Below, one piece after another: positions 1 to 64,000 of a DNA stretch of 64,000 nt. The notes under the pieces were generated by a model. That model had not been told where the DNA came from, did no database searches, and worked only from the letters and a program-made list of their open reading frames with translations. Both the position numbers and the translations under genes were made by a program. Source of the DNA: a virus (taxonomy: Duplodnaviria > Heunggongvirae > Uroviricota > Caudoviricetes); the IMG/VR virus record IMGVR_UViG_3300031555_010392, positions 1 to 64,000 of that record. One strand, written 5' to 3'. Every line of letters starts with the position of its first letter. The first letter of the stretch is position 1.

Positions 1-2
1 TC

Positions 3-167
3 TTAGCAGCCTCCTTCTGCAAGAGACGCAATAACACACTTCTCGCTTAATATTTTATCATAAAGTCCTTGCTCTATCAATGACGAAAGAAGCTTTAAGA
101 GCGAAGGGGTATTATCATCAAAAATTGTATTGGCTATGTAAACGCAGCCATCTATCTGATAGTTCAT
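3..167 (-). CDS. hypothetical small protein (54 aa)
   Basis: ATG at 167 with GGAGGA RBS upstream on minus strand; stop at 3-5; below ORF-track size cutoff; no motif. Confidence 0.3.
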   Translation of the reverse strand: MNYQIDGCVYIANTIFDDNTPSLLKLLSSLIEQGLYDKILSEKCVIASLAEGGC

Positions 168-212
168 GGCATCCTCCTATATTTGATTTGTTTTTAAGCT
201 ACGCACTTGGCA

Positions 213-249
213 GCGAAAAGAGAACACGGGGCTAAAAAATAACCCCGTG
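213..249 (-). terminator. rho-independent terminator after helicase gene
   Basis: GC hairpin CACGGGG/CCCCGTG (225-231/243-249) followed on the minus RNA by a U-rich run (plus 213-223 A-rich). Confidence 0.5.
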
Positions 250-254
250 TGTGA

Positions 255-2585
255 TTAAATTCTCTTATTTGAGTGAAAGGTACTTTTCAATAGTCCTTCA
301 AGCATTGTCTGCTTAATGGAAATATTTGAGTTAGCAACAGCGAAAGTCATGGCTCTGCTTTCAGCGCATACAATGCACTTCTTTTTCGCGCGGGTAATAG
401 CCGTGTAGAGCCACTCTTTTGTAAGCAACATTCTGCCGCCCATATCAAATCCAACGATGACGTAATTTGCCTCAGAGCCCTGCAGTTTGTGGCAACTTAA
501 TGCATACCCCAATTCGATTTTGGAAAAGTCGCCTGTAGGAATCGCAATATCACCCCATTGATCAAAAGTTACAACGATATAATCAGCACGGGCTATTTTA
601 ATGATTCCTCTGTCGCCATTATAAATGGGGCAAATATCTGTGGTTTCTATTTCGTATCCTTCGTCATCGACGATTGTGGTTTTTTTATAGGGCGGATCAA
701 TTGGGTCGTAACGAATTGCTTGGTACATGTTTTTCGTCACGATAACACGATCATTAACACGAAGAGCATATCCAGTTTCACCTTTATTTTTAGGCTCAAT
801 GCGAATGCTGTCATTCTCATATTTGGAGGGGTTTACCATTTTTTGAATGGCGTTATTTAAGCGATGAGTACAAATTTCTCCTCGCTGTTTCATCGGCACA
901 ACGACTTGGATGTCACAATAGTCAATGCCTGACTCTAAGAGCTCTTGATACTGCTCCAAAATGGTGTCGTGTGAAAGAATGGCATCGCTGTAAATCGCCA
1001 GCTTAAGATCTTCTAGTTCTCCACGAATTTCTGAACCGACCCAGTCTTGCACAATCAACTGCTCCTGATTGCGAACTTTGAGGCTTTCAGTGATAATTGC
1101 TGACTTTGCGGCCTGACGATGGATCTTTGTCAAAAAAGAAACTGGGAGAACACTGGACTCCAGCATATCCTTAAAAATATTGCATAGGCCGATGGATTCA
1201 AGTTGCCCAGGGTCACCAAGCATAATGAGTTTTGCGCCTGTCGGGATAGCTTTAAGAAGATCGAGAAAAATTTCCGCACCTACCATAGAGACTTCATCTA
1301 GAATAACGATTTTTTGACCTAAAGGAAAACTTTCGTTATGGGCAAAGCCTCCTGACGTGTATCCTAATAAGCGATGGATTGTACTACCTTCACGCCCAGT
1401 TACTTCTGTGAGACGAGCGGCAGCTCTGCCGGATAATGCACACTGAGCAAAATCATAACCTTGCAGAATTTTAAGTACGCCAGCAACAACGGAGGATTTA
1501 CCCGTACCAGCAGAGCCAGTAACAATAGCCACATTGTGCTTCATAACGTTATCAATGGCAGCCATTTGCTCCTCGGTAAATTCCCATCCCTGGATTAGCT
1601 CGATTTGTTTTAGCAGTTCTGTCTGAGGGATAGAAGTTTGGGGAGGCAATGGAGTGCCTTCTGAGATACGAAGGAGTTCTTTGGCTATCTGCTCTTCAAT
1701 GTGACGTATTTTAGCCAGAGCGATTTTTTGCTTATCTTCGCTCCACCAAAGCAAATCTTTTTCATGAAGCGAATAAAGACATTCTCTAAAGCGATCCAGA
1801 TAATCCACATTCAAATCAAGGCCTGATAGAGTATTTGTGATTAACCATTGTGGACTTACCCACGTATGGCCTTGTTCAGTGATGCTGTTCAGCTGATAAA
1901 CGATATAAGCTTCAATACGCTTAGGATCATCAAACGTGATGCCTTTTGCCATTGCTATCTGGTCTGCTTTCTTCCATCCAATGCCCTCTACTTCATAAAT
2001 CATGGTATAAGGGTTAATTTTAATGGTAGAGATCATCCGCTCAATATCACCCTTGAAGCGTTTAATGAGTGAATCAATCTGCTCTACGGTGAGATCATAC
2101 TCACTTAATGCAACATATGCCCTGCTCTTGCCAAGGTCTTTAAGAAAATTATCGACCATTCGCTGAGCAGTAACTTTTCCTATACCCTTCACATGACTTA
2201 ATGCGTCTACATTCTGGTTGCGAATGACTTCGTAGGGATTCTTAAAGGCTGCGTAGAGCAATTTTACTTGGCGCTCTGTATAGAGGCTTTCAAGATAAAT
2301 CCGTTGTTGGATAGGACTTGAAAAATCACACTCTTTAGCGAGCGTAGAAATTTGGTATGAATACCCATAAGTATCGTGTGACTCAAGGGTGCCTGTAAAG
2401 GTGTATAGGCCAGAGAAATCAAGATCATACGTTTTGCCTTTGATTTTGATTTCCAAGTTATCATAGGGCTCGCCTTCATGAAGCTCTTCAATTGAAGCGA
2501 TAAAAATGGTCCAATCGCCAGAGCTATAGTACTTTGGATATAGGATTCGTTTTACTTTAATAAGACATTTGATTTGGTCTGTCAA
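255..2585 (-). CDS. RecD/TraA-family SF1 DNA helicase (RecD2-like)
   Basis: Walker A GSAGTGKSS, Walker B ILDEVSM, GDPGQL and HKLQGSE helicase motifs, HhH-like GIGKVTA near N-term; TTG start overlapping upstream stop (TTGA coupling). Confidence 0.8.
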   Translation of the reverse strand: MTDQIKCLIKVKRILYPKYYSSGDWTIFIASIEELHEGEPYDNLEIKIKGKTYDLDFSGLYTFTGTLESHDTYGYSYQISTLAKECDFSSPIQQRIYLESLYTERQVKLLYAAFKNPYEVIRNQNVDALSHVKGIGKVTAQRMVDNFLKDLGKSRAYVALSEYDLTVEQIDSLIKRFKGDIERMISTIKINPYTMIYEVEGIGWKKADQIAMAKGITFDDPKRIEAYIVYQLNSITEQGHTWVSPQWLITNTLSGLDLNVDYLDRFRECLYSLHEKDLLWWSEDKQKIALAKIRHIEEQIAKELLRISEGTPLPPQTSIPQTELLKQIELIQGWEFTEEQMAAIDNVMKHNVAIVTGSAGTGKSSVVAGVLKILQGYDFAQCALSGRAAARLTEVTGREGSTIHRLLGYTSGGFAHNESFPLGQKIVILDEVSMVGAEIFLDLLKAIPTGAKLIMLGDPGQLESIGLCNIFKDMLESSVLPVSFLTKIHRQAAKSAIITESLKVRNQEQLIVQDWVGSEIRGELEDLKLAIYSDAILSHDTILEQYQELLESGIDYCDIQVVVPMKQRGEICTHRLNNAIQKMVNPSKYENDSIRIEPKNKGETGYALRVNDRVIVTKNMYQAIRYDPIDPPYKKTTIVDDEGYEIETTDICPIYNGDRGIIKIARADYIVVTFDQWGDIAIPTGDFSKIELGYALSCHKLQGSEANYVIVGFDMGGRMLLTKEWLYTAITRAKKKCIVCAESRAMTFAVANSNISIKQTMLEGLLKSTFHSNKRI

Positions 2586-5500
2586 TTGGAAACACTTGTC
2601 CTTTCGGTAATTAACTCCAGAGAACCATTGGGGTACACTTCATCGATTAGACAGACAGTGTGGCTAAAAATCGAGTCTGAATATTTCTTGGGGAAAAAAT
2701 TATCTCCGCGGCGAATGCCCGTAAGTAAGAGCTTTGTGCCACGAGTAAACCAAGATTTTTCAAGAATAGACTTGTCGCCTTCTTCGTTTACCGCAGAGAT
2801 CTGGCGGTTGTAATGCGCATAAGATCCCGCATAGAACTTAACTGTGACAACCCCATCGGGCGTTAAAAGTGTGACCGTATGCTTGTTATTATTTCTATCA
2901 AGCACTGTACCGATAATCCTGAAGAGGCGATAACGATTCCAAGTAAGATCTTCGCCAGTTTTGCGATCTGTTCGTTTTTCAACGGCTTCAACAATAGGGT
3001 CTTCAGGAAGTGAGGCAAAATTGGTAATTTGATAGGCTGAGCGATCTACGCCATCTAATTCATGTTTGGTGTAATAAAAAGACAAGCTGTCCATTTCCCA
3101 TTTTGCTTCATCACCACCGCAGTATTTTGCAAACTGCTCATTGATAAATCCTTCACGCATACGCTGATTAAAGGCAGACAATGTCGAGGGCGATTTGATC
3201 CAAGCGGTCATTTCTTCCGCAATGGATTTAAAGTGCTTTTCAAATTTTGCGTGGTATAAAACAGGGGTATCGTCATCATAAAAATAATCGACGCCCTCTG
3301 ACATAAATTTGAAAAGTTCGTTTTCAAAAAAGATTTGAGCCGTTTGGTCTAAACGGTAAGCCTTGGGTTTATTGGAGTATAGGAATTTTGGCTTGCAGAC
3401 GTAGCTTCTGAAATGCACCAAACGTTTTGCAAAATCAAATTTCTCTGGGAGGAAATTATTTAGACCAATTATGGCTGCAAAATTTTTGAAGTCTAAGCTC
3501 TTTTTATCTTCAACTTTCTGATGAGCAAGATAATTCATAAGCTCTAACATTTCTTCTGAGCGAGATTTTCCGCTAAGAGACTGAAAGCATCCGCCCTTCA
3601 CCAAAGTAATAAGAGCCGCCATTTTGATTTCAGGGTTTCTGGAGCAAAAATCTGTGATACTTGTATAGGGTCTACGTTCAATTATTTGCTTAACAATGTC
3701 ATCGCCTATGCCAACCATGCCTTTGAGACCAAAAATAATACGGTTATTAATGGCATCTGGCGTGAATCCGAAGCCACCGTGGTTGATATCAGGAAGAGCG
3801 ATCTGTACGCCCTGAGACTGCATATTGCCTATAGCGGAAGCGACTTTGCCATAGTTTGTGGATTTGTTATCGTCGTTATCTTCATTGGCGGAGGCATTGA
3901 CTGTGAGACATGCGGTTTGCCAATAAATATGCGGATAATGATGGAAGAGGTTCATTTCTTGAAGAGCAATGCAACTATAGGGGAGCGTATGATTTGAGGA
4001 GAATGAATACCCCAACTGAGGCGTCACATCGTATTTCCAAACATAATCAAGAAATTCTTTTCTTGTGCCAAGCTCAGCACCCTTCTTATAGAACAGCTCT
4101 TTGCTTTCAGTAACGAGCTTGGGCTTTTTCTTTGCAACGGCTTTACGGATCTTGTTAGCTTCTTGCATGGTGAAACCAGAAATTCGTGGGTCCATGCACA
4201 GCCGCATCAAATCCTCTTGCTCAATGGAACAAAGATAGTTTTCAGAAAGAATATCTTCAATAACTGCCATCTCATTTTCCGTTAGGCCAGCATCAACCAT
4301 TTCTTTTCTTCGCAATTCCGGGCTCTTCTTCATCATGACAAAATGATCAATAGGCACCATTACGTCATTACCCATAAGCCTCATCACGGAGTTGGTAAGG
4401 GAAAGCTCCTTCAGAGATTGAGGACGAACTTTTTTGATCGCTTCGCTCCCGACTGGAGTGTCCATTTGGAAAAGGTTATAAACCTTACCATCACTGGCTT
4501 CAGCCCACATATCAGGCGAATCATAATCCAATACATCTGGGTGGATATATTTATCATATGTCTTTTTAAGAGAGCCTTGCCATTCGATCTTTTTATCTTT
4601 CAACAGAAGTTCCAGACAAATCTGGATTTTATCGCAGCCTTCTACAGTTAGAAAGTCTTCTTTAAGGCCGGAGCAGGCTTCGCTGTCGCCCATATCCCAA
4701 GCGGTACAATCAAGCCCTTGAGGGGATTTCATGAGGCTGTTGTGCTCAATGTAAGGGGCGTTGTAAATAAACACAGAGCTTGCATGGATACCGCGTCCAG
4801 AAACAAGGCCTTCGATTTCTGCAATGGTTTCCATGAGCGAGGGATAGGCAGAAATACGATTGATCAATTCTTTAACAGGCTGATGCCCATTATCTTCAGT
4901 GCCCTCCTTACACTCTTTAAGCGTCCAAACTTTACCGCGGGTGATGGGGACAAGAGAGGAGAGCTCAGTTGCAATATCACTGTCGATATCCAAACCGCGG
5001 CAAGCAGTTTTGATTGCTGACTTCGTGGCTTCAGTCCTAAAAGTGATGGTATTTAAGCAACGATCTGCGCCAAAAACATACTTTACACGCTCTAAAATGG
5101 CCTCGCGTCTACTGGCGCACGAATCCAGGTCAACATCGGGGCAGTCTGGACGTGAAGCATGCAGATGCCTCCACGGAACCGTGCCCCATTTAATAGGATC
5201 AAGCTGGGTAATAGACATGAGATATCCTAAATACCAACCTCCCACAGAACCTCTTGCAACGCCTACAACGCTTTCATTATCAGGACGTCCGGGAGGAGTA
5301 AAAGCGCCGTTTTCATTCCACATGATTTGGACAATGAGCTGCGTGAGATTGTAATATGCGCTCATAGGTTGCCCAAGACGTTCAGAGACGCCCCATAGCT
5401 GTTCTAACTCATAATTAATGCGAGATAGATGAAGATCATCAAACGGGGCTTCTTTCTCCACCATTCCAATTTCAAGCTGCTTCATGAGCCAGAGATCCTG

Positions 5501-6532
5501 TGCCTCTGGACTGGAATAGTATTTATGGATATAAGGATATAATTCAGGATTCACATCCAAAGAACGATTTACGATAAACGGTTCCAATTTGCGTTGAGGA
5601 ACAATGGTGGGGTGAAACAGCCCATAATCCCCGGCATTTTTGCACATATCGGCAATCGCTAGAGTATTTAGAAAACCTGTCTCGATATCCTCAAGCGCCA
5701 AATCATCCTTCATGCGCTCAATCATTTCATCCGGCGTTTTAAGATAGGTGCTTTCATAAAAATCACCAGCTTCACGCTCTTCCTCGTGAGATTTCAAATA
5801 ATTCTCATGTAGGACACGCTTATCTTTTGACAAATAGTGGGCGTCATTTGTGATGATCCATTTAAGATCAAAATGCTTACAGAACTTAATTGCTCTGGTA
5901 TTAAACAATCTTTGGTCATCCGTGAGGCCAGGCTGAAGTTCAACAAAGAAGTTTTCTTTTCCAAACTGAGTCTGGCACCATGATACGAATTCATAGGCCC
6001 CCTTTACATCTCCCGCAAGGGTAAGCTTATCAAATTCTCCACCCAGACATGCTGTACTTGCCACAAGATGGCCGGGGTTTTTACCTACGATTTCTTCGAT
6101 ATCAGAATAAAAGGTTGGGAGCCTTTCGACGCCTTTGAAGGAATAACATCTACCCCAAGCTCTTGAAGAAAGCAATCGAAGTTGTCTATGTCCAATGGCA
6201 TCTTTGGCCAAAAGAACAAAATGATAAAAATGCCCACTTTCTATTGGGAAATATGTTTTTCCATTATCAGCGGTATATGGGTCACAATCATGGCAAAGAT
6301 AAATCTCATTCCCCAGTATCAATTGAAAATCAGGATTTGTTTTATGGATTTCTTTTAGGCAATTCAGAGCTTTGATATGGCCTGAAAGGCATTCGTGATC
6401 TGTGATAGAGATACCATGCAGCCCGATTTGAGCTGCATGGTTGATAAGTGCGCTTGTTTTATTGATACAATCAACAAGGTGGGTATTTGAATATTCTGTA
6501 TGAGCATGATGCTCGTGAAAGCGCTTATTCAT
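2582..6532 (-). CDS. dnaE: DnaE/PolC-family replicative DNA polymerase (PHP domain + Pol III alpha core), ~1316 aa
   Basis: N-terminal PHP motif HxHxEYSxxD...ITDH..L.G...GNE right after start; length ~1300 aa; start re-called to MNKRF (6532) 5 nt after a GAGGAGGA RBS; ORF-track N-extension has no RBS. Confidence 0.7.
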   Translation of the reverse strand: MNKRFHEHHAHTEYSNTHLVDCINKTSALINHAAQIGLHGISITDHECLSGHIKALNCLKEIHKTNPDFQLILGNEIYLCHDCDPYTADNGKTYFPIESGHFYHFVLLAKDAIGHRQLRLLSSRAWGRCYSFKGVERLPTFYSDIEEIVGKNPGHLVASTACLGGEFDKLTLAGDVKGAYEFVSWCQTQFGKENFFVELQPGLTDDQRLFNTRAIKFCKHFDLKWIITNDAHYLSKDKRVLHENYLKSHEEEREAGDFYESTYLKTPDEMIERMKDDLALEDIETGFLNTLAIADMCKNAGDYGLFHPTIVPQRKLEPFIVNRSLDVNPELYPYIHKYYSSPEAQDLWLMKQLEIGMVEKEAPFDDLHLSRINYELEQLWGVSERLGQPMSAYYNLTQLIVQIMWNENGAFTPPGRPDNESVVGVARGSVGGWYLGYLMSITQLDPIKWGTVPWRHLHASRPDCPDVDLDSCASRREAILERVKYVFGADRCLNTITFRTEATKSAIKTACRGLDIDSDIATELSSLVPITRGKVWTLKECKEGTEDNGHQPVKELINRISAYPSLMETIAEIEGLVSGRGIHASSVFIYNAPYIEHNSLMKSPQGLDCTAWDMGDSEACSGLKEDFLTVEGCDKIQICLELLLKDKKIEWQGSLKKTYDKYIHPDVLDYDSPDMWAEASDGKVYNLFQMDTPVGSEAIKKVRPQSLKELSLTNSVMRLMGNDVMVPIDHFVMMKKSPELRRKEMVDAGLTENEMAVIEDILSENYLCSIEQEDLMRLCMDPRISGFTMQEANKIRKAVAKKKPKLVTESKELFYKKGAELGTRKEFLDYVWKYDVTPQLGYSFSSNHTLPYSCIALQEMNLFHHYPHIYWQTACLTVNASANEDNDDNKSTNYGKVASAIGNMQSQGVQIALPDINHGGFGFTPDAINNRIIFGLKGMVGIGDDIVKQIIERRPYTSITDFCSRNPEIKMAALITLVKGGCFQSLSGKSRSEEMLELMNYLAHQKVEDKKSLDFKNFAAIIGLNNFLPEKFDFAKRLVHFRSYVCKPKFLYSNKPKAYRLDQTAQIFFENELFKFMSEGVDYFYDDDTPVLYHAKFEKHFKSIAEEMTAWIKSPSTLSAFNQRMREGFINEQFAKYCGGDEAKWEMDSLSFYYTKHELDGVDRSAYQITNFASLPEDPIVEAVEKRTDRKTGEDLTWNRYRLFRIIGTVLDRNNNKHTVTLLTPDGVVTVKFYAGSYAHYNRQISAVNEEGDKSILEKSWFTRGTKLLLTGIRRGDNFFPKKYSDSIFSHTVCLIDEVYPNGSLELITERTSVSN

Positions 6533-6782
6533 CGTCATCCTCCTCATGCTTGTCAAGCATTTCCTCGGCAACGCTGACAACGGAGGAATCGAAGAACCAA
6601 TGAATGACTGTATGCACAGCCAAACCTGTGCCAAACATACAGCATGCCACTCTCGTGAGCTCGGTTAAACATAAGATGGGGAATGCGGCAACAACACAAA
6701 TGCCGCAAATGATATCAAGAATGAAAACGAGACTGAGAAGTATTCCGATAGGGATCACTCCTTTTGATTGGCGTCTTGACAA
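6525..6782 (-). CDS. hypothetical small hydrophobic/membrane protein; start uncertain (TTG or internal)
   Basis: two hydrophobic stretches, acidic C-tail EEDDDE; stop overlaps polymerase start; no convincing RBS. Confidence 0.3.
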   Translation of the reverse strand: MSRRQSKGVIPIGILLSLVFILDIICGICVVAAFPILCLTELTRVACCMFGTGLAVHTVIHWFFDSSVVSVAEEMLDKHEEDDDE

Positions 6783-6946
6783 ATCAAATGAATTTTTTCA
6801 ATCAGAAGCTGTTCTTCTGCCGCAGAATATCGTTCTTCTCCGTTGTTTGCCACTCGTTCTGCCTGGATAGCTTTAATGAGAATATCCTGCATAGAACGAA
6901 TGGGGGAGATTTTGGTGCACTTACTTTCATTGTTGGCTTTACTCAT
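6755..6946 (-). CDS. hypothetical protein (63 aa)
   Basis: ORF in co-directional array; second ATG chosen for RBS spacing (GAAAGG). Confidence 0.35.
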   Translation of the reverse strand: MSKANNESKCTKISPIRSMQDILIKAIQAERVANNGEERYSAAEEQLLIEKIHLICQDANQKE

Positions 6947-6962
6947 AATATCCATCCTTTCT

Positions 6963-7193
6963 TTATTCGCAAAAACTTGAGTTACAAAAAGGACAATGGG
7001 TTATGTGCTGATTTCCAGCTTGAGTAATTGTGTAACCAACTAAGTTAGTTCGCCATTGAAGATATATATTCATGCCGCACCGCCAACATAGCCCTGTTAC
7101 AGGAGCAAAAAGAGGAAGGTTGTTGCGGTCGCAGTACAACTGCTGACGTTTGGAAGCTGTTTTGGGATCAAACTCTACCAAATGAATCACCAC
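6963..7193 (-). CDS. hypothetical Cys-rich protein (zinc-finger-like CxxC...HCPFC)
   Basis: C..C and H.C..C pairs; AGGTGG SD-like sequence; start ambiguous (GTG/TTG). Confidence 0.35.
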   Translation of the reverse strand: MVIHLVEFDPKTASKRQQLYCDRNNLPLFAPVTGLCWRCGMNIYLQWRTNLVGYTITQAGNQHITHCPFCNSSFCE

Positions 7194-8080
7194 CTAAAAG
7201 AAGCAATGACTTCTTGTTCTATCATGCTGGCGTCTTTGGTATCGGGATCCCATTCTTTGTTTGTGGCAAATGTTTTATTCGTAGGCGTCCAGAGGGAATA
7301 ATATGGGCAATAGTGCCTGAATTCTGGCTTGGCGTTGGGGTTTTGTGCGCAATATGGGCACCAATAGCATAGCGGTGTTGGAGAGGGCTCCCACGTATCT
7401 GAAGAAGTACATTCTTCAATGCTATCTAAGAGCTTATTCAACTTCTTTTCAGCTCGGCTAAGCCATCCTTTTGTGCCTCCCAGTCGCTGTTCACCAAGCA
7501 AAACAAAATCATACATATATTCGATGATTTCCATTTTGGGGTAAAGCTTTTGGCAGGCTAAATGGTAAATGTAAAGCTGAAGAGGAGTGGTAAGTTTTTT
7601 GGAATCATAAACAGCCTTAGAGGATTTATAATCCACGATGCGGAGCTGATCGTTATGGTTTTTTTGAACTTTATCGATCAGTCCGCGGATCCGAATGCCC
7701 GGTCTGATATCAAATTCAAATGGGACTTCAACACCTACGGTCGTCCATTCTGTGTCGTGTTCCTCATCTGGGAGATGCTCAAAGAAAATTTTAAGCTTCT
7801 GATCATAAGTAAGACCCGATTTGGTATCTGGAGCGATCCAGTCATCAAAGAACTTGATTTTGAGCTTGTCAACGCTTAAAATCACCTCTTTTTTGGCCTT
7901 TTCGCCTTCGTTGGACGCCTTATCTATGCCCTCCCAACCAGAGTGAAGGGTGATATCTTCAAGGGCTTTATAATCCGGTTTTTGGCCATTTAAGATAGCC
8001 TGTGAGCATAGTTCTTTGACTTTGTGAAGGAGATTGCCCATGGACAAAGCGAGCGTATCTTCTTCTGGATAATGTTGCAA
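7187..8080 (-). CDS. PD-(D/E)XK nuclease, Cas4/RecB-family exonuclease-like with C-terminal Cys cluster
   Basis: motifs GLIDKV (D), IVDYKSSK (D/E-x-K), QLYIYHLA (QxxxY), C-terminal CYWCPYC...C cluster typical of Fe-S Cas4/AddB nucleases. Confidence 0.65.
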   Translation of the reverse strand: MQHYPEEDTLALSMGNLLHKVKELCSQAILNGQKPDYKALEDITLHSGWEGIDKASNEGEKAKKEVILSVDKLKIKFFDDWIAPDTKSGLTYDQKLKIFFEHLPDEEHDTEWTTVGVEVPFEFDIRPGIRIRGLIDKVQKNHNDQLRIVDYKSSKAVYDSKKLTTPLQLYIYHLACQKLYPKMEIIEYMYDFVLLGEQRLGGTKGWLSRAEKKLNKLLDSIEECTSSDTWEPSPTPLCYWCPYCAQNPNAKPEFRHYCPYYSLWTPTNKTFATNKEWDPDTKDASMIEQEVIASFRW

Positions 8081-8190
8081 AATGTATTTGTGATAAAAAC
8101 TGAATGGACAGTTTTCAAATTGCGACAGCGCTGTATATGAATAGCGCTTTACCTTTAGTTCAACTTCACTTATGAAGGATCACCACCTTT

Positions 8191-8577
8191 TTAACCAGCG
8201 AGAATAACAGCGAAAGTAACGGCAATCTGGATCAGATGAGCAACCTGATCCTGCCAAAGATTAATGCAATGCTTATTGGCTTTCAGATCATCCACAATAA
8301 AGTGAATCAGTGTATTGATAATAAAGCCAACTACGAATAAGATGCCAACATCGCAATACACATATAAAGCAAGCGGGAGCATGATCATGAATGACCAGCT
8401 AAGGCTGTGCATCCACAGTGCCATAAGGTAGTCATTTTTATACAGGGAATCTGGCGCGTTTTTAACCCACCAGTCTTTCTGCTTCATCTGGGCAAGAACG
8501 CCCTGAAGAACATAGTCATCCAGCACATGCATGAAAACCATGCTCAAAAACACGAAAGGCAGACTAGGCATCATCAT
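8191..8577 (-). CDS. small integral membrane protein (DUF3307-like)
   Basis: 3-4 TM segments, HVLDDYVLQ motif; AAGGAGG RBS 10 nt upstream of MMMPSLP. Confidence 0.5.
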   Translation of the reverse strand: MMMPSLPFVFLSMVFMHVLDDYVLQGVLAQMKQKDWWVKNAPDSLYKNDYLMALWMHSLSWSFMIMLPLALYVYCDVGILFVVGFIINTLIHFIVDDLKANKHCINLWQDQVAHLIQIAVTFAVILAG

Positions 8578-9908
8578 GAATAGCTGACCTCCTTGCCCGT
8601 TTCACGCAATTCCTTAAAGACAGGGAAACGCAAGGATAGATTGCCATCGACATCATGGGTTTCCTCAAAATACTGGACAGAGATCACGCGGCCAATAAGC
8701 TCATCGCGCATTTCCCAAAAACGAATTCGGTCAGTATAAGTATAGCCAGAACCAACACCAAGCTTATTGCCCTTATAATCCACGATAAAGGCACCAAGCT
8801 TACCAGTATTCGCGCCTTTACCTTCTTCATAGCCAATGATTTTCAAATCGCAATCCTGCATGACTTTAACCTTGAGAAGATTCTTGGTACGTTTACATTC
8901 ATAAGGAGCGCCATTGATGTTGATCATGATACCTTCTTGATTAACTTTTCTTGCTTGTTCAAGAAAAACCATGATTTGGTCAGTATCATAGCCTGCGTAA
9001 AGCACAGGAAGTACACGCAAGTGTTCAAAATCCGTAGCACATTCGAGAACCATTCTTCGATTTATATAAGGCTGGTCACATCTGCCAAATTGGAAATCTT
9101 CTAAGGGAAGGATGTCGAAAACATGATAAGTAACGCCATGCTTTTCACCTTTGGAGCGGACAACTTTTGTGGTTCGCTTATAACCCTCAGCGCTTGTGAG
9201 TTCATGAGCGTTATCAACAAGCAGCTCTCCATCCAGCACCCATCCATCCTCATCGTTTTTAAACCACTCGCGCATATCTGCTTCAATTTCGACAAGGCCT
9301 TCAATAGGCTGGCCCTGACGGGAGTAAAAAGTCACTTTGCCATTATTATAAATGCCAAGGCAGCGAATGCCGTCCAGCTTTTGTGTGAGCGTAAAAGACT
9401 TGTCCATCATCACAAACTCAGGATGTTCAAAATACTTCTCTGCAAGCATGCAGCCAAAAGTAGGAATGAAGTTTTTACCATAGACCTTATTAAGAGTCGT
9501 GGCAGTAACACCAATCTTGCAGTCCTTGCACATGAACTGACCAAGGAAGTCTGCAAGTTCTGAGTTAATCAGACGGATTTGGCTAATAATTGCCTGTAAA
9601 TCTGCAATCATAAGATTTGTTGCTGCAGGGGCTTTCTTGAAATAGGAACATAGAGCCCATAGATCTGGCAAATACGTTCTTGAGCAAAATTTGTCTGTTA
9701 ATACTACAGATTTATTCAACTTTGCAGTGCTTAGGCCATAAATGATATAAGGATTATATTGCTGGTAAAGGGCCTCTTTTACTGACCCATCAAGAGCATC
9801 GCGATAATTAGCGAGAACAGCGAGCTTTTCTTTGCCTGTTGCAGAAGCGATTTTTTCAAAAGCTTCTTTAATATGGAGGAGTTCTTCAATAGCCGCTTGA
9901 TTAAACAT
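8574..9908 (-). CDS. ATP-dependent DNA ligase
   Basis: motif I KLDGIRC (KxDGxR), motif III WVLDGELLV, motif IV EGIMIN, motif V LLKVKV; start re-called to MFNQ (9908) with GGAGGG RBS 8 nt upstream. Confidence 0.85.
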   Translation of the reverse strand: MFNQAAIEELLHIKEAFEKIASATGKEKLAVLANYRDALDGSVKEALYQQYNPYIIYGLSTAKLNKSVVLTDKFCSRTYLPDLWALCSYFKKAPAATNLMIADLQAIISQIRLINSELADFLGQFMCKDCKIGVTATTLNKVYGKNFIPTFGCMLAEKYFEHPEFVMMDKSFTLTQKLDGIRCLGIYNNGKVTFYSRQGQPIEGLVEIEADMREWFKNDEDGWVLDGELLVDNAHELTSAEGYKRTTKVVRSKGEKHGVTYHVFDILPLEDFQFGRCDQPYINRRMVLECATDFEHLRVLPVLYAGYDTDQIMVFLEQARKVNQEGIMININGAPYECKRTKNLLKVKVMQDCDLKIIGYEEGKGANTGKLGAFIVDYKGNKLGVGSGYTYTDRIRFWEMRDELIGRVISVQYFEETHDVDGNLSLRFPVFKELRETGKEVSYS

Positions 9909-10566
9909 TGACAACGCCCTCCAATGCCTTGAAATTAAACTCCAGCATTTTTCGACTTGCCAGATGATCCGCCAAATGGACAAGCTTACAAAGCCAATCG
10001 CCCATTGTTGGGTTGGGTAAAATAAGAGAGCTATGCTTTGAAACCGTCCATCTGCCCATATGAGTGATAACCGCATTTGCCGCTGATTCAATAATCATAG
10101 CGGCTTCAGACGGTAAAAGCGTATTATGCAGCTCTCTATATTTCTGAAGCGCTGTCAAAAGAAAATCTGAAGCGAGAAGAGGATGCTCGTGAACAGTGTG
10201 GTTGTTAGGCGGGAGCTCAGATGACGAGGAATCAGGTGGGCCAGATTTAAAGCAATCATGTACAAGAAGCGCCAGCAATCCAGCGTCTGTAAAATCTGTG
10301 TTTACTACCATGCAGTCCTGCTGATACCACGAGGTAACACCGGGGGAAACAAATGAATAAAAGATATTCATAGCGGCTCTTGTGTGGCGGATAAGGCCAC
10401 CTTCACCAAGAGCATAGGATGGATGGTATTTCCCAGAAGAAGACGCAGGAATATGAAAGAAGTACTCCGGCATATTCTCTAGACAAAAAAGAGCGAAGTT
10501 ATAAACATCCCCATTTAAAATCAAATTGACTTCAGGGAATAAAGCGATTCTTTCATCAGGTGTCAA
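9901..10566 (-). CDS. HD-domain phosphohydrolase
   Basis: LVHDCFK (HD) plus conserved H...H...D (HLADHLAS); TTG start after GAGGTGA. Confidence 0.55.
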   Translation of the reverse strand: MTPDERIALFPEVNLILNGDVYNFALFCLENMPEYFFHIPASSSGKYHPSYALGEGGLIRHTRAAMNIFYSFVSPGVTSWYQQDCMVVNTDFTDAGLLALLVHDCFKSGPPDSSSSELPPNNHTVHEHPLLASDFLLTALQKYRELHNTLLPSEAAMIIESAANAVITHMGRWTVSKHSSLILPNPTMGDWLCKLVHLADHLASRKMLEFNFKALEGVVNV

Positions 10567-10570
10567 AACA

Positions 10571-11668
10571 TCACCTCATACTATTAGTCGTTATTTCAAA
10601 TTTTTCTTTCATAAGTTGTTCGAGTACTTCTTTGCCACGGTCGGTCGGCGCATCTTTATACTGCAATAGATCTTTGCTGTCCCAAAGCACATAGGTAGTT
10701 GCATAGGGGGTGAAAAGCCCCGCAAGTTTAAGGATTTTGTTTGCGTAGGAATCGCTTTCTTCGGAATATGCGGCATGATACTCTTTATCAAAAGCAAGGA
10801 ACACTTCTTTTACCCCAAGGCTAACGATCATATCTCTTTGAAATGTAGAGATATTAGAACCACAGACCGCTACGCCAAAGCTATCTTCTCCATAAAATGA
10901 AGAGCATTGCAATGCCAGCTTTTCGCTTTCGCCTAAAAGAATTTTGGAATACTTTTGAACAGCTGGTTTCACCTTATCAAGGCCGTAAAGATTGTAGCGG
11001 AGAGTGTGGCGGTAGTCTTTTTGACCTATCCGGGTTGGAATATACTTAAAACCAGCCGCAACAGCTTCTTCATCAAGACATCTGGAGCGTATCCCGATCA
11101 AATTGCCAAGATGATCATAATGCGGAATAATGATTTCTTTACGGCTGACATCAAAGCGGATATTGAAACGTTCACATGCCTCGTGAGTAATGCCCTCGTG
11201 CATCCATTCTGCAGGAGTTACCCGTGGATAAAGGTCTAATAGACCATGAGGCAAAGGAGTATATGTCGGCGGAGGGGGCGGCTGCTGAGAAAGACCAAGT
11301 ATTTGAGAATAACGATCAAGTATTTCCCAATCATCAGTGATCTTTTGCTCAAATCCTATCTTTTGCCCAAAAGAAATCCCAAGAGTTTGCTGGACATAAT
11401 CCAGCGCTTGTCCAAAATTACAATGAAGAACGCGCTTGACAAGCTCATAAATATCAAAGCTTTCGCCACATTGAGTGTAGCAATGGAACAAGCCGCTCTC
11501 CTGATAATAAAAGAGCTTGTAGCTTCCGGTATGTGCGGGGTTATGACAAATGGTCTGAAAAATCAAATCACCATTCGCTGTAGCTCTAGGAGGGTCACTG
11601 CCTAAAGCTGTGACCAGTTTAATGATTTCAGGGGTTGAAAATGAACGCTCAAACTGCGTTCTGATCAT
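10571..11668 (-). CDS. DNA primase (DnaG-like: CHC2 zinc finger + TOPRIM-like region)
   Basis: CHNPAH...HCYTQCGESF zinc-binding CHC2-type motif near N-term; acidic TOPRIM-like LGESEK / AFDKE; AAGGGGTGA RBS. Confidence 0.6.
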   Translation of the reverse strand: MIRTQFERSFSTPEIIKLVTALGSDPPRATANGDLIFQTICHNPAHTGSYKLFYYQESGLFHCYTQCGESFDIYELVKRVLHCNFGQALDYVQQTLGISFGQKIGFEQKITDDWEILDRYSQILGLSQQPPPPPTYTPLPHGLLDLYPRVTPAEWMHEGITHEACERFNIRFDVSRKEIIIPHYDHLGNLIGIRSRCLDEEAVAAGFKYIPTRIGQKDYRHTLRYNLYGLDKVKPAVQKYSKILLGESEKLALQCSSFYGEDSFGVAVCGSNISTFQRDMIVSLGVKEVFLAFDKEYHAAYSEESDSYANKILKLAGLFTPYATTYVLWDSKDLLQYKDAPTDRGKEVLEQLMKEKFEITTNSMR

Positions 11669-11681
11669 TTTGATTCACCCC

Positions 11682-14315
11682 TTACCAGACAAAGGTTTCG
11701 GGGTCGGTATTCACGGGCTTTTCTTCCTCAGTTTCGTCAAGGATGGTTTCAATACTGGTGTTTTCCACATCCAAACGTTTATAATTGCGGTCAGTTACAA
11801 AAAGATCAGTCGTGCGGAGAGTGGCATAATCAAAATGAAGAAATAGTTTTACATGGTTGAGCTTGCCACGTCTGACTTTATAGATGTGATATACAAGATT
11901 AGGCGGTTTGTAGAACGCCTGAGCCATAATGGATTTTGTGGCTTCAAGATCTTTTTCTGTCGGCTCAAGAACTACATAGCCAATATCGACTTTGTCCGCT
12001 ATACCCTTAGCACCGCGAATGAGACTTTGATCAGGATCCTTGCAATTCTTCCAGTCGCCGCTCGCCTGAGTGGATGTATCGATATGGATATTCAATCGAT
12101 TGCAAAGAGATTTCATGCGATCAGAGAACATAACGAGCACATTATCTTCACGAATGTTGACGCCTCTGGTTTTTTGTGCGATCTCCATAAGGATCTTGGT
12201 AGAAGAAAAGATGTAGTCAAAGTAGAGATGAGAGATCATATGCTTGCGCTTATAGGTACAGGCTAGATTCTCAATGTCGTCTACATTGAACTGAGGGATA
12301 TGTTCGATCCACAAAGGAGCCTCGGAAACGATTTGGATTGCTTTATCTACACGTTCTTCTTCGCCGGGAGCATATTTGCCATCGAGGATATGTTCTTCAG
12401 GCACGCATGCAACATAGGCAAGGATCATGGTTTGAACTTCTTCTGGTTCAAGCTCAGTGGTGATGTAGAGGGTTGGTTCGGCGCATTTGGTTTTTACCCA
12501 ACGTTTAAGATCGGGGTCATAATACTTTGAAATGGCGCCTAGGCAAGCATCTGAAAGAGAAAGGCGGGTGTTGTGAGTGACGATGTAGTCAGAACTCACA
12601 TACAACGCATCTTCGTTATCGACTGTAAGGCAAGTCATATCTACATATCGGTCTGTAGGAATGATGTCTACAATGGCGTTGTAATCCTTATAAGAATCTC
12701 GATGAGATCTTGCTGCATACGCTTCAGCAATTGTTTTTTTCCTGGGAAGCTTAAACAGACTGGGCTTTAATGCGCGTGGACACTGAATGTATATTACGAA
12801 ACAAACGCCGGACTTATACTTTGCTCTATTATCGAGTCCGGGGACGGCAGTCAGGCCAAGGCTTCTACAAAGGGACAGCATACAATCCTTCATTGTAAGG
12901 CTTGTTGTTGTGAAAGAAATTCTCCCCTTGTTTTCACTGTCGATATGGCCGTCTGTATCCAACAGCCCACGCAGCAACTCGAAGCGTTGCTCTACTGAGC
13001 CCATGAGATAGTCGCCAGGGATATATTTTTCTTCCGAGTATGCACCAGATAGATTAGGATATTGTGCGACTATATCTGCCACATGAATATTTTTACCATC
13101 CTTCTTAAAATAGTAAGAGTAATTGTTGCAATTAGGTTTGATTACATCCCATTTCATTACTTCGCCAATATGGGTGGGGAGGATACTATCTTCTGAAGAA
13201 TAATAAAAAGTATTGCTTCGCTCGCTTGTTCTAAAGCTTCCGTCCCCCAAAAATAGCCCCATAATGTAAGGGGGAATCAAAAATTCTTTTTCTGGATGTT
13301 GGACGGGCTGGCACAAAGGAACTCTGCATTTAAAAGTGCCTCCAACGCCCTCTCTCCAATGCCCAGAATAGCGCTCTAAAATTTGAGCCGTTGTTTCTAC
13401 GCGATATAATTCGGGATTGTGTCGGTCATAATAGTAAAACCAAAGATGATCATCGCTACATTCATGCATACGACCATCGTAAAACTTAACTTCGTATACA
13501 CGTTTTTTATGTGGTTGATGATGCACGGCAAGAACTTTCGTAGGCTTGCCATCTCGGCCAAGCAAAACATCGCCTGGTACCATATCTCCAATTGCTTTCC
13601 ATCCCTGATCATATGTTGGAATCATCGTATAATCAGGGGCACATTTTCCTAGGCCCGAGGGCGCCGTCCTCAGATAAAACTTCTTAAGTCTTCGGCCTCT
13701 GCAAATGGTAGTAAGCTTTTTGGAGTTCATTGGCGCTCCCATCTCAGGACGCTCCATGAGAGACTTTTTCAGCTCTACCATACCTTCGGCAGCCTGTCCA
13801 CCAACTCGTCCGCCAACGTTGGAAAATTCGCTTTTGATTTCAGACAGCTTTCCTTCATAAAAAGCGAAGATGTCTTCAAGTGAACTATTATCCAGCTTTT
13901 CTCTGGCAATCTTCTGTACAGATGGGTCTGCAGAAGTGTTATTGTAATACTCGCCAACATCAATGCCAGCCTTCACCAGCTTATTCAGAAGAGAATACTT
14001 TTTAAGTGTTTTATAATGAAGGGTAAAGTTGCCATCCGCCATCGTATTGATCAGTGCATTGATATAAGCCTGACCACCATTAGTGGTGAACAGATGGTAG
14101 TGTTCTGGATAATTGGAAATATACTCATCAATGGACATGACGTTGATATTTTCCGCGCCATTCAGAGACAAATTAGCAATAGCCGTAAAGACGATTTTAT
14201 GAAAACGCTCAGGAAAATCATCGGGCGTTAAATGAAAACGTTCGTCCATAAACAAATACGGATTTTTGATAAGCTCTCCAAGGACATGGAGAGTAACAGC
14301 TTTATCTTGAATCAA
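11682..14315 (-). CDS. dnaB: DnaB-family replicative helicase precursor containing an intein in the Walker A loop
   Basis: N-domain aligns with DnaB (AVTLHVLGEL...DDFPERFHKIVF); P-loop APSGLGK|C...intein...HN|TRLSL reconstitutes GLGKT; C-terminal TELEPEEV and FDYIF match DnaB; TTG start. Confidence 0.8.
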   Translation of the reverse strand: MIQDKAVTLHVLGELIKNPYLFMDERFHLTPDDFPERFHKIVFTAIANLSLNGAENINVMSIDEYISNYPEHYHLFTTNGGQAYINALINTMADGNFTLHYKTLKKYSLLNKLVKAGIDVGEYYNNTSADPSVQKIAREKLDNSSLEDIFAFYEGKLSEIKSEFSNVGGRVGGQAAEGMVELKKSLMERPEMGAPMNSKKLTTICRGRRLKKFYLRTAPSGLGKCAPDYTMIPTYDQGWKAIGDMVPGDVLLGRDGKPTKVLAVHHQPHKKRVYEVKFYDGRMHECSDDHLWFYYYDRHNPELYRVETTAQILERYSGHWREGVGGTFKCRVPLCQPVQHPEKEFLIPPYIMGLFLGDGSFRTSERSNTFYYSSEDSILPTHIGEVMKWDVIKPNCNNYSYYFKKDGKNIHVADIVAQYPNLSGAYSEEKYIPGDYLMGSVEQRFELLRGLLDTDGHIDSENKGRISFTTTSLTMKDCMLSLCRSLGLTAVPGLDNRAKYKSGVCFVIYIQCPRALKPSLFKLPRKKTIAEAYAARSHRDSYKDYNAIVDIIPTDRYVDMTCLTVDNEDALYVSSDYIVTHNTRLSLSDACLGAISKYYDPDLKRWVKTKCAEPTLYITTELEPEEVQTMILAYVACVPEEHILDGKYAPGEEERVDKAIQIVSEAPLWIEHIPQFNVDDIENLACTYKRKHMISHLYFDYIFSSTKILMEIAQKTRGVNIREDNVLVMFSDRMKSLCNRLNIHIDTSTQASGDWKNCKDPDQSLIRGAKGIADKVDIGYVVLEPTEKDLEATKSIMAQAFYKPPNLVYHIYKVRRGKLNHVKLFLHFDYATLRTTDLFVTDRNYKRLDVENTSIETILDETEEEKPVNTDPETFVW
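12570..13643 (-). mobile_element. intein (358 aa) with LAGLIDADG homing-endonuclease domain inserted in dnaB P-loop
   Basis: starts Cys (CAPDYTMIPT, TGT at 13643-13641), ends His-Asn followed by Thr (VTHN|T, AAC at 12572-12570); two LAGLIDADG motifs IMGLFLGDGSF and LLRGLLDTDGHI. Confidence 0.75.
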
Positions 14316-14343
14316 TTCTGTTTTGGGTATTGTAAATCACCAC

Positions 14344-14862
14344 CTAAACATCTTCCATTCGGAATACACAGGGGAGAGGAGAAGGCTTGGTCTGATAAGG
14401 AAGTACAACAGCTTCATCCTGAACAACAACGCTTTTGTTATATTCATTGGCTTCATTGGAAAGTGACCAAAAAGCAAGCGCTTCATCATAGATATAGGGG
14501 ACAATACCGATGGAAGGAGATTCCGGCTCTGGTATATTGTTGGGCAGGATATCAAAGAAATACCGCAAGGACAAAAGAATGTTTTTATAAGAATACCCAC
14601 GTTGAGTATGAAAATCATTGATTTGCTTATTTAGCAATGGACTTAAACAGGACAGGCCATACAAAGAATAAACATAACTGTCAAGCTCATCCCGATCGGG
14701 ATCCATGCGAACCATAGATGCAGAAGCCTTCTTTTGATCTTTTGCTTTTGCCGCGGCTTTGATTTCTTCTAAGCAAGCTGCGTGATAATTCTTGGAGCGA
14801 TATTTAACGTTTTGTCCACTAAGAATAGCGTTTCCGCATTTTGCACAAATCATACCGTGCAC
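14344..14862 (-). CDS. hypothetical protein with N-terminal zinc ribbon (CAKCG...HAAC)
   Basis: ORF in array; CxxC...HxxC N-terminus. Confidence 0.45.
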   Translation of the reverse strand: MHGMICAKCGNAILSGQNVKYRSKNYHAACLEEIKAAAKAKDQKKASASMVRMDPDRDELDSYVYSLYGLSCLSPLLNKQINDFHTQRGYSYKNILLSLRYFFDILPNNIPEPESPSIGIVPYIYDEALAFWSLSNEANEYNKSVVVQDEAVVLPYQTKPSPLPCVFRMEDV

Positions 14863-15089
14863 CGCCTAGCAAGGCCAACATGTTTGTAAACGGCTGAAAA
14901 GGCCTCTTCTAAGGTTGCATAATCAGAAAGATTACCAACTTCAGTAAAAGACCACATACCTATTTCTGCTTCTTCGCCATCCTCCGTAACAATGTCCAAA
15001 AATCCGCCTCGTTTTTCTTTTTTTACGTAGCAAGGGAAAAAGGTGTTAAATTTAACGGAGCCGTGATATCCAATGGTGTTTTTATACAT
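14850..15089 (-). CDS. hypothetical protein (79 aa)
   Basis: AAAGGGGAA RBS upstream of ATG. Confidence 0.45.
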   Translation of the reverse strand: MYKNTIGYHGSVKFNTFFPCYVKKEKRGGFLDIVTEDGEEAEIGMWSFTEVGNLSDYATLEEAFSAVYKHVGLARRCTV

Positions 15090-15108
15090 TGCGCTTTCCC
15101 CTTTGCGG

Positions 15109-15143
15109 GGTCGGGGAGTGTTACCCCGACCCCAATATTTTTT
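15109..15143 (+). terminator. terminator-like GC hairpin + T7 tract oriented for the plus strand inside the minus-strand block
   Basis: GGGTCGGGG agtgtta CCCCGACCC (9-bp stem) followed by aatattttttt on plus. Confidence 0.35.
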
Positions 15144-16177
15144 TAAAGCTTCAAATCCTTCAGATCGGAAAGGATAACTTCCAAAATCTGTGCCTGCTCA
15201 GGCTGAGCATCCATAACGCCCTTACCCTTGCCAAGATAAGACTCGATGAGGGCTTTATACTCCTCGATACGGCCAGCGGCGTTCATCTTAAGTGCGATCT
15301 CCTTGATTGCTTCCTGAAGCTCAGCAAAAGTAGGAGCGGGAGCATCTGTAAAAGGAGCCTGCTGTTCAGCAAAGGTTACAGGCGCGGCACCATCCAGCTC
15401 AAGCTGCTTGCGCTTTGCTTCGATAATAGCGGCACAAAGCTTTTCAGCAGTGACCTGTTCAATGTAAGGAACAATCTGCGTATAACGAGAACGAGTATGA
15501 TACTGCGTATTGGGGGCGAAATAAATCGTGGAGAACACAGTGCGGCCATTCTCATCAACGGGGGCGGCTCTCATATAACCAATGACATCCACATCGTTGC
15601 AGATGGGCTCAATAGCACGCTTATCGCCGGAAGGATACATCTTGGTATACTTCTGCTGAGTGCGGGGGTCTACCTCATCGCGATAGCCGCCGTCATGCGC
15701 GATATACACAAGGGTGAAGCCAGCAAGGCGGAGGGCACGAGTGGCACGGCGGAACTCACGGCCAAACTCGGTGTAGGCATTTACGGAGCCGTCCTTCTTG
15801 CCATCAACGGTATAGCGGGTTTCGCCGAGAGACTGGATACCAAGCTTTGCGCAGACAAAATCGATACAATAGTCAGCCATAACATCAACCGTATCAAGAA
15901 TAATGGTCTGAGCGACTTCGTGTGCTTCAGCGGTGGTCGCAGGGGAAGTGGCCCACTTGACAAAAGCGAGGAAATCCTTCCAGCTCTTCATGGGATAATA
16001 CTGCTTGCCCTGCATACCCGTAATACCACTTTCAAATGCAAGGTAGTAAGACTTTGGCATGTTGACTGCGACAGGGGTCTTACCAGTGCCATTAGCGCCC
16101 CAAATAAGGATAGCTACACCTTCAAGATCGCTGGTGATCTGAGAAACAGGAGGCTTGCCAAAATGATAATCTGCCAT
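15143..16177 (-). CDS. AAA_24/Sak4-like RecA-fold ATPase (recombination mediator-like)
   Basis: N-terminal Walker A GANGTGKT, Walker B-like IILDTVD, size 344 aa, position next to putative SSB. Confidence 0.5.
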   Translation of the reverse strand: MADYHFGKPPVSQITSDLEGVAILIWGANGTGKTPVAVNMPKSYYLAFESGITGMQGKQYYPMKSWKDFLAFVKWATSPATTAEAHEVAQTIILDTVDVMADYCIDFVCAKLGIQSLGETRYTVDGKKDGSVNAYTEFGREFRRATRALRLAGFTLVYIAHDGGYRDEVDPRTQQKYTKMYPSGDKRAIEPICNDVDVIGYMRAAPVDENGRTVFSTIYFAPNTQYHTRSRYTQIVPYIEQVTAEKLCAAIIEAKRKQLELDGAAPVTFAEQQAPFTDAPAPTFAELQEAIKEIALKMNAAGRIEEYKALIESYLGKGKGVMDAQPEQAQILEVILSDLKDLKL

Positions 16178-16198
16178 TCCATTTACCTTCTTTCGTAA

Positions 16199-17158
16199 TT
16201 AATAAGAGAAATCATTGATCTTTGCCATAGCCGCGGCATTGTTGTTCATGGGCATTGCGGGGGCAGTTACAGGAGTCATAGCAGGAGACCCATTCTTACG
16301 CTCCTTAGCCATGATCCTGGGGATGGTTTCGTTATTGCGGACAGCCAAAGCAGCCATAATCGTTTCACGAGAGTAGGACTTGACGTCTTCTTCGGAATAG
16401 GGATTCCAGCCGCCCATGATTTCCAGTTCATTGATATAGGTGCGAGCCTCCATCTTGCGGCCAATGCCAGCCTGATTAGAGGTGGTGACATGCACGGTGT
16501 TGATCAGGTCGCCATTAAGCATGGCCGTCTGGCCAACCTCGTAGGTGTTTTCAAAATCTGCAGCAAGATTCTTGCCGACAACGAACCTCTGAGGCAGGAT
16601 CGCACCGCGGTACATGGGCACATATACATCGACGAGCTTTCGTCCGGTTTCTTCGCTATTCACAATCTCATCAGTGATCTTATCGATATAGCATTCAACC
16701 TCAAAAGTAGCGCAGGGATTAAAGTCAGTATCTACTCGATTGAAATAATTGCTGGAAATAGACACGCGGCTGACAAAGCCATTCTGGCCGTTATACTCAT
16801 TACGTCCAAGGGTGGCGTTAGTGACGGATACCTTTGTGCACTGGGCCATAGCAGTCGCAAGATCGTAGCCCTTTTCAAGTAGAGAAGCCATATCCACATA
16901 TTCATTCATCACAGTTACAATACCGGGATAAGCCTTGTTTTCCTTAAGTTCACCTGTATTGGAATCCTTGATATACTGAGCGGCATACACGTTGATTTCA
17001 TGATCTGCTGCGGGGGGAATGTGAAGCTTTAGAGAGCCACGGATAACGGGGTGATTGTTCTGGTCTGATACGAGTTTCAGATCCATTTCCTTAAGATAGC
17101 CTGTAATTCTTACACGATTCATAGCCTGGCGAAGAGTAGTATTATTCTGATTTTCCAT
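16199..17158 (-). CDS. hypothetical protein, possible ssDNA-binding protein (OB-fold-like N-terminus)
   Basis: N-terminal NRVRITGYLKEMDLKL resembles SSB OB-fold start; genomic context; weak. Confidence 0.3.
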   Translation of the reverse strand: MENQNNTTLRQAMNRVRITGYLKEMDLKLVSDQNNHPVIRGSLKLHIPPAADHEINVYAAQYIKDSNTGELKENKAYPGIVTVMNEYVDMASLLEKGYDLATAMAQCTKVSVTNATLGRNEYNGQNGFVSRVSISSNYFNRVDTDFNPCATFEVECYIDKITDEIVNSEETGRKLVDVYVPMYRGAILPQRFVVGKNLAADFENTYEVGQTAMLNGDLINTVHVTTSNQAGIGRKMEARTYINELEIMGGWNPYSEEDVKSYSRETIMAALAVRNNETIPRIMAKERKNGSPAMTPVTAPAMPMNNNAAAMAKINDFSY

Positions 17159-17549
17159 TTAATGATTCATCTTCTTTCTGTTTGTTTTGCTCAATATAGT
17201 CTCTGATACATTTTTCATAGGCTTCATCATCATCCCATGTATCGGAAATGAGGGGCTCAATAGGTTCACGCAAGAGTTCCCAATTAACACTTATCTGTTC
17301 ATCCGGTTCCACTTCTCCCCTGAAATGAGTTGGGAGACTTTCTTGGATGCGCTTTACATATTCATTTGCGGTATTGTAGGGATAAACGATATGCAGATCA
17401 TAGTGTCCATGGAGAGGAAAAACATAAGCCAAAAGCTTCCCGCAATGGGGGCAATACAACGAGGTGCCAGTCCATTCCAAAGCAGTCAAATGCTTTGTGC
17501 AAAGATTGGGAAATAAACGATGGCAGAGTTTTTTGAGTGAGAGTTTCAT
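17142..17549 (-). CDS. hypothetical protein with CPHCG zinc-ribbon motif
   Basis: ORF in array, preceded by upstream leader ORF and stem-loops. Confidence 0.45.
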   Translation of the reverse strand: MKLSLKKLCHRLFPNLCTKHLTALEWTGTSLYCPHCGKLLAYVFPLHGHYDLHIVYPYNTANEYVKRIQESLPTHFRGEVEPDEQISVNWELLREPIEPLISDTWDDDEAYEKCIRDYIEQNKQKEDESLNGKSE

Positions 17550-17626
17550 AGAGCACCGCCAATAATAGTTAGTTTATAAGATTTGAAAATGAGCACAAAA
17601 GGCGGTGCTCTGCTTTGAATTATCAT
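17546..17626 (-). CDS. putative 26-aa leader peptide (uORF) overlapping nested stem-loops
   Basis: AGGAGG RBS (17635-17640 rc) 8 nt before ATG; stop TGA overlaps ATG of next gene (ATGA); 11-bp inverted repeat AGAGCACCGCC/GGCGGTGCTCT inside. Confidence 0.3.
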   Translation of the reverse strand: MIIQSRAPPFVLIFKSYKLTIIGGAL

Positions 17627-17664
17627 AAGCAGAGCCTCCTAAGAGTTTTATTGATTTTTTGAGG

Positions 17665-18681
17665 TTATCTTTCTAACGAATCGTTTTTAACATTACGAGC
17701 GTATTCGAGGAATTTTTGGAACTCAATTTGCTGGATGCTTGTTGGGGCATTGTTGTCACGCTTTAGGAAATCCATAAGTATGCCTGAGAAATTTGGTGTA
17801 TAAGCCCAAGGGAGTTTATAAAGCTTCCAATGCGTATAAGCGGCGTGATACATAGCACTCAAACGAATGGAACGCATGGAAAGGTCCAAATTGTTGGCTT
17901 TATTGATCGCCTTAATAACACGGCCAATCCGCATGTTCAGAGACTGGCTATTTAGCGAGATTTTTTCTCCAGCTCGCTTACCCGCATTTTCAGCAATCAA
18001 CAGGGGAGCACAACTTAAGTGGTTGTCTAAACGGTACTGATGAGCTTCCTTCCACAGCAAATAAATAATATTAATGATCTTTTTATTGGCAATAGTGAAA
18101 AGCACTTTAGAATCAGCTTTGTCATTAGACATAATCAGAATTTTTGCAATCATAGAAGAATCTTCTGGCGCAGAAAGCAAAGAATCATTGTCGTCAAAAA
18201 ATGCAATGTCAGATTCAGAAAGGCTCACCAGATCATCCAATTGCAAACCAACCCAAATAAAAACCAAGCAAGCCTTATTCAAGAATTTTGCTTTTTCTGT
18301 AACACGCTTTTGGTCCTGAAGGTTGTCTGCAAGAGCAATAAGATCGTCTACAGTGCTTAGATATTTACGCAAATTTTGGTGGGCAAATATCTCGGAAACC
18401 TGCTCTATTTCCATACGCTGATAAGGAGAAAGAGGGAGGGCTAAGATATGCTGTTGATCAAGCCATGTATAATACGAGCGGATTAATCCGTCATACTGCT
18501 TGACCATTTGAGGCGATAAATTGGTGAATTGTTTATAGACCTCAACCCATTGATCCTTAGGCAGAGTATCCCAATCGTATCCCATTTTGTGAATGATGGC
18601 TTCAACGTTGAGCAATAGGGATGACCTTCTAGCTGAGTTTTCAGAAGTCGCCTCAAGATAGTCCCGAACCGTCATTCTCAT
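17665..18681 (-). CDS. hypothetical protein (338 aa)
   Basis: ORF directly downstream of strong sigma70-like promoter; no confident motif (weak tyrosine-recombinase-like C-terminus rejected). Confidence 0.5.
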   Translation of the reverse strand: MRMTVRDYLEATSENSARRSSLLLNVEAIIHKMGYDWDTLPKDQWVEVYKQFTNLSPQMVKQYDGLIRSYYTWLDQQHILALPLSPYQRMEIEQVSEIFAHQNLRKYLSTVDDLIALADNLQDQKRVTEKAKFLNKACLVFIWVGLQLDDLVSLSESDIAFFDDNDSLLSAPEDSSMIAKILIMSNDKADSKVLFTIANKKIINIIYLLWKEAHQYRLDNHLSCAPLLIAENAGKRAGEKISLNSQSLNMRIGRVIKAINKANNLDLSMRSIRLSAMYHAAYTHWKLYKLPWAYTPNFSGILMDFLKRDNNAPTSIQQIEFQKFLEYARNVKNDSLER

Positions 18682-18716
18682 TTTCCTTTCAGAAATATTA
18701 TAGGAGATCCGAGATT

Positions 18717-18745
18717 ATTATATCACATATTAGTTATTTTGTAAA
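18717..18745 (-). promoter_or_regulatory. sigma70-type promoter (TTTACA-17-TGaTATAAT) for gene 17665..18681; 27-bp core identical to the integrase promoter
   Basis: minus-strand reading TTTACAAAATAACTAATATGTGATATAAT; identical 27-mer at 56413-56439. Confidence 0.55.
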
Positions 18746-18754
18746 TGCTCTTTT

Positions 18755-19147
18755 TTAAATTTTACTTATGTTTGGAGTAAAACAATAATAACCATTAATA
18801 GGACAACTGTGACGATGGGGACAATCAGAATCGTTAGAACAGTATTCACAAGGGGAAGCATTTCTGTCAGCGAGGTGAATGGCAAGTTGCTTCATGAGAT
18901 CATAAGCGTTCTGCAGGCGAAGATTGTCTCGTTCAAAAGCGAGTGCTGCCGCACGAGTTTCCATATAGCTGGAATGCTCAAGGCGGAGCTGTTCTTGCAA
19001 TTTTTCAATCTCGTCTGCCGCAAGTTTTTCAAGGTTATCGCACAATCCCTTGTGGTATTTAAGTTGACAATCATCACAGCTCATTTCCTGATGACAATGC
19101 CTGAGGCAAGCAACTACATCGACATCAACATTAATATTTTCTTCCAT
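18755..19147 (-). CDS. hypothetical Cys/His-rich protein
   Basis: AAGGAG RBS 7 nt upstream of MEENINV; multiple CxxC/HxxC. Confidence 0.45.
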   Translation of the reverse strand: MEENINVDVDVVACLRHCHQEMSCDDCQLKYHKGLCDNLEKLAADEIEKLQEQLRLEHSSYMETRAAALAFERDNLRLQNAYDLMKQLAIHLADRNASPCEYCSNDSDCPHRHSCPINGYYCFTPNISKI

Positions 19148-19157
19148 AGCATGCTCC

Positions 19158-19487
19158 TTATTCAAGTTTTCGCAATGGATTATCCATGTTGCCCTCAGAA
19201 AATGAAACCTGGTCTCCAATTTGCAAAACGGCAAAAACAGAAATGGGAACCCGATAATCCATTAGGAAAGGGTGGCTGAAATTCTCTTTGAAGTACTCAA
19301 CAGTTACAATGAAATACTTGGGATTTTTGATTTGAAAAGGTTTGGAATCTTTAGACGCCCATTGCCAATAAGATGGCTGGATTCTTTTGTCAACAACTGT
19401 TCCAACCATTTCACCGTTCTTGGAAAGACCGACCGTTGGCAGGATAAACATACAGAACAATAAAGCCAAACTAACAATTCTCTTCAT
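19158..19487 (-). CDS. hypothetical secreted protein (N-terminal signal peptide)
   Basis: MKRIVSLALLFCMFILPTVGLS hydrophobic leader. Confidence 0.45.
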   Translation of the reverse strand: MKRIVSLALLFCMFILPTVGLSKNGEMVGTVVDKRIQPSYWQWASKDSKPFQIKNPKYFIVTVEYFKENFSHPFLMDYRVPISVFAVLQIGDQVSFSEGNMDNPLRKLE

Positions 19488-19495
19488 GCATTACC

Positions 19496-19771
19496 TCAAA
19501 GCATTTCATCATGCTGATCATTTTCTTCTTCGTGAAGAAGCGAATAAAGCGGTGGGCGGTGCTTTCCTTCTTTGTATCCACAAACGGGACACTCGCGTTC
19601 TGCTTTACGGGGTGGGATCTGAGCTGAATGAATAATGGGAAGTTCCATCAAACGCTTCTTACACATATTGATAAGTCTGCGTTCTGGTTCCAAAGGTCTT
19701 GACATGATAAGCTGATCCAGCTCTCTCAGGGCGTCTGTTCGGTTGATGAAGGTAAGCGGTTCATTATACAT
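19496..19771 (-). CDS. hypothetical protein with CPVCG zinc-ribbon
   Basis: GGAGG RBS; small basic protein. Confidence 0.45.
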   Translation of the reverse strand: MYNEPLTFINRTDALRELDQLIMSRPLEPERRLINMCKKRLMELPIIHSAQIPPRKAERECPVCGYKEGKHRPPLYSLLHEEENDQHDEML

Positions 19772-20500
19772 TTATACGCCTCCATTTACACTATAAGCAC
19801 GAGCACGTTTTTCCATCTGTTCTCTTTCAAGCTTTGTCCAGTTGATCCAGCCATAAATACAATTGGCCGTCCAGCCAACATACATGGCAACCATAGACCA
19901 GTTCCCGGCAACCCACCACAGCTTGATGCAAAGCACATCAATGATCAGCCACCACAGCCACTGCTCACGATAGCGGCGAACCATGAGGATTTGTGCGAAA
20001 ATAGCCATGACATTGGTAGCAGCGTCTGTGTAAGCCTGCGCAGAACCAATAAGAGTGAGAATATGACCCATGGCGATTGTAGCAATGACGGTGCCAATGA
20101 TAGACAAGAGCCACTGAACAGGTGTAAAGACCAGAGCAGAAACGTCCTGAGTTCCATCCTCGTTGGTTTCCATGTTAGACTTCCAGACGAAGATGCCCCA
20201 AATCATGGTAACAAAGTACCAGAGGTTTTCAATGACTTCACCATAAAAGCGATTCTGCCATGCGAGAACCAGATAGGTGATCGTCTGTGCAAAGCCGATG
20301 AAATAGAAAGCCAGCTTGCCTTTGGCGCAGAGCACAACAGAAATGACGCCAGCAATACCGGCAATGATATTCAAAGGAGAATCAGGAACGATACAAAAAA
20401 CAACGATCTGCAAAGCGACCATTGACCACAAAAAAATCTTTTCAAAAGCGCTGTAACCCGTCCAGAAGGTACGGAGAAACCAAGACGAAATAGCCTTCAT
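19772..20500 (-). CDS. pnuC: nicotinamide riboside transporter PnuC-like membrane protein
   Basis: ~240 aa, 7-8 TM, Trp-rich loops, translationally coupled (ATGA) to NadR gene upstream. Confidence 0.65.
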   Translation of the reverse strand: MKAISSWFLRTFWTGYSAFEKIFLWSMVALQIVVFCIVPDSPLNIIAGIAGVISVVLCAKGKLAFYFIGFAQTITYLVLAWQNRFYGEVIENLWYFVTMIWGIFVWKSNMETNEDGTQDVSALVFTPVQWLLSIIGTVIATIAMGHILTLIGSAQAYTDAATNVMAIFAQILMVRRYREQWLWWLIIDVLCIKLWWVAGNWSMVAMYVGWTANCIYGWINWTKLEREQMEKRARAYSVNGGV

Positions 20501-21606
20501 CGATTCATTACCTCTTTTACATAATCAACAATAGTCATGAAGTTTTTGTAGTAATCGCCGCCATTCAAAAACACGACGCGATCCATAAGACCAGCATATT
20601 CCATATGACAAATCAGCTTATTCAGCAGCTCGTTTCTGCTGCCGATATCGGAATGATGCATGAAGCGGGTGTGATCATCTACAAAAGTATTTTTAGGAAC
20701 GAGACAGAAGATCTTATCCCATCGCGATTTCTGCGTTAACTCATCCGCCATAGCGGCTACACGCTGGTACTCTTCAGGAGTGATAGCGCAATGGGGGTCT
20801 TCGGAATACATTTGAGCATACATTTTGGTGACAAGCGAATCTGTATCAGCGAAGAATACACCATGGTTGCCAGGGCTATTGATGAGCTGTTTGTTCAAAT
20901 GATACTGGCCTTCAAGGAAAGCCATAAAATCTGCGCCGTCCAATTCCCAATCAGCAACACAGGATTCTTTCATATAATCCCTTGCCCATTCATAAGAACA
21001 GGGGGCATTGAAATACTTGCCAAGATCTTGAACAAGAGTGCTTTTGCCTTCTGAAGCTGTACCAGTGATTAGGATATTATGACTGAACACTCTGCGGAAA
21101 GGAGCGGCAATCTGATCCCAATGCTTAATAGGATTCTGACGGATCATGGTAGCGCAAATGGGATTAGTGGCTTTGCGATCTACAAGAATGACGTTCTCAT
21201 CCCACATGTCTTTCAGATCGCGAGCATAGTTTTCATCGCCAACATACCAGCAGCGGTCAAAGCCCGTAGCAGCCATATACCAAATGTTCTCAAACTCGTC
21301 CATCCAAACAGGCCAACCATTGGGATACTCTGCAATACCAAGTCTTGAATCATTAATAGAGTAAACGGCTACTTTGTCATCATCTGCAAAGAATTCGCGG
21401 ACATAACGATAGCGCTTGGCATGGGGCATAAGGGGTTCGCCTTTATCACCATCATAACCACAGACGATGACCAGGCAACCTCCCTCATTTTCTTTTTTGG
21501 CCCTCATGATCAGATCCAAATGCCCCTGATGGAGTGGGGCAAAGGAGCCAAAGACAATTCCCACTTTTCCTTCAAGGGGCTTCTGATAAGCATGAAAAGA
21601 AGTCAT
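20497..21606 (-). CDS. nadR: NadR-like bifunctional NMN adenylyltransferase / ribosylnicotinamide kinase
   Basis: FAPLHQGH (HxGH nucleotidyltransferase motif) and ITGTASEGKST Walker A of the kinase domain; start re-called to MTSFHAY (21606) with GGAGGT RBS. Confidence 0.8.
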   Translation of the reverse strand: MTSFHAYQKPLEGKVGIVFGSFAPLHQGHLDLIMRAKKENEGGCLVIVCGYDGDKGEPLMPHAKRYRYVREFFADDDKVAVYSINDSRLGIAEYPNGWPVWMDEFENIWYMAATGFDRCWYVGDENYARDLKDMWDENVILVDRKATNPICATMIRQNPIKHWDQIAAPFRRVFSHNILITGTASEGKSTLVQDLGKYFNAPCSYEWARDYMKESCVADWELDGADFMAFLEGQYHLNKQLINSPGNHGVFFADTDSLVTKMYAQMYSEDPHCAITPEEYQRVAAMADELTQKSRWDKIFCLVPKNTFVDDHTRFMHHSDIGSRNELLNKLICHMEYAGLMDRVVFLNGGDYYKNFMTIVDYVKEVMNR

Positions 21607-21732
21607 ATAAACCTCCAATTGACAAATATGGTAAAATAAAAATTGGTACGGTGCTCCGCGATGGGAGAATGGGCCTTCATAGATCATCTTGGGTAGCTAC
21701 TGCCTTAGACGACTATGAAAGGAGTGATGCAT

Positions 21733-21846
21733 ATGTTAGAGCATGTGAAAGTAATTTACTACGTCGGTAAATTTGTTTTTGATATGATTTCAACATGTGT
21801 GCTTGTCCTTACTTACGTAAGAAACAGCAAAACAGCCATGAACTGA
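21733..21846 (+). CDS. hypothetical small hydrophobic peptide (37 aa) on the opposite strand
   Basis: GAAAGGAG RBS 8 nt upstream of ATG in a 240-nt intergenic gap. Confidence 0.25.
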   Translation: MLEHVKVIYYVGKFVFDMISTCVLVLTYVRNSKTAMN

Positions 21847-21928
21847 CTGGCAGTTAGCTATGTTCAATGATCGATAAGTGGGCTATCCATCGCAGGCACC
21901 GTACCTTTATTGAAACCGCAAGGCGGGA

Positions 21929-22402
21929 TCAATCTATACCAAGGACGTAGTGGATGAAATTCTCGCGGCCGATGGAGTCAATAGCTTTTTTGCAATCCTC
22001 TTTTGTAGAGAAATAAGTTGATTCTCCAATGGCTTCGAGATCATTTTGAAACATAAAGCTATCAGAAGGGATATCGTACCAAACACTCCAATTAGCCCCT
22101 CTATTAAGAAACGGTCTTCCCATAGCACGATACATAGCTCGGTACTTGGCGCACTTGGCAGCATATTCACCTTCCGCGAGGGTTCGAAAACAATTTCCTG
22201 TTTCCGCGTAAGTTACATGCTCGGGATCTTGTGGACTGAAATTGCTTCGATAGCATACTTGGAAAAGAGTATTTACGAAACAAAAGGGCGAACCAATCTT
22301 TGGCCATTCTTTTGCTTTTTCAGCCTCAATAAGTTTCACTTTCAAAGTTTTAGCGAAGTTACTGTCCTTCATAGCTTCAGTCACAATGGCGTCAATGTTC
22401 AT
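21929..22402 (-). CDS. hypothetical protein (157 aa)
   Basis: GGAGGA RBS before MNIDAIV; ORF-track N-extension is read-through of tRNA genes. Confidence 0.5.
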   Translation of the reverse strand: MNIDAIVTEAMKDSNFAKTLKVKLIEAEKAKEWPKIGSPFCFVNTLFQVCYRSNFSPQDPEHVTYAETGNCFRTLAEGEYAAKCAKYRAMYRAMGRPFLNRGANWSVWYDIPSDSFMFQNDLEAIGESTYFSTKEDCKKAIDSIGRENFIHYVLGID

Positions 22403-22436
22403 CGAAATCCTCCTATATAACCAATTGCTGAACAAA

Positions 22437-22517
22437 TGGGGATAATGGGACTTGAACCCATACGCCGTTTGGCACCAGATCCTAAGTCTGGCGCGTCTGC
22501 CATTCCGCCATATCCCC
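22437..22517 (-). tRNA. tRNA-Leu(TAG): tRNA-Leu (anticodon TAG), type II with long variable arm
   Basis: 7-bp acceptor GGGGATA/TATCCCC, anticodon arm CCAGA-CTTAGGA-TCTGG, variable hairpin GCC-AAAC-GGC, T-arm ATGGG-TTCAAGT-CCCAT. Confidence 0.75.
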
Positions 22518-22528
22518 TTAAGAAAAAG

Positions 22529-22603
22529 TCGAGGTGGTGGGATTCGAACCCACGCTCTCCACATCCCAAATGTGGCGGGATAGCCAAACTTCCCTACACC
22601 TCG
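22529..22603 (-). tRNA. tRNA-Pro(TGG): tRNA-Pro (anticodon TGG)
   Basis: acceptor CGAGGTG/CACCTCG, anticodon arm CCACA-TTTGGGA-TGTGG, T-arm GTGGG-TTCGAAT-CCCAC. Confidence 0.75.
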
Positions 22604-22608
22604 ATAAA

Positions 22609-22766
22609 TAGCGATGGTGGGATTCGAACCCACGATGGCGCCTATGGCGCGAGAATTATTCAGTAAGACACCTTACAACTTAGCACCTTGGCCTTGAGCG
22701 CAGTTCTGCTACTACCCTTACTGAGATCGCGACTCTTCTCTGCTTCGTCCACTTACATACATCGCC
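22609..22766 (-). other. tRNA-like element: perfect T-arm + acceptor 3' strand at 22609-22640 pairing with GGCGATG at 22760-22766; ~158 nt, not a canonical tRNA
   Basis: GTGGGTTCGAATCCCAC T-arm identical to neighbouring tRNAs; no recognisable D or anticodon arm between; GCGCC-ATA-GGCGC hairpin before T-arm. Confidence 0.25.
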
Positions 22767-22956
22767 GATGCCCGTACTCTTACAACCGGCGGCTTAGGCA
22801 GAAGAAAGTGCTCTGTGAAGTAGATTCTTCTGCTTTATGAGCCACCCAGGCATGGTATAGAGCTTTTGTTTATCGGTACTCACAGGTACTCTAACCACCG
22901 TGTTTTCATTTCGCTTCAGCATTTACGCATTGGCAAGGAAAAACATAAACCTCTGG

Positions 22957-23028
22957 GCGCGGGAGATGGATTTGAACCATCGATCTTCAGCTCATGAGGC
23001 TGACGAGATACCACTTCTCTATCCCGCA
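22957..23028 (-). tRNA. tRNA-Met(CAT): tRNA-Met (anticodon CAT), CCA encoded
   Basis: anticodon arm TCAGC-CTCATGA-GCTGA, T-arm GATGG-TTCAAAT-CCATC, 3' ...TCCCGCG-C-CCA; 1:72 is T:G. Confidence 0.65.
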
Positions 23029-23203
23029 ATGTGGTGGCTCTACGGGCGAGGCCGTGCATGACCTCTATATGAGAGATTTCATCAGGCTATCTTCTTGGCG
23101 TTTCTATCAACGTCTATTAATGCACGCCAGTTGCGATCTGGCTGTGGCCAATATTTTTACCTGACTACTTGCGCACATATACTGCACTACCCATAGAGCG
23201 TGG

Positions 23204-23276
23204 TGGGACTGAGGGGAGTCGAACCCCTGGCACCCTGATTAAAAGTCAGGTGCTCTGCCAACTGAGCTACAATCCC
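23204..23276 (-). tRNA. tRNA-Lys(TTT): tRNA-Lys (anticodon TTT), CCA encoded
   Basis: GGGATTG TAGCTCAGTTGGCAGAGC ... CCTGA-CTTTTAA-TCAGG ... GGTTCGACTCC. Confidence 0.8.
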
Positions 23277-23353
23277 ATGTTGTCTCGGATTACGCGCCGA
23301 GTCGCGAGGTGCTGCGTGATAAGGAGCGTCGCAATTATGTGCCTTTCGGCTGG

Positions 23354-23435
23354 TGCGGCTGGTGGGATTCGAACCCACAATCCCATAGGGCGGGAGATTT
23401 TAAGTCTCCTGCATATGCCGTTCTGCCACAACCGC
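23354..23435 (-). tRNA. tRNA-Leu(TAA): tRNA-Leu (anticodon TAA), type II, CCA encoded
   Basis: anticodon arm GGAGA-CTTAAAA-TCTCC, long variable arm, T-arm GTGGG-TTCGAAT-CCCAC, A73. Confidence 0.7.
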
Positions 23436-23441
23436 ATGTAA

Positions 23442-23514
23442 TACCACGGGTGGGATTCGAACCCACAAACGCCTGATTTTGAGTCAGGATGATATGCCAA
23501 TTCTCTACCGTGGC
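23442..23514 (-). tRNA. tRNA with anticodon CAA (Leu codon UUG) but short type-I variable arm; identity uncertain
   Basis: acceptor GCCACGG/CCGTGGT (G1:U72), anticodon arm CCTGA-CTCAAAA-TCAGG, 5-nt variable CGTTT, T-arm GTGGG-TTCGAAT-CCCAC, A73. Confidence 0.5.
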
Positions 23515-23520
23515 ACGATT

Positions 23521-23550
23521 GTGGCTTCCTTTCGGTAACGACGAGCCACG
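23521..23550 (-). other. inverted repeat GTGGCT...AGCCAC hairpin just downstream of the SPFH gene (possible terminator/processing site)
   Basis: gtggcttcctttcggtaacgacgagccac; no U-tract. Confidence 0.25.
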
Positions 23551-23564
23551 CGCCGGTAAAATCA

Positions 23565-24479
23565 TTACTTCACTTCATCTTCAATATCAATACCGTCAAC
23601 AGTGATCAATGAACTTCCGCCAGAAACCTTGGGCAGTTCACCGTTCCATTGATCGTACTTGATTTTCTCAATCAACTCGCTCGTGAGAGAAGAGGCAATC
23701 TTCTTATTGGCTTCAGCCTCAGCCTCTGCCGCAATCAAGAGTGCCTCAGCTTCGGCTTCTGCGGTAATAATAGCCTGATCTGCCTTAATGCTAGCTACAT
23801 TCTTATCTTTTTCAGCCTGAATACGGGCAGTTTCGGCTTCAATACCCGCCAACTCCTGTTCCTGCTGAGCATTAACCTTCTTCTGGATGGCAGTAGCGGT
23901 CTCTTCATCCACAGTGATTTCCGTAAAGTTGACAGTATCGATCACGATACCATAAGCATCAAAGCGATTACGAAGGTGAGTGTCCAACTCTGCGTTAATC
24001 TCAGTACGTTTGTCGCCAAAGATATCAGTTACAGGATACTTGGCTGTGACTTCCTGTGTCCATGCCTTAACTTTGGGCTTAATAAAATCGTTCTTAACTT
24101 CGACGCCGGACTTACCCTTAAAGCGAATGAACGTTTCAGTAATGCGCTCGCGATCAAAATAATAAGAGAATTCCAAACTAACACGCACAGACTTACCATC
24201 TGAAGTGGGCACGGTGAAAGACTCATCCTTGGGGGAATCACCCTCGTTAGCAGCAGTCAGATAAGACTGCTCAACACCAATAGAGTAAGTAGTAACCGAT
24301 TTCATGGGAGAAACCACATGGAAACCCTGGTCCACAACTTCATCGCCGACACCGTTGCGCATATTGTAGACCACGCCAACATAACCGGCAGGGATGCGTT
24401 CCGTACAGCCAAGAACCACGATAAAAGCGATAATAATTACAATAGCAAACAAAAATGCACCAAGCTTACCTTTTGTCAT
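23565..24479 (-). CDS. SPFH/band-7 (prohibitin/stomatin/HflK-like) membrane protein
   Basis: N-terminal TM anchor, SPFH core (GYVGVVYNMRNG...FHVVSPM...), long C-terminal coiled coil rich in AEAEAE. Confidence 0.8.
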   Translation of the reverse strand: MTKGKLGAFLFAIVIIIAFIVVLGCTERIPAGYVGVVYNMRNGVGDEVVDQGFHVVSPMKSVTTYSIGVEQSYLTAANEGDSPKDESFTVPTSDGKSVRVSLEFSYYFDRERITETFIRFKGKSGVEVKNDFIKPKVKAWTQEVTAKYPVTDIFGDKRTEINAELDTHLRNRFDAYGIVIDTVNFTEITVDEETATAIQKKVNAQQEQELAGIEAETARIQAEKDKNVASIKADQAIITAEAEAEALLIAAEAEAEANKKIASSLTSELIEKIKYDQWNGELPKVSGGSSLITVDGIDIEDEVK

Positions 24480-24688
24480 TCAACAGTCTCCTTTGTTCCA
24501 GTTGGGTTATTAAGTCCATGAGAATTTTCTTCTGATATGGAAGAAGCAGTTGTGGGTTTGTCATCCATGTTATCCCGTGCATCTTTCCATAAGCGATGAG
24601 CCAAGCGGCCAAGAGGTCGGTATAGACACGAGAAGAGGAGCCACACGAGCGCAAGCCCGAGGATGACGAGAAAATAGAATACAGGCAT
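24476..24688 (-). CDS. small membrane protein, likely partner of the SPFH protein (NfeD-like role)
   Basis: MPVFYFLVILGLALVWLLFSCLY TM helix; overlaps SPFH start by 4 nt. Confidence 0.4.
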   Translation of the reverse strand: MPVFYFLVILGLALVWLLFSCLYRPLGRLAHRLWKDARDNMDDKPTTASSISEENSHGLNNPTGTKETVE

Positions 24689-24825
24689 TTGTTCTCCTTT
24701 CAAAAAGAATAAATAACCCCAGCGTCCGTAGAACATCGTATGCATCCGACTGGTTTCTAACGTACACAGAAGCAAGGTAATTACTCCCCACTGCTTATGC
24801 CGTCATACTACCAACTGGGGGCTGG

Positions 24826-24899
24826 CGAGCGATTAGGGATTTGAACCCCAGACCTACGGCTTAGAAGGCCGTTGCTCTATCCGACTGAGCTAATCGCCC
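24826..24899 (-). tRNA. tRNA-Arg(TCT): tRNA-Arg (anticodon TCT), CCA encoded
   Basis: GGGCGAT TAGCTCAGTCGGATAGAGC ACGGC-CTTCTAA-GCCGT ... GGTTCAAATCC. Confidence 0.8.
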
Positions 24900-25038
24900 A
24901 TAATATCTCCCGATCAGCGCCGTTATGCGTTTTATGTTCATTCACATAAAGGGTTGCGCCACACAAGTAGAAGGATCTACCCGTTTCCTTTTGCAACAGA
25001 GCGCTCTGAAACTTCCTTCGGCACCGATGGGGATTTGG

Positions 25039-25110
25039 AGCGGCAGACGGTAATCGAAACCGCGTCTTCGGTTTGGGAAACCGATACTCTAACCATTGAG
25101 CTACTACCGC
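25039..25110 (-). tRNA. tRNA-Gly(CCC): tRNA-Gly (anticodon CCC), CCA encoded
   Basis: GCGGTAG TAGCTCAATGGTTAGAG TCGGT-TTCCCAA-ACCGA ... GGTTTCGATTACC; acceptor pairs with CTGCCGC. Confidence 0.7.
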
Positions 25111-25122
25111 ATATTGGCTGAA

Positions 25123-25770
25123 TTAAGCAATTGAACGATAATCTTTTGTATGATAGGGTAGACCATACTTTTTGCACCATTTCCGTACAGTGTTATCTAT
25201 GACACCGTAGCGTCGAGCAAGTAACGTGAAATTGCCATGGTTTTCAATAAGAAGCTGGCTAAGTTCTTCTTTTGTCGGCCAATCAACTTTCTTTTTGCCA
25301 ACATGCGCACAGTGGCTGCACCTTTCTGCTAAACGAGTTATTTCCGCACCGCAATCTTTACAGTAATAAAAGTGTTTAAAATGATGAGACTTATTATTTC
25401 TTCCAGCATAAGTTCTTGTTTGCGAGTGACAATTAGGACACAACCATCGGAGATTGTCTAAAGTGTTGTTCTTATTATTTCCATCTTTATGGTCGAGCTG
25501 GAGAACGAGAGGTCTTCCATTCCATTCACCTTTATGACCACAAATTGCACAGACATACTCAACGTTTTCCAACTCACGGAAGCGTCTTTTTATTGCATTT
25601 ACAGAAACGCCGCTCATTTCTGTAAAAATTTCTTCGTCCGCATAAACCTTATGGCTTTTGTTTTGATAAAGAGGTGGTTTAATACCGTATTCTTTAAGTC
25701 GCTTTTTAACGACAGCGTAACTGCCCCCTTTATTTGACTTATAACCAAGATTGTTAATTAATTCTGCCAT
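25123..25770 (-). CDS. HNH homing endonuclease embedded in the tRNA array
   Basis: DHKDGNNKNNTLDNLRWLCPNCH HNH motif plus additional CxxC/HxxC pairs. Confidence 0.75.
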   Translation of the reverse strand: MAELINNLGYKSNKGGSYAVVKKRLKEYGIKPPLYQNKSHKVYADEEIFTEMSGVSVNAIKRRFRELENVEYVCAICGHKGEWNGRPLVLQLDHKDGNNKNNTLDNLRWLCPNCHSQTRTYAGRNNKSHHFKHFYYCKDCGAEITRLAERCSHCAHVGKKKVDWPTKEELSQLLIENHGNFTLLARRYGVIDNTVRKWCKKYGLPYHTKDYRSIA

Positions 25771-25859
25771 TGACTGACTATTAGCGGCAATCTGTGCAAG
25801 CTCTTCTTTTGAATAACGATCAACTAGTGCAGCTATCTTACGCGCCCCCCATTAAAAAG

Positions 25860-25930
25860 CAAGCCCGCTTGGATTTGAACCAAGAATGAAACCGTCAAAG
25901 GGTCTTGTGTTGCCATTACACCACGGGCCT
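25860..25930 (-). tRNA. tRNA-Gln(TTG): tRNA-Gln (anticodon TTG)
   Basis: AGGCCCG TG GTGTAATGGCAACAC AGACC-CTTTGAC-GGTTT ... CTTGG-TTCAAAT-CCAAG CGGGCTT G. Confidence 0.65.
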
Positions 25931-25958
25931 ATGAGAGGTCTGTTACCAGACCCAATGT

Positions 25959-26204
25959 CTACTTTTTAAGCTCAGAGAAGAACTTAATCAGATAAGGCTC
26001 ATCTTCTTTATTCATACAAAAGACTTCATAATATTCGCCATGCTCATCACACAGACGTCCAATGGCAATATACTGAGAAAAGGTGGACTTGAGGTTAAAC
26101 TCCTCAGTACCATCAACAGAGCGAATGACTACATCGCCCTTGCACTTTTTGACGGCTTCCATAAGGGAATTAACATCCTTTGCGTTTTTAAGAAGCATAA
26201 ACAA
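25959..26204 (-). CDS. hypothetical protein with HPr-like C-terminal pattern (KSxF...G...GEDE...LxKL) but no active-site His
   Basis: NLKSTFSQYIAIGRLCDEHGEYYEVFCMNKEDEPYLIKFFSEL resembles HPr/Crh Ser46 region and C-terminal half; weak. Confidence 0.3.
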   Translation of the reverse strand: MFMLLKNAKDVNSLMEAVKKCKGDVVIRSVDGTEEFNLKSTFSQYIAIGRLCDEHGEYYEVFCMNKEDEPYLIKFFSELKK

Positions 26205-26229
26205 CCTCCTTTCTTTGGTAAGAGTAAAA

Positions 26230-26302
26230 TGGGCCTACAAGGATTCGAACCTTGAACCGACTGGTTATGAGCCAGCTGCTCTAACCGTTGAGCTATAGGC
26301 CC
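26230..26302 (-). tRNA. tRNA-Met(CAT): tRNA-Met/Ile2 (anticodon CAT)
   Basis: GGGCCTA TAGCTCAACGGTTAGAGC GCTGG-CTCATAA-CCAGT ... CAAGG-TTCGAAT-CCTTG TAGGCCC A. Confidence 0.8.
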
Positions 26303-26308
26303 GTGTGG

Positions 26309-26393
26309 CGGAGAGTGTGAGATTTGAACTCACGGAGGTGTTACCCTCGCTGGTTTTCAAGACCAGATCCTTAAGCCACTCGGACAACTCTCC
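26309..26393 (-). tRNA. tRNA-Ser(TGA): tRNA-Ser (anticodon TGA), type II, CCA encoded
   Basis: GGAGAGT TGTCCGAGTGGCTTAAGGA CTGGT-CTTGAAA-ACCAG long variable arm ... TGAG-TTCAAAT-CTCA ACTCTCC G. Confidence 0.75.
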
Positions 26394-26593
26394 AAACCGG
26401 GGCTGCGCATTACAGGCTACGCAGCCAAAATATAAGTTTGTTCATCCTGTACTGAACGGGTGATTTGTGATCCTACGGTATACTATCCAGCCTTTTGTGA
26501 AATGGCGGCGCTGTACATAGATGAGTTCATCGCTCCTGATGACGACGATAGAATGACCGCTTAAAGGCGAAGAGGAAACCGCCGATCACATGG

Positions 26594-26666
26594 TGGAGCT
26601 GAAGGGTTACGATCCCTCTGCCTCCTGCTTGCAAAGCAGGCGCTCTGCCGATTGAGCTACAGCCCC
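26594..26666 (-). tRNA. tRNA-Ala(TGC): tRNA-Ala (anticodon TGC) with G3:U70, CCA encoded, atypical T-loop ATCGTAA
   Basis: GGGGCTG TAGCTCAATCGGCAGAGC CCTGC-TTTGCAA-GCAGG ... AGGG-ATCGTAA-CCCT CAGCTCC A CCA. Confidence 0.75.
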
Positions 26667-26678
26667 ATGAGGAGTGGA

Positions 26679-27173
26679 TTACCACTCCAGAATTTCAGTT
26701 ACAATAGGCTCTGCGACGAAACAGGAAAGTTCGCATGCGACTTTAACAGCTTCATGTTCATCATGCCCAAGATGGAATGCGGCCATAGCGAAGTCTTCCC
26801 CGCAGCCTATAGCGGCGAAATCTTTCACTTCGCATACAAACAGACCATGAATTTCAAACAGCTTGTTTTTATAGGCGAGCAAATAGTCGTTTTCCGCTTT
26901 GGCCTCGCCGTCATATTCCTTACGCCATTTGGTGAATTCGATCATATGATCCAAGATAGCCTTCTCACTTGCATCGGCAGGATTGTGAGTGGTGATGTAA
27001 TGCCAGAAGAGGCTGGCTTCCTGCGCGGATCCCGCACTGCCGACAACGATACCATTCTCCTTTTTAAGCTTGGTAAAATTACCTTTGGTATCTTTTGTCC
27101 AGCCATGGACAACAATGCTGTCGGCACTCATAACGATCTTATTAGGGTAAACCTTCGCACAAACGACGCTCAT
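26679..27173 (-). CDS. HslV/proteasome-beta-like Ntn peptidase (Ser1 nucleophile variant), 164 aa
   Basis: N-terminus MSVVCAKVYPNKIVMSADS aligns to HslV TTIVSVRRNGHVVIAGDGQ; GSAGSAQEA matches G-x-A-G-S/T-x-A-D-A; start at 27173 with GGAGG 8 nt upstream. Confidence 0.5.
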   Translation of the reverse strand: MSVVCAKVYPNKIVMSADSIVVHGWTKDTKGNFTKLKKENGIVVGSAGSAQEASLFWHYITTHNPADASEKAILDHMIEFTKWRKEYDGEAKAENDYLLAYKNKLFEIHGLFVCEVKDFAAIGCGEDFAMAAFHLGHDEHEAVKVACELSCFVAEPIVTEILEW

Positions 27174-27330
27174 ATATTGAACCTCCGTAAGATTTGTTAA
27201 AGGGGAGGGGCGCTTAGATGGTGCTATGTTCAGCAACGAAAGCAACCACAGCGCCCCACTGGAGCCCGGATAGGCGGCCAGCCGAGCTTATAGCTCTCAC
27301 AAAGAAAGGAACCAAGGCACCAGGCCTTTG

Positions 27331-27403
27331 GAGTGGCAGACGGGATTTGAACCCGCAAACAATCGCCTTGGAAGGGCGATGCTCTACCATTGAACTACTG
27401 CCA
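27331..27403 (-). tRNA. tRNA-Gly(TCC): tRNA-Gly (anticodon TCC), CCA encoded
   Basis: GTGGCAG TAGTTCAATGGTAGAGC TCGCC-CTTCCAA-GGCGA ... GCGGG-TTCAAAT-CCCGT CTGCCAC T. Confidence 0.8.
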
Positions 27404-27507
27404 CGCACAATTCCCGCTTATTGACCGAAAGGGGAATGTGGCGAACGGAGTGGGTTGACCAGACCCTACATGAAAGAGGTACCACCAGTGCCTAACCTGG
27501 CAGTTGG

Positions 27508-27581
27508 AGCCGGTGAAGGGACTTGAACCCCCAACCTGCTGATTACAAATCAGCTGCTCTGCCTTCTTGAGCTACACCGGC
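27508..27581 (-). tRNA. tRNA-Thr(TGT): tRNA-Thr (anticodon TGT), CCA encoded
   Basis: GCCGGTG TAGCTCAAGAAGGCAGAGC GCTGA-TTTGTAA-TCAGC ... GGGGG-TTCAAGT-CCCTT CACCGGC T. Confidence 0.8.
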
Positions 27582-27591
27582 ATGAGGAAGG

Positions 27592-28392
27592 CTAAGGCCT
27601 CCCGCGTTTTTTGCCTTCGTCTGTGAGGCAGAAGTGGAACAGTGTATCATTCACCTTTTCTCTGAGGAAATCTGCAGTCTTGAAGCTCAGAGGAGGAAGC
27701 TCGTCCAGAAGCGCTTTGCGGATATCCGTCATTTCCTGATCCCAGGAAGCGATCTCGCTTTCTACAAAATATTTAGGAAAGGACTCGAGTTTCAGGCTGA
27801 TCAGGTATCTGCGGTCTTCCTCTTCGGGAATGAGATACAAGCCATCGGCTGCTCTGAAACTGCGAAGCATAACGAGGAGACGATACAAATGAGACGCGCT
27901 TTTTCCGTCATAGCCTGTGTCGGGGTGATCAGCCTCTTTTGATTTCATACCAGATTTGATTTTGATAAAGCTTCCACAAAGCGCTTTTACGAAAGATGGC
28001 GCCAGATCTTTAAGGAGGCTATACCGCTTTTCCAGGATCCACTCAAACAAATCGATGTTTTCATCAACGATCAAGTAGTAAGGCGTATACAGAGCTTCAA
28101 TATAGGAAGGATTGCATTTGATCACGGCATCCATGAAAGCTCTGATATCCTTCAGGTCGATAAAGCCATTTCCATAATGAAGAGAAGTGGAAAGCGGGGC
28201 TCCGCCTGCAACCAGGTCTTCCAACCTTGGGAGGATGACGCATTTGAAATCAAAGTCTGACTGATACTTGTCTGAAGAAATATCCAGACCATAATTCTGA
28301 CTGCCAGCCAGGCATACGAAGATGGGATGATACCCAAGGCTTCTTACATAAGAAGCGGCCTCGTTAAGTTCCTTGGAGTAGTTTTTAAGCAT
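27592..28392 (-). CDS. Pol-beta-superfamily nucleotidyltransferase with C-terminal helical domain (KNTase/ANT-like two-domain architecture), function unknown
   Basis: hhhhAGSQNYGLDISSDKYQSDFDFKCVIL = GS...DxD NTase signature, third acidic in GFIDLKD; AAGGAG RBS; sits immediately after the tRNA array. Confidence 0.55.
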   Translation of the reverse strand: MLKNYSKELNEAASYVRSLGYHPIFVCLAGSQNYGLDISSDKYQSDFDFKCVILPRLEDLVAGGAPLSTSLHYGNGFIDLKDIRAFMDAVIKCNPSYIEALYTPYYLIVDENIDLFEWILEKRYSLLKDLAPSFVKALCGSFIKIKSGMKSKEADHPDTGYDGKSASHLYRLLVMLRSFRAADGLYLIPEEEDRRYLISLKLESFPKYFVESEIASWDQEMTDIRKALLDELPPLSFKTADFLREKVNDTLFHFCLTDEGKKRGRP

Positions 28393-28412
28393 TTATGAAA
28401 CACTCCTTGCTA

Positions 28413-28883
28413 TTACAAAACCTGATAGAAATACTGGAGATCAACCCAGCCTTTATCTTTGATATAGCCCCAACCGTTTACGATCCTTGCTACGGTAATC
28501 TGCTCGTTGGTCTGAACCCAACCAACGAATTTGCCTTCAGGTGTTTTGCGGAGCCTTACGCGTCCGCCAGAGGTGTTGACATATTTTGCAGAGTCCCTTG
28601 TTTCAGAAAGATAATCTGCACTGCACCAGACAGTTCCGGTTTCGCCGCCGTACACTTCAATCCAATTGCCATTGACATTGCCGGTAGGGTTAACGCTTTC
28701 TCCCCTGAAAAACCGAGCTTCTATTGCTGCGGTCTTGGAGGGCTCTGCTCGTCCATTCAGCTCAGTAGCTGTTACATACAGCTGACTACCCAGGGCGGTA
28801 TTTACTGCGAAAATGGTAATTAGTGATATTATAAGTTTGAAAGAAGAGCAAATAAAATTAGTGGCGTTTTTCATAACGTCCAT
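28413..28883 (-). CDS. membrane-anchored/secreted protein with two SH3b-like domains
   Basis: N-terminal hydrophobic anchor; repeats NGNWIEVYGGETG...YL and GWGYIKDKGWVDLQYF typical of bacterial SH3. Confidence 0.5.
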   Translation of the reverse strand: MDVMKNATNFICSSFKLIISLITIFAVNTALGSQLYVTATELNGRAEPSKTAAIEARFFRGESVNPTGNVNGNWIEVYGGETGTVWCSADYLSETRDSAKYVNTSGGRVRLRKTPEGKFVGWVQTNEQITVARIVNGWGYIKDKGWVDLQYFYQVL

Positions 28884-29055
28884 CTCCTTTGGTTGAGTAG
28901 TAGTCGCAGGACTCGGATAAGTCCTGCGGTACTATGGTGCTATCAAACTTTTTAGGATTAAAGCGATATGGGCATTTAGGCGTTTTGCATTCAAGGTTGT
29001 TGCAATACTCGGTAATTCGATCCGATCTGGATCTTGGTAGCGATTTCGCTTTCAT
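28858..29055 (-). CDS. hypothetical small Cys-rich protein
   Basis: AAGGAG RBS; CNNLECKTPKC. Confidence 0.4.
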   Translation of the reverse strand: MKAKSLPRSRSDRITEYCNNLECKTPKCPYRFNPKKFDSTIVPQDLSESCDYYSTKGDGRYEKRH

Positions 29056-29104
29056 GGTTTAGCTCCTTGCTACGATATTATAATATCACTAATAAATGAT
29101 CTTG

Positions 29105-29560
29105 TCAACACTTTTCTTCGAAAATTTCAAACTTTTTTTGAGAGTCGATCCCGCCGAAATATACCCAGTGTTTTGTCTCCATATTGACCTCCAAGTGGAT
29201 GGGCATGAGCAGATGAGCATAATTCAAAATGAGATGATTCTGCAGATCAGAAAGAGAGAAAACATGGTCTTCACACTTGGTTTTCATCAGTTCACCATCA
29301 TCGCTGAAGGAAGTACTATAGGAACGCATGTGGAACATAACCCTTCCCATGCGGTACAGATCAACAATAACGTCTTCCAACTTGCTGAAAACAAGATGGA
29401 TGATGTCATCCGTCCCATCTTTATAAAGGATATTTTTAATATTGGCTAAATGAGAATGGGCATCAGATTCATGCAAGGATGCATATGCGGCGCCAAGTGA
29501 AGTAGAGGCATGCTTTTTACCATCGGGAGTAATTGTGAGAAACTTAGAAACGTAATGCAT
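29105..29560 (-). CDS. hypothetical protein (151 aa)
   Basis: GGAGG RBS upstream. Confidence 0.45.
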   Translation of the reverse strand: MHYVSKFLTITPDGKKHASTSLGAAYASLHESDAHSHLANIKNILYKDGTDDIIHLVFSKLEDVIVDLYRMGRVMFHMRSYSTSFSDDGELMKTKCEDHVFSLSDLQNHLILNYAHLLMPIHLEVNMETKHWVYFGGIDSQKKFEIFEEKC

Positions 29561-29723
29561 GAGAACCGCCTCCTGAATCGTATATTATGTAACTGAATTC
29601 TCGCATGGTCTCGAGAAGTTACTGTTCATTTGCCTACGTAGAAATTATACCAAACATATGTTCGTATTTTCAATGCAAAAAATATGGTAATGAAAAAGCA
29701 CCGCACGCAGCAGTGCTTTTTCA

Positions 29724-30269
29724 TTACATGTGACAAATGACTGCGATGATGAAGATCGCGATCAAGATGATTCCGAGGATTGCCATGGGCTCTTCTTCTT
29801 TTTCTTTCTGTTTGCGCTCCTCGATGATTTCTGCGGCCGTTTTAAGATGAGGGGGATTTGCAAAGAAGCTTGTAAGATGCCGCTCTTTGGGAGGGATGCC
29901 CATGGCAGCACACCATTTCTGATATTCTTCAGAGATATTGCCCCAAGCAGGATTCCAGCCCATGATATCCCGGTCTACAAAAAGGTGAATGCCAAATGCA
30001 GGCTTATGAACACGATAGAGCCACTGATCTTTGGTATAGTATTCCTTCCACGACTCACTTGTCATGCGATTGGGAAAGAGATATCCAAGCGGCTGGTCGG
30101 GATATCTTTCACGCATCTCTGCAAGATTCCTGGAGGCCGCTGTGCCAAAGACTTTGGCATCGTGGATCTTCATCTGCTTTTGGATTTCCTGATAATGCTT
30201 TTCCTGACTGTGCTGTGAAGCGGCACATGCAATGCCTACGGCAGCCGCTGTGAACAAATCTTTTGCCAT
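29724..30269 (-). CDS. hypothetical protein with C-terminal TM anchor
   Basis: GGAGG RBS; C-terminal ILGIILIAIFIIAVI. Confidence 0.45.
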   Translation of the reverse strand: MAKDLFTAAAVGIACAASQHSQEKHYQEIQKQMKIHDAKVFGTAASRNLAEMRERYPDQPLGYLFPNRMTSESWKEYYTKDQWLYRVHKPAFGIHLFVDRDIMGWNPAWGNISEEYQKWCAAMGIPPKERHLTSFFANPPHLKTAAEIIEERKQKEKEEEPMAILGIILIAIFIIAVICHM

Positions 30270-30280
30270 GGGATATCCTC

Positions 30281-30619
30281 CTAATGAACATCGGTCTTTT
30301 TAAGAACGTACTTAGGGACGTAACCATCCTCAATACGATTGCTGCTATGATTCATATGTTTCTGGATCCCAGTGAAATCACAGATGAAATCCTGGTCATT
30401 AGCCAAAAGCAGCTCTTCAAGATCGAGCGTGAATTGCTGATGGGCGGACACAAGATCCATCCATTGTCTGTGGTATTCGCCTTGATCAATTCCACAGACA
30501 ACCGCCCGATCAAGAAGGCTTTCAATAAGACTGATCTCATACTCGCTGATCGACACAGTCTTAGTTTTGCGATTGCCGCCGATTTTTTTAACGATGCTGA
30601 TAAGGTGGCTTAATACCAT
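30281..30619 (-). CDS. hypothetical protein (112 aa)
   Basis: co-directional ORF in array. Confidence 0.4.
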   Translation of the reverse strand: MVLSHLISIVKKIGGNRKTKTVSISEYEISLIESLLDRAVVCGIDQGEYHRQWMDLVSAHQQFTLDLEELLLANDQDFICDFTGIQKHMNHSSNRIEDGYVPKYVLKKTDVH

Positions 30620-30656
30620 GTCTGCTGACCGCCTTTCTTATTAATACGGTAGCGCC

Positions 30657-30896
30657 TTACGCGCTTTCCCTTTCGATATCAGCGATTGCAACAGCCATTT
30701 TAAACTGGATCGCAAACAAGCGCATATATCTTTCAGGCTCGATCACATAAGAGGGGAGCTCAAAGGATTCAGTGCAGCCGTCCTTTGAGACGTGATACAC
30801 TGTTTTGGTAATAAGGTCCTTCTTTACAACGAAGGTGAAGCCGTTTTCCTTAAACCACTTTTCAGCATACCGTTTGGCAAAGTTCTTTTTCTTCAT
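30657..30896 (-). CDS. hypothetical protein (79 aa)
   Basis: start re-called to MKKKNF for AAGGAGG spacing. Confidence 0.4.
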   Translation of the reverse strand: MKKKNFAKRYAEKWFKENGFTFVVKKDLITKTVYHVSKDGCTESFELPSYVIEPERYMRLFAIQFKMAVAIADIERESA

Positions 30897-31039
30897 GACC
30901 ATTTCCTCCTTTGGATGTGAAAAGCCCCGCGAAGTCATCCCTCGCAGAGCTTTTAAGTGTAACGGATGGGTATAAAATTTTCATGCTATCATTATAGCAG
31001 GAAACGACATGAAGTGCAATAGGGAAAAACAATTTTTCT

Positions 31040-31330
31040 TTACTGATACACGTCAGAAATATAGACGCTCTTAGTGGGCACTTCAGGCCTGCAATTTTCA
31101 ATTCTCGTGGGGAAATACACTGTATGGCCTCTATGGGACAGGACTTCAGCCACGATATCCGCGATCACCATGGGGTGGACGCCAAAGTCCTTTATTCTAT
31201 TGGAGTCGTTATTACTACGAAGATATGTGGGCTTATTTAGCAAAACATCGATCAAGCTCTGTGCTGCTGTATCGATATCATCAAGCTGCATAAGCTGATC
31301 AGCAGAAAATTCAGGATAATCCTTGGACAT
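31040..31330 (-). CDS. hypothetical protein (96 aa)
   Basis: co-directional ORF. Confidence 0.4.
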   Translation of the reverse strand: MSKDYPEFSADQLMQLDDIDTAAQSLIDVLLNKPTYLRSNNDSNRIKDFGVHPMVIADIVAEVLSHRGHTVYFPTRIENCRPEVPTKSVYISDVYQ

Positions 31331-31518
31331 TATTCTTCCTCCTCGTCGCTCTCAACTTTATAATCTTTTACTTCAATGTCCCAAATTGAGCAGCAATAAC
31401 CTTCATCATTCAGGCCCTTCATAACAGCTTCTTCAGGGTTGTTTGCTTCTGCGCTAACCTGTACATGAACCATGGCATCCACATTATATATCTTCACTTG
31501 GGTCATCCTCCAACTCAT
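31330..31518 (-). CDS. hypothetical small acidic protein (C-terminal DEEEE)
   Basis: ORF in array. Confidence 0.35.
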   Translation of the reverse strand: MSWRMTQVKIYNVDAMVHVQVSAEANNPEEAVMKGLNDEGYCCSIWDIEVKDYKVESDEEEE

Positions 31519-32047
31519 CTTCAGTCATGCCTGCAAGTTCAAGAGCAGTTGAAAAAACTTTGTTTTTGGAAAGAGGCTCTCCGCAATCGACGGCACCCTC
31601 CAGAATCTTTTTAGCTCTCAGATAATGCTTTTCCTCAAACCCATCATCAAAAGACGTCTGGACAAAATGGGGGAACTGAGGAATAAGCATATCGGAATCA
31701 TCATCAAGAATGACATAGGTTTCAAGCTCGATATCTCGATTCCGCTTCATCCAGCTGGCGATATCTTCGCCGCGGATCCCACCAACATAAGGCGTGTCGG
31801 AATGGATAGTCATGCCATACTGTGCCAAAGTTTTTACCAGATTTGCACGGGCAGAGGGGATGTTTCGCCACGAGGAAGACAGAACGATTTTAGCGCCAGT
31901 TTCCTGCACAAGTTTCTGGAGCAGAAGAAGGGAGGGTTCACAGAGAATATCATCCCTAAAAACAGGAATTCCTTTCTCTTCGTACATTTTCTTTGCCCAT
32001 GTCATGTTGTTGAGGACGCCATCGACGTCAAGAAAAATAACTTTCAT
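31484..32047 (-). CDS. HAD-superfamily hydrolase (putative phosphatase/nucleotidase)
   Basis: motif I FLDVDGVLN at N-terminus, SSSWR motif II-like, conserved acidic C-terminal half. Confidence 0.65.
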   Translation of the reverse strand: MKVIFLDVDGVLNNMTWAKKMYEEKGIPVFRDDILCEPSLLLLQKLVQETGAKIVLSSSWRNIPSARANLVKTLAQYGMTIHSDTPYVGGIRGEDIASWMKRNRDIELETYVILDDDSDMLIPQFPHFVQTSFDDGFEEKHYLRAKKILEGAVDCGEPLSKNKVFSTALELAGMTEDELEDDPSEDI

Positions 32048-32064
32048 GATCTATTACTCCTTCC

Positions 32065-32247
32065 TTAATAAACCGCATGCCATGGATTATGGAGATTCCG
32101 TAAAATATCACCTCGTTCTGCCTCCAACTCTTCATGCATATCAGGGTCTTGTACGTCTAAATCCAATACTGTGACAAAAACGTCTTTTATGGTGCTATAA
32201 ACATCGGTCACCATACCATTTTCAACGACGATTTTAATTTCTGACAT
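32065..32247 (-). CDS. hypothetical protein (60 aa)
   Basis: ORF in array. Confidence 0.3.
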   Translation of the reverse strand: MSEIKIVVENGMVTDVYSTIKDVFVTVLDLDVQDPDMHEELEAERGDILRNLHNPWHAVY

Positions 32248-32257
32248 AAAACATCCC

Positions 32258-32551
32258 TCACTTTCCAGCCATAGCCCTAAACAGCTCAGCAGCCATTGTC
32301 ATTAAGCTATCAGCAGTAACATTGACATAATAGTGACACCCATTTCTGCACAGAACGATGATATACTCGTCGCCGGTGACCAGATGAGAACCATTCGTAT
32401 CTCTGAGATCTTCACCATATTCAGGGCGTTCTTCATCGCAAACCACATACCAACAGCACGCAAGATCCGGGTTTGCTTTATGAAGAACATCGGAAAGACT
32501 TTGAACAAAATCCCGCTTCATATTATATACCTTAGTATTCAACTCACTCAT
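32258..32551 (-). CDS. hypothetical protein (97 aa)
   Basis: ORF in array. Confidence 0.4.
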   Translation of the reverse strand: MSELNTKVYNMKRDFVQSLSDVLHKANPDLACCWYVVCDEERPEYGEDLRDTNGSHLVTGDEYIIVLCRNGCHYYVNVTADSLMTMAAELFRAMAGK

Positions 32552-32603
32552 GCATTTTCCTTTCCGGGAATCTTATTGTCCCATCCTTCAAAAAGCCCTT
32601 TTC

Positions 32604-32723
32604 TCATTTGCTCCAGCTCAAAATGGCGCCGTTGCGGCTAAGCCGCAGCACATCGCGCTGATTCCAGTTATGATCATTTGGATGCTGGATAATGACATCT
32701 GGATCAGCATTCAGATACTTCAT
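32604..32723 (-). CDS. possible small ORF (39 aa) filling gap
   Basis: ATG..TGA in 200-nt gap; weak RBS. Confidence 0.2.
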   Translation of the reverse strand: MKYLNADPDVIIQHPNDHNWNQRDVLRLSRNGAILSWSK

Positions 32724-32758
32724 ATTTTTCTGAAGTATTGTGATCAGCTCAGAAGCTT

Positions 32759-33316
32759 TCAATCCGTTTCCTCCTTAAGCTTTGCATAGAAATCGCAATA
32801 GGTATGATCGAACCAATCATCTACGCGATCCAGAAACCACGGCTGATTCATCAATTCATCTTTTCCTTCATAGTTATTCCAGTTCAAGCCGCCCATACGG
32901 GAGTGAATATAAAGCACATTCTTCTGACCAGCATAACGATTCCAAACAGCAAACTGATGAAGGATATCTTTTCGCTGACGCTTCAAAGTATACTTCAGAT
33001 TCTTGCGTTTCTTGCCATGAAAGCGATCCCAGCGGATGCCTACATATTCTCCGTCCTTTTTGATCAGGTAGCGATCAAGCTGACGAGTTATAGCATGGGA
33101 ATACGTATAAACCGTGGAGTTGATACGACAATGACCACGAATAAAATAACGCGCTGCATCTACTTCGTTATCAGAAATGATGTTCTGAATCTCTTCATCT
33201 GTCAGAGGGTTTTCATTCTCCATAAGACGATAGCCGCGTAGCCGCGGGATAACGACTCCATTTTTCTTAGCGAGATCGGACAAAGAATCAATATTGACAT
33301 AAGCGCCTAAATCCAT
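32759..33316 (-). CDS. hypothetical protein (185 aa)
   Basis: AAAGGAGG RBS upstream. Confidence 0.45.
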   Translation of the reverse strand: MDLGAYVNIDSLSDLAKKNGVVIPRLRGYRLMENENPLTDEEIQNIISDNEVDAARYFIRGHCRINSTVYTYSHAITRQLDRYLIKKDGEYVGIRWDRFHGKKRKNLKYTLKRQRKDILHQFAVWNRYAGQKNVLYIHSRMGGLNWNNYEGKDELMNQPWFLDRVDDWFDHTYCDFYAKLKEETD

Positions 33317-33337
33317 ATGAAACCTCCTTTGTTATGA

Positions 33338-34006
33338 TTAGCTATAACCAAGCTCTTTATCGACAGCCACATCATAATGCACGTCGCCGGGAAGCTTGGC
33401 ATAACATAAAGGGCATTCGACCATTTCTTTATTACTGGCATCGAAATATCGATTGCAAGATTCGCATTTAGCCCAAAAATGATTTTTCAGCCTTTCTGTG
33501 ATATAGGACTGGGGTGTCTGCCCATTAAGGTCAGTAAACATGACCCCGCAAAGAAAGTCATCTCCATGCACAAGAGCCAGCAACTGGCTATGGCTCCACG
33601 CGCCTTTTTTATCAATGACGTAACAAGGAGTATGCATATATGTGCGATAAGCCTCGTCACTCTTGATAAAACTAGGCTCGGGTTCTTTTTCAGCTCCAAA
33701 CTCCTCAATCAAAGCATCCGAGGCAAACTCGTCGATATCGAGCCAATAATCACCGTTTTCAGGATCAAACTTCTCCTCGAATTCTTTAGCCAAATCCACG
33801 CAGAACATGGCCAATTCTTTGCCGTCCTCAACCTCGATTTTTTCTTTCTCTTCAAGCAAGGCGGCGATCTGACCGATTTCAACTGCATTTTCCAGAAGAC
33901 GGTCCATTTTTTCGTACATCTGACGGGCAGCTTCGAGCTCACCATGCACCATGTCAAGATGGGATTTGGCGATGTTGATGAGTTTGATTCTGTTTGCGAT
34001 GTCCAT
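33338..34006 (-). CDS. hypothetical protein (222 aa) with C-terminal CxxC pairs
   Basis: start re-called to MDIANR with GGGGAGG RBS; TAATG coupling. Confidence 0.45.
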   Translation of the reverse strand: MDIANRIKLINIAKSHLDMVHGELEAARQMYEKMDRLLENAVEIGQIAALLEEKEKIEVEDGKELAMFCVDLAKEFEEKFDPENGDYWLDIDEFASDALIEEFGAEKEPEPSFIKSDEAYRTYMHTPCYVIDKKGAWSHSQLLALVHGDDFLCGVMFTDLNGQTPQSYITERLKNHFWAKCESCNRYFDASNKEMVECPLCYAKLPGDVHYDVAVDKELGYS

Positions 34007-34578
34007 TACTTGAGAACCTCCCCATAGTAGATTTCCAGCACGGCTTTCAACGCCCACGCTGCAATTTCCGTGGTGGCCGAACCGGTGCCAAATACTTCAG
34101 GCGGCGCTTTGGCCTTCACCATTTCTGTGAGCTTGTCCATATCCGAGATAGAAACTTTGATATCATCCTGAGAGTAGGGGCAGGCGGACTTGTCCGCCTT
34201 ATCATAAAAAATGTGCTTAAAGCCAGGATACACAATCTCCGGATAGCTCCATTCAAGCTCACCGCCCTGTGCATTGATATAGAAGGAGGGATCGCCGTCA
34301 TCGATGTTTGCATCACACTGAAAAACGAGATGAGGATAAGCTTCGGACAGGAGACGCATATCGTTCTCGATGTCATCCTGTGCGTGATAGGATGTGGTTT
34401 CCCATTCTGCGTATGCTTCATAGACGTTAGGGCATTCCGGCAGAAGAAAGAATTTTTCGATTCCACTTTTGAGAAGGTTGGAATTGGAAAGAGTGACATT
34501 GATTCTATCGATGTCGAACTGGACTTCGCCCTCGTCCAAACGCCTGAATTTGAGATTCCACGAAGAAAACTGGCCCAT
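34006..34578 (-). CDS. hypothetical protein (190 aa)
   Basis: AAAGGAGAG RBS. Confidence 0.45.
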   Translation of the reverse strand: MGQFSSWNLKFRRLDEGEVQFDIDRINVTLSNSNLLKSGIEKFFLLPECPNVYEAYAEWETTSYHAQDDIENDMRLLSEAYPHLVFQCDANIDDGDPSFYINAQGGELEWSYPEIVYPGFKHIFYDKADKSACPYSQDDIKVSISDMDKLTEMVKAKAPPEVFGTGSATTEIAAWALKAVLEIYYGEVLK

Positions 34579-34580
34579 GA

Positions 34581-34844
34581 TTAGCTCTCCTTTCCTGCAA
34601 AACGCGGCACAAAATAAAGATCAAAGGTTTTGGTTGCGCGGTTGATATGAGCGCCGATCTGCTGAACATCATGCATGAAGTCGGCGACGGCGGCATTGAG
34701 TAACTCTTCCAGCCGCAGATTGAAATGCTTGACCGCTGCCTCCAGATCCATCATCATGGTGATGCGGGAAGCGTAGTCGCAACGAAGATAAACGGCACGA
34801 TCCACAATGCGCTTGATGAAAAGTGTCTGATCACGTTCGGACAT
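34581..34844 (-). CDS. hypothetical protein (87 aa)
   Basis: AAGGAGG RBS. Confidence 0.4.
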   Translation of the reverse strand: MSERDQTLFIKRIVDRAVYLRCDYASRITMMMDLEAAVKHFNLRLEELLNAAVADFMHDVQQIGAHINRATKTFDLYFVPRFAGKES

Positions 34845-34855
34845 GGGAAACCTCC

Positions 34856-35353
34856 TTACAGTTTGAAATCCGGATGCGCTTTCATGAAGGGTTCGATGAT
34901 TTCTTCGATGGCGAGTTCTGCGGCGGTCAGATTGTTGAAATAGACTGTTCCAACTATTTGTTCACTTCTGCGGAGGTAAACCTTGAATTTCTTCAATGAA
35001 TGTTCAAAACAAACATAGTATTTATTCTGATAAGCGTCGTTCCAGTCAATACACATACCACCATTCTCCATGGAGAAGCGCCACAGGAGACGATTCAGGG
35101 TTTCGCGATAAGCCTGCTGCTGAAGAAGATCCTTGTCGGTGCAGTAGTTGGCGATGTTGAAACGTACATCCGAATTTGATCCGCCTTCATGAGCATTCAG
35201 CACTTGCCCATAGGTGGCGATAAAAAAGTATTCGTCATCAACATCCGGCTTGTCAAAAGGACTTTTCTTCTTCACCTCAATCCCCAGTGCTTCAAGCTGC
35301 TCCGGGGTAAGATCGGCCTTTTTGCCATTGATGACGATATAATTTTCAGACAT
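34856..35353 (-). CDS. hypothetical protein (165 aa)
   Basis: GGAGG RBS. Confidence 0.45.
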   Translation of the reverse strand: MSENYIVINGKKADLTPEQLEALGIEVKKKSPFDKPDVDDEYFFIATYGQVLNAHEGGSNSDVRFNIANYCTDKDLLQQQAYRETLNRLLWRFSMENGGMCIDWNDAYQNKYYVCFEHSLKKFKVYLRRSEQIVGTVYFNNLTAAELAIEEIIEPFMKAHPDFKL

Positions 35354-35355
35354 GA

Positions 35356-35619
35356 TTAAGCCTCCTTAAAATATACATCAAGCTCTTCAGAGGAAATACG
35401 ACATTCGTGGGTAGGTTCGTCGTCTTTACAATCGCCATACATACGCATGGCGAAAACATGATCTGATTCTGGATCCTCAATACTCTCTGCCCATGCAAGG
35501 AAGATTTCTTTTCCACCCCTCTCCAAGCGAATATCGATACCTGGATAATCAGGTTCGTTGCGGATATAAGCCTTTAGAATACCAAGTTCGGTTTGAATGC
35601 TTCCGCAAGGTTCATACAT
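35356..35619 (-). CDS. hypothetical protein (87 aa)
   Basis: GGAGG RBS. Confidence 0.4.
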   Translation of the reverse strand: MYEPCGSIQTELGILKAYIRNEPDYPGIDIRLERGGKEIFLAWAESIEDPESDHVFAMRMYGDCKDDEPTHECRISSEELDVYFKEA

Positions 35620-35655
35620 GGCTAACCTCCTTAATGATGTAGTTTTCAGACATGG

Positions 35656-35796
35656 TTATTCCTCCTCAGAATCTTCTTTCTCAAACACACAAATGGGGAA
35701 GACATCATAGTTGCCATTGTCTCCGCCGAGGAATTCGACCAAACGAGCCTGAGCATCCGAGGTAAGATCACCAAAATAAATTTCAAAAGTATTCAT
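35656..35796 (-). CDS. hypothetical small acidic protein (46 aa)
   Basis: AAGGAG RBS; below track cutoff. Confidence 0.3.
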   Translation of the reverse strand: MNTFEIYFGDLTSDAQARLVEFLGGDNGNYDVFPICVFEKEDSEEE

Positions 35797-35807
35797 AATA
35801 TCTCTCC

Positions 35808-36206
35808 TTAATCCATATTCACGTACCACCAGCCGGTGCAGCGATCCGTTTCGCCGTTCCTCTCATCTTCTTCCGGATCATAATAGCCGGTTACGATTGT
35901 GACCTCTTCACCCTGTGAGCGGTACAGGCTTTCAATGAGATCCGCTATAGCATCGGCGGCATCGCTGGAACGGCACATGATTTCATCGCCGTTATTGCAC
36001 CAAACATCTTCATCAGAATGATCTGGAAGGCGATCTGCGATGATATTGAACCAGTTGACAGCATGTTTGGGTTTCAAAATTTCTTCGATCTTGTCCAGAA
36101 AATCAACCGCCTGGCAGTAGGTGAGGCCAAATTCCTGACTATCACTAAGCCCATTTTTTGCGGAAATGATTTCCTTGATTGCAGTAAGCTTTTTATTTGC
36201 GTTCAT
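35808..36206 (-). CDS. hypothetical acidic protein (132 aa)
   Basis: AAGGAGG RBS. Confidence 0.4.
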   Translation of the reverse strand: MNANKKLTAIKEIISAKNGLSDSQEFGLTYCQAVDFLDKIEEILKPKHAVNWFNIIADRLPDHSDEDVWCNNGDEIMCRSSDAADAIADLIESLYRSQGEEVTIVTGYYDPEEDERNGETDRCTGWWYVNMD

Positions 36207-36215
36207 TTTTCCTCC

Positions 36216-36818
36216 TTAATGCTTGTGAAATACGACATCATGACCACTGAGTGCCCAGCATTTAGCCTGACATTCCATGCAATTTCCAGAGCATTCAATG
36301 GCATTATCAGGTACACGATCCTCGGTTCCATCCTGCATCCATGCAACAGGGAAACGGGATTTCAATTCATCTGGAATATCCATCCCCGGCCATGCAGAAA
36401 GAATGAGCAAGAGATTCTTAGGCAAAGGTTCAGTCAGCTGAGCAAGCAGATCAAACCGCTTGGTAAAGGCGAGAAAGCGTGTATCGGGGTGCTTTTCAGC
36501 TACACGGATCCACATTTTGAAATAGTCGAGGCTGAAGAAATCGCCGCCTACATGGATACGAAACAGCCGCGGGGCATTGGGATTATCAAAATACCAGTTG
36601 AGATAGCCTTCCGCTTCCCAAAGAGAATCTTTACAGGCGGCATAATTGGCGGATCCATATTCGCGCACTTTCTTAAACCTTTCACAATGACGGCGATAAT
36701 AGCAGTCATGGTGACAGGTTTGACGTGCCTGTTCAGAACAGGTGATACCAGAAGGCAAAGAGAAAGAGGGGATCGCTCCCATTTTACGGTTGCCCTTGGA
36801 AATATGCAGTTTTATCAT
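36216..36818 (-). CDS. conserved phage protein, GP88-family-like Cys-rich N-terminus
   Basis: N-terminal KGNRKMGAIPSFSLPSGITC...C..C..CYY pattern; AAGGAG RBS; start re-called to MIKLHIS. Confidence 0.35.
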   Translation of the reverse strand: MIKLHISKGNRKMGAIPSFSLPSGITCSEQARQTCHHDCYYRRHCERFKKVREYGSANYAACKDSLWEAEGYLNWYFDNPNAPRLFRIHVGGDFFSLDYFKMWIRVAEKHPDTRFLAFTKRFDLLAQLTEPLPKNLLLILSAWPGMDIPDELKSRFPVAWMQDGTEDRVPDNAIECSGNCMECQAKCWALSGHDVVFHKH

Positions 36819-36926
36819 TTGTGAAGAACTCCTTGTAAAAGAACAGGTGCTATGATAATATTGAAATGTAGATTTTGATATGGCCTCAGTTTGGGTGTGC
36901 AAGACCCTGCTGAGGTCGCTTTTTAT

Positions 36927-37205
36927 TTAGCGATCTTTAAAGAAATCAATGGAATTTCTCCGACTTTCGCAGATGTGAACAGCCTCTTCAATGGCGAAGT
37001 CAAGAGAGACACCGTACTTGTCCATCTGACGGCGTGCTTCATAAGCGATTTCCTCCAGCTGATCTGCAGGACATTTATTATCCAAATGTGCCTCAACATC
37101 AGCAAGGTCATAAATATGTTCCTGTTCTATATATGCCTTATACAGTTCTGTCCCCGTCAGTTCAAATTCGTGCTCGATGCCATTGACCACACGTTTGATT
37201 TTCAT
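36927..37205 (-). CDS. hypothetical acidic protein (92 aa)
   Basis: GGAGG RBS. Confidence 0.4.
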   Translation of the reverse strand: MKIKRVVNGIEHEFELTGTELYKAYIEQEHIYDLADVEAHLDNKCPADQLEEIAYEARRQMDKYGVSLDFAIEEAVHICESRRNSIDFFKDR

Positions 37206-37208
37206 ACA

Positions 37209-37652
37209 TCAGCCTCCATTTGCAATATCCTGAAAATCGGGCGCAATAGGTTCATCAGTAAGAATGGAGATATACTCCTCCAGAATTTCATCAATATCGT
37301 CCTGTGTAAGCGACAGCTCCTCACGACCAAGATTCCAAGGATAGGAGGGCTGATAGATAAGGTAGGTTTCGCCATCAAAATCCGACGTAGCAGTGAACCA
37401 GATACCCTCACCCTCATGAATAGCTTCAACAAGAAGATCCGTAACGCCATAGGAGAAACACTCCTCAAGTGCTTCAAAATAATCCTTATGGGTGGGAGCA
37501 ACGATTCCATCTTTTTCAAAAGCTTTAAGGAAGCGATTATGGATCATGGGGGCTTTTTGGAACAAATTGAGCAGCCGCTCAAAAGAGGTATCTTCTGCAA
37601 GAGTAGAAGTACAGACGCCATAGCCGTAGTCATGCCAAGTCTTATAGCTCAT
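37209..37652 (-). CDS. hypothetical acidic protein (147 aa)
   Basis: ORF in array. Confidence 0.4.
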   Translation of the reverse strand: MSYKTWHDYGYGVCTSTLAEDTSFERLLNLFQKAPMIHNRFLKAFEKDGIVAPTHKDYFEALEECFSYGVTDLLVEAIHEGEGIWFTATSDFDGETYLIYQPSYPWNLGREELSLTQDDIDEILEEYISILTDEPIAPDFQDIANGG

Positions 37653-38032
37653 TCTGATTTCTCCGTTTCATAATCATATTTCTTAGGTGTAGTGTCACCA
37701 ATCAACCTTAGATATTTATAAATCGTAGGTCTGCTAAATGAGCACAGCCTTGCGAAATCGCTGATATTGATGGCACCTTTCTGATAAAGAGGATAATAAG
37801 AATGAAAAATTCGCGGGATATTTTCAGCGCTTGATTTAGGACGTCCAACCTTCTTCGAGGCGCGAGACGAAGAAACGATAGCAAGCTCAACGACGTCCTG
37901 TGATTTTTCCAGATCTGCAAAATATGATTCAACATTTTCGTGAACCATTGCGAGAGCAAGATGCTTTGATTCAGCTTCCACTTCAACGACAATGCTGTTT
38001 TTCTTTGTAAGTTTGATATAGTACTTGTTCAT
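37649..38032 (-). CDS. small DNA-binding protein with C-terminal HTH
   Basis: ISDFARLCSFSRPTIYKYLR helix-turn-helix; start re-called to MNKYYIK. Confidence 0.45.
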   Translation of the reverse strand: MNKYYIKLTKKNSIVVEVEAESKHLALAMVHENVESYFADLEKSQDVVELAIVSSSRASKKVGRPKSSAENIPRIFHSYYPLYQKGAINISDFARLCSFSRPTIYKYLRLIGDTTPKKYDYETEKSE

Positions 38033-38052
38033 AAACGCCCCTTTCTTTGGTT

Positions 38053-38391
38053 TTACGCCCATTGGCGGCGATATTTTTCCTTGATGACCAGCACCTGTCC
38101 CTTAATGCCATATTCAGAGCAATCGCCGCTGAACATATTGGTATTAGGATAGAAGAAGCGATTACTTTCGCGGACATCGAACAAATACATATTCTGCTGA
38201 ATTGCCTGTTCGATTTTCTGTTTTGAATCATGCTCCGTAAAATGGTAGCGGTATTTGATATTAACAAGCAGATCAAACTCGGCATAGAGCTTACCATTTA
38301 CCAGAAAAATAGGTTCTCCATGCATATGCTGCTGGCAAAAGTCTGAAAAACCAGAGATGCTGGGGATATACGTCTTTCGCGTAAAGATCAC
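38053..38391 (-). CDS. hypothetical protein (112 aa), GTG start coupled to upstream stop
   Basis: GTGA overlap with preceding small ORF. Confidence 0.4.
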   Translation of the reverse strand: MIFTRKTYIPSISGFSDFCQQHMHGEPIFLVNGKLYAEFDLLVNIKYRYHFTEHDSKQKIEQAIQQNMYLFDVRESNRFFYPNTNMFSGDCSEYGIKGQVLVIKEKYRRQWA

Positions 38392-38552
38392 TCCTCCAGT
38401 TCAAATCCTCGATGGCAAAAACCAGTCAGATCGGAAAGATAATCAGAAATACCCTCCTCGCAGTCAATATCGTTGGGAATTTCAATTTCCGTCGGGAGAA
38501 ATTCCAGTTCTTCCTCACAGTCCACATCCCAAATAATATTTGTTGCTTTCAT
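38388..38552 (-). CDS. hypothetical very acidic small protein (54 aa)
   Basis: AAGGAGG RBS; ATGA coupling; 18/54 D/E. Confidence 0.35.
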   Translation of the reverse strand: MKATNIIWDVDCEEELEFLPTEIEIPNDIDCEEGISDYLSDLTGFCHRGFELEE

Positions 38553-38717
38553 GCGTCCTCCTTAGAAACCATTCCGTACATTGTGTCTGTAGAAATATCG
38601 AGAATTTCTGCGCCAATAGCCAAAATAACATCCTGCGTTGCTTCATCGCCGTCGTTTACATCAAGAAACGATTTGACTATTGCAACGATATCATCAGGGA
38701 AGATAATCTCGTTCATG
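38549..38717 (-). CDS. hypothetical acidic protein (~55 aa)
   Basis: start re-called to MNEIIF. Confidence 0.3.
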
Positions 38718-38720
38718 TTC

Positions 38721-39011
38721 TCACTCCCATTCATAGGTCGGCAGACAGTCCTCAACGGGGCCATCGTGATCGAGACAGAGCCAATTGCATCCCTTGCTTT
38801 CTGCAAGCTGAAAACAAGCGAGGAGATCGAGCGGGATGTCTGTTTTCTGAGACAAGTCCCATTCGGTCAAGAACCAGCCGTAATGATCGAGGCCGGATTC
38901 CTTGTCATAAATACAGATATCAAAAGGGATCTCGAAAGCGTTGAACAATTCCGCTGTTTCTTCTTTAATGTGAGCGGTGGAAATGGTGAGCATTTTGCTG
39001 ATTTCAAGCAT
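38721..39011 (-). CDS. hypothetical protein (96 aa)
   Basis: start re-called to MLEISK (GGAGAAG RBS). Confidence 0.4.
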   Translation of the reverse strand: MLEISKMLTISTAHIKEETAELFNAFEIPFDICIYDKESGLDHYGWFLTEWDLSQKTDIPLDLLACFQLAESKGCNWLCLDHDGPVEDCLPTYEWE

Positions 39012-39297
39012 GATTGATCTTCTCCAATCTTTCTGCCAAAATAAAATAGTAATGCATATACTCATCACGGAAATCTTCGCTGGAACAAAAATCATCCAAA
39101 ATCAACTTGATTTCATCCACAAGGGTTTCAAAGGGGATGGCTCCAGGATCAGTGACTTCAAACTCAGTTCCGCCAAAGTAGAACCAGTATTCACCAATGT
39201 GGGCTTTCAGACCATCAACCTTGTCCAGCTCCGGGACGATGAGCTTGGCTTTTAAGCCATCTGCAATCATTTGACGTGTAATGTTGTGAGCAGTCAT
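39004..39297 (-). CDS. hypothetical protein (97 aa)
   Basis: ORF in array. Confidence 0.4.
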   Translation of the reverse strand: MTAHNITRQMIADGLKAKLIVPELDKVDGLKAHIGEYWFYFGGTEFEVTDPGAIPFETLVDEIKLILDDFCSSEDFRDEYMHYYFILAERLEKINHA

Positions 39298-39306
39298 AAC
39301 TCCTCC

Positions 39307-39750
39307 TCAAAAATGATTTGCTAATGTCTTAATAAAGCGATCAAATGTTTCCTGATCAACATCAGCAGGGATGGAAATAATCAATTGGTGGCAACCATTA
39401 AAGCCAGTTCCCTCTTCAAGGATGAACTCTGCGCAAGAGAAAGCGGAATACTTTTCAAGTCTTTCTGCAAGCTGCTGTAGAATGGCAGAGCTGGCGTCGA
39501 TATCACAATGATAAAGTTCCTGTACATAGCATTCGTCAGCTTCAAGAACGAAAAGAAGCCGGAACTCTTCATCTACCTCTCCAAGATAACAGGGAAGATG
39601 ATAGCTTTCGCTCCAATATTTCTTGTAGGCCGCACGAAGTACGCGAGGAAGTTCACCCTCGGTGATATCGTATTCCCCGTGGTAATGAAGTTCTCCGCAG
39701 GCGTTGGACCAGTATTTAACAGGGGAATTTTCATGTGTGAACATTCTCAT
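39307..39750 (-). CDS. hypothetical protein (147 aa)
   Basis: ORF in array. Confidence 0.4.
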   Translation of the reverse strand: MRMFTHENSPVKYWSNACGELHYHGEYDITEGELPRVLRAAYKKYWSESYHLPCYLGEVDEEFRLLFVLEADECYVQELYHCDIDASSAILQQLAERLEKYSAFSCAEFILEEGTGFNGCHQLIISIPADVDQETFDRFIKTLANHF

Positions 39751-39762
39751 ATGTTTTCTCCT

Positions 39763-40044
39763 TTACGCACTCAACATCCTGTCAACCATACCATCAGCAG
39801 ACTTAAGAGCCTCATCTTCACGCCAAAGCCTTGCTCCATAATCCTCTATAAACACCCTGTGGCCATCATCTCTTACGCAGAAGGTGGCGATAGTCTGTTT
39901 TTCGCTTCCGTAGGTAACAGACAAATACCAAGCTTTTCCGCTGCCATAAACGCCCCGATCTCCGTACTTCATGGTGAAAAGCATTTTTGTATTGTGGTCG
40001 AAATGGCTGTAAAACTTATGATTGATCATCTTCAGATACTTCAT
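39763..40044 (-). CDS. hypothetical protein (93 aa)
   Basis: ORF in array. Confidence 0.4.
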   Translation of the reverse strand: MKYLKMINHKFYSHFDHNTKMLFTMKYGDRGVYGSGKAWYLSVTYGSEKQTIATFCVRDDGHRVFIEDYGARLWREDEALKSADGMVDRMLSA

Positions 40045-40057
40045 TGGTCAGTCCTCC

Positions 40058-40351
40058 TTAAACACAGAAAGAAAAGGGGGTGGTATTATATACAACATCG
40101 ACCGTATTCCAGCCTTCAAACGTACCTATGGTGACCTTAGTAAAGCGAAGAATATCATTCAAAGCATGGTCTGAAAGAATTCCTTTTGAGAGATAATGTC
40201 TATTCCTCAAAGATATAAGCGCTTTTGCTTTTTCCGGCTGGCCTTTAGGAGAGACATATACCTGAAAAGGAGAGGTTGCAGACGGATAGCAATCGTAATC
40301 AGGGTAGGCAAGCTGCAGGATGTTGACGATCTGCATGCGGTTAAAATACAT
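40058..40351 (-). CDS. hypothetical protein (97 aa)
   Basis: start re-called to MYFNRMQ with GGAGG RBS. Confidence 0.35.
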   Translation of the reverse strand: MYFNRMQIVNILQLAYPDYDCYPSATSPFQVYVSPKGQPEKAKALISLRNRHYLSKGILSDHALNDILRFTKVTIGTFEGWNTVDVVYNTTPFSFCV

Positions 40352-40622
40352 GAATCGTTTCCTCCATATGCAAACAATCGATGAGAGCACCCCACTTTTT
40401 ATGAAGGGACTCAAGACGTTCATCCATGATATAAAAGAAATCCCAAATCTGGTCATCTGTTTCAATGGGATCTTTGAACATTTCTTTGAAGTCTTCCAGA
40501 AAGCGGGTTTTATCCGCGGCCGAGGGTAGGGTCACCTTCCAGATATCATCGTTGCATTCGCGATCAGGATAATGGAAACGCACATAAAATGGAGGCTGAT
40601 AGCAACAAGAATCCAAATTCAT
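40341..40622 (-). CDS. hypothetical protein (93 aa)
   Basis: ORF in array. Confidence 0.4.
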   Translation of the reverse strand: MNLDSCCYQPPFYVRFHYPDRECNDDIWKVTLPSAADKTRFLEDFKEMFKDPIETDDQIWDFFYIMDERLESLHKKWGALIDCLHMEETIHVF

Positions 40623-40855
40623 ATTTTATACCCACTTTCTGCGGCAAAATTTAAAACATCAACGAGGATAAAACTAAGTTTATCCATAGGCAATCCGCCA
40701 TTTTCTAAGTATCTGATTTCACTATCGTATAAGAAATCTTCATGTCTATATCCCTTAAATACAAGTGTAAGCTGGTTGTTGGGAAGCCGTTCACAGGTGA
40801 CCAAAGGAGCTATGATATGGATCGCATTGATAATGGTTTCTCTGTTTACAAACAT
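40619..40855 (-). CDS. hypothetical protein (78 aa)
   Basis: start re-called to MFVNRE. Confidence 0.4.
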   Translation of the reverse strand: MFVNRETIINAIHIIAPLVTCERLPNNQLTLVFKGYRHEDFLYDSEIRYLENGGLPMDKLSFILVDVLNFAAESGYKI

Positions 40856-40860
40856 TTTTA

Positions 40861-41154
40861 TCACTTCCTTACGCACAGATGCTTTGCCAAATCAATGGCG
40901 TTAAATATGACAATTCTCAAATATTCTGCATCAAAACGACCAGTTCTAAGAAGGGTGACAAAGCTGTCTGACACAAGAGGGATATAATCTCCTGAATAAT
41001 CGTTAAAATAGTTCTCGCAAAAAACCTGATAGGTATTATGAGGACGCCATTCCAGCTCAGGCACCGCAATGCGAAGCGCATTGATGACCTGATTTCTATT
41101 GAGAAACAAACTGCAAACCTCCTTTGTAACAGAAAGGGGGGCAAATTCAATCAT
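40861..41154 (-). CDS. hypothetical protein (~97 aa), start uncertain
   Basis: ORF in array; no clear RBS. Confidence 0.3.
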   Translation of the reverse strand: MIEFAPLSVTKEVCSLFLNRNQVINALRIAVPELEWRPHNTYQVFCENYFNDYSGDYIPLVSDSFVTLLRTGRFDAEYLRIVIFNAIDLAKHLCVRK

Positions 41155-41503
41155 CAAAAGTGCCAAACTCATTAGCAAGAAACATACGAAGAATGTTGTG
41201 ATCAGGCCTCAATTCACGCTGGGTGAAGCTCTGGATGTGCAGCCATTTATCAGTTATATTTTTCAAATAAAGATTATGAGCACCGAGCGTGTCACTCCAA
41301 TGGTACTTAGAGCAAAGCGCCACCAGAGCATTGGTATAAACGACAATATTGTCAGAATCGGGCAACTTCAAAAGCATGTCCAACTGACGAAGATTTTTGA
41401 TGCAGCCGTATTTGGCGTCAACAACCCAAGGGGTGAAGCCGTAAATGGAAATTTCATCCTCTTCCCGCTTTGAAAGAGGGCCTGTGGTAAAATAGATTTT
41501 CAT
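41147..41503 (-). CDS. hypothetical protein (118 aa)
   Basis: GGAGG RBS. Confidence 0.4.
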   Translation of the reverse strand: MKIYFTTGPLSKREEDEISIYGFTPWVVDAKYGCIKNLRQLDMLLKLPDSDNIVVYTNALVALCSKYHWSDTLGAHNLYLKNITDKWLHIQSFTQRELRPDHNILRMFLANEFGTFDD

Positions 41504-41512
41504 ATGGCCTCC

Positions 41513-41698
41513 TTAGTAGTCGATCAAATTTCCCTCTTCATCTGTAGCATTCACAGCGCTAAGAGTGATTACATCGATGGTGTTAAAATCTGCATCAGAT
41601 GCAGCAAACAAAGCCTTTTCCTTGGCTATATAGACGTTGTTTGCTTCGACCTCTACATCCATACGCCCATCAAAAGCAACAGAAACGATGTATTTCAT
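41513..41698 (-). CDS. hypothetical protein (61 aa)
   Basis: AAAGGAG RBS. Confidence 0.35.
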   Translation of the reverse strand: MKYIVSVAFDGRMDVEVEANNVYIAKEKALFAASDADFNTIDVITLSAVNATDEEGNLIDY

Positions 41699-41807
41699 TT
41701 TGAACTCCTTTTATTCTGCGTAATAAGTGACTTCTTTGCGCGATTCCCATATCGCATTTGATTCGTTCGACTTCATCAAATGTCAAAATTGTAACATCTT
41801 TCATCAT
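41670..41807 (-). CDS. possible small ORF (45 aa) overlapping the next gene start
   Basis: AAGGAG RBS 10 nt before ATGATG; overlaps downstream RBS in another frame. Confidence 0.2.
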   Translation of the reverse strand: MMKDVTILTFDEVERIKCDMGIAQRSHLLRRIKGVQNEIHRFCCF

Positions 41808-41829
41808 AAAGAAGATACTCCTTTACGCT

Positions 41830-42057
41830 TTAATTGATTGTCAGCTCACATTTCAATTTAAGAACTTCTTCGTATTCATCGATAAGTTCCACAGAACCAA
41901 CATCAAGGCGAACAGCGTTATAAACTGCGTTGCCCAAGTGATCATACACGTCTTCAATTTTCATATAGATGTTACCGCCATGCTCGAAAACGTGCCCTCT
42001 GAGAAGACTGCTGAATGATTCCTTCGCGGGAAGTGGTCTATTGTCAATAATATTCAT
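41830..42057 (-). CDS. hypothetical protein (75 aa)
   Basis: GGAGG RBS. Confidence 0.4.
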   Translation of the reverse strand: MNIIDNRPLPAKESFSSLLRGHVFEHGGNIYMKIEDVYDHLGNAVYNAVRLDVGSVELIDEYEEVLKLKCELTIN

Positions 42058-42075
42058 GGATTATTTAACCTCCAT

Positions 42076-42372
42076 TCAGGCGTAATAAAACCCGTGCTCA
42101 AAAAACCATTCTTTTGTGACACCATCAGGCACTCGATTATAAATATATTTTTTCCAGTGTTTATACATCCCTTTCACAGCGGTCGGACTGCCATGGTATT
42201 CAAGCTCCACACCAGTGTCATCTGCTCCCCATGCAGAGACTTTGCACCAATAATCTTCCTGAAAATGTGTCTGGACGATAGAAAGAACAACATAACCGCC
42301 TGAATAGCATGGGTACCAATCGTCCTTGACGAAAATCTTACGAGTCTCTCTTTTGTAATCAAATATTTCCAT
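42076..42372 (-). CDS. hypothetical protein (98 aa)
   Basis: GGAGG RBS. Confidence 0.4.
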   Translation of the reverse strand: MEIFDYKRETRKIFVKDDWYPCYSGGYVVLSIVQTHFQEDYWCKVSAWGADDTGVELEYHGSPTAVKGMYKHWKKYIYNRVPDGVTKEWFFEHGFYYA

Positions 42373-42423
42373 TCAATACACCTCCGTCCATCCATTTCTC
42401 TGAATAATCCTGTCTCATCTAAT

Positions 42424-42603
42424 TCACCACAACCATAAAGTTTCACCGCCTAAAATAAGCTTTGGCGGGTATGTTTCTGCAGCTGTTCCGAGATAAGCCT
42501 TGTAAAATCTTTTAGCGGTTCTCTTAAACAAGAAACAATAACGCTCAAGAACCTGTTCTGTTTCCCAATCAAGAACTTCAACTATCCAAATCGTGATTCT
42601 CAT
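42424..42603 (-). CDS. hypothetical small protein (59 aa)
   Basis: GGAAGGAG RBS; ATGA coupling; below track cutoff. Confidence 0.3.
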   Translation of the reverse strand: MRITIWIVEVLDWETEQVLERYCFLFKRTAKRFYKAYLGTAAETYPPKLILGGETLWLW

Positions 42604-42890
42604 TTAATCTCCTTCCAACCATTCCGCTCAATAATGCGGCGCATATTGGCTACGCCAACGGGATTCATGCTATGGATGCGAATTGGAATAGAAAAGTCTT
42701 TTTCATACGTTGTTTCAATCCAATTAAGAATATAAATATAATCTAAACCAAAGTCTCCGGCGTCATGATCAAGATCAATAAGTTTAATCTTGTCATAACT
42801 ACGACCAATAATACTAATAGTATCTGTACAAGTTGTAATCCAAACATAACCCTCCGGTGCGGGACGAACATCATCAACCCAAAGTTTCAT
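42600..42890 (-). CDS. hypothetical protein (96 aa)
   Basis: GGAAGGAG RBS. Confidence 0.4.
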   Translation of the reverse strand: MKLWVDDVRPAPEGYVWITTCTDTISIIGRSYDKIKLIDLDHDAGDFGLDYIYILNWIETTYEKDFSIPIRIHSMNPVGVANMRRIIERNGWKEIK

Positions 42891-43200
42891 TCATACGTCT
42901 CCTTCCGCACCAGACAAAGTCACACCGATCTTTGCCAAAGAGCTTTTCACAGTCGTTATCAAATCCAGCTCCATGCCAGCAGAACTTGCAGGCATCTGAA
43001 CAATGGGAAAGTGCTAAAAGCAAAGCCTCATTATCTTTTTCAAGATCAATGATATAATCATGTGCGTTCCCCATGGTTTCTGACTTGCGACTGCACTCAT
43101 AACAAGTAGCATAATGATCATAGGTCTGCCTGAATTCTCTACATCCACTGCAACAGGCGCCGTCAAGAAGGACGGACTTCATTTCAGCAATCGGATCCAT
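42874..43200 (-). CDS. hypothetical Cys-rich (multi-CxxC) protein
   Basis: start re-called to MDPIAE with GGAGG RBS; CCSGC, CYEC, CKFC, C..WC pairs. Confidence 0.4.
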   Translation of the reverse strand: MDPIAEMKSVLLDGACCSGCREFRQTYDHYATCYECSRKSETMGNAHDYIIDLEKDNEALLLALSHCSDACKFCWHGAGFDNDCEKLFGKDRCDFVWCGRRRMNETLG

Positions 43201-43444
43201 TGAATTCCTCCAATTCCGTTTTAACATCAGGATTCAAAACATGCTCTTTTAGCATGCAGAAATTCAGATCGGCAAGTTGAGAGGGGTAGTCCCGATGTAC
43301 TCGTCTGACAGCTTCCTCAAAAGCCTTGTAAATCTTCTCTGCGCGGATTTGGTAAACAACCCGTGTTTCCCCACGGTTTACACGAAGCTCGTGAGCGTTG
43401 CAGGCATAGTCTTTAAGGATGAACATAATGGCATAAGTGTTCAT
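43184..43444 (-). CDS. hypothetical protein (86 aa)
   Basis: GGAGG RBS. Confidence 0.4.
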   Translation of the reverse strand: MNTYAIMFILKDYACNAHELRVNRGETRVVYQIRAEKIYKAFEEAVRRVHRDYPSQLADLNFCMLKEHVLNPDVKTELEEFNGSDC

Positions 43445-43466
43445 AATCCCTCCAAAGCAGGGAGCA

Positions 43467-43826
43467 TTACGCTCCCTGCAATTCTCCTTCGATATAACCT
43501 TTCAGCAGCACACGCCCCGCGGCAAGACGAACGTCATCATCGTTCCAGACACCTTCCATATGAATAGAGGTGGTTTCCATAACATCGTCCACGATCTGAC
43601 CGATCAGGTCATCAGGAATGTGAGCGGCGTAGTCGCGACTGAAACAGGTGTTGAGATGCCAGCTGATGTGCTCTTTTACCTCAGAGCGGATGATTTCTTC
43701 CGGGCAGCGGTTAAACTGTGCTTTAGAATGACAGTGGGGGCAAACCATATCCAAATCATTGTCAACCTTGATCATGTCCACGGTGGATTTGGCGCCGCAT
43801 TTATCACAGGTAAACAGGTTAAACAT
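43467..43826 (-). CDS. hypothetical zinc-ribbon protein
   Basis: CDKCG...CPHCH; start re-called to MFNLFT with GGAGG RBS. Confidence 0.4.
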   Translation of the reverse strand: MFNLFTCDKCGAKSTVDMIKVDNDLDMVCPHCHSKAQFNRCPEEIIRSEVKEHISWHLNTCFSRDYAAHIPDDLIGQIVDDVMETTSIHMEGVWNDDDVRLAAGRVLLKGYIEGELQGA

Positions 43827-43858
43827 GGGATTCCTCCTTATCAAAATCGAAAGATCAA

Positions 43859-44200
43859 TTAAGAAGACGTGGTGAGATCACGGATGGAAATGTTGAAAAT
43901 ATCGAGAAAACGACTGGGAGCCATGCGGGCATCTGTGTCTTTATTGATCAGGTTCAAATGTCTGCCCATGATGCCGGTTCCATGCCTGTTTCTGGAGATA
44001 TACAGATGGTTGCGATACCAAGAAGGGCACAAACGATGCGTGGGGATGAAGGCGATCAAAGAATTGTCCGAGAAATAAAAGACGCCATATTTATTGCGGC
44101 ACGCCTTTGCTTTCATGCGTGCATTGTAAGTGCGACAGTTCGAATAATACCAGGTTTTCGACGGGGTACCACAAAGATCAACGACTTCACCAAAGGTCAT
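43859..44200 (-). CDS. hypothetical protein (113 aa)
   Basis: GGAGG RBS. Confidence 0.4.
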   Translation of the reverse strand: MTFGEVVDLCGTPSKTWYYSNCRTYNARMKAKACRNKYGVFYFSDNSLIAFIPTHRLCPSWYRNHLYISRNRHGTGIMGRHLNLINKDTDARMAPSRFLDIFNISIRDLTTSS

Positions 44201-44216
44201 GAAATGATTTCCTCCT

Positions 44217-44456
44217 TTACGACAATGCGGTCAGAAGCGGCTGATGATCCAGCTTTTTATACTTGGACATCATGCAAATCCCATGCTGATCCTTGTCACA
44301 GGCAAATGCCTTATCCTTGACGGGGCAAATGGAGCAGAGCATGACCGTTGCGCCACATTCAGGACAGGTGGTTTGACGGTGGTTGAGCGAGGTATCAAAG
44401 GAACCGTGGATATCCGCTTCACAGTGAGGACAGACCTCGTAGACAATTCTTCTCAT
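44217..44456 (-). CDS. hypothetical zinc-ribbon protein (CPHC...CPEC...CSIC)
   Basis: GGAGG RBS. Confidence 0.4.
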   Translation of the reverse strand: MRRIVYEVCPHCEADIHGSFDTSLNHRQTTCPECGATVMLCSICPVKDKAFACDKDQHGICMMSKYKKLDHQPLLTALS

Positions 44457-44475
44457 GATAATTCCTCCTTTTGTT

Positions 44476-44796
44476 TCATCTGTTGAGGTAATAGGGATTG
44501 GTGATCAAAAAGGAACCAGAGCGAACATTATTTGCAAAAAGTGTGGTGAGGTGAAAATGGTTCTGGATCGCCCGGCATTCCTCTTGCGTAGCGGGGGATG
44601 CCTGAAGAAGACTGTACCCAGAGAAATAAATATCACGATGAATGCATATCGATAATCGCTCATAGCGCGGCAGAAGCTGCTTTTCATAAAAAGAAGAGTG
44701 CTTCAAGTCTTCTCCATTCGCTATACCGGGGAGCACAATGCGGGATTTGGGTTCGTTCTTTATGTAATAGACCGTGAAGCATATGCCTTTTCTCAT
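44476..44796 (-). CDS. questionable ORF (106 aa)
   Basis: fills gap but no RBS; poor composition. Confidence 0.15.
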   Translation of the reverse strand: MRKGICFTVYYIKNEPKSRIVLPGIANGEDLKHSSFYEKQLLPRYERLSICIHRDIYFSGYSLLQASPATQEECRAIQNHFHLTTLFANNVRSGSFLITNPYYLNR

Positions 44797-44808
44797 ACGG
44801 CTGCTCCA

Positions 44809-45183
44809 TTAACGCTTCAGGTACCAAGGATTTTTGACGATGTGCCTATCCCGAGAAATGATTTTTCCAAACACATTTTCAATCGCTTCAATATGCTTTC
44901 CAATGTCCGGAAGAAGAGGACCCTCCACCCAACGACAACCGTTGACAGGATCAAGGACATACAGACGGCTTTGCATAGTGAGCGTCGCATAGTCCAAAAG
45001 ACCGGGAATCGCAAAGGCATTGGCGTTGACCAGTTCTGCAATATATGAACTATGCGCTTCAACACGATGATTTGTAACGATTTGCACATCGGGAAATTCA
45101 CTGATCGTAACCAAGGTGAAACCAACGCGCGGTTTGCCAGCGGATTTATACCACGCTTTGTAAGCGAGCTCTTTATCATTCAT
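44809..45183 (-). CDS. hypothetical protein (124 aa)
   Basis: AAGGAGAG RBS 6 nt before MNDKEL. Confidence 0.4.
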   Translation of the reverse strand: MNDKELAYKAWYKSAGKPRVGFTLVTISEFPDVQIVTNHRVEAHSSYIAELVNANAFAIPGLLDYATLTMQSRLYVLDPVNGCRWVEGPLLPDIGKHIEAIENVFGKIISRDRHIVKNPWYLKR

Positions 45184-45195
45184 ATACATCTCTCC

Positions 45196-45447
45196 TTAAG
45201 GATCCAAATAGGACAGGGTCTGTTCCAAATGGCGAACCCACTCTTCCTGATACCAACTTTTAGCTTCGTGCAAAGTGCAGCCACGGTAACGGCGGGGGCC
45301 GAGCTGGCCCATAATGAGCCAGCCCTTTCCGCCAGTGTTGATCTTGAACGCAGTGACGCCTTTGACCATTCCGCGATTCAAACGCCTTGCCTGTTTGCGG
45401 GAATGAGAGACCTTGCGCTTGAAACGAAGATTAAAGGGGCTTGTCAT
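45196..45447 (-). CDS. small basic protein (83 aa)
   Basis: AGAGGT RBS; start overlaps upstream stop. Confidence 0.35.
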   Translation of the reverse strand: MTSPFNLRFKRKVSHSRKQARRLNRGMVKGVTAFKINTGGKGWLIMGQLGPRRYRGCTLHEAKSWYQEEWVRHLEQTLSYLDP

Positions 45448-46531
45448 TGGTAACCTCTGCAAGCTTGAAGGAAGGATCCTCAGCATCGGCGTCTTCAGCT
45501 TCAGCTTCCTCGTCTTCTCCATAGACCGCATCCAGATCGACATATTCCATGCTCATGCGCTCCCAATTGAACTTGACAGGCATACCAGTGGCCGCGTTGT
45601 ACGCATCGCCGCCGATATACAGGGCACAATCCAGAGTGAAATCGTAGATATAAACGTCCATGTTTTCGTCGATCAAAAGGATGGCGCTGCTGGAATCGAT
45701 CATGGAGCCGTCCTCCAGAATGGCGTATTCCTCTTCATTCAGGAACATCATCGGAATGCGAACCGGGATGGAATTCTTTGCCTTGGACGCGGTGGGCTTG
45801 TTGGCGGAACTGGTGGAAGCAGGAGAGGTGAGATTGGTGCCGCCATAGGGATAAACGTCCCAATCGTCATCATCCCAGCCCGTATGCCATGCGCTGCCGG
45901 AACCGCCGTAATACTTGGAATACTTGTAATTGTAGCTGCGGTAGTCGTAACCGAGATAGCTGGAGTTGGAATACAGGAGACCATCATCCTCAATGAAATC
46001 ACCGATGGTATAGATGAAGCGATCTGCGGTGAGGAAAGCCATCTTGGAAGAAATGGCATTCTTGACCATGAGCATAAGATCCTTATTCTCATAGAACTTG
46101 GGAACGGCACGCTTGAGCGGCGCCAACTGAGACATGATGTATTCCATAGTATCATTGATATTCTTCTGGCGGGGCGTGATATCAATGATACCGTTGTGGG
46201 CGACGCCTACATCCGTGATGGTTTCCAGCTTCTGAAGCAGATGGAGGCTATCCGTGATGGGATAGGGATGCGTATTGGCCGGGATATTGCCGCCGGCAGT
46301 GCCAATGCGGAAGTGAAGGACCATGGCTTCCTTATCAACATCGATCTTCTTCCTGATGGCATCCAGTTCAGCGAACACGGAATCCACAGTCATGAGGCCC
46401 TTGACAATCTTGACCTTTCCATTGATGGTATACATAATGCCAGCGCCATCACGGTTGTGGTTGAACATACGGCGAATGGTGGAATCATCGGGGAGCTTGA
46501 TGCCAGCGGGCTTTGCACAAATGATACACAT
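45431..46531 (-). CDS. class-II (Ntn) glutamine amidotransferase-domain protein with acidic low-complexity C-terminal tail
   Basis: N-terminal Met-Cys nucleophile MCIICAKP, NHNRDGAGIM (R-x-D-x-x-G-I) and VGVAHNGIIDI (HNG) class-II GATase motifs; AAGGAGG RBS. Confidence 0.75.
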   Translation of the reverse strand: MCIICAKPAGIKLPDDSTIRRMFNHNRDGAGIMYTINGKVKIVKGLMTVDSVFAELDAIRKKIDVDKEAMVLHFRIGTAGGNIPANTHPYPITDSLHLLQKLETITDVGVAHNGIIDITPRQKNINDTMEYIMSQLAPLKRAVPKFYENKDLMLMVKNAISSKMAFLTADRFIYTIGDFIEDDGLLYSNSSYLGYDYRSYNYKYSKYYGGSGSAWHTGWDDDDWDVYPYGGTNLTSPASTSSANKPTASKAKNSIPVRIPMMFLNEEEYAILEDGSMIDSSSAILLIDENMDVYIYDFTLDCALYIGGDAYNAATGMPVKFNWERMSMEYVDLDAVYGEDEEAEAEDADAEDPSFKLAEVTNDKPL

Positions 46532-46594
46532 ATTAGGGGGTTCCTCCTTATATATCTGTTTTTGATGATTGATGTGATGGGTTAAAGGGAAGAA

Positions 46595-48475
46595 TCAACC
46601 GCGGCTTACCAATTCCAGAACATTCTTGCTCCAGGCATAGTTCTGGACTCTGGAAGAAGAATCGCAAGCATGGCGGAGACGATACATATAGTCCGTATCC
46701 ACATCGGTCCACGCATCCTCAATGGAATCGACAATAAACGTTTCGCCAGCAAACTGGAACATGTAGGAAGTCACTTCACCGCTCATGCTCTCAGCGAGAT
46801 TGGGAATAACGCGAACCACATCGCCGATCTTAAAGGTACTGCCAGATCCATGGAGAAGCTGATCGCCCTTGTCGTTCTGAATATCGCGTTCCTGCATGTA
46901 GGCAACGATCTCGGGATATTCGTTGTAAAGAGCGAAATCGTTCCAAGTGCATTCCAGCGCTTCCTTGACCGTATGGGTTTTGCAGTACTTGACAAGGTTA
47001 TCGACAAACTGAAGGGTGGCGATGAGCGTGCTGTACTTAAGGGTGCCACGGAAAAGACGGAACTCGATGGTGTTGCGGTTGGTGAGATTGAGAGCGAAGT
47101 AGCGGTCATCGTGAGAATAACAGCGGGAACGGGCGATCTTCTGGATGGTCTGCTGTTCAGAATCATCGGCGCTGACGCTGATATTCATCTTCTTGCACCA
47201 GCGGAGCTGGTTGTAATCGCGGCGGCTGAACTTGACCATGGTATCCCAGAAGCGTTCCATGATCAGAGCGATCTTGGCGATGGTAGCTTCCTTAGCATCG
47301 GGGGTGGAGCCAAGACAGGTGCGGTTGACATGGACATGCAGACCACAGGTGCCAGCCTTGTGAGAGGTGAACTTGTGCTCAAGAGAGGTTTCGCAGATCT
47401 TCTCCCACGGGAATTCCTTCATGTGGTAATTCAGGGTGCAGGGATGAGTGACGATCTCAAGGCCATCATCCAGACTGCCATCACACTTGGTGTAGAGAAG
47501 ATTTTCATTGCCGCGGACAATGTCCTTGGAACAGGCAGTCGCATCATCGCCGTGGTCAATTTCGTTTTCAACTCCCATGTAAACGAAATCCGTGCCATCA
47601 GTGAACGAATCATCAGAAGTGGAGTGGAAAATGGGAGCAGGCTTATAGGAATAATTGTGAATGCGGCCAGCGCGATCATCCCAGCAGGAAGAGCAGTAAT
47701 ATTCATCCTCGCCTTCATCGTAATAACAGTCATCTACATGGAGCACATTTCCGCACTCGTGGCAGCGGCGATAGGACTGTCCGCAATCATTGCAAAGGGT
47801 ATGGCCGTTATCATTGTTGAAACGGAGACGATCATAGCTGAAATACTCGCCGCACTCCTCGCACCTGGCATAATTACTCAAGCAGGAATCACAAACGGTG
47901 AAATCCGTATTCGTCCATCCATGCTGACCATGAACAAGGGAGCCTTCGCCGTTCAGAATGAAAGAACCGCAATCGTGACAGGTTTCAATGTTTTCATAGC
48001 ATTCGCTGCAGATCCTGGTGCCGGTCTTATCCATGTAGAAGTGGCGTCCGTCGTGATAAGCACCGCAGTTATCACAGAAGAAACCTTCGCACTCTACGTC
48101 CAGATCTTCATAGGAGCATTCACCGGAAACTTTCATGCTGACCAGACGACGATCAAAATCGCTGGCGGAATCATCGCATTCACCGACGATGGACTTGTTG
48201 AAATCGGTTTCGTAAGTCCATTCCCATTTGACATCGATTGCGGAATAGGAGCGCTTGAGGATCTCGCGGGTGAGTTCCAGAGCTTCGGAGAAATTGGTGT
48301 CAAAACTGTCGAACATCGGGACCAGCTTATCGAAAGGCTCCTCGCCTTCCTTGGCGACACGGGTGTACAGACCGCCATTCTCAACGCACTTATACACGAT
48401 GTAAGGCTTCATCTGCATGGTGGGATTGCGCTTGGTATAAGTGGTGGTGGCAACCTGATAGAAATGGTACGACAT
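46595..48475 (-). CDS. zinc-ribbon-repeat protein fused to a GCS2/amidoligase (glutamine-synthetase-like carboxylate-amine ligase) domain
   Basis: central block of at least six CxxC pairs (CDNCG, CSEC, CHDCG, CDSC, CEECG, CNDCG, CHECG, CSSC); C-terminal domain with VYMGVENEI...GLEIVTHP...CGLHVHVN signature of amidoligase/GCS2 enzymes. Confidence 0.7.
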   Translation of the reverse strand: MSYHFYQVATTTYTKRNPTMQMKPYIVYKCVENGGLYTRVAKEGEEPFDKLVPMFDSFDTNFSEALELTREILKRSYSAIDVKWEWTYETDFNKSIVGECDDSASDFDRRLVSMKVSGECSYEDLDVECEGFFCDNCGAYHDGRHFYMDKTGTRICSECYENIETCHDCGSFILNGEGSLVHGQHGWTNTDFTVCDSCLSNYARCEECGEYFSYDRLRFNNDNGHTLCNDCGQSYRRCHECGNVLHVDDCYYDEGEDEYYCSSCWDDRAGRIHNYSYKPAPIFHSTSDDSFTDGTDFVYMGVENEIDHGDDATACSKDIVRGNENLLYTKCDGSLDDGLEIVTHPCTLNYHMKEFPWEKICETSLEHKFTSHKAGTCGLHVHVNRTCLGSTPDAKEATIAKIALIMERFWDTMVKFSRRDYNQLRWCKKMNISVSADDSEQQTIQKIARSRCYSHDDRYFALNLTNRNTIEFRLFRGTLKYSTLIATLQFVDNLVKYCKTHTVKEALECTWNDFALYNEYPEIVAYMQERDIQNDKGDQLLHGSGSTFKIGDVVRVIPNLAESMSGEVTSYMFQFAGETFIVDSIEDAWTDVDTDYMYRLRHACDSSSRVQNYAWSKNVLELVSRG

Positions 48476-48497
48476 GTTACAGTTCCCCTTTCATTTG

Positions 48498-48534
48498 ACT
48501 TTATTAGTTATTTAATAAGATTGAAAAATGGGTA
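48498..48534 (-). promoter_or_regulatory. conserved AT-rich promoter-associated element (CCCATTTTTCAA-N11-AACTAATAAAG) upstream of amidoligase gene
   Basis: shares TTATTAAATAACTAATAAAG with copies at 60479-60510 and 53326-53347. Confidence 0.35.
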
Positions 48535-48545
48535 CAAAAAAGAGA

Positions 48546-49016
48546 CTATTCAAGATACGAGATCTGAACGACGGGGTCTTTGTTATCGATGGCTTTGTTG
48601 AGCTTAGGGGCGAGAGCATCCATAAAATCGAACATACGTTTGAACGCCGCTGTGGTAGTTGCATTAAACTCCATGTCAGAGATGATCTTTTCGATCACTT
48701 TGAAAAGCAGGAGCAAGGCCTTCACTTCATTGACCTTCAACTTTTGAAGAGCGCGTGGCTCTTTGCTCATCCTTGCGATCTTGGGAGCGAGAGTATCCGG
48801 TTTTTTGGGGGCGATATAGCTGGAGATGAGGCTGACCTTATAGGGATTGAACAATTCCACCTTGATGGTTCGTGTGGCACGCTCTGCCAATCGTCTGGAG
48901 GAGTCCTTGTAATAAGCGTATGCCTCTTCATAGGTGGGGAATTGTTCTTCCGAGGTGAAGAGCTTATCCTCACCTTTGATCTTCAAAGTGGTACTGCACC
49001 TGACGGAAAAACCCAT
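48546..49016 (-). CDS. hypothetical protein (156 aa)
   Basis: AAAGGAG RBS. Confidence 0.45.
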   Translation of the reverse strand: MGFSVRCSTTLKIKGEDKLFTSEEQFPTYEEAYAYYKDSSRRLAERATRTIKVELFNPYKVSLISSYIAPKKPDTLAPKIARMSKEPRALQKLKVNEVKALLLLFKVIEKIISDMEFNATTTAAFKRMFDFMDALAPKLNKAIDNKDPVVQISYLE

Positions 49017-49033
49017 GCTTTTGCTCCTTTCAT

Positions 49034-49543
49034 TTACATGATGTTAAAGAAACCTAACATTTCAGAATCGCGGAAGATATGGTCGATGGAGTATTTGTGA
49101 TTGTGGAGATTGAAGACGTAATCAGAAAAGTGGTCGTGTTCATGGAGGATATAAGAGAGTTCACCAGGAAGCAGCGGTTTTCTGCCAGTAATATCGCATG
49201 TTTTCCCAAGGAGAAGATCCTCTAACCGGTACACTTTGTAGGTGCTTTCCTGGAGTACCAGATCTAAGAACGTGTCAAAGTCTGCGGCGGGATCCAACCC
49301 GGGAGTGCCGAGTTTCCGCTTAAAGCAATTATAATAAACCTTGGAATGAGACTGCACACTTGCAAACTGCAAGGGCGCCATCCCCTTGGGCATATGATTC
49401 AGATAGAACCCCGCTTTGTGATGCTGAAGCATATAAATGATATCCCGGCCACAGCGCCATGTGGGATAATCGGTGAGGACATAGCGCTTTTCCAGAGTGA
49501 CGTCGTCCATTTCTTTTCTGAATCTGAAGATGACAAAGGCCAC
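49034..49543 (-). CDS. hypothetical protein (~170 aa), GTG start
   Basis: AAAGGAGA RBS 7 nt before GTG. Confidence 0.4.
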   Translation of the reverse strand: MAFVIFRFRKEMDDVTLEKRYVLTDYPTWRCGRDIIYMLQHHKAGFYLNHMPKGMAPLQFASVQSHSKVYYNCFKRKLGTPGLDPAADFDTFLDLVLQESTYKVYRLEDLLLGKTCDITGRKPLLPGELSYILHEHDHFSDYVFNLHNHKYSIDHIFRDSEMLGFFNIM

Positions 49544-49560
49544 TGATGGTTCTCCTTTCT

Positions 49561-49809
49561 TTAGTGGTTCCAGTAGATGGGAGTTTCCTCCCACCAATCC
49601 AGCTCATAAAGATGCTCCTCTCCGGCGATCTCAATGAAGGCCAGATTGTGAGTGATGGAATTGACCTGAACATGGTGCCGGGCATAATCAATACCAGTAT
49701 TGAACGCAAGCCAACTGGCAATAGCGCCGAACAGGAGCACAAACAGGGGATGCCTGAGATAATGGAGGATATCTGAGAAGGTGAGGATATAGGTAGGTTT
49801 GGAATGCAT
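49561..49809 (-). CDS. hypothetical membrane protein (82 aa)
   Basis: GGAGG RBS; hydrophobic core. Confidence 0.4.
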   Translation of the reverse strand: MHSKPTYILTFSDILHYLRHPLFVLLFGAIASWLAFNTGIDYARHHVQVNSITHNLAFIEIAGEEHLYELDWWEETPIYWNH

Positions 49810-49812
49810 GAT

Positions 49813-50154
49813 TTACCTCCTGTGGATCGGGAATGTAACTCTGTCCAACAAGGAAGTTCGTTCATAAAACGGGCCTCTTTTAGACAGGAGCTCAACACAA
49901 CGCACATTGAAAAGATCGCCATAGGTTTTCCAATATTGGAAGAGCGGCTCGATCAGTTCAAGCTTTGTTTTCTTGATAGATACGTAAGTACCGGAACAAT
50001 AGGTTATATAAAGCCAATAGATGGGCTCCGGCTCATGGAGGGGAAGGGGAGACCAGAGATAATTACCATAAAGATCGCTGGCATCATCGAGATAAACATT
50101 TTCAGCCCTTCTGCCACAGAAGGATCTTTCCGCAGCAGACGTCCAGATTGGCAT
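49813..50154 (-). CDS. hypothetical protein (~113 aa)
   Basis: start re-called to MPIWTS (GAGGTGA). Confidence 0.35.
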   Translation of the reverse strand: MPIWTSAAERSFCGRRAENVYLDDASDLYGNYLWSPLPLHEPEPIYWLYITYCSGTYVSIKKTKLELIEPLFQYWKTYGDLFNVRCVELLSKRGPFYERTSLLDRVTFPIHRR

Positions 50155-50167
50155 TTGATCACCTCGC

Positions 50168-50455
50168 TTAATGGAAATAGGCGAATTTCTCGTCGGCGTA
50201 TACACAGAAATCAAAGAGCCATTTTACTCGACGAGAATGAATTTCTTCTGCTGCTACACTGACCTCTTCGCACTTAAAGTATGGTCGATTCTGTTTGACC
50301 CATTTGACGAGCATAAGAATGTCGCTTTGAGTACGGTGATTGAAGACCAAAGTTTGGTTCCAGTGTGCTCCGCACTCAAACTTGATGACGGCTCTGTAGC
50401 TATACTTAGGAGATAAAAGAAGCTTGATATGATCAAAGATCTGATCAAAGTCCAA
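50168..50455 (-). CDS. hypothetical protein (95 aa), TTG start
   Basis: ORF in array. Confidence 0.35.
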   Translation of the reverse strand: MDFDQIFDHIKLLLSPKYSYRAVIKFECGAHWNQTLVFNHRTQSDILMLVKWVKQNRPYFKCEEVSVAAEEIHSRRVKWLFDFCVYADEKFAYFH

Positions 50456-50699
50456 CTTTATCCACCATCCCTTGCTTGGTTCTTTTTATGTTTTCTAACA
50501 GGATTTCAAGTGGAGAAACTGTTTTCCCCTGACTATTGATGAAAAAATGGTAGTTAGAATGAAAGTGCCGAGAGTAAGAGCTATACCAATGATTGAAAGC
50601 TACCATATCCTGAAAGGTGGGGAGAGGAATTGAAACGGTTCTTACCATAGGCCATACAATGACAGCCTTATACGGAGGAATGAAAACTGATTTGTTCAT
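50445..50699 (-). CDS. hypothetical protein (84 aa)
   Basis: ORF in array. Confidence 0.4.
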   Translation of the reverse strand: MNKSVFIPPYKAVIVWPMVRTVSIPLPTFQDMVAFNHWYSSYSRHFHSNYHFFINSQGKTVSPLEILLENIKRTKQGMVDKVGL

Positions 50700-50703
50700 G
50701 TGA

Positions 50704-51006
50704 TCACCAGTCCTTGTAAAGGCTACTGAAGTCTACGATGCGCGTGTCACTCCAATCTGCGATCCATTGGCCTGTTCGTGTGAAAAATGCCATGTGATTT
50801 ATATTGAACAGCATACCGTGATTCATAACCCATTCGATCAGCACTTTGGTATACTTAGGATCAGTGAAAGGAATGGTTATGCCTCCGACATAATTACCAT
50901 TTTTACCGACAAAGTAAAGCCTGCTTATAAAGCGCTCATTCGCGATATCGACGATTCTTTGCAGGACTCTTTCGAGCTTGCATTGCGCTGCCCAATCCCA
51001 TTCCAT
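50704..51006 (-). CDS. hypothetical protein (~100 aa)
   Basis: start re-called to MEWDWAA with AAGGAG RBS. Confidence 0.4.
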   Translation of the reverse strand: MEWDWAAQCKLERVLQRIVDIANERFISRLYFVGKNGNYVGGITIPFTDPKYTKVLIEWVMNHGMLFNINHMAFFTRTGQWIADWSDTRIVDFSSLYKDW

Positions 51007-51010
51007 AAGC

Positions 51011-51565
51011 TCACTCCTTTTTGCGTTCGTCGTGGAATTCCCAGATAGCGGGTTCGAGGATCCCATCAACAACACGATGGACGGAAAGAGAAATGCGAGA
51101 TATGTCTTCGACGGGAGCATACGAGGTGAGCTCCTGTTTCAGATGCCATTTACGCTTGATATCGTTAAATTTAAGCATGGCTTTCTCTTTTGTGGGGCAA
51201 TAAATCACTTCGCAAACAGAGTGTGGACAGTCGGGAAAGTGAGTATCGATGTATTCGCAATCCACAACGTATCTAATGTTCTGTTCCGACTCAACCACAT
51301 ATTTGCCATATGAAGCAAGAGCTTGCATCCAGAAGGTCACATCGGTTTCCTTGGGCAGGACAGGAGAGGGCAAGGCTCCGCATTTGAAGAGCCAAACGAC
51401 AGTGTGGTAAAGAACTTCCGGTGTGGCGTTTGCCAGTTCTTCAACGCCAATGGCCTTAACCAATTCATAAGCGTTAATGGTCCCATCCAGTTCATAACGA
51501 CTCAGAAAAAGCCTGATCGATTCCGGGTTAAGATAATGCCTTTCCTTGAACTTGGGGATATTCAT
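51011..51565 (-). CDS. hypothetical protein (184 aa)
   Basis: AAGGGAA RBS. Confidence 0.45.
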   Translation of the reverse strand: MNIPKFKERHYLNPESIRLFLSRYELDGTINAYELVKAIGVEELANATPEVLYHTVVWLFKCGALPSPVLPKETDVTFWMQALASYGKYVVESEQNIRYVVDCEYIDTHFPDCPHSVCEVIYCPTKEKAMLKFNDIKRKWHLKQELTSYAPVEDISRISLSVHRVVDGILEPAIWEFHDERKKE

Positions 51566-51656
51566 TGCATTCCCTTCTTTCTTTTGATTTGAGTGGATAA
51601 CGATTCATGCACTCATTGGGACGCTCTAAGCAAATCACTTAAAGCGCCCTGTGAAT

Positions 51657-51887
51657 TCATGAATTGGAGCTGTTTTCATCCTCCTTTGTGCGTTCCCATC
51701 CAACCCAGCCTGTGAAACCTTTTTGCTGGGTGAAACGGGCGCTGCTGAAGACTAAGTGGGTTCCGGGATGGCGTGCCTGCCACATCTGCTGCATGAAATT
51801 CTGTTCCTGTTTGGAGAAATTCCTGACAAACTGAGGATTGCGCACCTCAAGGCACATAACGAGATTGCGCACAGCTACGGGGTTCAA
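51657..51887 (-). CDS. hypothetical protein (76 aa)
   Basis: GGAGG RBS. Confidence 0.4.
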   Translation of the reverse strand: MNPVAVRNLVMCLEVRNPQFVRNFSKQEQNFMQQMWQARHPGTHLVFSSARFTQQKGFTGWVGWERTKEDENSSNS

Positions 51888-52114
51888 ACTGCATTCCTCC
51901 TTTGATTAGCTGCTTGGTTCATCTTATGCATGTTGAGCAGTCGGATCAGATCATTGGGGGTAAGGGTGTATTCCTCCTCGCATTCATAGATAGGATGTTT
52001 CCTGTGGAATTTACCGCTGGGCACCATTTTGTTGATGGTGATGGTACAGGTGCTCATTTCTTGTTTGAGCTGAAGAACTCCGACATCTGGAGCTTTGATG
52101 TTGATGAGGCCCAT
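51884..52114 (-). CDS. hypothetical protein (76 aa)
   Basis: GGAGG RBS. Confidence 0.4.
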   Translation of the reverse strand: MGLINIKAPDVGVLQLKQEMSTCTITINKMVPSGKFHRKHPIYECEEEYTLTPNDLIRLLNMHKMNQAANQRRNAV

Positions 52115-52128
52115 AGATAAGCCTCCCT

Positions 52129-52512
52129 TTACTTGATTTCAGAAAGGAGCCTGTCCAGATCATCCTTGGTGCCGCCAAGCTCCAGTGTGGCAAGAATGCG
52201 GTTGATCTCTCTTCCTTTGCGAATGGAGAGTTCATTCTTAGCATCGCACAGTTTATCCCAAATGTTGAGAGGATTGCAGGGAGGACAACAAGAAAGGTTG
52301 GAGCGTATCGCGCGATTCCCAACGAGACCATAACGCTCATTGAAATCCTTTAGTTTTTCATTGAATTCATCATCCATGCGTTTCAGTTCAGCTTTTGTTT
52401 CTTCGCGAAGTCTGGAGTATTCTTCTTCAAGCTTGGGAACTTCGGAAGCTGCGGGCAACCGAGTCCCAACCTCGTCGGAAATGTATTCTCGAATGGCTTT
52501 GGAAATTTTCAT
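52129..52512 (-). CDS. hypothetical coiled-coil protein (127 aa)
   Basis: AAAGGAGA RBS. Confidence 0.45.
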   Translation of the reverse strand: MKISKAIREYISDEVGTRLPAASEVPKLEEEYSRLREETKAELKRMDDEFNEKLKDFNERYGLVGNRAIRSNLSCCPPCNPLNIWDKLCDAKNELSIRKGREINRILATLELGGTKDDLDRLLSEIK

Positions 52513-52527
52513 TCAGCATTTCTCCTT

Positions 52528-53061
52528 TCAGTGAGTAGCATTGACAGCGGAAACAGGGAAAAGATCCATGGGATCAGGGACAGTGGTGGTATGTACAGGC
52601 TTGGAAGAATGGAGAATTCCCGCTTTGATCAGGAAGCGTGCGGCTTTGCGATAGGTTTCCTTATTCTGCTTGATCTCATCATTGAACTGCTGGAGGTTGG
52701 CCAGAGATTCCCGATACTGACGCTTGGCCTCAGCAACCTGAGCTTTGGCGGCTGCGGTTTCCTGTTCAAGCTGTTTGGCCTGACGGATGATGGCTGCCTG
52801 CTTGGCATAGATTTCCTGCGCTTCCTTGATGCGCTTTTCCCGCGTGATGGAGATACGAACCTGTTCCTTCTCCTTCTGGGCCTTGAAACGAGCTTCACGA
52901 TACTTTGCGGTCATTTCCGGCGGCTGCTTACCGATGTGATTGACCACGGTCTGATAGTTGCAGCCGAGAGCTTTGGCGATATCAGAATTCTGATAACCAT
53001 ATTCACGAAGGAGTTCCATCTGGGACTTGACAGACTTGGTGACGCGGACACGCTTAGACAT
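52528..53061 (-). CDS. DNA-binding protein, N-terminal HTH + coiled coil (candidate regulator)
   Basis: NSDIAKALGCNYQTVVNHIGK HTH; AAAAGGAG RBS; promoter-like element upstream. Confidence 0.5.
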   Translation of the reverse strand: MSKRVRVTKSVKSQMELLREYGYQNSDIAKALGCNYQTVVNHIGKQPPEMTAKYREARFKAQKEKEQVRISITREKRIKEAQEIYAKQAAIIRQAKQLEQETAAAKAQVAEAKRQYRESLANLQQFNDEIKQNKETYRKAARFLIKAGILHSSKPVHTTTVPDPMDLFPVSAVNATH

Positions 53062-53076
53062 ATTGCATTCTCCTTT

Positions 53077-53116
53077 TCAATATTAGTTGTTTTGTAAGGC
53101 TTGAAAATGGGCATAA
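53077..53116 (-). promoter_or_regulatory. conserved promoter-associated element (CCCATTTTCAA-N12-AACTAATA) upstream of HTH gene
   Basis: related to element at 48498-48534. Confidence 0.35.
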
Positions 53117-53124
53117 AAATTCCA

Positions 53125-53310
53125 TCAACTGAGGGCGAACAAGATGAATTCGTTCAGTTCACGGTACTCTTGGGTATACAGTTTCCTGCATTTTTCCCGG
53201 TTGATCTCGTCATAGTGACGAAGACCGATATCGCCGTAGACATTCCATCCACCTTTGTAAAGATTACGTTCCATCTTCCAGATGATGTTCTTCTTGCCAT
53301 GGGCGGTCAT
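53125..53310 (-). CDS. hypothetical protein (61 aa)
   Basis: AAAGGAGGAG RBS. Confidence 0.4.
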   Translation of the reverse strand: MTAHGKKNIIWKMERNLYKGGWNVYGDIGLRHYDEINREKCRKLYTQEYRELNEFILFALS

Positions 53311-53416
53311 TGCGTCTCCTCCTTTCTTATAACATAACTAATAAACGTTGTCAACAATAATTTTTATTTTACGCTGACAACTCCCATAATGGGCGGATGG
53401 ACTGGGTAGGAATGGA

Positions 53417-53629
53417 TCAGAACACTCCGAGGGGCATGAGGTTGAAGAAAGAGGGTTCCTCCTCAAAGGATTCTTCGGGATAGGCGATGCCAGACTGGAA
53501 CAGTTTGCTGGCGGTGAAAGACGAGCTGCCTTCGTGGTCATAAATGTCGCTTTCGCGATCAAGGTTGCGGATGAAATCGGAATCGGTACGGACGGTCATG
53601 GACTTGCGGATGGAATCGAGAATAGACAT
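53417..53629 (-). CDS. hypothetical protein (70 aa)
   Basis: GGAGG RBS. Confidence 0.4.
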   Translation of the reverse strand: MSILDSIRKSMTVRTDSDFIRNLDRESDIYDHEGSSSFTASKLFQSGIAYPEESFEEEPSFFNLMPLGVF

Positions 53630-53786
53630 AGGGGTACCTCCTTCAGATGATTTATTTGTGCAGTCTTGTGCACTTAAAAAGACCTACTGTGGATGCAATA
53701 GGCCTTGCTTAAATGCGCATGGTTGTGGTAGGATAGAAGGGTAAGGGGAAATGGGTGACAAGCCCATCGCCCCTGTGATACGCGGA

Positions 53787-53903
53787 TCAGCTGGTCAGGG
53801 AATCGTTGTATGTCTCATGGTACTCGTCAATCGTCGGGAAACGCTGGTAGGTACCATCAGGCATGAAACCCATGTAGCAGGAATCCGTATAGTATCCCTT
53901 CAT
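53787..53903 (-). CDS. hypothetical small protein (38 aa)
   Basis: AGGAGGTGA RBS 6 nt before MKGYYTD. Confidence 0.35.
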   Translation of the reverse strand: MKGYYTDSCYMGFMPDGTYQRFPTIDEYHETYNDSLTS

Positions 53904-54097
53904 GATATCACCTCCTGTGGGTATGGGTGGGGTAACGTGGAGGGATTTTTGATTTAGGCGTGGGTAGTCGGCAATCACCTCCTTTTGGGCAGAGTTGTGG
54001 TATGGTTGGGTGTAGCTATATGCGTACACTCATTGGGAGGCACTGGGTAGAGTGCCTCCTATGAATGTGCGGACTTGGGGTAGGGTAGATCGGTTGG

Positions 54098-54829
54098 TTA
54101 CTTGGCAGCCTTCTTGGTGTTGGCGGTGCGGAGCTTCCACTGTTCACCGGTGACCTGGCTGTGGATGATATCCATCAGAAGGGGGGCGATGCCATCAGCA
54201 GAGACGCCATCCCATTCAAGGCGGGCTTTGGCTTTGGCAAGAGCCATAGCGAGAGCTTTGACATCGTTGTCACGGGCGCGGAGTCCTTCGATGCCGCACT
54301 TGGACAGAACTTCCTTGAACAGGCAATTACGGGCTTCGTTGATGCACTTTTCACGAGTAGCCTTGGGCAGGCCGTTGGATTCGGCGAGAATCACGTCGTT
54401 GATTTTGGGGGCGAGAGCCTTCAGGCCGTCGATGATATAGCCCGCTTCTTCGATAGGAGTGCCGACCTTTTCAGCATGACGGAAGAAGTCCAACATGTTG
54501 ATACGGATACCGTTGCGGACAGCGAACTCAAGAGTGACAGCTTTAGCCATACGCTTGGCATAGCCGGTAGAATGCTCCTGTATTTTGCACAGTTCAACAA
54601 GAGGAGCATCAGTTGCAAGGAAACCATTGTACAGATCGATCAGGGCAGATTCGTTGTAGGCGTCTTTGGCGGCGTTCATGGCAGACATGGCGGCTTTCGA
54701 GTCCTTGGACAAGACAGCTTCCCCGGCGGCTTCAGCAAGCAGAACTTTGTTCATGGCAGAGATAGCCTTGCGGAAATTGTTGCGGAGTTCATCGGTGGAC
54801 AGGATGGTGGTGTTGGTGGTGTTAGACAT
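54098..54829 (-). CDS. hypothetical alpha-helical protein (243 aa), first gene of the minus-strand early block
   Basis: AAAGAGGT RBS; adjacent to divergent control region. Confidence 0.5.
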   Translation of the reverse strand: MSNTTNTTILSTDELRNNFRKAISAMNKVLLAEAAGEAVLSKDSKAAMSAMNAAKDAYNESALIDLYNGFLATDAPLVELCKIQEHSTGYAKRMAKAVTLEFAVRNGIRINMLDFFRHAEKVGTPIEEAGYIIDGLKALAPKINDVILAESNGLPKATREKCINEARNCLFKEVLSKCGIEGLRARDNDVKALAMALAKAKARLEWDGVSADGIAPLLMDIIHSQVTGEQWKLRTANTKKAAK

Positions 54830-55632
54830 AGATGCATACCTCTTTCGTTAATTTAGTAGCGTGATAGTCAATCAGCGCTCTATTGGGGGCACAGCTATTG
54901 CGTGGGTAGATAGACTGTGCCCTGGGTAGAACGTTGAACCTTGTTTGATGCATACCCTGCTTGGACAGGAATCATGTGGACATGATTATCCTGCGGCACG
55001 TACTCGTCCCTATTCGTCGTGGGTCGAACCCGCACTATACACAGAGATGTAGCCCATTGATAGACAGATAGAGGGCATGTGTATAGCTCGACTTAGCCCG
55101 GGCAGGTAGAGGCATTTGTATGTGGCAGGCCTTGCCTTTGACGTCTTACATTTGGCCGTGCTGATGCCGTGCCCGCCGGATTCGCTAACCTCCGCCAACT
55201 CATTGCATGCCCTTTCGCGTGTCAAGCGCTATCGACACAGGCGAGTCATCTTCATTGATGGTTATTCTTCCCCTGCCGTTTTAACGCTGTCTAACCTTTA
55301 TTCGTCATGCACCCTGTCGGCATTGCTTCACGCCGTACTTTTCGCGTCAAAGGTGGATTCTGTTGTCAAGGTTCGCACGCTCCGGCACTTGCGCGGGTAG
55401 TGGTTAGACCACTACCAACTGATAAGTTAGACCTATCATGAACACGTTCGCGCTTTCGCGTGTGGGGTTTCCTGTGGTGTCTTTCCCTCCTCCTGTGGGG
55501 CTTGTCGTGTGGGGTTATTGGGTACGGTCACATAGTATCAGCTTACATTTTTAGAATCACCCGAATTTCAAAAAAGCGCTGAAAACCTTACTACGCCCCA
55601 AATTTTAAAAATTAAAACATCAAAAATAGCGT

Positions 55633-55676
55633 AAAAAAATATCACGGAATCCGTCAAAAACCGTGATATTTTTTTT
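55633..55676. terminator. bidirectional rho-independent terminator (A7-hairpin-T8)
   Basis: perfect 15-bp inverted repeat AAAAAAATATCACGG / CCGTGATATTTTTTT separated by 13 nt. Confidence 0.5.
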
Positions 55677-55779
55677 GATCCATGGGGGACGGGTTTTCAT
55701 AGGAAAATCAAGGCTTCCAGGGCCCACCGCCGCCAAGTTCGACCTTCTCATCTCTAGGCCTCCAACCGGCCTTTTCCGA

Positions 55780-56400
55780 CTATTTTCTCCTAAATTTCCG
55801 CCCTCCTACCTCACCACCCCTCGTTCCATTCCACCTCCATTTTTCTTCGGCAAAATCTTCAATCAATCTTCAACCCTAATCCCATCTCCACCCATCCCCT
55901 CATCACCCTCACAATCGCCCCACAACCCCATTCTCACCCCTTCACACACCATACCCTTATCCACCCCAACCCCCAACTGCACGCCCCTTAAAACCCCTTT
56001 ACAGGCCCAAATAAGCCCATAATAGTTATTTAATAACCAACCACCACTCTTAACCCTTTCAATCCCACACCAAACCTAACCCCTCATAAATCGCTCTATA
56101 ACCCCTTAATCAACCTCTCTCCCAACCTACCCTAAGCCCACTAACTCCACCCCAAACAAATGCCTAAAACACCCCTTAAAAGTCGAAATAACCCCATACA
56201 TTTCCCACCACTTAATCCGTCAAAAATCCAAACAAAATAAGCACTTCCACCCCGAAAGGACTCGAAAGTGCTTTAATTTATCTATAAAACTCCACTTAAA
56301 CTACCAATATCTTATTCACCAACCCAATCTGTCCACATTCACCATTCATGCCATTAGTAAAATCAGCTCCCAAAAACCCTCACATTTATTTTTCTAAAAC
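55780..56400 (+). repeat. ~620-nt non-coding region almost devoid of G on the plus strand (C/A/T-rich), with scattered CCCCTTAA(A) and CCCTAA repeats
   Basis: about 25 G in 620 nt; ACCCCTTAA x3, CCCTAA x3, CCACCCCAA x2; the only ORF here (55663..56022) is a Pro-rich composition artefact. Confidence 0.5.
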
Positions 56401-56412
56401 CATAAAAACCTA

Positions 56413-56441
56413 TTTACAAAATAACTAATATGTGATATACT
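56413..56441 (+). promoter_or_regulatory. sigma70-type promoter for integrase (TTTACA-17-TGaTATACT)
   Basis: 27-bp core TTTACAAAATAACTAATATGTGATATA identical to minus-strand promoter at 18717-18745. Confidence 0.55.
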
Positions 56442-56558
56442 AATACTACCGGATGGAGCAGCCAAGAGCATGCTCCTGATTATATTTCACTCATATCACT
56501 CGCATCTCACACCAGCCCATCACAAACTAATACCATCACACAGAAAGAGGGATATAGC

Positions 56559-57473
56559 ATGTCTGCATCCACAAATGTTACCTCTATCTTTTCTCACCCC
56601 AATTTTCCCCCTAATCCCACATCCGTCTCCCGCAAAATCTCTGGTCACATGACCAAGACAGTGCACCCAATCAAGTCTATCTCTCAGATCCAGGCACTTC
56701 ACCACAATCTGCTCACCAAAGCATCTACAGCTAAAACTCCCAACAAAGCTCTTCTTGCATATCGTAATTGGTTATTCTTTGCACTGGGTATCAACCTGGG
56801 ATTCAGGGGCGGAGATATCACTGAGCTTACCTGGGGAGATCTTCTCACTTATAACCCTCATACAGATACCTACGACATCCGAACTGATGAAAATAACTTC
56901 ATCCATGCAGAGAAGACAGGAAAAGCTACCTACATCATTCTGAATGACGAAGCCAAAGAATCTATCAAATTTTATCTCATAGCCACCAGACCATTAGGCC
57001 TAATCCCAAATCTTTCTTCACCCGTATTTGCCAGCAATAAATCTTCTGGTACCAAGGAAGCAAAAGTAACTGGTCATATTGACTGTGACAACATTGGCAG
57101 GATCATCAAAAAGGCAGCCAAAGAAGTTGGTATCACTCAGAATATCTGCACTCATTCCATGCGTAAGACCTTTGGCTATCACTACTATAAGAATACTGGA
57201 GATCTTATCACTCTGCAAAAGATCTTTGGTCATAGTACTCCTGCTATCACTCTCGCTTACATTGGTATTGAGATCGAAGAGTTAACAGCAGCCTATGGCA
57301 ATAAACCTGATACCTCTATTCCTGATCTCTATGCTTACACCTCAAATCTCACTAACAATCCTATACCTATCAACACAACTTCACCCACTGCAAAGCTCAA
57401 AGTGATCAAAAGTACTGTTACTCCTAATGCCATTCACACCTACAGTCCATACAGATATTCTAATGCATTATGA
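56559..57473 (+). CDS. int: tyrosine recombinase / phage integrase
   Basis: conserved R (GFRGGD), HSMRKTFGYH (HxxR), GHSTPAITLAYIG with catalytic Tyr; AGAGGG RBS; S/T/P/N-rich low-complexity N-terminus. Confidence 0.8.
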   Translation: MSASTNVTSIFSHPNFPPNPTSVSRKISGHMTKTVHPIKSISQIQALHHNLLTKASTAKTPNKALLAYRNWLFFALGINLGFRGGDITELTWGDLLTYNPHTDTYDIRTDENNFIHAEKTGKATYIILNDEAKESIKFYLIATRPLGLIPNLSSPVFASNKSSGTKEAKVTGHIDCDNIGRIIKKAAKEVGITQNICTHSMRKTFGYHYYKNTGDLITLQKIFGHSTPAITLAYIGIEIEELTAAYGNKPDTSIPDLYAYTSNLTNNPIPINTTSPTAKLKVIKSTVTPNAIHTYSPYRYSNAL

Positions 57474-57763
57474 TCTATCGCGCGGAGTACGGAGTGTGGA
57501 ATGCGAAGTGAAGCGAACGTAGTGAGCATAACGCAGCATGTAACACGTAGTACTACACCCCCCGCGCGATTCATGAATACTACTGGAATGAGCGTAGCGA
57601 ATTCCAGTAGTAGGAATACGGGGCCGAAGGCCCAATACGAATATAAGATAATATTTGTTTATAAATAAGGTGAAAACGAACACCCACTTTTTTGGGAAAC
57701 GCTTTCTATCCGTAAAAAGCGAATCCCAAATAGAATGGAATTCCGTTAACTAACAACATCTGG

Positions 57764-57771
57764 TGTATAAT
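57764..57771 (+). promoter_or_regulatory. extended -10 (TGtTATAAT) putative promoter for 57829 gene; -35 unclear
   Basis: TGTATAAT 58 nt upstream of start. Confidence 0.35.
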
Positions 57772-57828
57772 AATAAAATATTATACTAATGTCACAATAT
57801 ATTGTGAAAGAAGGTAATAATCATCAAA

Positions 57829-58554
57829 TTGGCGATCAACACCAACTTTTTTCCATGGGTAGGAGGGAAACAAGCTTATGGTTCTAAGCTGGAATTATTC
57901 TTAGCTGTTTATCTGCGATTTTGTGTGAATGAGATGGGTGTCTGCACAGTCTCTTATTCTGAACTGGCGGAGATCTTAGGGCTCTCTCTTAATGGGGGCA
58001 AGGCTGCACATAATGCGAGAGAAAAAATCAGTAACGTTATCAAAGGACTGGTAACGAGGGGAAAAGAGGATTTTCCTAACGACTTCATATGCTTTGGGGT
58101 GCCTAATAAAAAAGATGAGGACATCCGGATAAATGATGCATTCAAGATTCCTGTCAAGAGCATGAAGCGAGAACAGATACCTCCTTTTGTTGTGGTGGAG
58201 CTTGATGATTTTTTTAAGATCGTTTCAGCTGCAAAGAATGCAAGTATCAAGCCTGATGAATTATTCGCTCTTTATGTTTTCCTGAAGGGATGGATGCGTC
58301 CTGTTGCTTTTGATGAGGGGAAGGATAAGTCTTTGGGGTGCTGGTTATGCCGTGAGCAGATCACAACCTCGCTCCATATCTCAGTCCCTACTTATATGAA
58401 GTATCGTAAGATCCTTGAAGAGAATGAGCTTATCTTTTTTAAACAGGGACAAGCTCAGATCAGCCCTGCACTCTTTTCGACCACAAATAATCCAGCTATA
58501 TGGACGGCAATTGAAGACGCCATTTTAGCGGAAGACAATGAGGAGGTATCATGA
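57829..58554 (+). CDS. hypothetical DNA-binding protein (winged-helix-like CTVSYSELAEILGLS), start uncertain (TTG)
   Basis: HTH-like segment typical of replication-initiator/regulator N-domains; weak. Confidence 0.4.
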   Translation: MAINTNFFPWVGGKQAYGSKLELFLAVYLRFCVNEMGVCTVSYSELAEILGLSLNGGKAAHNAREKISNVIKGLVTRGKEDFPNDFICFGVPNKKDEDIRINDAFKIPVKSMKREQIPPFVVVELDDFFKIVSAAKNASIKPDELFALYVFLKGWMRPVAFDEGKDKSLGCWLCREQITTSLHISVPTYMKYRKILEENELIFFKQGQAQISPALFSTTNNPAIWTAIEDAILAEDNEEVS

Positions 58555-58856
58555 GCAGTATTTCCAAAACCAAAACCATCCCCTTAGACCAGGACTTTGA
58601 GGAGATACTTATTAGTGCTCTTAGATATGCGCTGGGACGCAACAGTTATATTGTTAAAATGACAGCAGAATACATTTCCAAATTCATCCCGGATTTGTCT
58701 AGTCAGCCGCTCCTCGTTATGCAACGAGATTTGCGCAATGAGCTTTATCAACCAGATAGTCGCTGGGCTTTTTCGATGGTGGATATTCAGACTTGGTTAG
58801 AGTTGCTCAGAAAAACAGAAGAAGAGTTGGATAAGAGAGGGTATTTTGTTGGATAG
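58551..58856 (+). CDS. hypothetical protein (101 aa)
   Basis: GAGGAGG RBS; ATGA coupling. Confidence 0.45.
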   Translation: MSSISKTKTIPLDQDFEEILISALRYALGRNSYIVKMTAEYISKFIPDLSSQPLLVMQRDLRNELYQPDSRWAFSMVDIQTWLELLRKTEEELDKRGYFVG

Positions 58857-59274
58857 AGATGATTTGTTAAATAAAGTTCGGAATTGTACGCCTTATTATG
58901 GATGGGAAAGTAAATATCCAGAACTATATGGAAAATATGGAATGGGCATATATGGGATTTGTGAAAGATGGCATTGGTTTGAAGAAGATAATATTACAAA
59001 TTATGCAAGAGAACATGGTTGCGCACCATTAACCGAGGCGACAAACGAAGAATTGTTATTAATGTGGGCAATGGCCGATAGCTATTGGTTGAGTGAATAT
59101 GAAAAATGGTACGACCATGCTTGCAAAAAGGCAAGAAAATTAGACGAATTCGTAGGCAAGTGTGAAAGAAAATATTTTGGATACGATGAAAATGGATATA
59201 CAGATAAAACAATAGATAGAGTTCTTAGTTCAGTATTTGAAGTTTTGGATAATAAATTGAATTTTACGAGGTGA
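58846..59274 (+). CDS. hypothetical protein (142 aa), TTG start
   Basis: GAGAGGG RBS. Confidence 0.4.
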   Translation: MLDRDDLLNKVRNCTPYYGWESKYPELYGKYGMGIYGICERWHWFEEDNITNYAREHGCAPLTEATNEELLLMWAMADSYWLSEYEKWYDHACKKARKLDEFVGKCERKYFGYDENGYTDKTIDRVLSSVFEVLDNKLNFTR

Positions 59275-59462
59275 TCTTATAAAAGCCCTAACAAAAGAAA
59301 AGCTAATCAAAATCATAAAGCAGTATGAGCACGATCTCATCTTTGACGACATGGACGATTTTCAAAAAATTTTTGATCGCTATGGAGATGAGTATTTTGT
59401 GAATAGAGACACCGGTGAACTGGAGCTGTACAAAAAGAACGAATCATTTAAGGAGGATAGGC

Positions 59463-59723
59463 ATGGGGAGAATCATTAAAGAATTTGAAACAGAGTACAA
59501 CGTTGGCGATGTTGTAGTGTACGAAAAGAATAATATACTGTTTGTCGGAATCATTGAGGGTTATTACATCGATGACAATAATTTTTGGTTCAACATCAGG
59601 GTTAACGACAATTTTGTGCACACCTATTCAAATGGTGGCGATGTCGCTGAATGGGATATTGTAGGCGTCTTGCCCGATGAATTGGCCAAGGACTGCAAGA
59701 AAAAAATTATTCATAACTGTTAA
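59463..59723 (+). CDS. hypothetical protein (86 aa)
   Basis: AAGGAGG RBS 6 nt before ATG; ORF-track GTG extension rejected. Confidence 0.45.
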   Translation: MGRIIKEFETEYNVGDVVVYEKNNILFVGIIEGYYIDDNNFWFNIRVNDNFVHTYSNGGDVAEWDIVGVLPDELAKDCKKKIIHNC

Positions 59724-59735
59724 GGAGGGATCTAT

Positions 59736-60467
59736 TTGATCTACATCACAGGAGATACCCACCGCGATTTTTATCGTATCGCTATGCATTGCCATCAGTA
59801 TGAAACCACAAAGGATGATCTGATGATCGTTCTTGGCGACAATGGCATCAATCTTCTTTCAAGAGATAGCGACACTATGCTCAAAGAGCAGCTTGAAAAA
59901 CTGCCCATCACCTTTATGCTGATCCGCGGGAACCACGACCGTCGTCCGGATGAGAGCGAGTACGAGCGCAAGTACATCAAGGGTGATGGCTACTCCGGCA
60001 TTTTCTTGGTCGAGCCGGAATATCCGTCATTGCTCTTTGCGATTGATGGCAATGCATACCAGATTCTTGGAAAGAATGCTGTTGTCATTGGCGGCGCCTA
60101 CAGCGTAGACAAGGATTGGCGCATTCAAAATGGTCAGCCTTGGTTTGAAGACGAGCAGCTGAGCTATGAAGAGCGCAAAGAAATCTATGAAAGCCTCATA
60201 TGGGCAAAACAGCATGATATTTCTATCGAATTGTTCTTAACGCACACTTGTCCTTACAGGTATATTCCGCGGGAAATGTTCCTTGGCTATGTTGATCAAA
60301 CTAGTGTGGACGACAGGATGGAAGAGTTCTTGGATAGCGTCTGGGAGTTGTTTGGCGAAGAGAGCAAATGGTACTGCGGTCATTGGCACACAGACAAGGC
60401 GATTGATAATGTGAGATTCATGTATAACGATATCATTTGTTTGAATGACGTTTATGATATCAACTGA
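59736..60467 (+). CDS. calcineurin-like metallophosphoesterase
   Basis: GDTHRD, GDNG, RGNHD, H...H motifs; TTG start after AAGGAGGGA. Confidence 0.75.
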   Translation: MIYITGDTHRDFYRIAMHCHQYETTKDDLMIVLGDNGINLLSRDSDTMLKEQLEKLPITFMLIRGNHDRRPDESEYERKYIKGDGYSGIFLVEPEYPSLLFAIDGNAYQILGKNAVVIGGAYSVDKDWRIQNGQPWFEDEQLSYEERKEIYESLIWAKQHDISIELFLTHTCPYRYIPREMFLGYVDQTSVDDRMEEFLDSVWELFGEESKWYCGHWHTDKAIDNVRFMYNDIICLNDVYDIN

Positions 60468-60478
60468 TTTTTTATGTC

Positions 60479-60510
60479 TGTTTTCAAAGCTTATAAAATA
60501 ACTAATAAAG
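60479..60510 (+). promoter_or_regulatory. conserved promoter-associated element (TTTTCAAAGCTTATAAAATAACTAATAAAGGAG)
   Basis: 28/30 identity to minus-strand element at 48498-48534. Confidence 0.35.
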
Positions 60511-60517
60511 GAGTAAG

Positions 60518-60922
60518 ATGATGGGAAATAAAGTTGAAGCTGTAAATCGCTTGGAGTTTATAGAATATGTCCGCTCAATCGTAAACAAGGTTAAGATGAA
60601 ACATATAAACGAGGAACAATACGTAAAAGACAAAATGGCTGCAGCTTATGAGGTCATTGCATCTGTCCTCGACGAGCTGAAAGAATTCAAAACCCTCGAT
60701 GTTTTTCCAATCATTCATGCCAAATGGGTGCTTGAAGAATCTCCCTATGCTGAACATGAAAGGGGTATAGATGGCGAGAGTCATCCGCGGTACGTGTGCA
60801 GCAATTGCGGTCATGAAGCTGGATTTGAATGTGATCCAGACGGCTTTGCAACATGGCAAGATAAGACACCATGGTGTGGCAATTGCGCCGCCAAGATGGA
60901 TCTGGAGGATAAGAATGAATAA
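60518..60922 (+). CDS. hypothetical protein with C-terminal zinc ribbon
   Basis: CSNCG...CGNCAAKM. Confidence 0.45.
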   Translation: MMGNKVEAVNRLEFIEYVRSIVNKVKMKHINEEQYVKDKMAAAYEVIASVLDELKEFKTLDVFPIIHAKWVLEESPYAEHERGIDGESHPRYVCSNCGHEAGFECDPDGFATWQDKTPWCGNCAAKMDLEDKNE

Positions 60923-61244
60923 CGGTTGGTTTGAAGAGAGAAAAGGAAAACACAAGCCGGAAGATTGTTGGTGTTATACTATTCGCTCCTATGATGGACA
61001 GGGTGGTTGCCTTGGGACAAAAGAGATTGATCCTTGTGAAGGCGAAAACTGCAAACGTTGGAGGTCTAAAGACCAAAAGGCTCGATGGGTTAAAGCTACT
61101 GGAATGATGCCACCTGAATTTCATGGGAGACCTCGGTGCTCTAATTGCGGCCATTTTGCAATGTGGTACAAGATTGGGCATGTGGAGCTGACACCATTCT
61201 GTCCTTGGTGTGGTAAGCCTATGGAACTGGAGGGGAATGAGTGA
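60915..61244 (+). CDS. hypothetical zinc-ribbon protein (109 aa)
   Basis: start re-called to MNNGWF after GGAGGA; CSNCG...CPWCG. Confidence 0.4.
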   Translation: MNNGWFEERKGKHKPEDCWCYTIRSYDGQGGCLGTKEIDPCEGENCKRWRSKDQKARWVKATGMMPPEFHGRPRCSNCGHFAMWYKIGHVELTPFCPWCGKPMELEGNE

Positions 61245-61390
61245 GACTAGCATATGGAATTGTTGCATGGTTCCTATGGATCTTATTCTTGGGGGCTTGC
61301 CTCTCAATAGGTGGAGGCGAACTTACGTATAATCAGATTTTCTTTTCAACTGCGATTGTAGCTGGAGCTGCCATGATGGGGAGGGATTGA
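61241..61390 (+). CDS. small membrane protein (49 aa), paralog of 63009..63155
   Basis: GTG start overlapping upstream stop; shared pattern YG(I/F)(V/I)A..W...L....C...AIV.AGA.M.G. Confidence 0.35.
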   Translation: MRLAYGIVAWFLWILFLGACLSIGGGELTYNQIFFSTAIVAGAAMMGRD

Positions 61391-61421
61391 TATAGATATT
61401 AAGGATTTGAAGAAGGCGCTG

Positions 61422-61598
61422 GTGGAGGTAAAGAAGATTTGCGACAACAATCGATGCGTGAATTGCCCGTTCCGCAAGATGGATGAAGTAGGCTTGCCGT
61501 ATTGCCCGATGCATGAGGATGATGACGGAAACGACATTCATCAGCCTGCATTTTGGGTTGTTGATGACTATGAGGAGGATGAAAATGAGGCCGATTGA
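61422..61598 (+). CDS. hypothetical acidic zinc-ribbon protein
   Basis: GTG start after GAAGAAGG; CDNNRCVNCP...CPMH. Confidence 0.35.
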   Translation: MEVKKICDNNRCVNCPFRKMDEVGLPYCPMHEDDDGNDIHQPAFWVVDDYEEDENEAD

Positions 61599-62025
61599 TG
61601 CAAACTCATTTGCTGTGCATGTGGCCTTGTATATGGCAGAAAACGCCTATTTGAATGATACGGCATTGGACGTTTTGAAAAAGGTTTCAAAGTGGCTTGA
61701 GGAAGAACCCACCCTTGACTACGCGCCTGTGAAGCGTGGGGATTGGAAATTAGAAGTAAACGCTTTTTATAAGGACAATCCTTTTGAGGAGATAGATCTT
61801 TGCATATACATTCTTGCCAAGTGTGGTAATTGTGGTCGTATGCATCCAGATAGTCATCAAGTGTATTCAAAAGATCTCTATGCTGAAGGAGACAATAACC
61901 ATCCATTTGATGTTGAATATGAGAAGCGGGTGGCACTTAAAGAATTTCGCGAAAGAGGCTATTTGTTCGCAAACTATTGCCCCAACTGCGGTGCTCGGAT
62001 GGATGGGAAGGAGAACAAGGAATGA
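61585..62025 (+). CDS. hypothetical protein (146 aa) with CGNCG...CPNCG
   Basis: GAGGAGGA RBS. Confidence 0.45.
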   Translation: MRPIDANSFAVHVALYMAENAYLNDTALDVLKKVSKWLEEEPTLDYAPVKRGDWKLEVNAFYKDNPFEEIDLCIYILAKCGNCGRMHPDSHQVYSKDLYAEGDNNHPFDVEYEKRVALKEFRERGYLFANYCPNCGARMDGKENKE

Positions 62026-62183
62026 TGTGGTTCTCTTTCTTTCTTACAAATACCACCCCTGTTATATGCCTGACATTACTAGCTATCCATTTTGACAAGT
62101 GGTGGATTGTGCTGTTTTCATTATTGTTTAGTTATTCTTTTAAGTCAAATAAGGAGGAGGATGAGAAGAATGAAAACGCCTGA
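62022..62183 (+). CDS. small membrane protein (53 aa)
   Basis: GGAAGGAG RBS; ATGA coupling; two hydrophobic helices. Confidence 0.3.
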   Translation: MMWFSFFLTNTTPVICLTLLAIHFDKWWIVLFSLLFSYSFKSNKEEDEKNENA

Positions 62184-62439
62184 ATATCATGTGAGTGCCG
62201 GAATATTTGGTGAGATATATGCTGGTACACTAATGCCTAAGAAAGACGGGAAGCCTCAAACGTGGAGGAATAAGTCTTGTGTTACTGATGAGGCCATTTG
62301 TGCCGTGAGGGATCATATGATGGATTCTTGCCTTAAAAAGAAAGAGGGTAAAACGGAAGGTGGCTACGAATGGAAACGCAAAGACGGTAAAAAGGTTTTG
62401 CTTCTTGTAAAGGTGGTAGATAGCGATGATGGAAATTGA
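62161..62439 (+). CDS. hypothetical basic protein (92 aa)
   Basis: AAGGAGGAGG RBS. Confidence 0.4.
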   Translation: MRRMKTPEYHVSAGIFGEIYAGTLMPKKDGKPQTWRNKSCVTDEAICAVRDHMMDSCLKKKEGKTEGGYEWKRKDGKKVLLLVKVVDSDDGN

Positions 62440-62887
62440 TTGTAGGAAATGCGTTAATTGCGATGTTGTAAAAGGCAATTGCAGAATGTTTGGTTCAGAT
62501 CCTGAAGAGGCAGTTAAGGCATGTGCTTCCTATGGATTTGAACACTATATCCCTGTTGGCGATAGACGAGTTAAGAAGTCACTTATCCACGGAACCCAAG
62601 CATGGCGCAATATCCTTATTGATTACGACAAAATGATTCAGGCGCCTGATATTACTCTTGAAGCGCTAAATAGAGTTTTTCGCTATGTGTGTGCCCTTGA
62701 ATCTCGTCTTAAGCGGGTTGAAAAGGAAAGGGATTCTGCAGTTGAAATGCTTTATGAATCTACCCCATGCCTTGCTTGCGAGCGGAAATGCGGCTCCATG
62801 TTGGATGAAAATTATATCAAGTATTGCGTGAATTGTTGTTTTGGAAGCGAGTTTGTCTATTCTCTTCCGCGTCCTAATGAGAAATGA
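62426..62887 (+). CDS. hypothetical Cys-rich protein (153 aa)
   Basis: AGGTGG RBS; CRKCVNC, CLACERKC, CVNCC. Confidence 0.45.
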   Translation: MMEIDCRKCVNCDVVKGNCRMFGSDPEEAVKACASYGFEHYIPVGDRRVKKSLIHGTQAWRNILIDYDKMIQAPDITLEALNRVFRYVCALESRLKRVEKERDSAVEMLYESTPCLACERKCGSMLDENYIKYCVNCCFGSEFVYSLPRPNEK

Positions 62888-63012
62888 CAGTAGTATTAGG
62901 AATAGTTATTATCGCTGCGCTTATTTTGGTTGCTGGAATGGCTGGCGCCCATGCCGTATGTGGTATCACAGATTGGATATATGATGAATTTATTAGGGAG
63001 AGTGAACGATGA
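62884..63012 (+). CDS. small membrane protein (42 aa)
   Basis: ATGA coupling; hydrophobic. Confidence 0.3.
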   Translation: MTVVLGIVIIAALILVAGMAGAHAVCGITDWIYDEFIRESER

Positions 63013-63155
63013 GATTTGTATATGGCTTTATTGCGGGTATCATTTGGATTGTATTATTATCCTGTTTCAACGATGAAAAGGCACTTTTGAATTCAGATAC
63101 GCCAATTATTACGTTAGCTATTGTTGTGGCTGGTGCTATGGCGGGAGGTGGCTGA
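63009..63155 (+). CDS. small membrane protein (48 aa), paralog of 61241..61390
   Basis: ATGA coupling; conserved pattern with 61241 ORF. Confidence 0.35.
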   Translation: MRFVYGFIAGIIWIVLLSCFNDEKALLNSDTPIITLAIVVAGAMAGGG

Positions 63156-63156
63156 T

Positions 63157-63498
63157 ATGGGTGAGTTGTCATTTGGCCCTGGTACGCTGTACTTTCAGAC
63201 CCTTGAAGGAATTGATGCGAAAATTGGCACGACAACTGAGGGCACTTTTGATTATGAAAACGATGAAGAAAAGAATCGTATAAGCAGTTTTCAGGTGGCA
63301 AAAGGGGCAACCTTTACACTGAATGCGGATTATATTAATTGGCGAGAATTGAAGAAGCTTTCAATTCTTACGCTATGGTGGGAAAAGTACTCACAATATA
63401 TTCATCTCGCGCGGCATGGGAAAAACAAGAGGATCAGAAAGAAAAACTATCTTAAAGCGATAGAGATACTTATAAGATTAAAAGAAAAATATTATTGA
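63157..63498 (+). CDS. hypothetical protein (113 aa)
   Basis: start re-called to MGELSFG. Confidence 0.4.
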   Translation: MGELSFGPGTLYFQTLEGIDAKIGTTTEGTFDYENDEEKNRISSFQVAKGATFTLNADYINWRELKKLSILTLWWEKYSQYIHLARHGKNKRIRKKNYLKAIEILIRLKEKYY

Positions 63499-63511
63499 TC
63501 GAGGTGAAAAT

Positions 63512-63664
63512 TTGATAGTGTATCCTGTGGCGTTGCTGATTATAGCAGCGATTGTTTATTGTGGTTTGTGCAAGAAAAGAAACATGTGGGCATGGATCGT
63601 ATTGTATTGGGCTACATTGTGTGTGAAAAATTTGGTAGATGCCGTAATGGCAACGGGAGTATAA
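63512..63664 (+). CDS. small membrane protein (50 aa), TTG start
   Basis: GAGGTGA RBS. Confidence 0.3.
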   Translation: MIVYPVALLIIAAIVYCGLCKKRNMWAWIVLYWATLCVKNLVDAVMATGV

Positions 63665-63715
63665 GCAAAAAGATGACAGGAGTGATAAGTCATCAAGAAT
63701 CGACAATTATACACA

Positions 63716-64000
63716 TTGAAATTTAACTCTGGAAAGCTAAAAGCGTGTGGGTATTCAATCACGACTACATTTGATGAGGCTCATGAGCTTGGTGAGGTCA
63801 TTGCTCTTGCAGATAGCCAAATGCTCCGCACAATCAGGAGCATCCGTAAAAGAACGCTTGACCGTCAAAAGGTTGAAAGGCTATTTCTTGAACGTGATGA
63901 GCTTCGCAGGCGTTGCGAGAGAAGAAAACATACAGAATCGTATGCTGAACGGCTGAAATGGCTTAAAGACAAAATCAATCGCACGATGTTTATGCCGGAT
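63716..64000 (+). CDS. hypothetical charged/helical protein, partial (runs off window); frame uncertain vs 63747..63956
   Basis: open to window end with coiled-coil-like composition; TTG start, no RBS. Confidence 0.25.
   Translation, partial: MKFNSGKLKACGYSITTTFDEAHELGEVIALADSQMLRTIRSIRKRTLDRQKVERLFLERDELRRRCERRKHTESYAERLKWLKDKINRTMFMPD

Follow-up and report, generated by a model that had tools for sequence, protein, structure and literature searches.

Known pairs of ligases and glutaminase-type hydrolases

The gene pair analysed here is of a type that has already been predicted computationally in other phages. In the phiEco32/LUZ24/RIO-1-type cassette, genes for Amidoligase_2 and GAT-II (class-II glutamine amidotransferase) proteins occur together with a COOH-NH2 ligase, a RimK-like ATP-grasp protein and a gamma-glutamyl cyclotransferase; work by Iyer and colleagues in 2009 and by Hardies and colleagues in 2013 is said to have predicted that this cassette modifies peptidoglycan or proteins. 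The annotation of LUZ24 gives gp18 as the ligase, gp19 as the GAT and gp22 as the cyclotransferase (GGCT). An association of ligase and GAT with gamma-glutamyl cyclotransferase has been reported in C. clostridioforme prophages (PMC11318856) and likewise for the RIO-1/phiEco32-type cassette (PMC5498523). In the literature up to 2026, we found neither this cassette nor the present module experimentally characterised, and the same is true for every member of the ligase family; as the earlier note on this DNA had maintained, a defined substrate has not been reported for such modules in the searchable literature of that period.

Related combinations are known from cellular organisms. In mycobacterial ergothioneine biosynthesis, the GS-fold (GCS2) ligase EgtA and the standalone class-II Ntn hydrolase EgtC are encoded in one operon, and EgtC removes the gamma-glutamyl group that was installed by EgtA. 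PafA and Dop, which share a GS-like ligase fold, write and erase a gamma-glutamyl isopeptide, with amide hydrolysis as the step that prepares the precursor. Finally, MurT/GatD (PMC3267633) is a two-gene operon of an ATP-dependent ligase and a glutaminase that amidates a macromolecular precursor, lipid II; these enzymes are a Mur ligase and a GATase with a class-I triad, hence both folds differ from those of the module described below.

Gene organisation of the locus

The present locus belongs to a large phage of gut Clostridia and represents the phiEco32/LUZ24-type cassette in a minimal form with zinc ribbons. It was found in a window of 64,000 nucleotides, i.e. the whole stretch of viral DNA that was analysed, and comprises the following features:

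46595-48475, minus strand: ligase gene (gene 1) for a 626-aa zinc-ribbon-fused amidoligase, from the ORF list; identical to public protein P0001, with PF12224 and PHROG 16683 matches
46532-46594, minus strand: intergenic spacer of 63 nt, from reading the sequence; AAGGAGG ribosome-binding site of the GAT gene at 46543-46549
45431-46531, minus strand: GAT gene (gene 2), from the ORF list; encodes a 366-aa hydrolase of the class-II (Ntn) glutamine-amidotransferase type whose C-terminal domain is tethered
45196-45447, minus strand: small basic ORF of 83 aa with a 17-nt overlap with the GAT stop; candidate clade-specific third gene whose membership in the module is doubtful

Both genes are located on the minus strand, the ligase gene first (48475 to 46595) and the GAT gene downstream of it (46531 to 45431). 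The earlier note had claimed, naming no strand, two ORFs of these sizes and positions, in shared orientation and 63 nt apart, and all of this was borne out. The ligase and GAT genes are real and not chance ORFs. Database searches returned 3,449 homologs of the ligase (E down to 1e-147) and 789 of the GAT (E down to 1e-180), and a public protein identical to the GAT (P0121) is encoded on a 137-kb contig. A strong GGAGG ribosome-binding site had been ascribed to each gene; this holds for the GAT gene, where AAGGAGG sits 11 nt ahead of the ATG, but not for the ligase gene, which has AAAGGGGAA in its place. In a consensus scan, the minus strand showed neither promoter nor terminator signals between the two genes, and no match in the region exceeded the chance level. 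Only two other loci (L001 and L002) have an ORF at the same position as the 83-aa ORF, with 31% identity; the remaining 100+ loci lack it. On the plus strand, the same DNA contains long antisense shadow ORFs of 390 and 643 aa.

The arrangement resembles LUZ24, where the same two Pfam-level enzyme types are found with the ligase directly upstream of GAT-II (gp18, then gp19), and as in the phiEco32/LUZ24/RIO-1 cassette the genes are phage-borne and situated in early or accessory regions. However, the module consists of two genes only: scans of the neighbours and of the larger ORFs in the window gave no COOH-NH2 ligase (PF14395), RimK-like ATP-grasp protein or GGCT, and tblastn together with a motif scan detected no gamma-glutamylamine cyclotransferase (GGACT) in the window. 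Furthermore, the hosts are gut Clostridia, whereas the phiEco32/LUZ24 cassette is known from Proteobacteria. The phage may be temperate, because the window encodes an integrase.

The ligase

The following regions can be distinguished in the 626-aa protein:

48092-48475, minus strand: residues 1-128, variable N-terminal region, poorly modelled (pLDDT 31-63), conserved in the closest relatives only
47672-48091, minus strand: residues 129-268, four tandem zinc ribbons with eight CxxC pairs, repeat form C-x2-C-G ... C-x2-C-x6, pLDDT 88-96
47627-47653, minus strand: residues 275-283, linker motif Y-S-Y-K-P-x-P-x-F connecting the zinc ribbons to the catalytic domain
46871-47620, minus strand: residues 286-535, Amidoligase_2 catalytic domain of predicted glutamine-synthetase-like fold (PF12224, invariant residues, model, Foldseek)
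46598-46843, minus strand: residues 545-626, small beta-rich accessory domain with GD-V-V motif (secondary structure; pLDDT 70-92)

Sequence profiles and structure prediction provide solid grounds to regard this protein as a carboxylate-amine ligase of GS fold, which is predicted to be ATP-dependent. Pfam Amidoligase_2 (PF12224) matches residues 286-494 with 42.2 bits, above the curated gathering score of 22 (E 1.1e-10), PHROG 2443 and 7469, both named 'amidoligase enzyme', match as well, and the motifs VYMGVENEI, GLEIVTHP and CGLHVHVN, on which the GS-like identity had originally been proposed, are all present. In an alignment of 119 homologs, E303, E305, D307, E340, H380, H382, R418, R419, N463, E471 and R473 are invariant; as acidic, His and Arg residues, all but N463 are candidates for metal, ATP and acyl-phosphate chemistry. 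The AF2 model shows a GS-like fold with pLDDT 90-98 over the catalytic domain; Foldseek matched it to GS-III (7u6o, E 9.5e-5), YbdK (1tt4, E 4.6e-4, target-normalised TM-score 0.41), Dop (E 3e-3 for 4b0r, up to 4e-2) and PafA (0.09), the similarity to Dop and PafA being weak. The proposed identity is thus supported, while the label 'GCS2-type' needs correction. It is appropriate for the common fold superfamily, but the ligase is not a member of the GCS2/YbdK family, because it reaches only 12.5 bits on TIGR02050 (cutoff 176) and has no match to Pfam GCS2 (PF04107) at E<=1. Moreover, the amidoligase domain, previously described as C-terminal, is central (~286-535) and followed by a beta domain of ~85 aa.

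The CxxC pairs lie at residues 134, 156, 166, 195, 205, 228, 238 and 261, consistent with the at least six pairs counted before. Among 119 diverse homologs, including minimal forms of ~400 aa, their Cys columns show at least 90% conservation, up to invariance. Hence, the architecture, which had appeared unusual, is the norm of its family, which counts over 3,000 members: the zinc-ribbon array is conserved in at least 90% of these homologs. Known domains such as zf-dskA_traR, Zn_ribbon_8, DZR and LIM-like gave weak, sub-threshold matches only to this region. LUZ24 gp18, unlike the present ligase, is devoid of the N-terminal zinc ribbons. In the linker motif, positions Y275, Y277, K278, P279 and P281 reach a conservation of at least 90%. 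The flanking regions are more divergent: residues 1-128 align with P0002-P0005 only and have no Pfam match, and the 545-626 region differs from homolog to homolog. It possibly adopts an SH3-like fold, as homolog P0069 has SH3_12 at this position (34 bits, cutoff 26), but the window copy of the domain has no Pfam match.

The glutaminase-type partner

The 366-aa GAT protein is composed of four parts:

45938-46531, minus strand: residues 1-198, Ntn glutaminase core with Cys2 nucleophile, R75, N113-G114 and D127
45782-45937, minus strand: residues 199-250, disordered linker rich in Tyr, Trp, Asp and Ser, pLDDT <50, including GWDDDDWDVYPY
45524-45769, minus strand: residues 255-336, conserved all-beta C-terminal domain of eight strands, pLDDT 92-97, specific to this GAT lineage
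45434-45523, minus strand: residues 337-366, acidic tail (D+E = 41%), in close relatives only

The MCIICAKP start and the RDGAGI and HNGII motifs, on which the class-II assignment had been based, are all present. M1-C2 is invariant in 83/83 homologs, so that the nucleophile Cys2 is kept throughout, and a Met-Cys start is also common to other GAT partner lineages (MCALFG, MCRVLLG, MCMLCV, MCGLVG). An hhalign comparison (E 1.6e-4) aligned R75 with R73 and N113-G114 with N98-G99 of GlmS, all of them invariant; D127 (motif DTMEY) is invariant too and was likened to GlmS D123 (SETDTE) by motif resemblance, outside the hhalign-aligned stretch. The predicted glutaminase catalytic set is fully conserved. 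The core is modelled as an Ntn alpha-beta-beta-alpha sandwich nearest to GAT-II enzymes, with GlmS as top structural match. Profile searches gave a mixed result: the window GAT stays below the gathering score of Pfam GATase_4 (15.7 bits, cutoff 23), but about 15 of the 120 listed homologs have a precomputed PF13230 match. Taken together, the gene 2 product is solidly predicted to be a class-II glutaminase-type amidohydrolase of the Cys-Ntn kind.

The rest of the protein had been summarised as an acidic, low-complexity tail of ~150 aa. Actually, it consists of the disordered linker, a beta domain of ~80 aa and an acidic end of only ~30 aa, the latter being absent or variable in most homologs. 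In 83 GAT homologs, the linker contains 13.5% Y and 5.7% W, compared to 3.2% and 0.6% in the core. Resembling stretches were found in LUZ24 gp19, where the acidic-aromatic stretch also follows the GAT core, as well as in Marvin gp106 and MW202733. The C-terminal beta domain, by which the GAT differs from that of the phiEco32/LUZ24 cassette, is conserved with the pattern LMWLD..YV...DG...L.DE.G.VY.YD. It has no Pfam match, and a profile search among 1.84 billion representatives returned 167 matches, namely proteins with the same GAT domain, apparent fragments thereof and spurious repeat matches.

Conservation of the pair and comparison with cellular systems

Ligase and GAT form an obligate, conserved pair, and the claim of a two-gene module is supported. 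In the IMG/VR sample, all 66 assessable zinc-ribbon-ligase loci (66/66) are accompanied by a GAT-II gene in the same orientation, almost always as the next gene, and among bacterial-genome loci with enough upstream DNA the ligase is directly upstream of the GAT in every one. The two genes are apparently co-transcribed. Only ligase and GAT recur as neighbours; a third conserved gene with an ORF of at least 50 aa was not found in 27 loci. Some copies of the module are located at the edges of integrated elements, adjoining recombinases. Several loci carry two or three ligase paralogs beside one GAT (L024, L034, L035, L047, L071, L073). In L071, the same gene array includes a GGACT/AIG2 gamma-glutamylamine cyclotransferase (82.5 bits), and in L103 a GGACT-like ORF, similar to the L071 protein by tblastn (E 4e-6), is located ~2.4 kb upstream of the ligase.

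The module shares with EgtA/EgtC the combination of a GS-fold ligase and a standalone Ntn hydrolase. However, a profile search against the PDB detected no sequence similarity to EgtA/EgtC, the ligase belongs to Amidoligase_2 and not to GCS2, the intermediate enzymes EgtB, EgtD and EgtE are absent, and the Egt enzymes have neither zinc ribbons nor accessory domains. The likeness to PafA/Dop is one of fold and concept, but the eraser of the Pup system has the GS fold, whereas here it would be an Ntn hydrolase. Moreover, a gene for a Pup-like tag (small protein with C-terminal Gln or Glu) is not conserved beside the module among ORFs of at least 50 aa in 27 loci.

Proposed function and alternatives

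We tentatively favour a mechanism in which the ligase recruits a target and forms a gamma-glutamyl-type amide on it, and this amide is cleaved or edited by the Ntn partner. The ligase would use ATP to activate a gamma-glutamyl-type carboxylate via an acyl-phosphate intermediate and join it to a target amine, resulting in a gamma-glutamyl amide. The zinc-ribbon array and the accessory domains would recruit the target, for which a macromolecule or a cell-envelope precursor is the most likely candidate. The Ntn partner, which seems to retain the residues for binding a gamma-glutamyl group at its free alpha-amino-acid end, would act on that same bond type, as do EgtC, NMG synthase and, functionally, Dop.

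To our knowledge, all characterised GS-fold ligases (GS, GshA/EgtA, PuuA, GmaS, PafA) activate the gamma-carboxyl of glutamate. In EgtA/EgtC, GmaS/MgsA and PuuA/PuuD, such a ligase is genomically paired with a GATase-like hydrolase by which the gamma-glutamyl amide is cleaved at a later stage. Gamma-glutamyl chemistry is further supported by the co-occurrence of GGACT in L071, a GGACT-like ORF in L103 and GGCT in LUZ24 and by the published cassettes, and a macromolecular target by the zinc-ribbon array, which is conserved in contrast to the variable SH3-like and other accessory domains. The loci with multiple ligase paralogs and one GAT are compatible with stepwise amide-bond building. Nevertheless, an obligate operon of just one writer gene and one eraser gene seems futile unless the hydrolase processes the precursor or edits the product, a conserved intermediate enzyme is absent, GGACT is rare (about 2/108 fetched loci), and the equation of D127 with GlmS D123 depends on motif resemblance. 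The zinc ribbons could also be structural or mediate subunit contact rather than recruit a target, and LUZ24 gp18 does without them.

Strict 1:1 adjacency is, furthermore, a hallmark of heteromeric glutamine amidotransferases, and this leads to the main rival, which we consider somewhat less likely than the favoured mechanism. Here, the Ntn subunit would hydrolyse glutamine, and the released ammonia would go to a target carboxylate that the ligase has activated with ATP. A carboxamide would result, for example Gln or iso-Gln from Glu in a protein or a peptidoglycan precursor. Functionally, the nearest parallels are MurT/GatD, with its lipid II amidation by a ligase and a glutaminase, and AsnB/LtsA-type cell-wall amidation. 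Such an amidotransferase would avoid a futile cycle and would fit the immediate adjacency and apparent co-transcription, the completely conserved glutaminase catalytic set, the structural match of the GAT to GlmS, and the matches of other GAT partner lineages to the AsnB/PurF-type Pfam models GATase_6 and GATase_7. Ammonia is the nucleophile of glutamine synthetase itself, and the tethered GAT C-terminal domain could serve as a docking element. However, we know of no GS-fold enzyme that is supplied with ammonia by a GATase, ligase-GAT fusion proteins were not found among the top 120 matches of either family, and a disordered tether of 45-60 residues is poorly suited to a sealed ammonia channel. 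Moreover, the GGACT co-occurrence would be left unexplained, and in several loci a single GAT serves two or three ligase paralogs.

It is less probable still, and in our opinion unlikely, that the pair acts as auxiliary metabolic enzymes. These would make and break a small gamma-glutamyl compound (glutamine, a glutathione-like peptide or a gamma-glutamyl-polyamine, for instance) in order to divert the nitrogen or thiol metabolism of the infected host. The nearest solved folds are YbdK/GCS2 and GS, and the same phage carries the metabolic accessory genes PnuC and NMNAT. Several genome papers label the genes as auxiliary metabolic genes (PMC10945688; PMC10580990), but these claims are founded on annotation only. 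A conserved array of four zinc ribbons together with exchangeable accessory domains, SH3-like or other, would be atypical of small-molecule enzymes, and an unrestrained synthetase and hydrolase would waste ATP.

Nucleic-acid modification, in which the zinc ribbons would bind DNA or RNA and the pair equip a base or tRNA with an amide or amino-acid adduct, similar to phage Gat-QueC 7-deazaguanine pathways or thymidine hypermodification, is very improbable: zinc ribbons are often nucleic-acid binders (weak matches include zf-dskA_traR and RNA-binding zinc-ribbon proteins), Gat-QueC offers a phage precedent of GAT-II fused to an ATP-using enzyme, and RNA-repair-like genes occur elsewhere in the window, but every zinc-ribbon match is sub-threshold, the scanned window ORFs match no known DNA-modification family (hydroxymethylase, DpdA/QueC, DNA-kinase or transferase-type), no hypermodification gene is conserved beside the module in more than 100 loci, and the module is also found at integrated-element edges. 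No finding of this analysis points to the DNA-base hypermodification suggested in the earlier note.

Under the favoured gamma-glutamyl mechanism, the net outcome while infection proceeds would be that a component of the host or the phage carries a gamma-glutamyl-type modification, either transiently or in a controlled manner. If true, this modification may serve host takeover, cell-wall alteration, superinfection exclusion or counter-defence.

The gene pair

Both genes are encoded on the minus strand and are separated by 63 nt, as the earlier note had described for two co-oriented ORFs; it stated no strand, and the upstream position belongs to the ligase.

48475..46595, minus strand: zinc-ribbon amidoligase (ligase), 626 aa, upstream gene of the pair
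46531..45431, minus strand: class-II glutamine amidotransferase-type protein (GAT), 366 aa, downstream gene of the pair

All motifs quoted before (MCIICAKP, RDGAGI, HNGII, VYMGVENEI, GLEIVTHP and CGLHVHVN) were found in the translations. The GGAGG ribosome-binding site assigned to each gene could be located for GAT (AAGGAGG), but the ligase gene has AAAGGGGAA instead. Because identical copies of both proteins exist in public metagenome collections, one of them on a 137-kb contig, and because the families comprise 3,449 (ligase) and 789 (GAT) members at E<=1e-3, we regard both as real genes and not as chance ORFs.

Two antisense shadow ORFs of 390 aa (45413-46585, plus strand) and 643 aa (46670-48601, plus strand) cover both genes, and a naive longest-ORF gene caller chooses them over the real ones. 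A scan for promoters and terminators gave no signal between the ligase and GAT genes and nothing exceeding chance. Furthermore, megablast of the window from 44 to 50 kb against GenBank phages returned no match, and neither protein was matched by the PADLOC defence-system models. The end of the GAT gene, stop codon included, shares 17 nt with a small basic ORF of 83 aa (45196-45447, minus strand). A counterpart at the same position (31% identity) is restricted to L001 and L002, two of the collected loci, so that this ORF may be an addition particular to one clade.

Domains and fold of the ligase

The ligase scores 42 bits with Pfam Amidoligase_2 (cutoff 22), a profile check that the earlier note had proposed, and it matches PHROG 16683 (unknown function, E 5e-60) together with two PHROGs named 'amidoligase enzyme'. 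The label GCS2-type is valid in the sense of fold but not of family, because the score with the YbdK/GCS2 model is only 12.5 bits (cutoff 176). The AlphaFold2 (AF2) model, calculated from an alignment of 119 homologs, matches enzymes of the glutamine synthetase (GS) fold; models lacking a GS-like fold had been named in the earlier note as a refutation.

Table. AF2 confidence and Foldseek matches of the ligase
Catalytic domain: pLDDT 90-98
Zinc ribbons: pLDDT 88-96
First 128 residues: pLDDT below about 60
Foldseek vs PDB, glutamine synthetase type III (7u6o): E 9.5e-5
Foldseek vs PDB, YbdK (1tt4): E 4.6e-4
Foldseek vs PDB, depupylase Dop: E 3e-3
Foldseek vs PDB, Pup ligase PafA: E 0.09

No solved structure nearer to the ligase was found in the PDB by fold or by sequence profile; the profile gave weak LIM/PHD-like matches at the zinc region (best E 0.007), which we treated as non-significant. 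The amidoligase domain, previously placed at the C-terminus, is actually central (residues 286-535) and is followed by a small beta domain. Ten residues, E303, E305, D307, E340, H380, H382, R418, R419, E471 and R473, are invariant among the 119 homologs (32-45% identity) and are of the type that an enzyme handling metal, ATP and an acyl phosphate would be expected to have.

The zinc-ribbon pairs are present as reported, with the number corrected from at least six CxxC pairs to eight, which make up four tandem ribbons. In the 119 homologs, the cysteines of all four ribbons show a conservation of 90% or more, up to full invariance, and they are kept even in minimal homologs of ~400 aa, which consist of ribbons and ligase alone. 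Since conservation extends to these minimal forms, the zinc-ribbon fusion is the defining core of a large ligase subfamily and not a one-off, and the architecture can no longer be called unusual. A conserved linker, Y-x-Y-K-P-x-P-x-F, connects the ribbons with the catalytic domain. The variable parts are the N-terminal region and the small C-terminal domains; in one homolog, the C-terminal position is occupied by a Pfam-significant SH3_12 domain. A paper on the 'amidoligase-like' CfmP of Klebsiella was set aside as irrelevant, as it deals with an ATP-grasp enzyme.

GAT core and C-terminal half

In Pfam, the 366-aa GAT matches only GATase_4 and stays below threshold (15.7 bits, cutoff 23), so that support for a class-II assignment comes from other comparisons. 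Invariant in 83 homologs are M1-C2, D28-G-A-G31, H73, R75, N86, H88-P89, H112-N113-G114 and D127; the lack of Cys2 conservation that had been named beforehand as a possible refutation is thus not seen. Alignment with the glutaminase domain of E. coli GlmS by hhalign gave E 1.6e-4 (GlmS sequence entered by hand), with R75 opposite R73 and N113-G114 opposite the oxyanion pair N98-G99. The core (residues 1-198) is modelled by AF2 with pLDDT above 90 and is matched in Foldseek by GlmS/GFAT (1e-5) and the Ntn hydrolase EgtC (4e-4). These lines from sequence and model agree in predicting a class-II Ntn glutaminase-type protein. Against the PDB, the GAT profile found nothing at E<=1, and the single core sequence gave only chance flagellin matches.

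What had been described as a 150-aa acidic low-complexity tail comprises three different parts:

Residues 199-250: linker, disordered and indel-rich
Residues 255-336: beta domain of eight strands, conserved, pLDDT 92-97
Residues 337-366: acidic tail, in close relatives only

Compared to the core, the linker is enriched in Tyr (13.5% vs 3.2%) and Trp (5.7% vs 0.6%), and also in Asp and Ser. A search of 1.84 billion representatives with the beta-domain profile found 167 proteins, mainly GAT proteins of the same lineage and apparent fragments; in a small number of short proteins (e.g. the database proteins P0245, P0253 and P0260), no GAT core sequence could be recognised. Because nearly every match belongs to this GAT lineage or is an apparent fragment, the beta domain is lineage-specific. 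The 'VYLYD' repeat proteins that also matched were discarded as spurious.

The disordered Trp/Tyr/Asp/Ser-rich stretch just past the glutaminase core (window 45782-45937, minus strand) is common to very distant phage GATs, namely LUZ24 gp19, Marvin gp106, the phage record MW202733 and the loci L071 and L106; examples are GWDDDDWDVYPY, WWSDDDDY, VSDYDDYSRS and GWDGEEDDD. A strict acidic-aromatic motif was found in 48 of 120 homologs, compared to 16 ± 4 in shuffles. A looser regular expression was unusable, because it also matches the first strand of the beta domain (MWLDDxDY). The stretch could serve as a docking or substrate-mimic motif.

Pairing of ligase and GAT

We searched bacterial genomes with the GAT family and IMG/VR with the ligase family, from which 79 loci were kept. 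In every bacterial locus with enough upstream DNA, the ligase is located directly upstream of GAT on the same strand; the hosts are gut/anaerobe Clostridia MAGs (Oscillospiraceae, Christensenellaceae, Acutalibacteraceae).

Table. IMG/VR ligase loci (79)
43/79: window-type GAT adjoining
19/79: second, divergent GAT-II lineage directly downstream (GATase_6 50.5 bits, cutoff 27)
4/79: other divergent GAT-II proteins, Pfam thresholds passed
8/79: contig ends too early, not assessable
2/79: ligase gene truncated
3/79: ligase without zinc ribbons, GAT absent

Because all assessable loci with a zinc-ribbon ligase (66/66) have a GAT-II, almost always as the next gene, ligase and GAT form an obligate two-gene module. 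The sole intact exception to the pairing are L096-L098, three IMG/VR loci with a 373-aa ligase lacking zinc ribbons, a DUF1653 protein before it and no GAT within 4 kb. An all-vs-all comparison of same-strand ORFs of at least 50 aa from 27 loci revealed no third conserved gene, and a 543-aa ORF past GAT in L003-L005 was rejected as a module gene, being clade-specific and without Pfam match.

In several loci, two or three ligase paralogs share one GAT. For example, an Anaeroplasmataceae MAG (L024, 18-6926) has three tandem ligase paralogs followed by a single GAT, and locus L071 (488-5146) has the order gamma-glutamylamine cyclotransferase (GGACT), ligase, GAT-II, ligase. Many module loci are situated at the borders of integrated elements, next to genes for serine or tyrosine recombinases. 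Phages and integrated elements of human-gut Clostridia often carry members of the ligase family, which comprises more than 3,400 clusters at 90% identity and has at least 388 IMG/VR matches.

Genomic context

The window comes from a large phage genome, whose genes in this stretch include those for a DNA polymerase, a primase, RecD-like and DnaB-like helicases and an ATP-dependent DNA ligase, as well as for Sak4, an exonuclease and an HNH endonuclease. Other genes are:

19772-21687, minus strand: PnuC-like NMN transporter (PHROG 1880, E 2e-45) and NadR/NMNAT-like adenylyltransferase (PHROG 3462, E 1e-65), genes overlapping
23565-24479, minus strand: SPFH/Band 7 protein (PF01145, 86.6 bits)
27592-28392, minus strand: nucleotidyltransferase (phrog_388)
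31484-32047, minus strand: HAD_SAK_2 protein (PF18143, 87 bits)
56559-57473, plus strand: tyrosine integrase

The PnuC and NMNAT pair looks like phage NAD+ salvage and could counter NAD-depleting defences. HAD_SAK_2 denotes the HAD domain of the RNA-repair proteins called 'Swiss Army Knife', and together with the nucleotidyltransferase it may have an RNA-repair function.

The neighbours of the module are small ORFs of unknown function; several of them (at 43467-43844 and 44217-44456, minus strand) carry paired CxxC zinc-ribbon motifs with sub-threshold matches to Zn_ribbon_8 and HypF-finger. The G+C content of the block around the module (44000-56000) is 0.47-0.51 compared to about 0.42-0.44 elsewhere in the window, and the block ends at a strand switch close to the integrase gene. 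The G+C rise, the strand switch and the nearby tyrosine integrase suggest that the block is an accessory region and that the phage may be temperate. Among the window ORFs scanned there was no second ligase, GGACT or DNA-hypermodification gene.

Relation to known phage cassettes

A phage amidoligase/GAT-II cassette was reportedly predicted computationally by Iyer et al. in 2009. Such genes have been annotated in phages since then under the labels 'auxiliary metabolic', 'cell-wall modification' and 'defence', and a seven-gene 'peptidoglycan modification cassette' was later described in phiEco32-, LUZ24- and RIO-1-like podoviruses. In agreement with the earlier note, the literature searched gave no substrate or phenotype for the pair; all functional statements on the cassette there are hypotheses, and a paper from 2023 states that the functions have yet to be explored.

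The phiEco32/LUZ24/RIO-1 cassette is the closest known system and shares with the module an Amidoligase_2 gene directly followed by GAT-II. The cassette genes beyond these two are missing from the window's module, which also differs in its four-zinc-ribbon array, the C-terminal domain of GAT and the host range. The same gene order is found in Pseudomonas phage LUZ24 (gp18, without zinc ribbons, then gp19), mycobacteriophage Marvin (gp105, with about two ribbons, then gp106), an OM43 phage and a freshwater podovirus (three or four ribbons). The gene pair itself is already known and will not surprise a specialist, and the minimal two-gene zinc-ribbon version is a variant of it.

Possible mechanism

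The analysis shows which two kinds of enzyme are encoded, how they are built and that they are paired; from this, we infer how the module acts. We tentatively favour a scheme, which we consider quite possible though short of probable, in which both enzymes have the same bond as their site of action. With its zinc ribbons and accessory domains, the ligase would recruit a target and form a gamma-glutamyl-type amide on it, and the Ntn partner would cleave, edit or prepare this bond. Several arguments led us to this preference. To our knowledge, all characterised GS-fold ligases (GS, GshA/EgtA, PuuA, GmaS, PafA) activate the gamma-carboxyl of glutamate. Class-II GAT domains are gamma-glutamyl-amide hydrolases, and GAT has kept the residues predicted to hold the substrate by its free alpha-amino-acid end. 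Among characterised operons, EgtA/EgtC, GmaS/NMG synthase and PuuA/PuuD each join a GS-fold ligase to a GATase-like hydrolase for removal of the gamma-glutamyl group, and conjugation systems commonly co-encode a writer and an eraser or processor, e.g. Dop/PafA. Moreover, GGACT cleaves gamma-glutamyl-amine bonds only. It is part of the L071 array, and in locus L103 the ligase is preceded, at a distance of about 2.4 kb, by a GGACT-like ORF. The association also occurs in LUZ24, in prophages of C. clostridioforme (PMC11318856) and in cassettes of the RIO-1/phiEco32 type (PMC5498523).

The main rival, a somewhat unlikely one in our view, is a heteromeric glutamine-dependent amidotransferase modelled on MurT/GatD, in which ammonia from GAT amidates an ATP-activated carboxylate. 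The adjacency, which is strictly 1:1, and an intact glutaminase site agree well with it, and it involves no futile cycle. However, we know of no GS-fold enzyme that receives ammonia from a GATase, ligase-GAT fusions were not seen among the best 120 matches of either family, and the long GAT tether, predicted to be disordered, would suit a sealed channel poorly. Small-molecule 'auxiliary metabolism' is very unlikely. Nucleic-acid modification is most improbable, as the DNA-base hypermodification suggested before finds no supporting gene among the window ORFs scanned.

Returning to the same-bond scheme, the module might represent a new type of reversible protein tagging, comparable to pupylation/depupylation but with a mono-gamma-glutamyl mark, that serves host takeover or counter-defence; we consider this clearly unlikely. 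A particular protein of host or phage would then be bound by the four-ribbon array and swappable SH3-like domains and receive a gamma-glutamyl group from the ligase at a lysine or other amine, and the tethered Ntn hydrolase would take the mark off again or proof-read it; the users would be phages and integrated elements of gut Clostridia.

The present analysis defines a minimal, self-sufficient two-gene version with obligate pairing, in which C2, R75 and N113 of GAT and E303, E305 and R473 of the ligase are the predicted catalytic residues, and the zinc-ribbon array, the acidic-aromatic linker and the GAT C-terminal domain probably set the target. Being minimal, obligately paired and very abundant in gut phages, this version represents a good handle on the substrate. 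Identification of the substrate would settle a 15-year-old prediction and could reveal either a novel modification that is reversible or a novel way of amidating the cell envelope.

Follow-up and report, generated by a model that had tools for sequence, protein, structure and literature searches.

A stretch of 64,000 nucleotides from a tailed phage (positions 1 to 64,000 of IMG/VR record IMGVR_UViG_3300031555_010392, here called the window) carries a tract almost devoid of G on its plus strand, which can be regarded, fairly securely, as this phage's version of a non-coding element conserved among SPbeta-like phages. With the same degree of security, these phages are large siphophages that code for a single-subunit RNA polymerase of the YonO type and for Pol III alpha, DnaB and RecD2 of their own; the element is bounded on one side by the genome end, with a short terminal repeat or pac site, and on the other by the first of the early promoters of host type; and its G-poor strand is the one pointing inward from that end, which is the sense strand of the adjacent early operon. 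The best explanation overall, a tentative one, is that this conserved end element has a sense strand that acts in single-stranded form, likeliest as an RNA leader. Its main rival is a role of the DNA itself at the genome end. The features of the region are collected in Table 1.

Table 1. Features in and around the G-poor tract, with positions in the window
Feature	Position	Strand	Remarks
A-free, G/T-rich 72-nt segment (GTGTGGGGTTTCC...GTGTGGGGTT)	55445..55516	+	some 170-240 nt 5' of the GGGGG motif
Perfect 15-nt inverted repeat AAAAAAATATCACGG / CCGTGATATTTTTTT, 13-nt spacer	55633..55675	both	unique in the window
Conserved (GGGGG) motif CCATGGGGGACGGGTTTTCAT; family consensus ATGGGGG-N-GGGTTTTCAC	55680..55700	+	unique in the window
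Conserved box CAAGTTCGACCTTCTCATC	55734..55752	+	5' edge of the G-poor tract; relatives have GCAGTTCATCC, CTAGTTCATCC, GCAGTTGATCC
Core G-depleted, C-rich non-coding tract	55742..56268	+	527 nt; G 5.3%, C 41.9%
DnaA-box-like 9-mer TTATCCACC	55957..55965	+	8/9 match to TTATCCACA; 275 nt after the GGGGG motif
Three CCCCTTAA(AA) motifs	55984..56181 (at 55984, 56102, 56172)	+	last one within the conserved block CCCCTTAAAAGTCGAAATAACCCC
Hairpin AAGCACTT...AAGTGCTT, then T-rich tail	56239..56285	both	closes the C-rich core
AT-rich, still G-poor spacer	56286..56412	+	GC 0.35, GC skew -0.54 to -0.66; interval between hairpin and promoter
sigma70/sigmaA-type promoter TTTACA-17-TATACT, TG extension	56413..56441	+	predicted; would serve the recombinase gene
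Tyrosine recombinase ("integrase") gene, 304 aa	56559..57473	+	PF00589 1.9e-16; phrog_216 1.5e-42
Strongly structured G-containing block	57470..57650	+	directly 3' of the recombinase stop codon; -66 kcal/mol over 181 nt

Between 55780 and 56400 the plus strand holds 28 G in 621 nt (4.5%, close to the roughly 4% given in a preliminary description of the sequence), and the binomial chance of 28 or fewer at p = 0.22 is 1e-34. From the window to the tract, G falls from 22 to 4.5% and T from 28 to 24.5%, C rises from 22 to 39% and A from 28 to 32%, and the GC skew of the plus strand turns from positive to negative. The 600 nt poorest in G of all 64 kb begin at 55824 (4.3%, window-wide mean 22.0%, sd 3.6%), and the longer interval 55780-56760 has 6.9% G. 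Of all stretches without G in the window, the five longest (60-67 nt) fall within 55851-56431, with runs at 56271-56330 and 56367-56431 around the AT-rich spacer. The tract lies in a 1.7-kb gap, with the leftward arm of replication genes on one side and the rightward early arm on the other.

The tract is non-coding. Its core has one NTG start codon on the plus strand against about 27 expected and contains no conserved ORF with a start codon; the ORFs called in relatives are of low complexity and vary in strand and position, and ORF 55663-56022 has no protein-family match. A small ORF starting from the ATG of ATGGGGG was discarded on a reading by eye, its frame and length being unconserved and no ribosome-binding site preceding it. 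With Rfam 15, only tRNAs pass the gathering scores anywhere in the window, and nothing credible is found in 54700-57900 at E <= 5.

Short repeats do occur in the tract and beyond it. As had been described, CCCTAA is present three times (55874, 56130, 56609) and CCACCCCAA twice (55961, 56147), and the complementary strand has G-rich runs such as GGGGTTGGGGTGG, whose complement CCACCCCAACCCC is at 55961. A further repeat, reported as threefold, is exact only at 56101 and 56171 (ACCCCTTAA), the third copy being GCCCCTTAA (CCCCTTAAAA at 55984). The direct-repeat families have two or three imperfect copies each, and as regular units Tandem Repeats Finder gives only a weak array of an 8-mer (4.8 copies, 67% matches) and a 10-mer (1.9 copies). 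The hexamers ACCCCT and CACCCC are commoner than in dinucleotide shuffles (z = 3.8 and 4.4). Words of the CCTCC type are not among the enriched k-mers, and an anti-Shine-Dalgarno (CCTCC) sponge was rejected on this ground.

The depletion of G had been said to run through the first 200 nt or so of the integrase gene. These have 9.9% G, and the bias reaches further, over the whole gene, where four-fold degenerate sites carry 5% G compared with 24% in the next gene (Fisher p = 1e-5). At these sites it is C, rather than A, that takes the place of G. The depletion ends abruptly at the stop codon, G rising from 8% to 29% (bins 794 and 894 of contig L002). Selection on codon usage could explain part of the G depletion at third positions in genes. 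The recombinase gene of the relative L013 is not G-poor (26% G at four-fold sites).

From the PF00589 match and the R-K-H-R-H/W-Y set, the gene at 56559-57473 is assigned to the tyrosine recombinases. The catalytic residues R83, K119, H199, R202, H225 and Y234 are invariant in 17 homologues, among which the N-terminal 60 or so residues are variable and of low complexity. The N-terminus of the window protein, MSASTNVTSIFSHPNFPPNPTS, is rich in S, T, P and N, as previously described. PF00589 is the sole domain detected (residues 61-235), and matches in a PDB search cover only the catalytic domain, with no arm-binding or core-binding domain detectable. The same search gave no sequence support for kinship with the SPbeta repressor MrpR, a candidate that was dropped. 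The close homologues all come from metagenome or phage contigs, and no relative above 39% identity was found in 185,579 species genomes (one per species). The next conserved gene, at 57829-58554, shows a weak HTH_36 match.

The evidence for a conserved element comes from the relatives. Conservation had been proposed as a check on the tract, and each of the relatives examined is likewise depleted of G, which is therefore no peculiarity of one sequence. The depletion lies on the recombinase-sense strand upstream of the gene in 10/10 relatives, whose recombinases are 40-86% identical and whose tracts have 4.6-9.3% G and up to 50% C over 186-527 nt. The primary sequence of the tract has largely diverged among them while the composition has been kept; conserved blocks shared by the window and L008 lie inside the tract, and blocks related to CCCCTTAAAAGTCGAAATAACCCC occur in L008, L010, L012 and L013. 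Every relative found has a common layout of inverted repeat, ATGGGGG..TTTTCAC motif, CAGTTCATCC-type box and G-poor, C-rich tract, then an AT-rich stretch, a sigma70-type promoter and a tyrosine recombinase gene, the inverted repeat and the recombinase parts being limited to recombinase-bearing relatives and not shared by the SPbeta, BUCT082 and Perkons phages. The promoter, of the form TTTACA/TTGACA-17-TATAAT, lies 70-156 nt upstream of the recombinase gene in 9/9 relatives. In L012, a mirror-image tract with 5-12% C over 500 nt follows across a central block and matches the leftward genes. The left end of Perkons (1-8% G) fits the same mirrored pattern, and in the window the first leftward genes are C-rich and G-poor at their four-fold sites.

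Searches in other collections gave few additional members. A blastn comparison of 55400-57800 with 50,697 phage records returned only a 92-nt recombinase fragment. Scans of IMG/VR gave one distant locus with the recombinase as query and none with a 243-aa protein of the left arm, and a pattern scan for CCGTGA..GGGG..GGTTTTCAC gave 20 matches, which are attributed to chance because none of them precedes a G-poor tract. Among the matches listed in a metagenome scan with the recombinase alignment, there was one further family member, L132. Look-ups of exact proteins retrieved the same phage at 100% identity on six contigs, which is uninformative on variation.

The sequences upstream of the tract are conserved to different extents. 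The A-free segment is the longest such run in the window (72 nt, the next longest having 38 nt), contains three copies of the repeat family D9, CGTGTGGGGTT, and has comparable G/T-rich sequence in L008, in the corresponding position, and in L018, where the contig starts; it may mark the outer part of a putative terminal-repeat block. The inverted repeat folds with -15.8 and -18.6 kcal/mol, one value per strand, and may serve as a terminator-like hairpin in both directions or be bound by a protein. Its half-sites ATCACGG/CCGTGAT are kept in the recombinase-bearing relatives, with an invariant stem and a variable loop in L008, L010, L016, L018 and L019, and are absent from SPbeta, BUCT082 and Perkons. 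The GGGGG motif is found at the same place in all gut relatives, as ATATATGGGGGTATATTTACATC in SPbeta, in two copies in BUCT082 and partially in Perkons, where it sits 52 nt inside the mapped terminal repeat. The box that follows has one copy in the window (0.02 expected by chance) and corresponds by position to the inner boundary of the Perkons repeat. As a separate observation, and as a lead only, this box resembles GCAGTTAGTC, which is located just upstream of the mapped start site of SPbeta YonO.

The link to the genome end is provided by the Bacillus phages SPbeta and BUCT082 and the Psychrobacillus phage Perkons, in which the GGGGG motif recurs together with a tract oriented alike (8%, 7% and 5% G), upstream of the operon of a YonO-type polymerase. 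As in the window, the operon sense strand is G-poor (5-8% over 270-450 nt) and an ATGGGGG..TTTnCAC motif stands about 50 nt before the tract; a short terminal repeat or opening point adjoins it, as may be the case in the window too. Differences are that no nucleotide alignment extends past the short motif, that the Bacillus-type tracts are AT-rich with 26-28% C against 42% in the window, and that neither an adjacent recombinase gene nor the ATCACGG/CCGTGAT repeat is present. In Perkons, a direct terminal repeat of 264 bp has been mapped with PhageTerm (PMC13245101); the tract begins at its inner edge. The gap between yonR and yonP, which holds the tract in SPbeta, also contains the opening point of that phage and a block about 250 bp long. 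The BUCT082 record and the L016 contig begin 175-190 nt before the GGGGG motif, and these starts, together with the shared motif, suggest that the genome of the window phage may also end at the tract. The literature searched covers the SPbeta pac site and small RNA and makes no mention of the compositional tract. The possibility that the tract is an array of Chi sites guarding the entering end was discarded: the tracts of SPbeta and BUCT082 lack AGCGG, the Chi sequence of B. subtilis, on either strand, and none of the Chi sequences known from firmicutes can occur on a strand devoid of C.

In the preferred explanation, the sense strand would be used as a single strand, as an RNA leader read inward from the repeat region. 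Removal of G is the only single-base change that would abolish both G-C and G-U pairing, and it would also leave no AUG, GUG or UUG to start from and no GGAGG as a ribosome-binding site. The outcome would be a long naked C-rich RNA that would load Rho well, naked C-rich RNA being the textbook Rho-loading substrate (rut site). The tract would then insulate the early operon from, or attenuate, transcription entering it from the repeat or a concatemer junction; this operon would start with the recombinase, followed by the phage RNA polymerase gene seen downstream in relatives, and the recombinase mRNA would be under the same constraint as the leader. Confidence in this mechanism with Rho loading is low: the tract is presumably transcribed in the window phage, and Rho might conceivably be involved.

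Several observations favor such a leader. The sense RNA of the tract is predicted to be the least structured of the 64 kb (minimum free energy of -8.9 kcal/mol per 400 nt vs -102 +/- 17.5), which does not hold for the antisense RNA (-55.5 kcal/mol per 400 nt). The G depletion follows the boundaries of transcription units rather than distance, covering the tract and the whole recombinase gene and ending at the structured block. In the window as in L008, L015 and L016, the tract is closed off by a sense-strand hairpin with a T-rich tail. The one in the window uses 7 of the few G of the region and folds with -10.0 kcal/mol on the plus and -19.6 on the minus strand; L008 keeps it with a TTTATTTTTT tail (-17.7 kcal/mol), and those of L015 and L016 are terminator-like on the plus strand. 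By sequence the tract has the properties of a rut site, with 42% C and 5% G over 527 nt, hardly any predicted structure and one NTG codon. In SPbeta lysogens, a sense-strand small RNA, ncr1052/ncr44, extends from 2221800 to 2221982 of NC_000964.3, with two cDNA reads and a tiling-array call as its only support. By coordinate conversion, which relies on an indirectly derived yonP coordinate, it corresponds to AF020713 64650 to 64468, starting about 65 nt before the GGGGG motif and running about 70-80 nt into the tract. Against a leader, the gut-phage family has no recognizable conserved sigma70-type promoter upstream of the tract, and a hairpin precedes the GGGGG motif, so that any source of a transcript in the window phage is hypothetical; the recombinase gene of L013, which is not G-poor, also speaks against it.

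Four readings had been offered for the tract before, of which a C-rich non-coding transcript and a packaging signal or origin survive in modified form, and attP and a G-quadruplex region fail. The transcript is made plausible by the SPbeta small RNA and the least structured sense RNA, and becomes the leader described above; the packaging end is upheld by position, from the Perkons repeat and the SPbeta opening point, and the origin only for relatives that bear DnaA boxes. The main rival of the leader takes the tract as an end-associated element that works as duplex DNA in the cutting and duplication of the terminal repeat, in packaging or in ejection of the leading end. Candidates are arrays of one-orientation binding sites for terminase or an accessory protein, and the element would be the SPbeta-group counterpart of the SRL array of T7. 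This is possible, if somewhat doubtful. The tract abuts the mapped repeat in Perkons and lies within the pac/opening-point gap in SPbeta, conserved motifs mark the junction of repeat and tract, L012 has a mirrored pair of tracts around a central block of about 290 bp, Perkons has such tracts at its two ends, and the one-orientation words ATCCCA, CCACCC, CACCCC, ACCCCT and ATCCAC are enriched 2.5-3.4 fold over shuffles. In T7, positions 161-400, from the 160-bp repeat to promoters A1-A3, have 10.8% G and CCTAAAG units, and this G-poor array just inward of the terminal repeat has no upstream promoter at the linear end, which points to a DNA-level, end-related role. The T7 SRL array is not known to have a function, however, the window tract has no regular repeat unit, and depletion of G over synonymous sites of a 915-nt coding sequence, stopping at the gene end, is left unexplained. 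Many metagenome contigs start or stop in or next to the tract, but such breaks may equally be loss of coverage in low-complexity sequence; records of Enterocloster phages also break at the equivalent place, in pure A/T repeats. Contigs L002 and L003 continue straight through the region. In an unlikely variant, the tract, the ATGGGGG..TTTTCAC motif and the CAGTTCATCC box would form a signal for end processing or packaging coupled to the YonO-type polymerase. This enzyme would begin transcription or pause at the box resembling GCAGTTAGTC and then meet a G-free template, and terminase would be guided by this event to the boundary of the repeat, as in T7 and T3, where a pause of RNA polymerase at the concatemer junction initiates maturation (PMC3276506). 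At either genome end, the 5'-to-3' direction of the G-rich strand would be outward, a telomere-like polarity. As a candidate general phage promoter, the CAGTT box has no other copy in the window, the late region lying outside it.

The remaining alternatives are less probable. A replication origin dependent on host DnaA, with G-free DnaA boxes (TTATCCACA) and weaker relatives of them in the tract and an adjacent AT-rich unwinding element, is improbable; the window has a single 8/9 box, which is not significant alone. Across the family there are 14 forward boxes with at most one mismatch against 4.7 expected, a number reached by no shuffle, and no reverse ones; L013 has five (core expectation 0.28), L132 has two without mismatch, boxes lie at a similar distance of 275-378 nt from the GGGGG motif in five phages (window, L008, L012, L013 and L132), and ATCCAC occurs 14 times against 4.1 expected. 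The AT-rich segment at 56286-56412 and the HTH_36 match of the next conserved gene would also fit. Yet boxes are absent in L010, L015, L016, L017, L018, L019, SPbeta and BUCT082, they take up a small part of tracts of 300-600 nt, and the change of GC skew has the sign of a terminus. About as improbable is a footprint of mutation without function, in which a G-rich strand often left single (as a 3' tail after resection or a displaced strand) would be deaminated, C to U and A to hypoxanthine, and so make its complement rich in A+C and poor in G, the pattern of the mitochondrial light strand in vertebrates. All four base shifts have the fitting direction, a genome end is probably near, the polarity is mirrored on the two sides, and composition is retained while the sequence diverges fast, but the edges are abrupt, at conserved motifs and a gene end, with no gradient; the putative repeat and the 800 nt to its left lack the skew, C and not A replaces G at the recombinase four-fold sites, and conserved blocks persist inside the tract of the window and L008. 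It is very unlikely that the G-rich strand forms a G-quadruplex, i-motif or R-loop with a regulatory or priming role. The window tract has 29 runs of three or more C (22.6 expected), CCACCCCAACCCCC among them and with no clear periodicity, and so strong a GC skew is typical of DNA prone to R-loops, provided that it is transcribed leftward. Canonical four-run motifs (loops of 1-7 nt) are nonetheless not enriched, at 1 vs 0.56 +/- 0.70 in shuffles; L008 alone is nominally above its shuffles, and 9/15 tracts, including those of SPbeta, BUCT082 and Perkons, have none. No conserved leftward promoter lies to the right of the tract, and the hairpin at 56239-56274 would stop leftward transcripts before reaching it. 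Least credible of all is an attP with arm-type recombinase-binding sites for chromosomal integration, suggested by short direct repeats and an adjoining tyrosine recombinase gene with intact catalytic residues. The recombinase has a short, variable N-terminus in place of detectable arm-binding and core-binding domains, the 185,579 species genomes have neither an integrated nor a close copy, the repeats match at low identity, as such composition will produce, and SPbeta, BUCT082 and Perkons carry tract and motif with no recombinase gene beside them; the attP of SPbeta, by published accounts, lies elsewhere, between the genes marking the prophage boundaries. The tract is neither an attachment site nor a G-quadruplex array.

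SPbeta has been a model phage for 50 years, and its pac site, replication origin and YonO promoter are still undefined. The element described here singles out the yonR-yonP gap, where the GGGGG motif, boundary box and G-free tract make up one compact conserved module, common to uncultured gut and rumen phages and to a phage with a mapped 264-bp terminal repeat, so that the site and mode of genome cutting and the first transcription become directly testable in B. subtilis. If the polymerase-coupled signal were real, it would represent convergent evolution of transcription-coupled end formation in a lineage with an unrelated RNA polymerase of ancestral type. More generally, a strand of non-coding phage DNA can avoid one of the bases almost totally, as a conserved and selectable trait, and here the avoidance reaches the synonymous sites of the adjacent gene. 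G-poor tracts also break short-read assemblies and can thus be mistaken for genome ends, or hide them.

Among known systems, rut regions such as lambda tR1 resemble the tract in being C-rich, G-poor, unstructured and untranslated, properties in which it exceeds the rest of the window; rut sites are typically about 70-100 nt long, compared with tracts of 300-600 nt. The light strand of vertebrate mitochondrial DNA is similar in composition only, A+C-rich and strongly G-poor, four-fold sites included. Its bias is genome-wide and graded by the time of single-strand exposure, whereas that of the tract is local, with abrupt edges. The recombinase and the inverted repeat recall Cre/loxP of P1, in which the leading end of a genome with terminal redundancy expresses a small tyrosine recombinase, with a conserved inverted repeat nearby, here in the presumed repeat region. 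A comparable role in cyclization is speculation by analogy; the spacer has 13 nt rather than 8 nt, and there is no sequence similarity to Cre. The left end of T7 differs in that its array is a regular CCTAAAG heptamer with mild G depletion, the window tract being longer, far more extreme and without a regular unit, and its single-subunit polymerase is unrelated to the two-barrel YonO type, so that no homology is implied. In both T7 and the SPbeta-like phages, however, the phage encodes its own RNA polymerase, and a non-coding stretch just inward of a short direct terminal repeat, before the first host-type early promoters, has an inward-reading strand poor in G, the inner part of the repeat being G-rich.

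The G-poor stretch upstream of the tyrosine recombinase gene is, with reasonable security, a non-coding element that is conserved among SPbeta-like phages and asymmetric between the strands; in these phages it separates the short terminal repeat, or pac block, from the first early promoter. Its composition was borne out by base counting: positions 55780-56400 contain 28 G in 621 nt (4.5%), compared with a window average of 22%, the remainder being C (39%), A (32%) and T (24.5%). Under a binomial model, the chance of such a low count is ~1e-34. The lowest-G 600-nt window in the whole 64 kb starts at 55824, and the five longest G-free runs in the window all fall within 55851-56431. The repeat counts of the preliminary description were recovered with one exception, since ACCCCTTAA occurs in exact form only twice, the third copy being GCCCCTTAA. 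The bias, described there as entering the recombinase ORF for its first ~200 nt, extends further and covers the entire gene, in which 5% of the four-fold degenerate sites carry G against 24% in the following gene (Fisher p = 1e-5). On the plus strand of the core, one NTG triplet is found in 527 nt where ~27 would be expected. An Rfam search gave no match for the tract, and the ORFs called within it in relatives vary in strand and position and have low-complexity translations. The tract is neither coding nor a known RNA.

The window belongs to a large tailed phage, and the longest contig in the recombinase cluster reaches 137 kb. Its replication genes encode a Pol III alpha-type polymerase, a RecD2 helicase, a ligase, and a DnaB-type helicase (11682-14315) split by an intein carrying LAGLIDADG / homing-endonuclease domains, and 14 tRNA genes form a minus-strand array at 22437-27581 with small ORFs between them. 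Genes are essentially all on the minus strand from 1 to 54829 and on the plus strand from 56559 onward; the tract therefore sits in a 1.7 kb divergent gap.

Features in and around the divergent gap (plus-strand coordinates)
Feature	Position	Details
GC-rich non-coding stretch	54830-55630	52-55% GC vs 44%; conserved in relatives L008, L019 and partly L010
Longest A-free run of the window	55445-55516	72 nt, next 38 nt; G/T-rich, three CGTGTGGGGTT-type repeats
Perfect 15-nt inverted repeat	55633-55675	13-nt spacer
Motif CCATGGGGGACGGGTTTTCAT	55680-55700	
Boundary box CAAGTTCGACCTTCTCATC	55734-55752	
G-poor core	55742-56268	
Hairpin with T-rich tail	56239-56285	
AT-rich spacer		between hairpin and promoter
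Sigma70-type promoter	56413-56441	TG extension
Recombinase gene	56559-57473	plus strand; PF00589
Strongly structured block	57470-57650	G content normal again from here

The 800-nt GC-rich stretch holds near-invariant blocks, including ACATACAAATGCCTCTACCTGCCCGGGCTAAGTCGAGC, together with a hairpin GGGCACAG...CTGTGCCC that shows a compensatory change in L010 (GGGTACA...TGTACCC) and a tRNA T-arm-like GGGTTCGACCC at ~55018-55030. Rfam returned no match in this stretch, which may serve as a regulatory region or 5' UTR, encode a structured RNA, or hold an att-like site. The A-free run lies immediately left of the inverted repeat. On the other side of the gap, directly 3' of the recombinase stop codon, the structured block forms a very stable hairpin set (-66 kcal/mol over 181 nt), including ATCGCGCGGAGTAC...GTACTACACCCCCCGCGCGAT and TACTACTGGAAT...ATTCCAGTAGTA, and a strong minus-strand promoter-like site (TTCACA-17-TATAAT, 57808-57780) is aimed into it. 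An asymmetry of opposite sign appears 2.4 kb right of the tract, with a plus-strand GC skew of +0.61 at 58800-59000; this is where the window has its longest run without C (62 nt, 58817-58878), at ORF 58846-59274 (C 9%).

The identical phage (100%) was found in six contigs by exact-protein look-up, four of which break within the tract (at 56016, 56048 and, twice, 56074), and a homology search recovered the recombinase family at 43-86% identity. The relatives compared consist of ten contigs from this search and at least one from a metagenome scan. Their gap upstream of the recombinase gene measures 1-1.5 kb and includes, on the strand of that gene, a tract of 186-527 nt with 4.6-9.3% G and 29-50% C. 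In the relatives whose contigs reach left of the tract, an ATGGGGG..GGTTTTCAC motif is followed 50-60 nt on by a CAGTTCATCC-type box, which marks the 5' edge of the tract. A TTTACA/TTGACA-17-TATAAT promoter is present 70-156 nt upstream of the recombinase gene in all nine relatives tested, and most relatives encode downstream a metallophosphoesterase together with a member of PF05183, the family to which the RNA polymerase YonO of SPbeta belongs. Compared with L008, whose recombinase is 86% identical, the tract of the window consists of conserved blocks amid sequence that has diverged while continuing to avoid G. Four relatives carry the 14-mer CCCTTATAAATCAA, or its complement, within the tract or close to it (L008:2100-2210, L019:2195-2215, L012:2270-2290 and L132:3420-3440); in L008, two mutually inverted copies flank the inverted repeat. 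The window lacks this 14-mer.

A tblastn search with the polymerase of one gut phage (L013) matched, among isolated phages, that of Bacillus phage BUCT082 at 45.6% identity (L212 7244-8961) and SPbeta YonO at 24% (L106 59153-60833), as well as Psychrobacillus phage Perkons, Enterocloster and Thomasclavelia phages, and Clostridium phage c-st. The 952-nt yonP-yonR gap of SPbeta contains a stretch of ~400 nt which, read in the sense direction of yonP-yonO, has 8% G and 27% C and is preceded by ATATATGGGGGTATATTTACATC. BUCT082 has the same tract, and its record begins 175 nt ahead of the motif; the contig of gut relative L016 begins 190 nt ahead of its own. In Perkons, which has a PhageTerm-mapped direct terminal repeat of 264 bp (PMC13245101), going inward from the right end, 52 nt separate the GGGGG motif from the inner boundary of the repeat, where a 450-nt tract with 5% G begins. 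In SPbeta, the packaging opening point is located between yonR and yonP, with a sharply bounded ~250 bp block beyond it (bioRxiv 10.1101/2021.11.22.469490; PMC8270828). Because both position and motif are homologous to those of these relatives, we infer that the tract of the window starts at the inner edge of a ~250 bp terminal repeat or at a pac block, which would occupy roughly 55480-55740. Two contigs of the window phage, L002 and L003, run across this putative repeat region. Other phages with a YonO-type polymerase hold different low-complexity sequence at the equivalent place: 0.2-0.8 kb of near-pure A/T repeats in Enterocloster phages (PMBT24, L103 4800-5600; CB457P1, L104 1-200 and L105 4900-5011), with a poly-T run at the record end, and, where the TR-TP1 record begins (L109 1-100), a stretch of purines only (A 63%, G 23%).

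A second tract of opposite polarity is found in relative L012 (1400-1900; C 5-12% and G 35-39% on the plus strand over ~500 nt), separated from the first by a central block of ~290 bp. The 151-aa minus-strand ORF called in it (1526-1981), with an H/P/S/T-rich low-complexity translation, is probably spurious. At the left end of Perkons the inward-reading strand is also G-poor (1-8% G at 400-700), and in the window the first leftward genes have 42-51% C and 11-14% G at sense-strand four-fold sites, the plus-strand GC skew flipping from positive to negative across 55.0-55.6 kb. Thus, the G-poor strand always reads away from the central block. The polarity inward from the genome end and the sense polarity of the flanking operons coincide, and are inseparable from sequence alone.

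In folding predictions across the window, the sense RNA of the tract shows the least structure by a wide margin (-8.9 vs -102 +/- 17.5 kcal/mol per 400 nt), which is not the case for the antisense RNA, and GC-containing palindromic hexamers fall to 1.9 per kb from 10.9. SPbeta ncr1052 (also ncr44) spans 183 nt on the yonP strand between yonR and yonP (2221800-2221982 in NC_000964.3; Irnov et al., PMC2965217). With the yonP start set at ~2222341 using the distances in PMC4448311, it corresponds to AF020713 64650 to 64468 and, by these derived coordinates, begins ~65 nt before the GGGGG motif and stops ~70-80 nt within the tract. A weak sigmaA-like promoter (TTGTGT-17-TGaTAGCAT) was recognized by eye just upstream. 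In the gut phages, no conserved sigma70-type promoter was found upstream of the tract, nor one leading leftward from its right side. A possible lead is the resemblance of the boundary box to GCAGTTAGTC, which closely precedes the mapped start site of YonO in SPbeta (TTGCAGTTAGTCGGA[T]); in L012, TGCAGTTAGTCATG directly precedes the tract. BUCT082, despite a polymerase nearer the gut-phage type, retains this SPbeta promoter region, the 1.5 kb yonN-yonK leader with the mapped start site being 95% identical in the two phages. Such a leader shared by divergent polymerases implies either module exchange or relaxed promoter specificity.

The recombinases share a conserved catalytic core of ~215 aa with highly variable, low-complexity, S/T/P/N-rich N- and C-terminal tails. 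In recombinase-bearing relatives, the half-sites of the inverted repeat (ATCACGG/CCGTGAT) are invariant in sequence, and the loop is variable, with no covariation; the repeat is absent from SPbeta, BUCT082 and Perkons. Beyond acting as a mere terminator, it could be the recombinase's own site, for which the cyclisation of a terminally redundant genome by Cre/lox provides a model.

The literature searched deals with the pac region of SPbeta, with ncr1052 and with the Perkons repeat, but says nothing of a tract of biased composition, of its conservation or of motifs held in common. The finding is a probable subterminal non-coding element adjoining a short terminal repeat, and offers a concrete way to test features that are undefined in a model group of phages.

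Several roles can be weighed for this element. The attP site suggested in the preliminary description is not supported: the recombinase lacks arm- and core-binding domains, and in SPbeta, BUCT082 and Perkons the tract is present without this gene beside it. Moreover, no family members were found in bacterial genome assemblies and no close relative among 185,579 species genomes, the nearest genomic relatives being proteins of 180-190 aa that consist of the catalytic domain alone, encoded by Gastranaerophilales, Paraclostridium and Bacillus-group genomes. The G-quadruplex suggestion, or its i-motif counterpart, gains no support either, as canonical motifs are no commoner than composition predicts and most tracts have none. 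A DnaA-dependent replication origin would agree with the family-wide enrichment of forward DnaA-box-like sites (14 vs 4.7 expected, 0 reverse) and with their similar offset in five phages; the window has only a single imperfect site and eight tracts have none. A Chi array was discarded, since neither the SPbeta nor the BUCT082 tract contains AGCGG. Both the abrupt edges of the tract and the four-fold sites, where G gives way to C rather than to A, speak against an origin by mutation alone.

A role at the RNA level is tentatively favoured because the depletion is specific to G, the only base whose loss abolishes all strong pairing together with all start codons and ribosome-binding sites, because it is confined to the sense strand, and because it keeps to the limits of transcription units, taking in the synonymous sites of the recombinase gene, without decay with distance. 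Rho loads on C-rich naked RNA, and the RNA of the tract, which would be both C-rich and naked, would be expected to load it. On this basis it is tentatively proposed that the tract works as a single strand, as an insulating or attenuating leader. The main rival, almost as probable, is a role at the DNA level, in the recognition or processing of the genome end. T7 has an analogous, milder array, with 10.8% G at 161-400, just inside its 160-bp repeat and before promoters A1-A3, and packaging in T7 and T3 starts with pausing of the phage-encoded RNA polymerase at the junction between concatemer units (PMC3276506).
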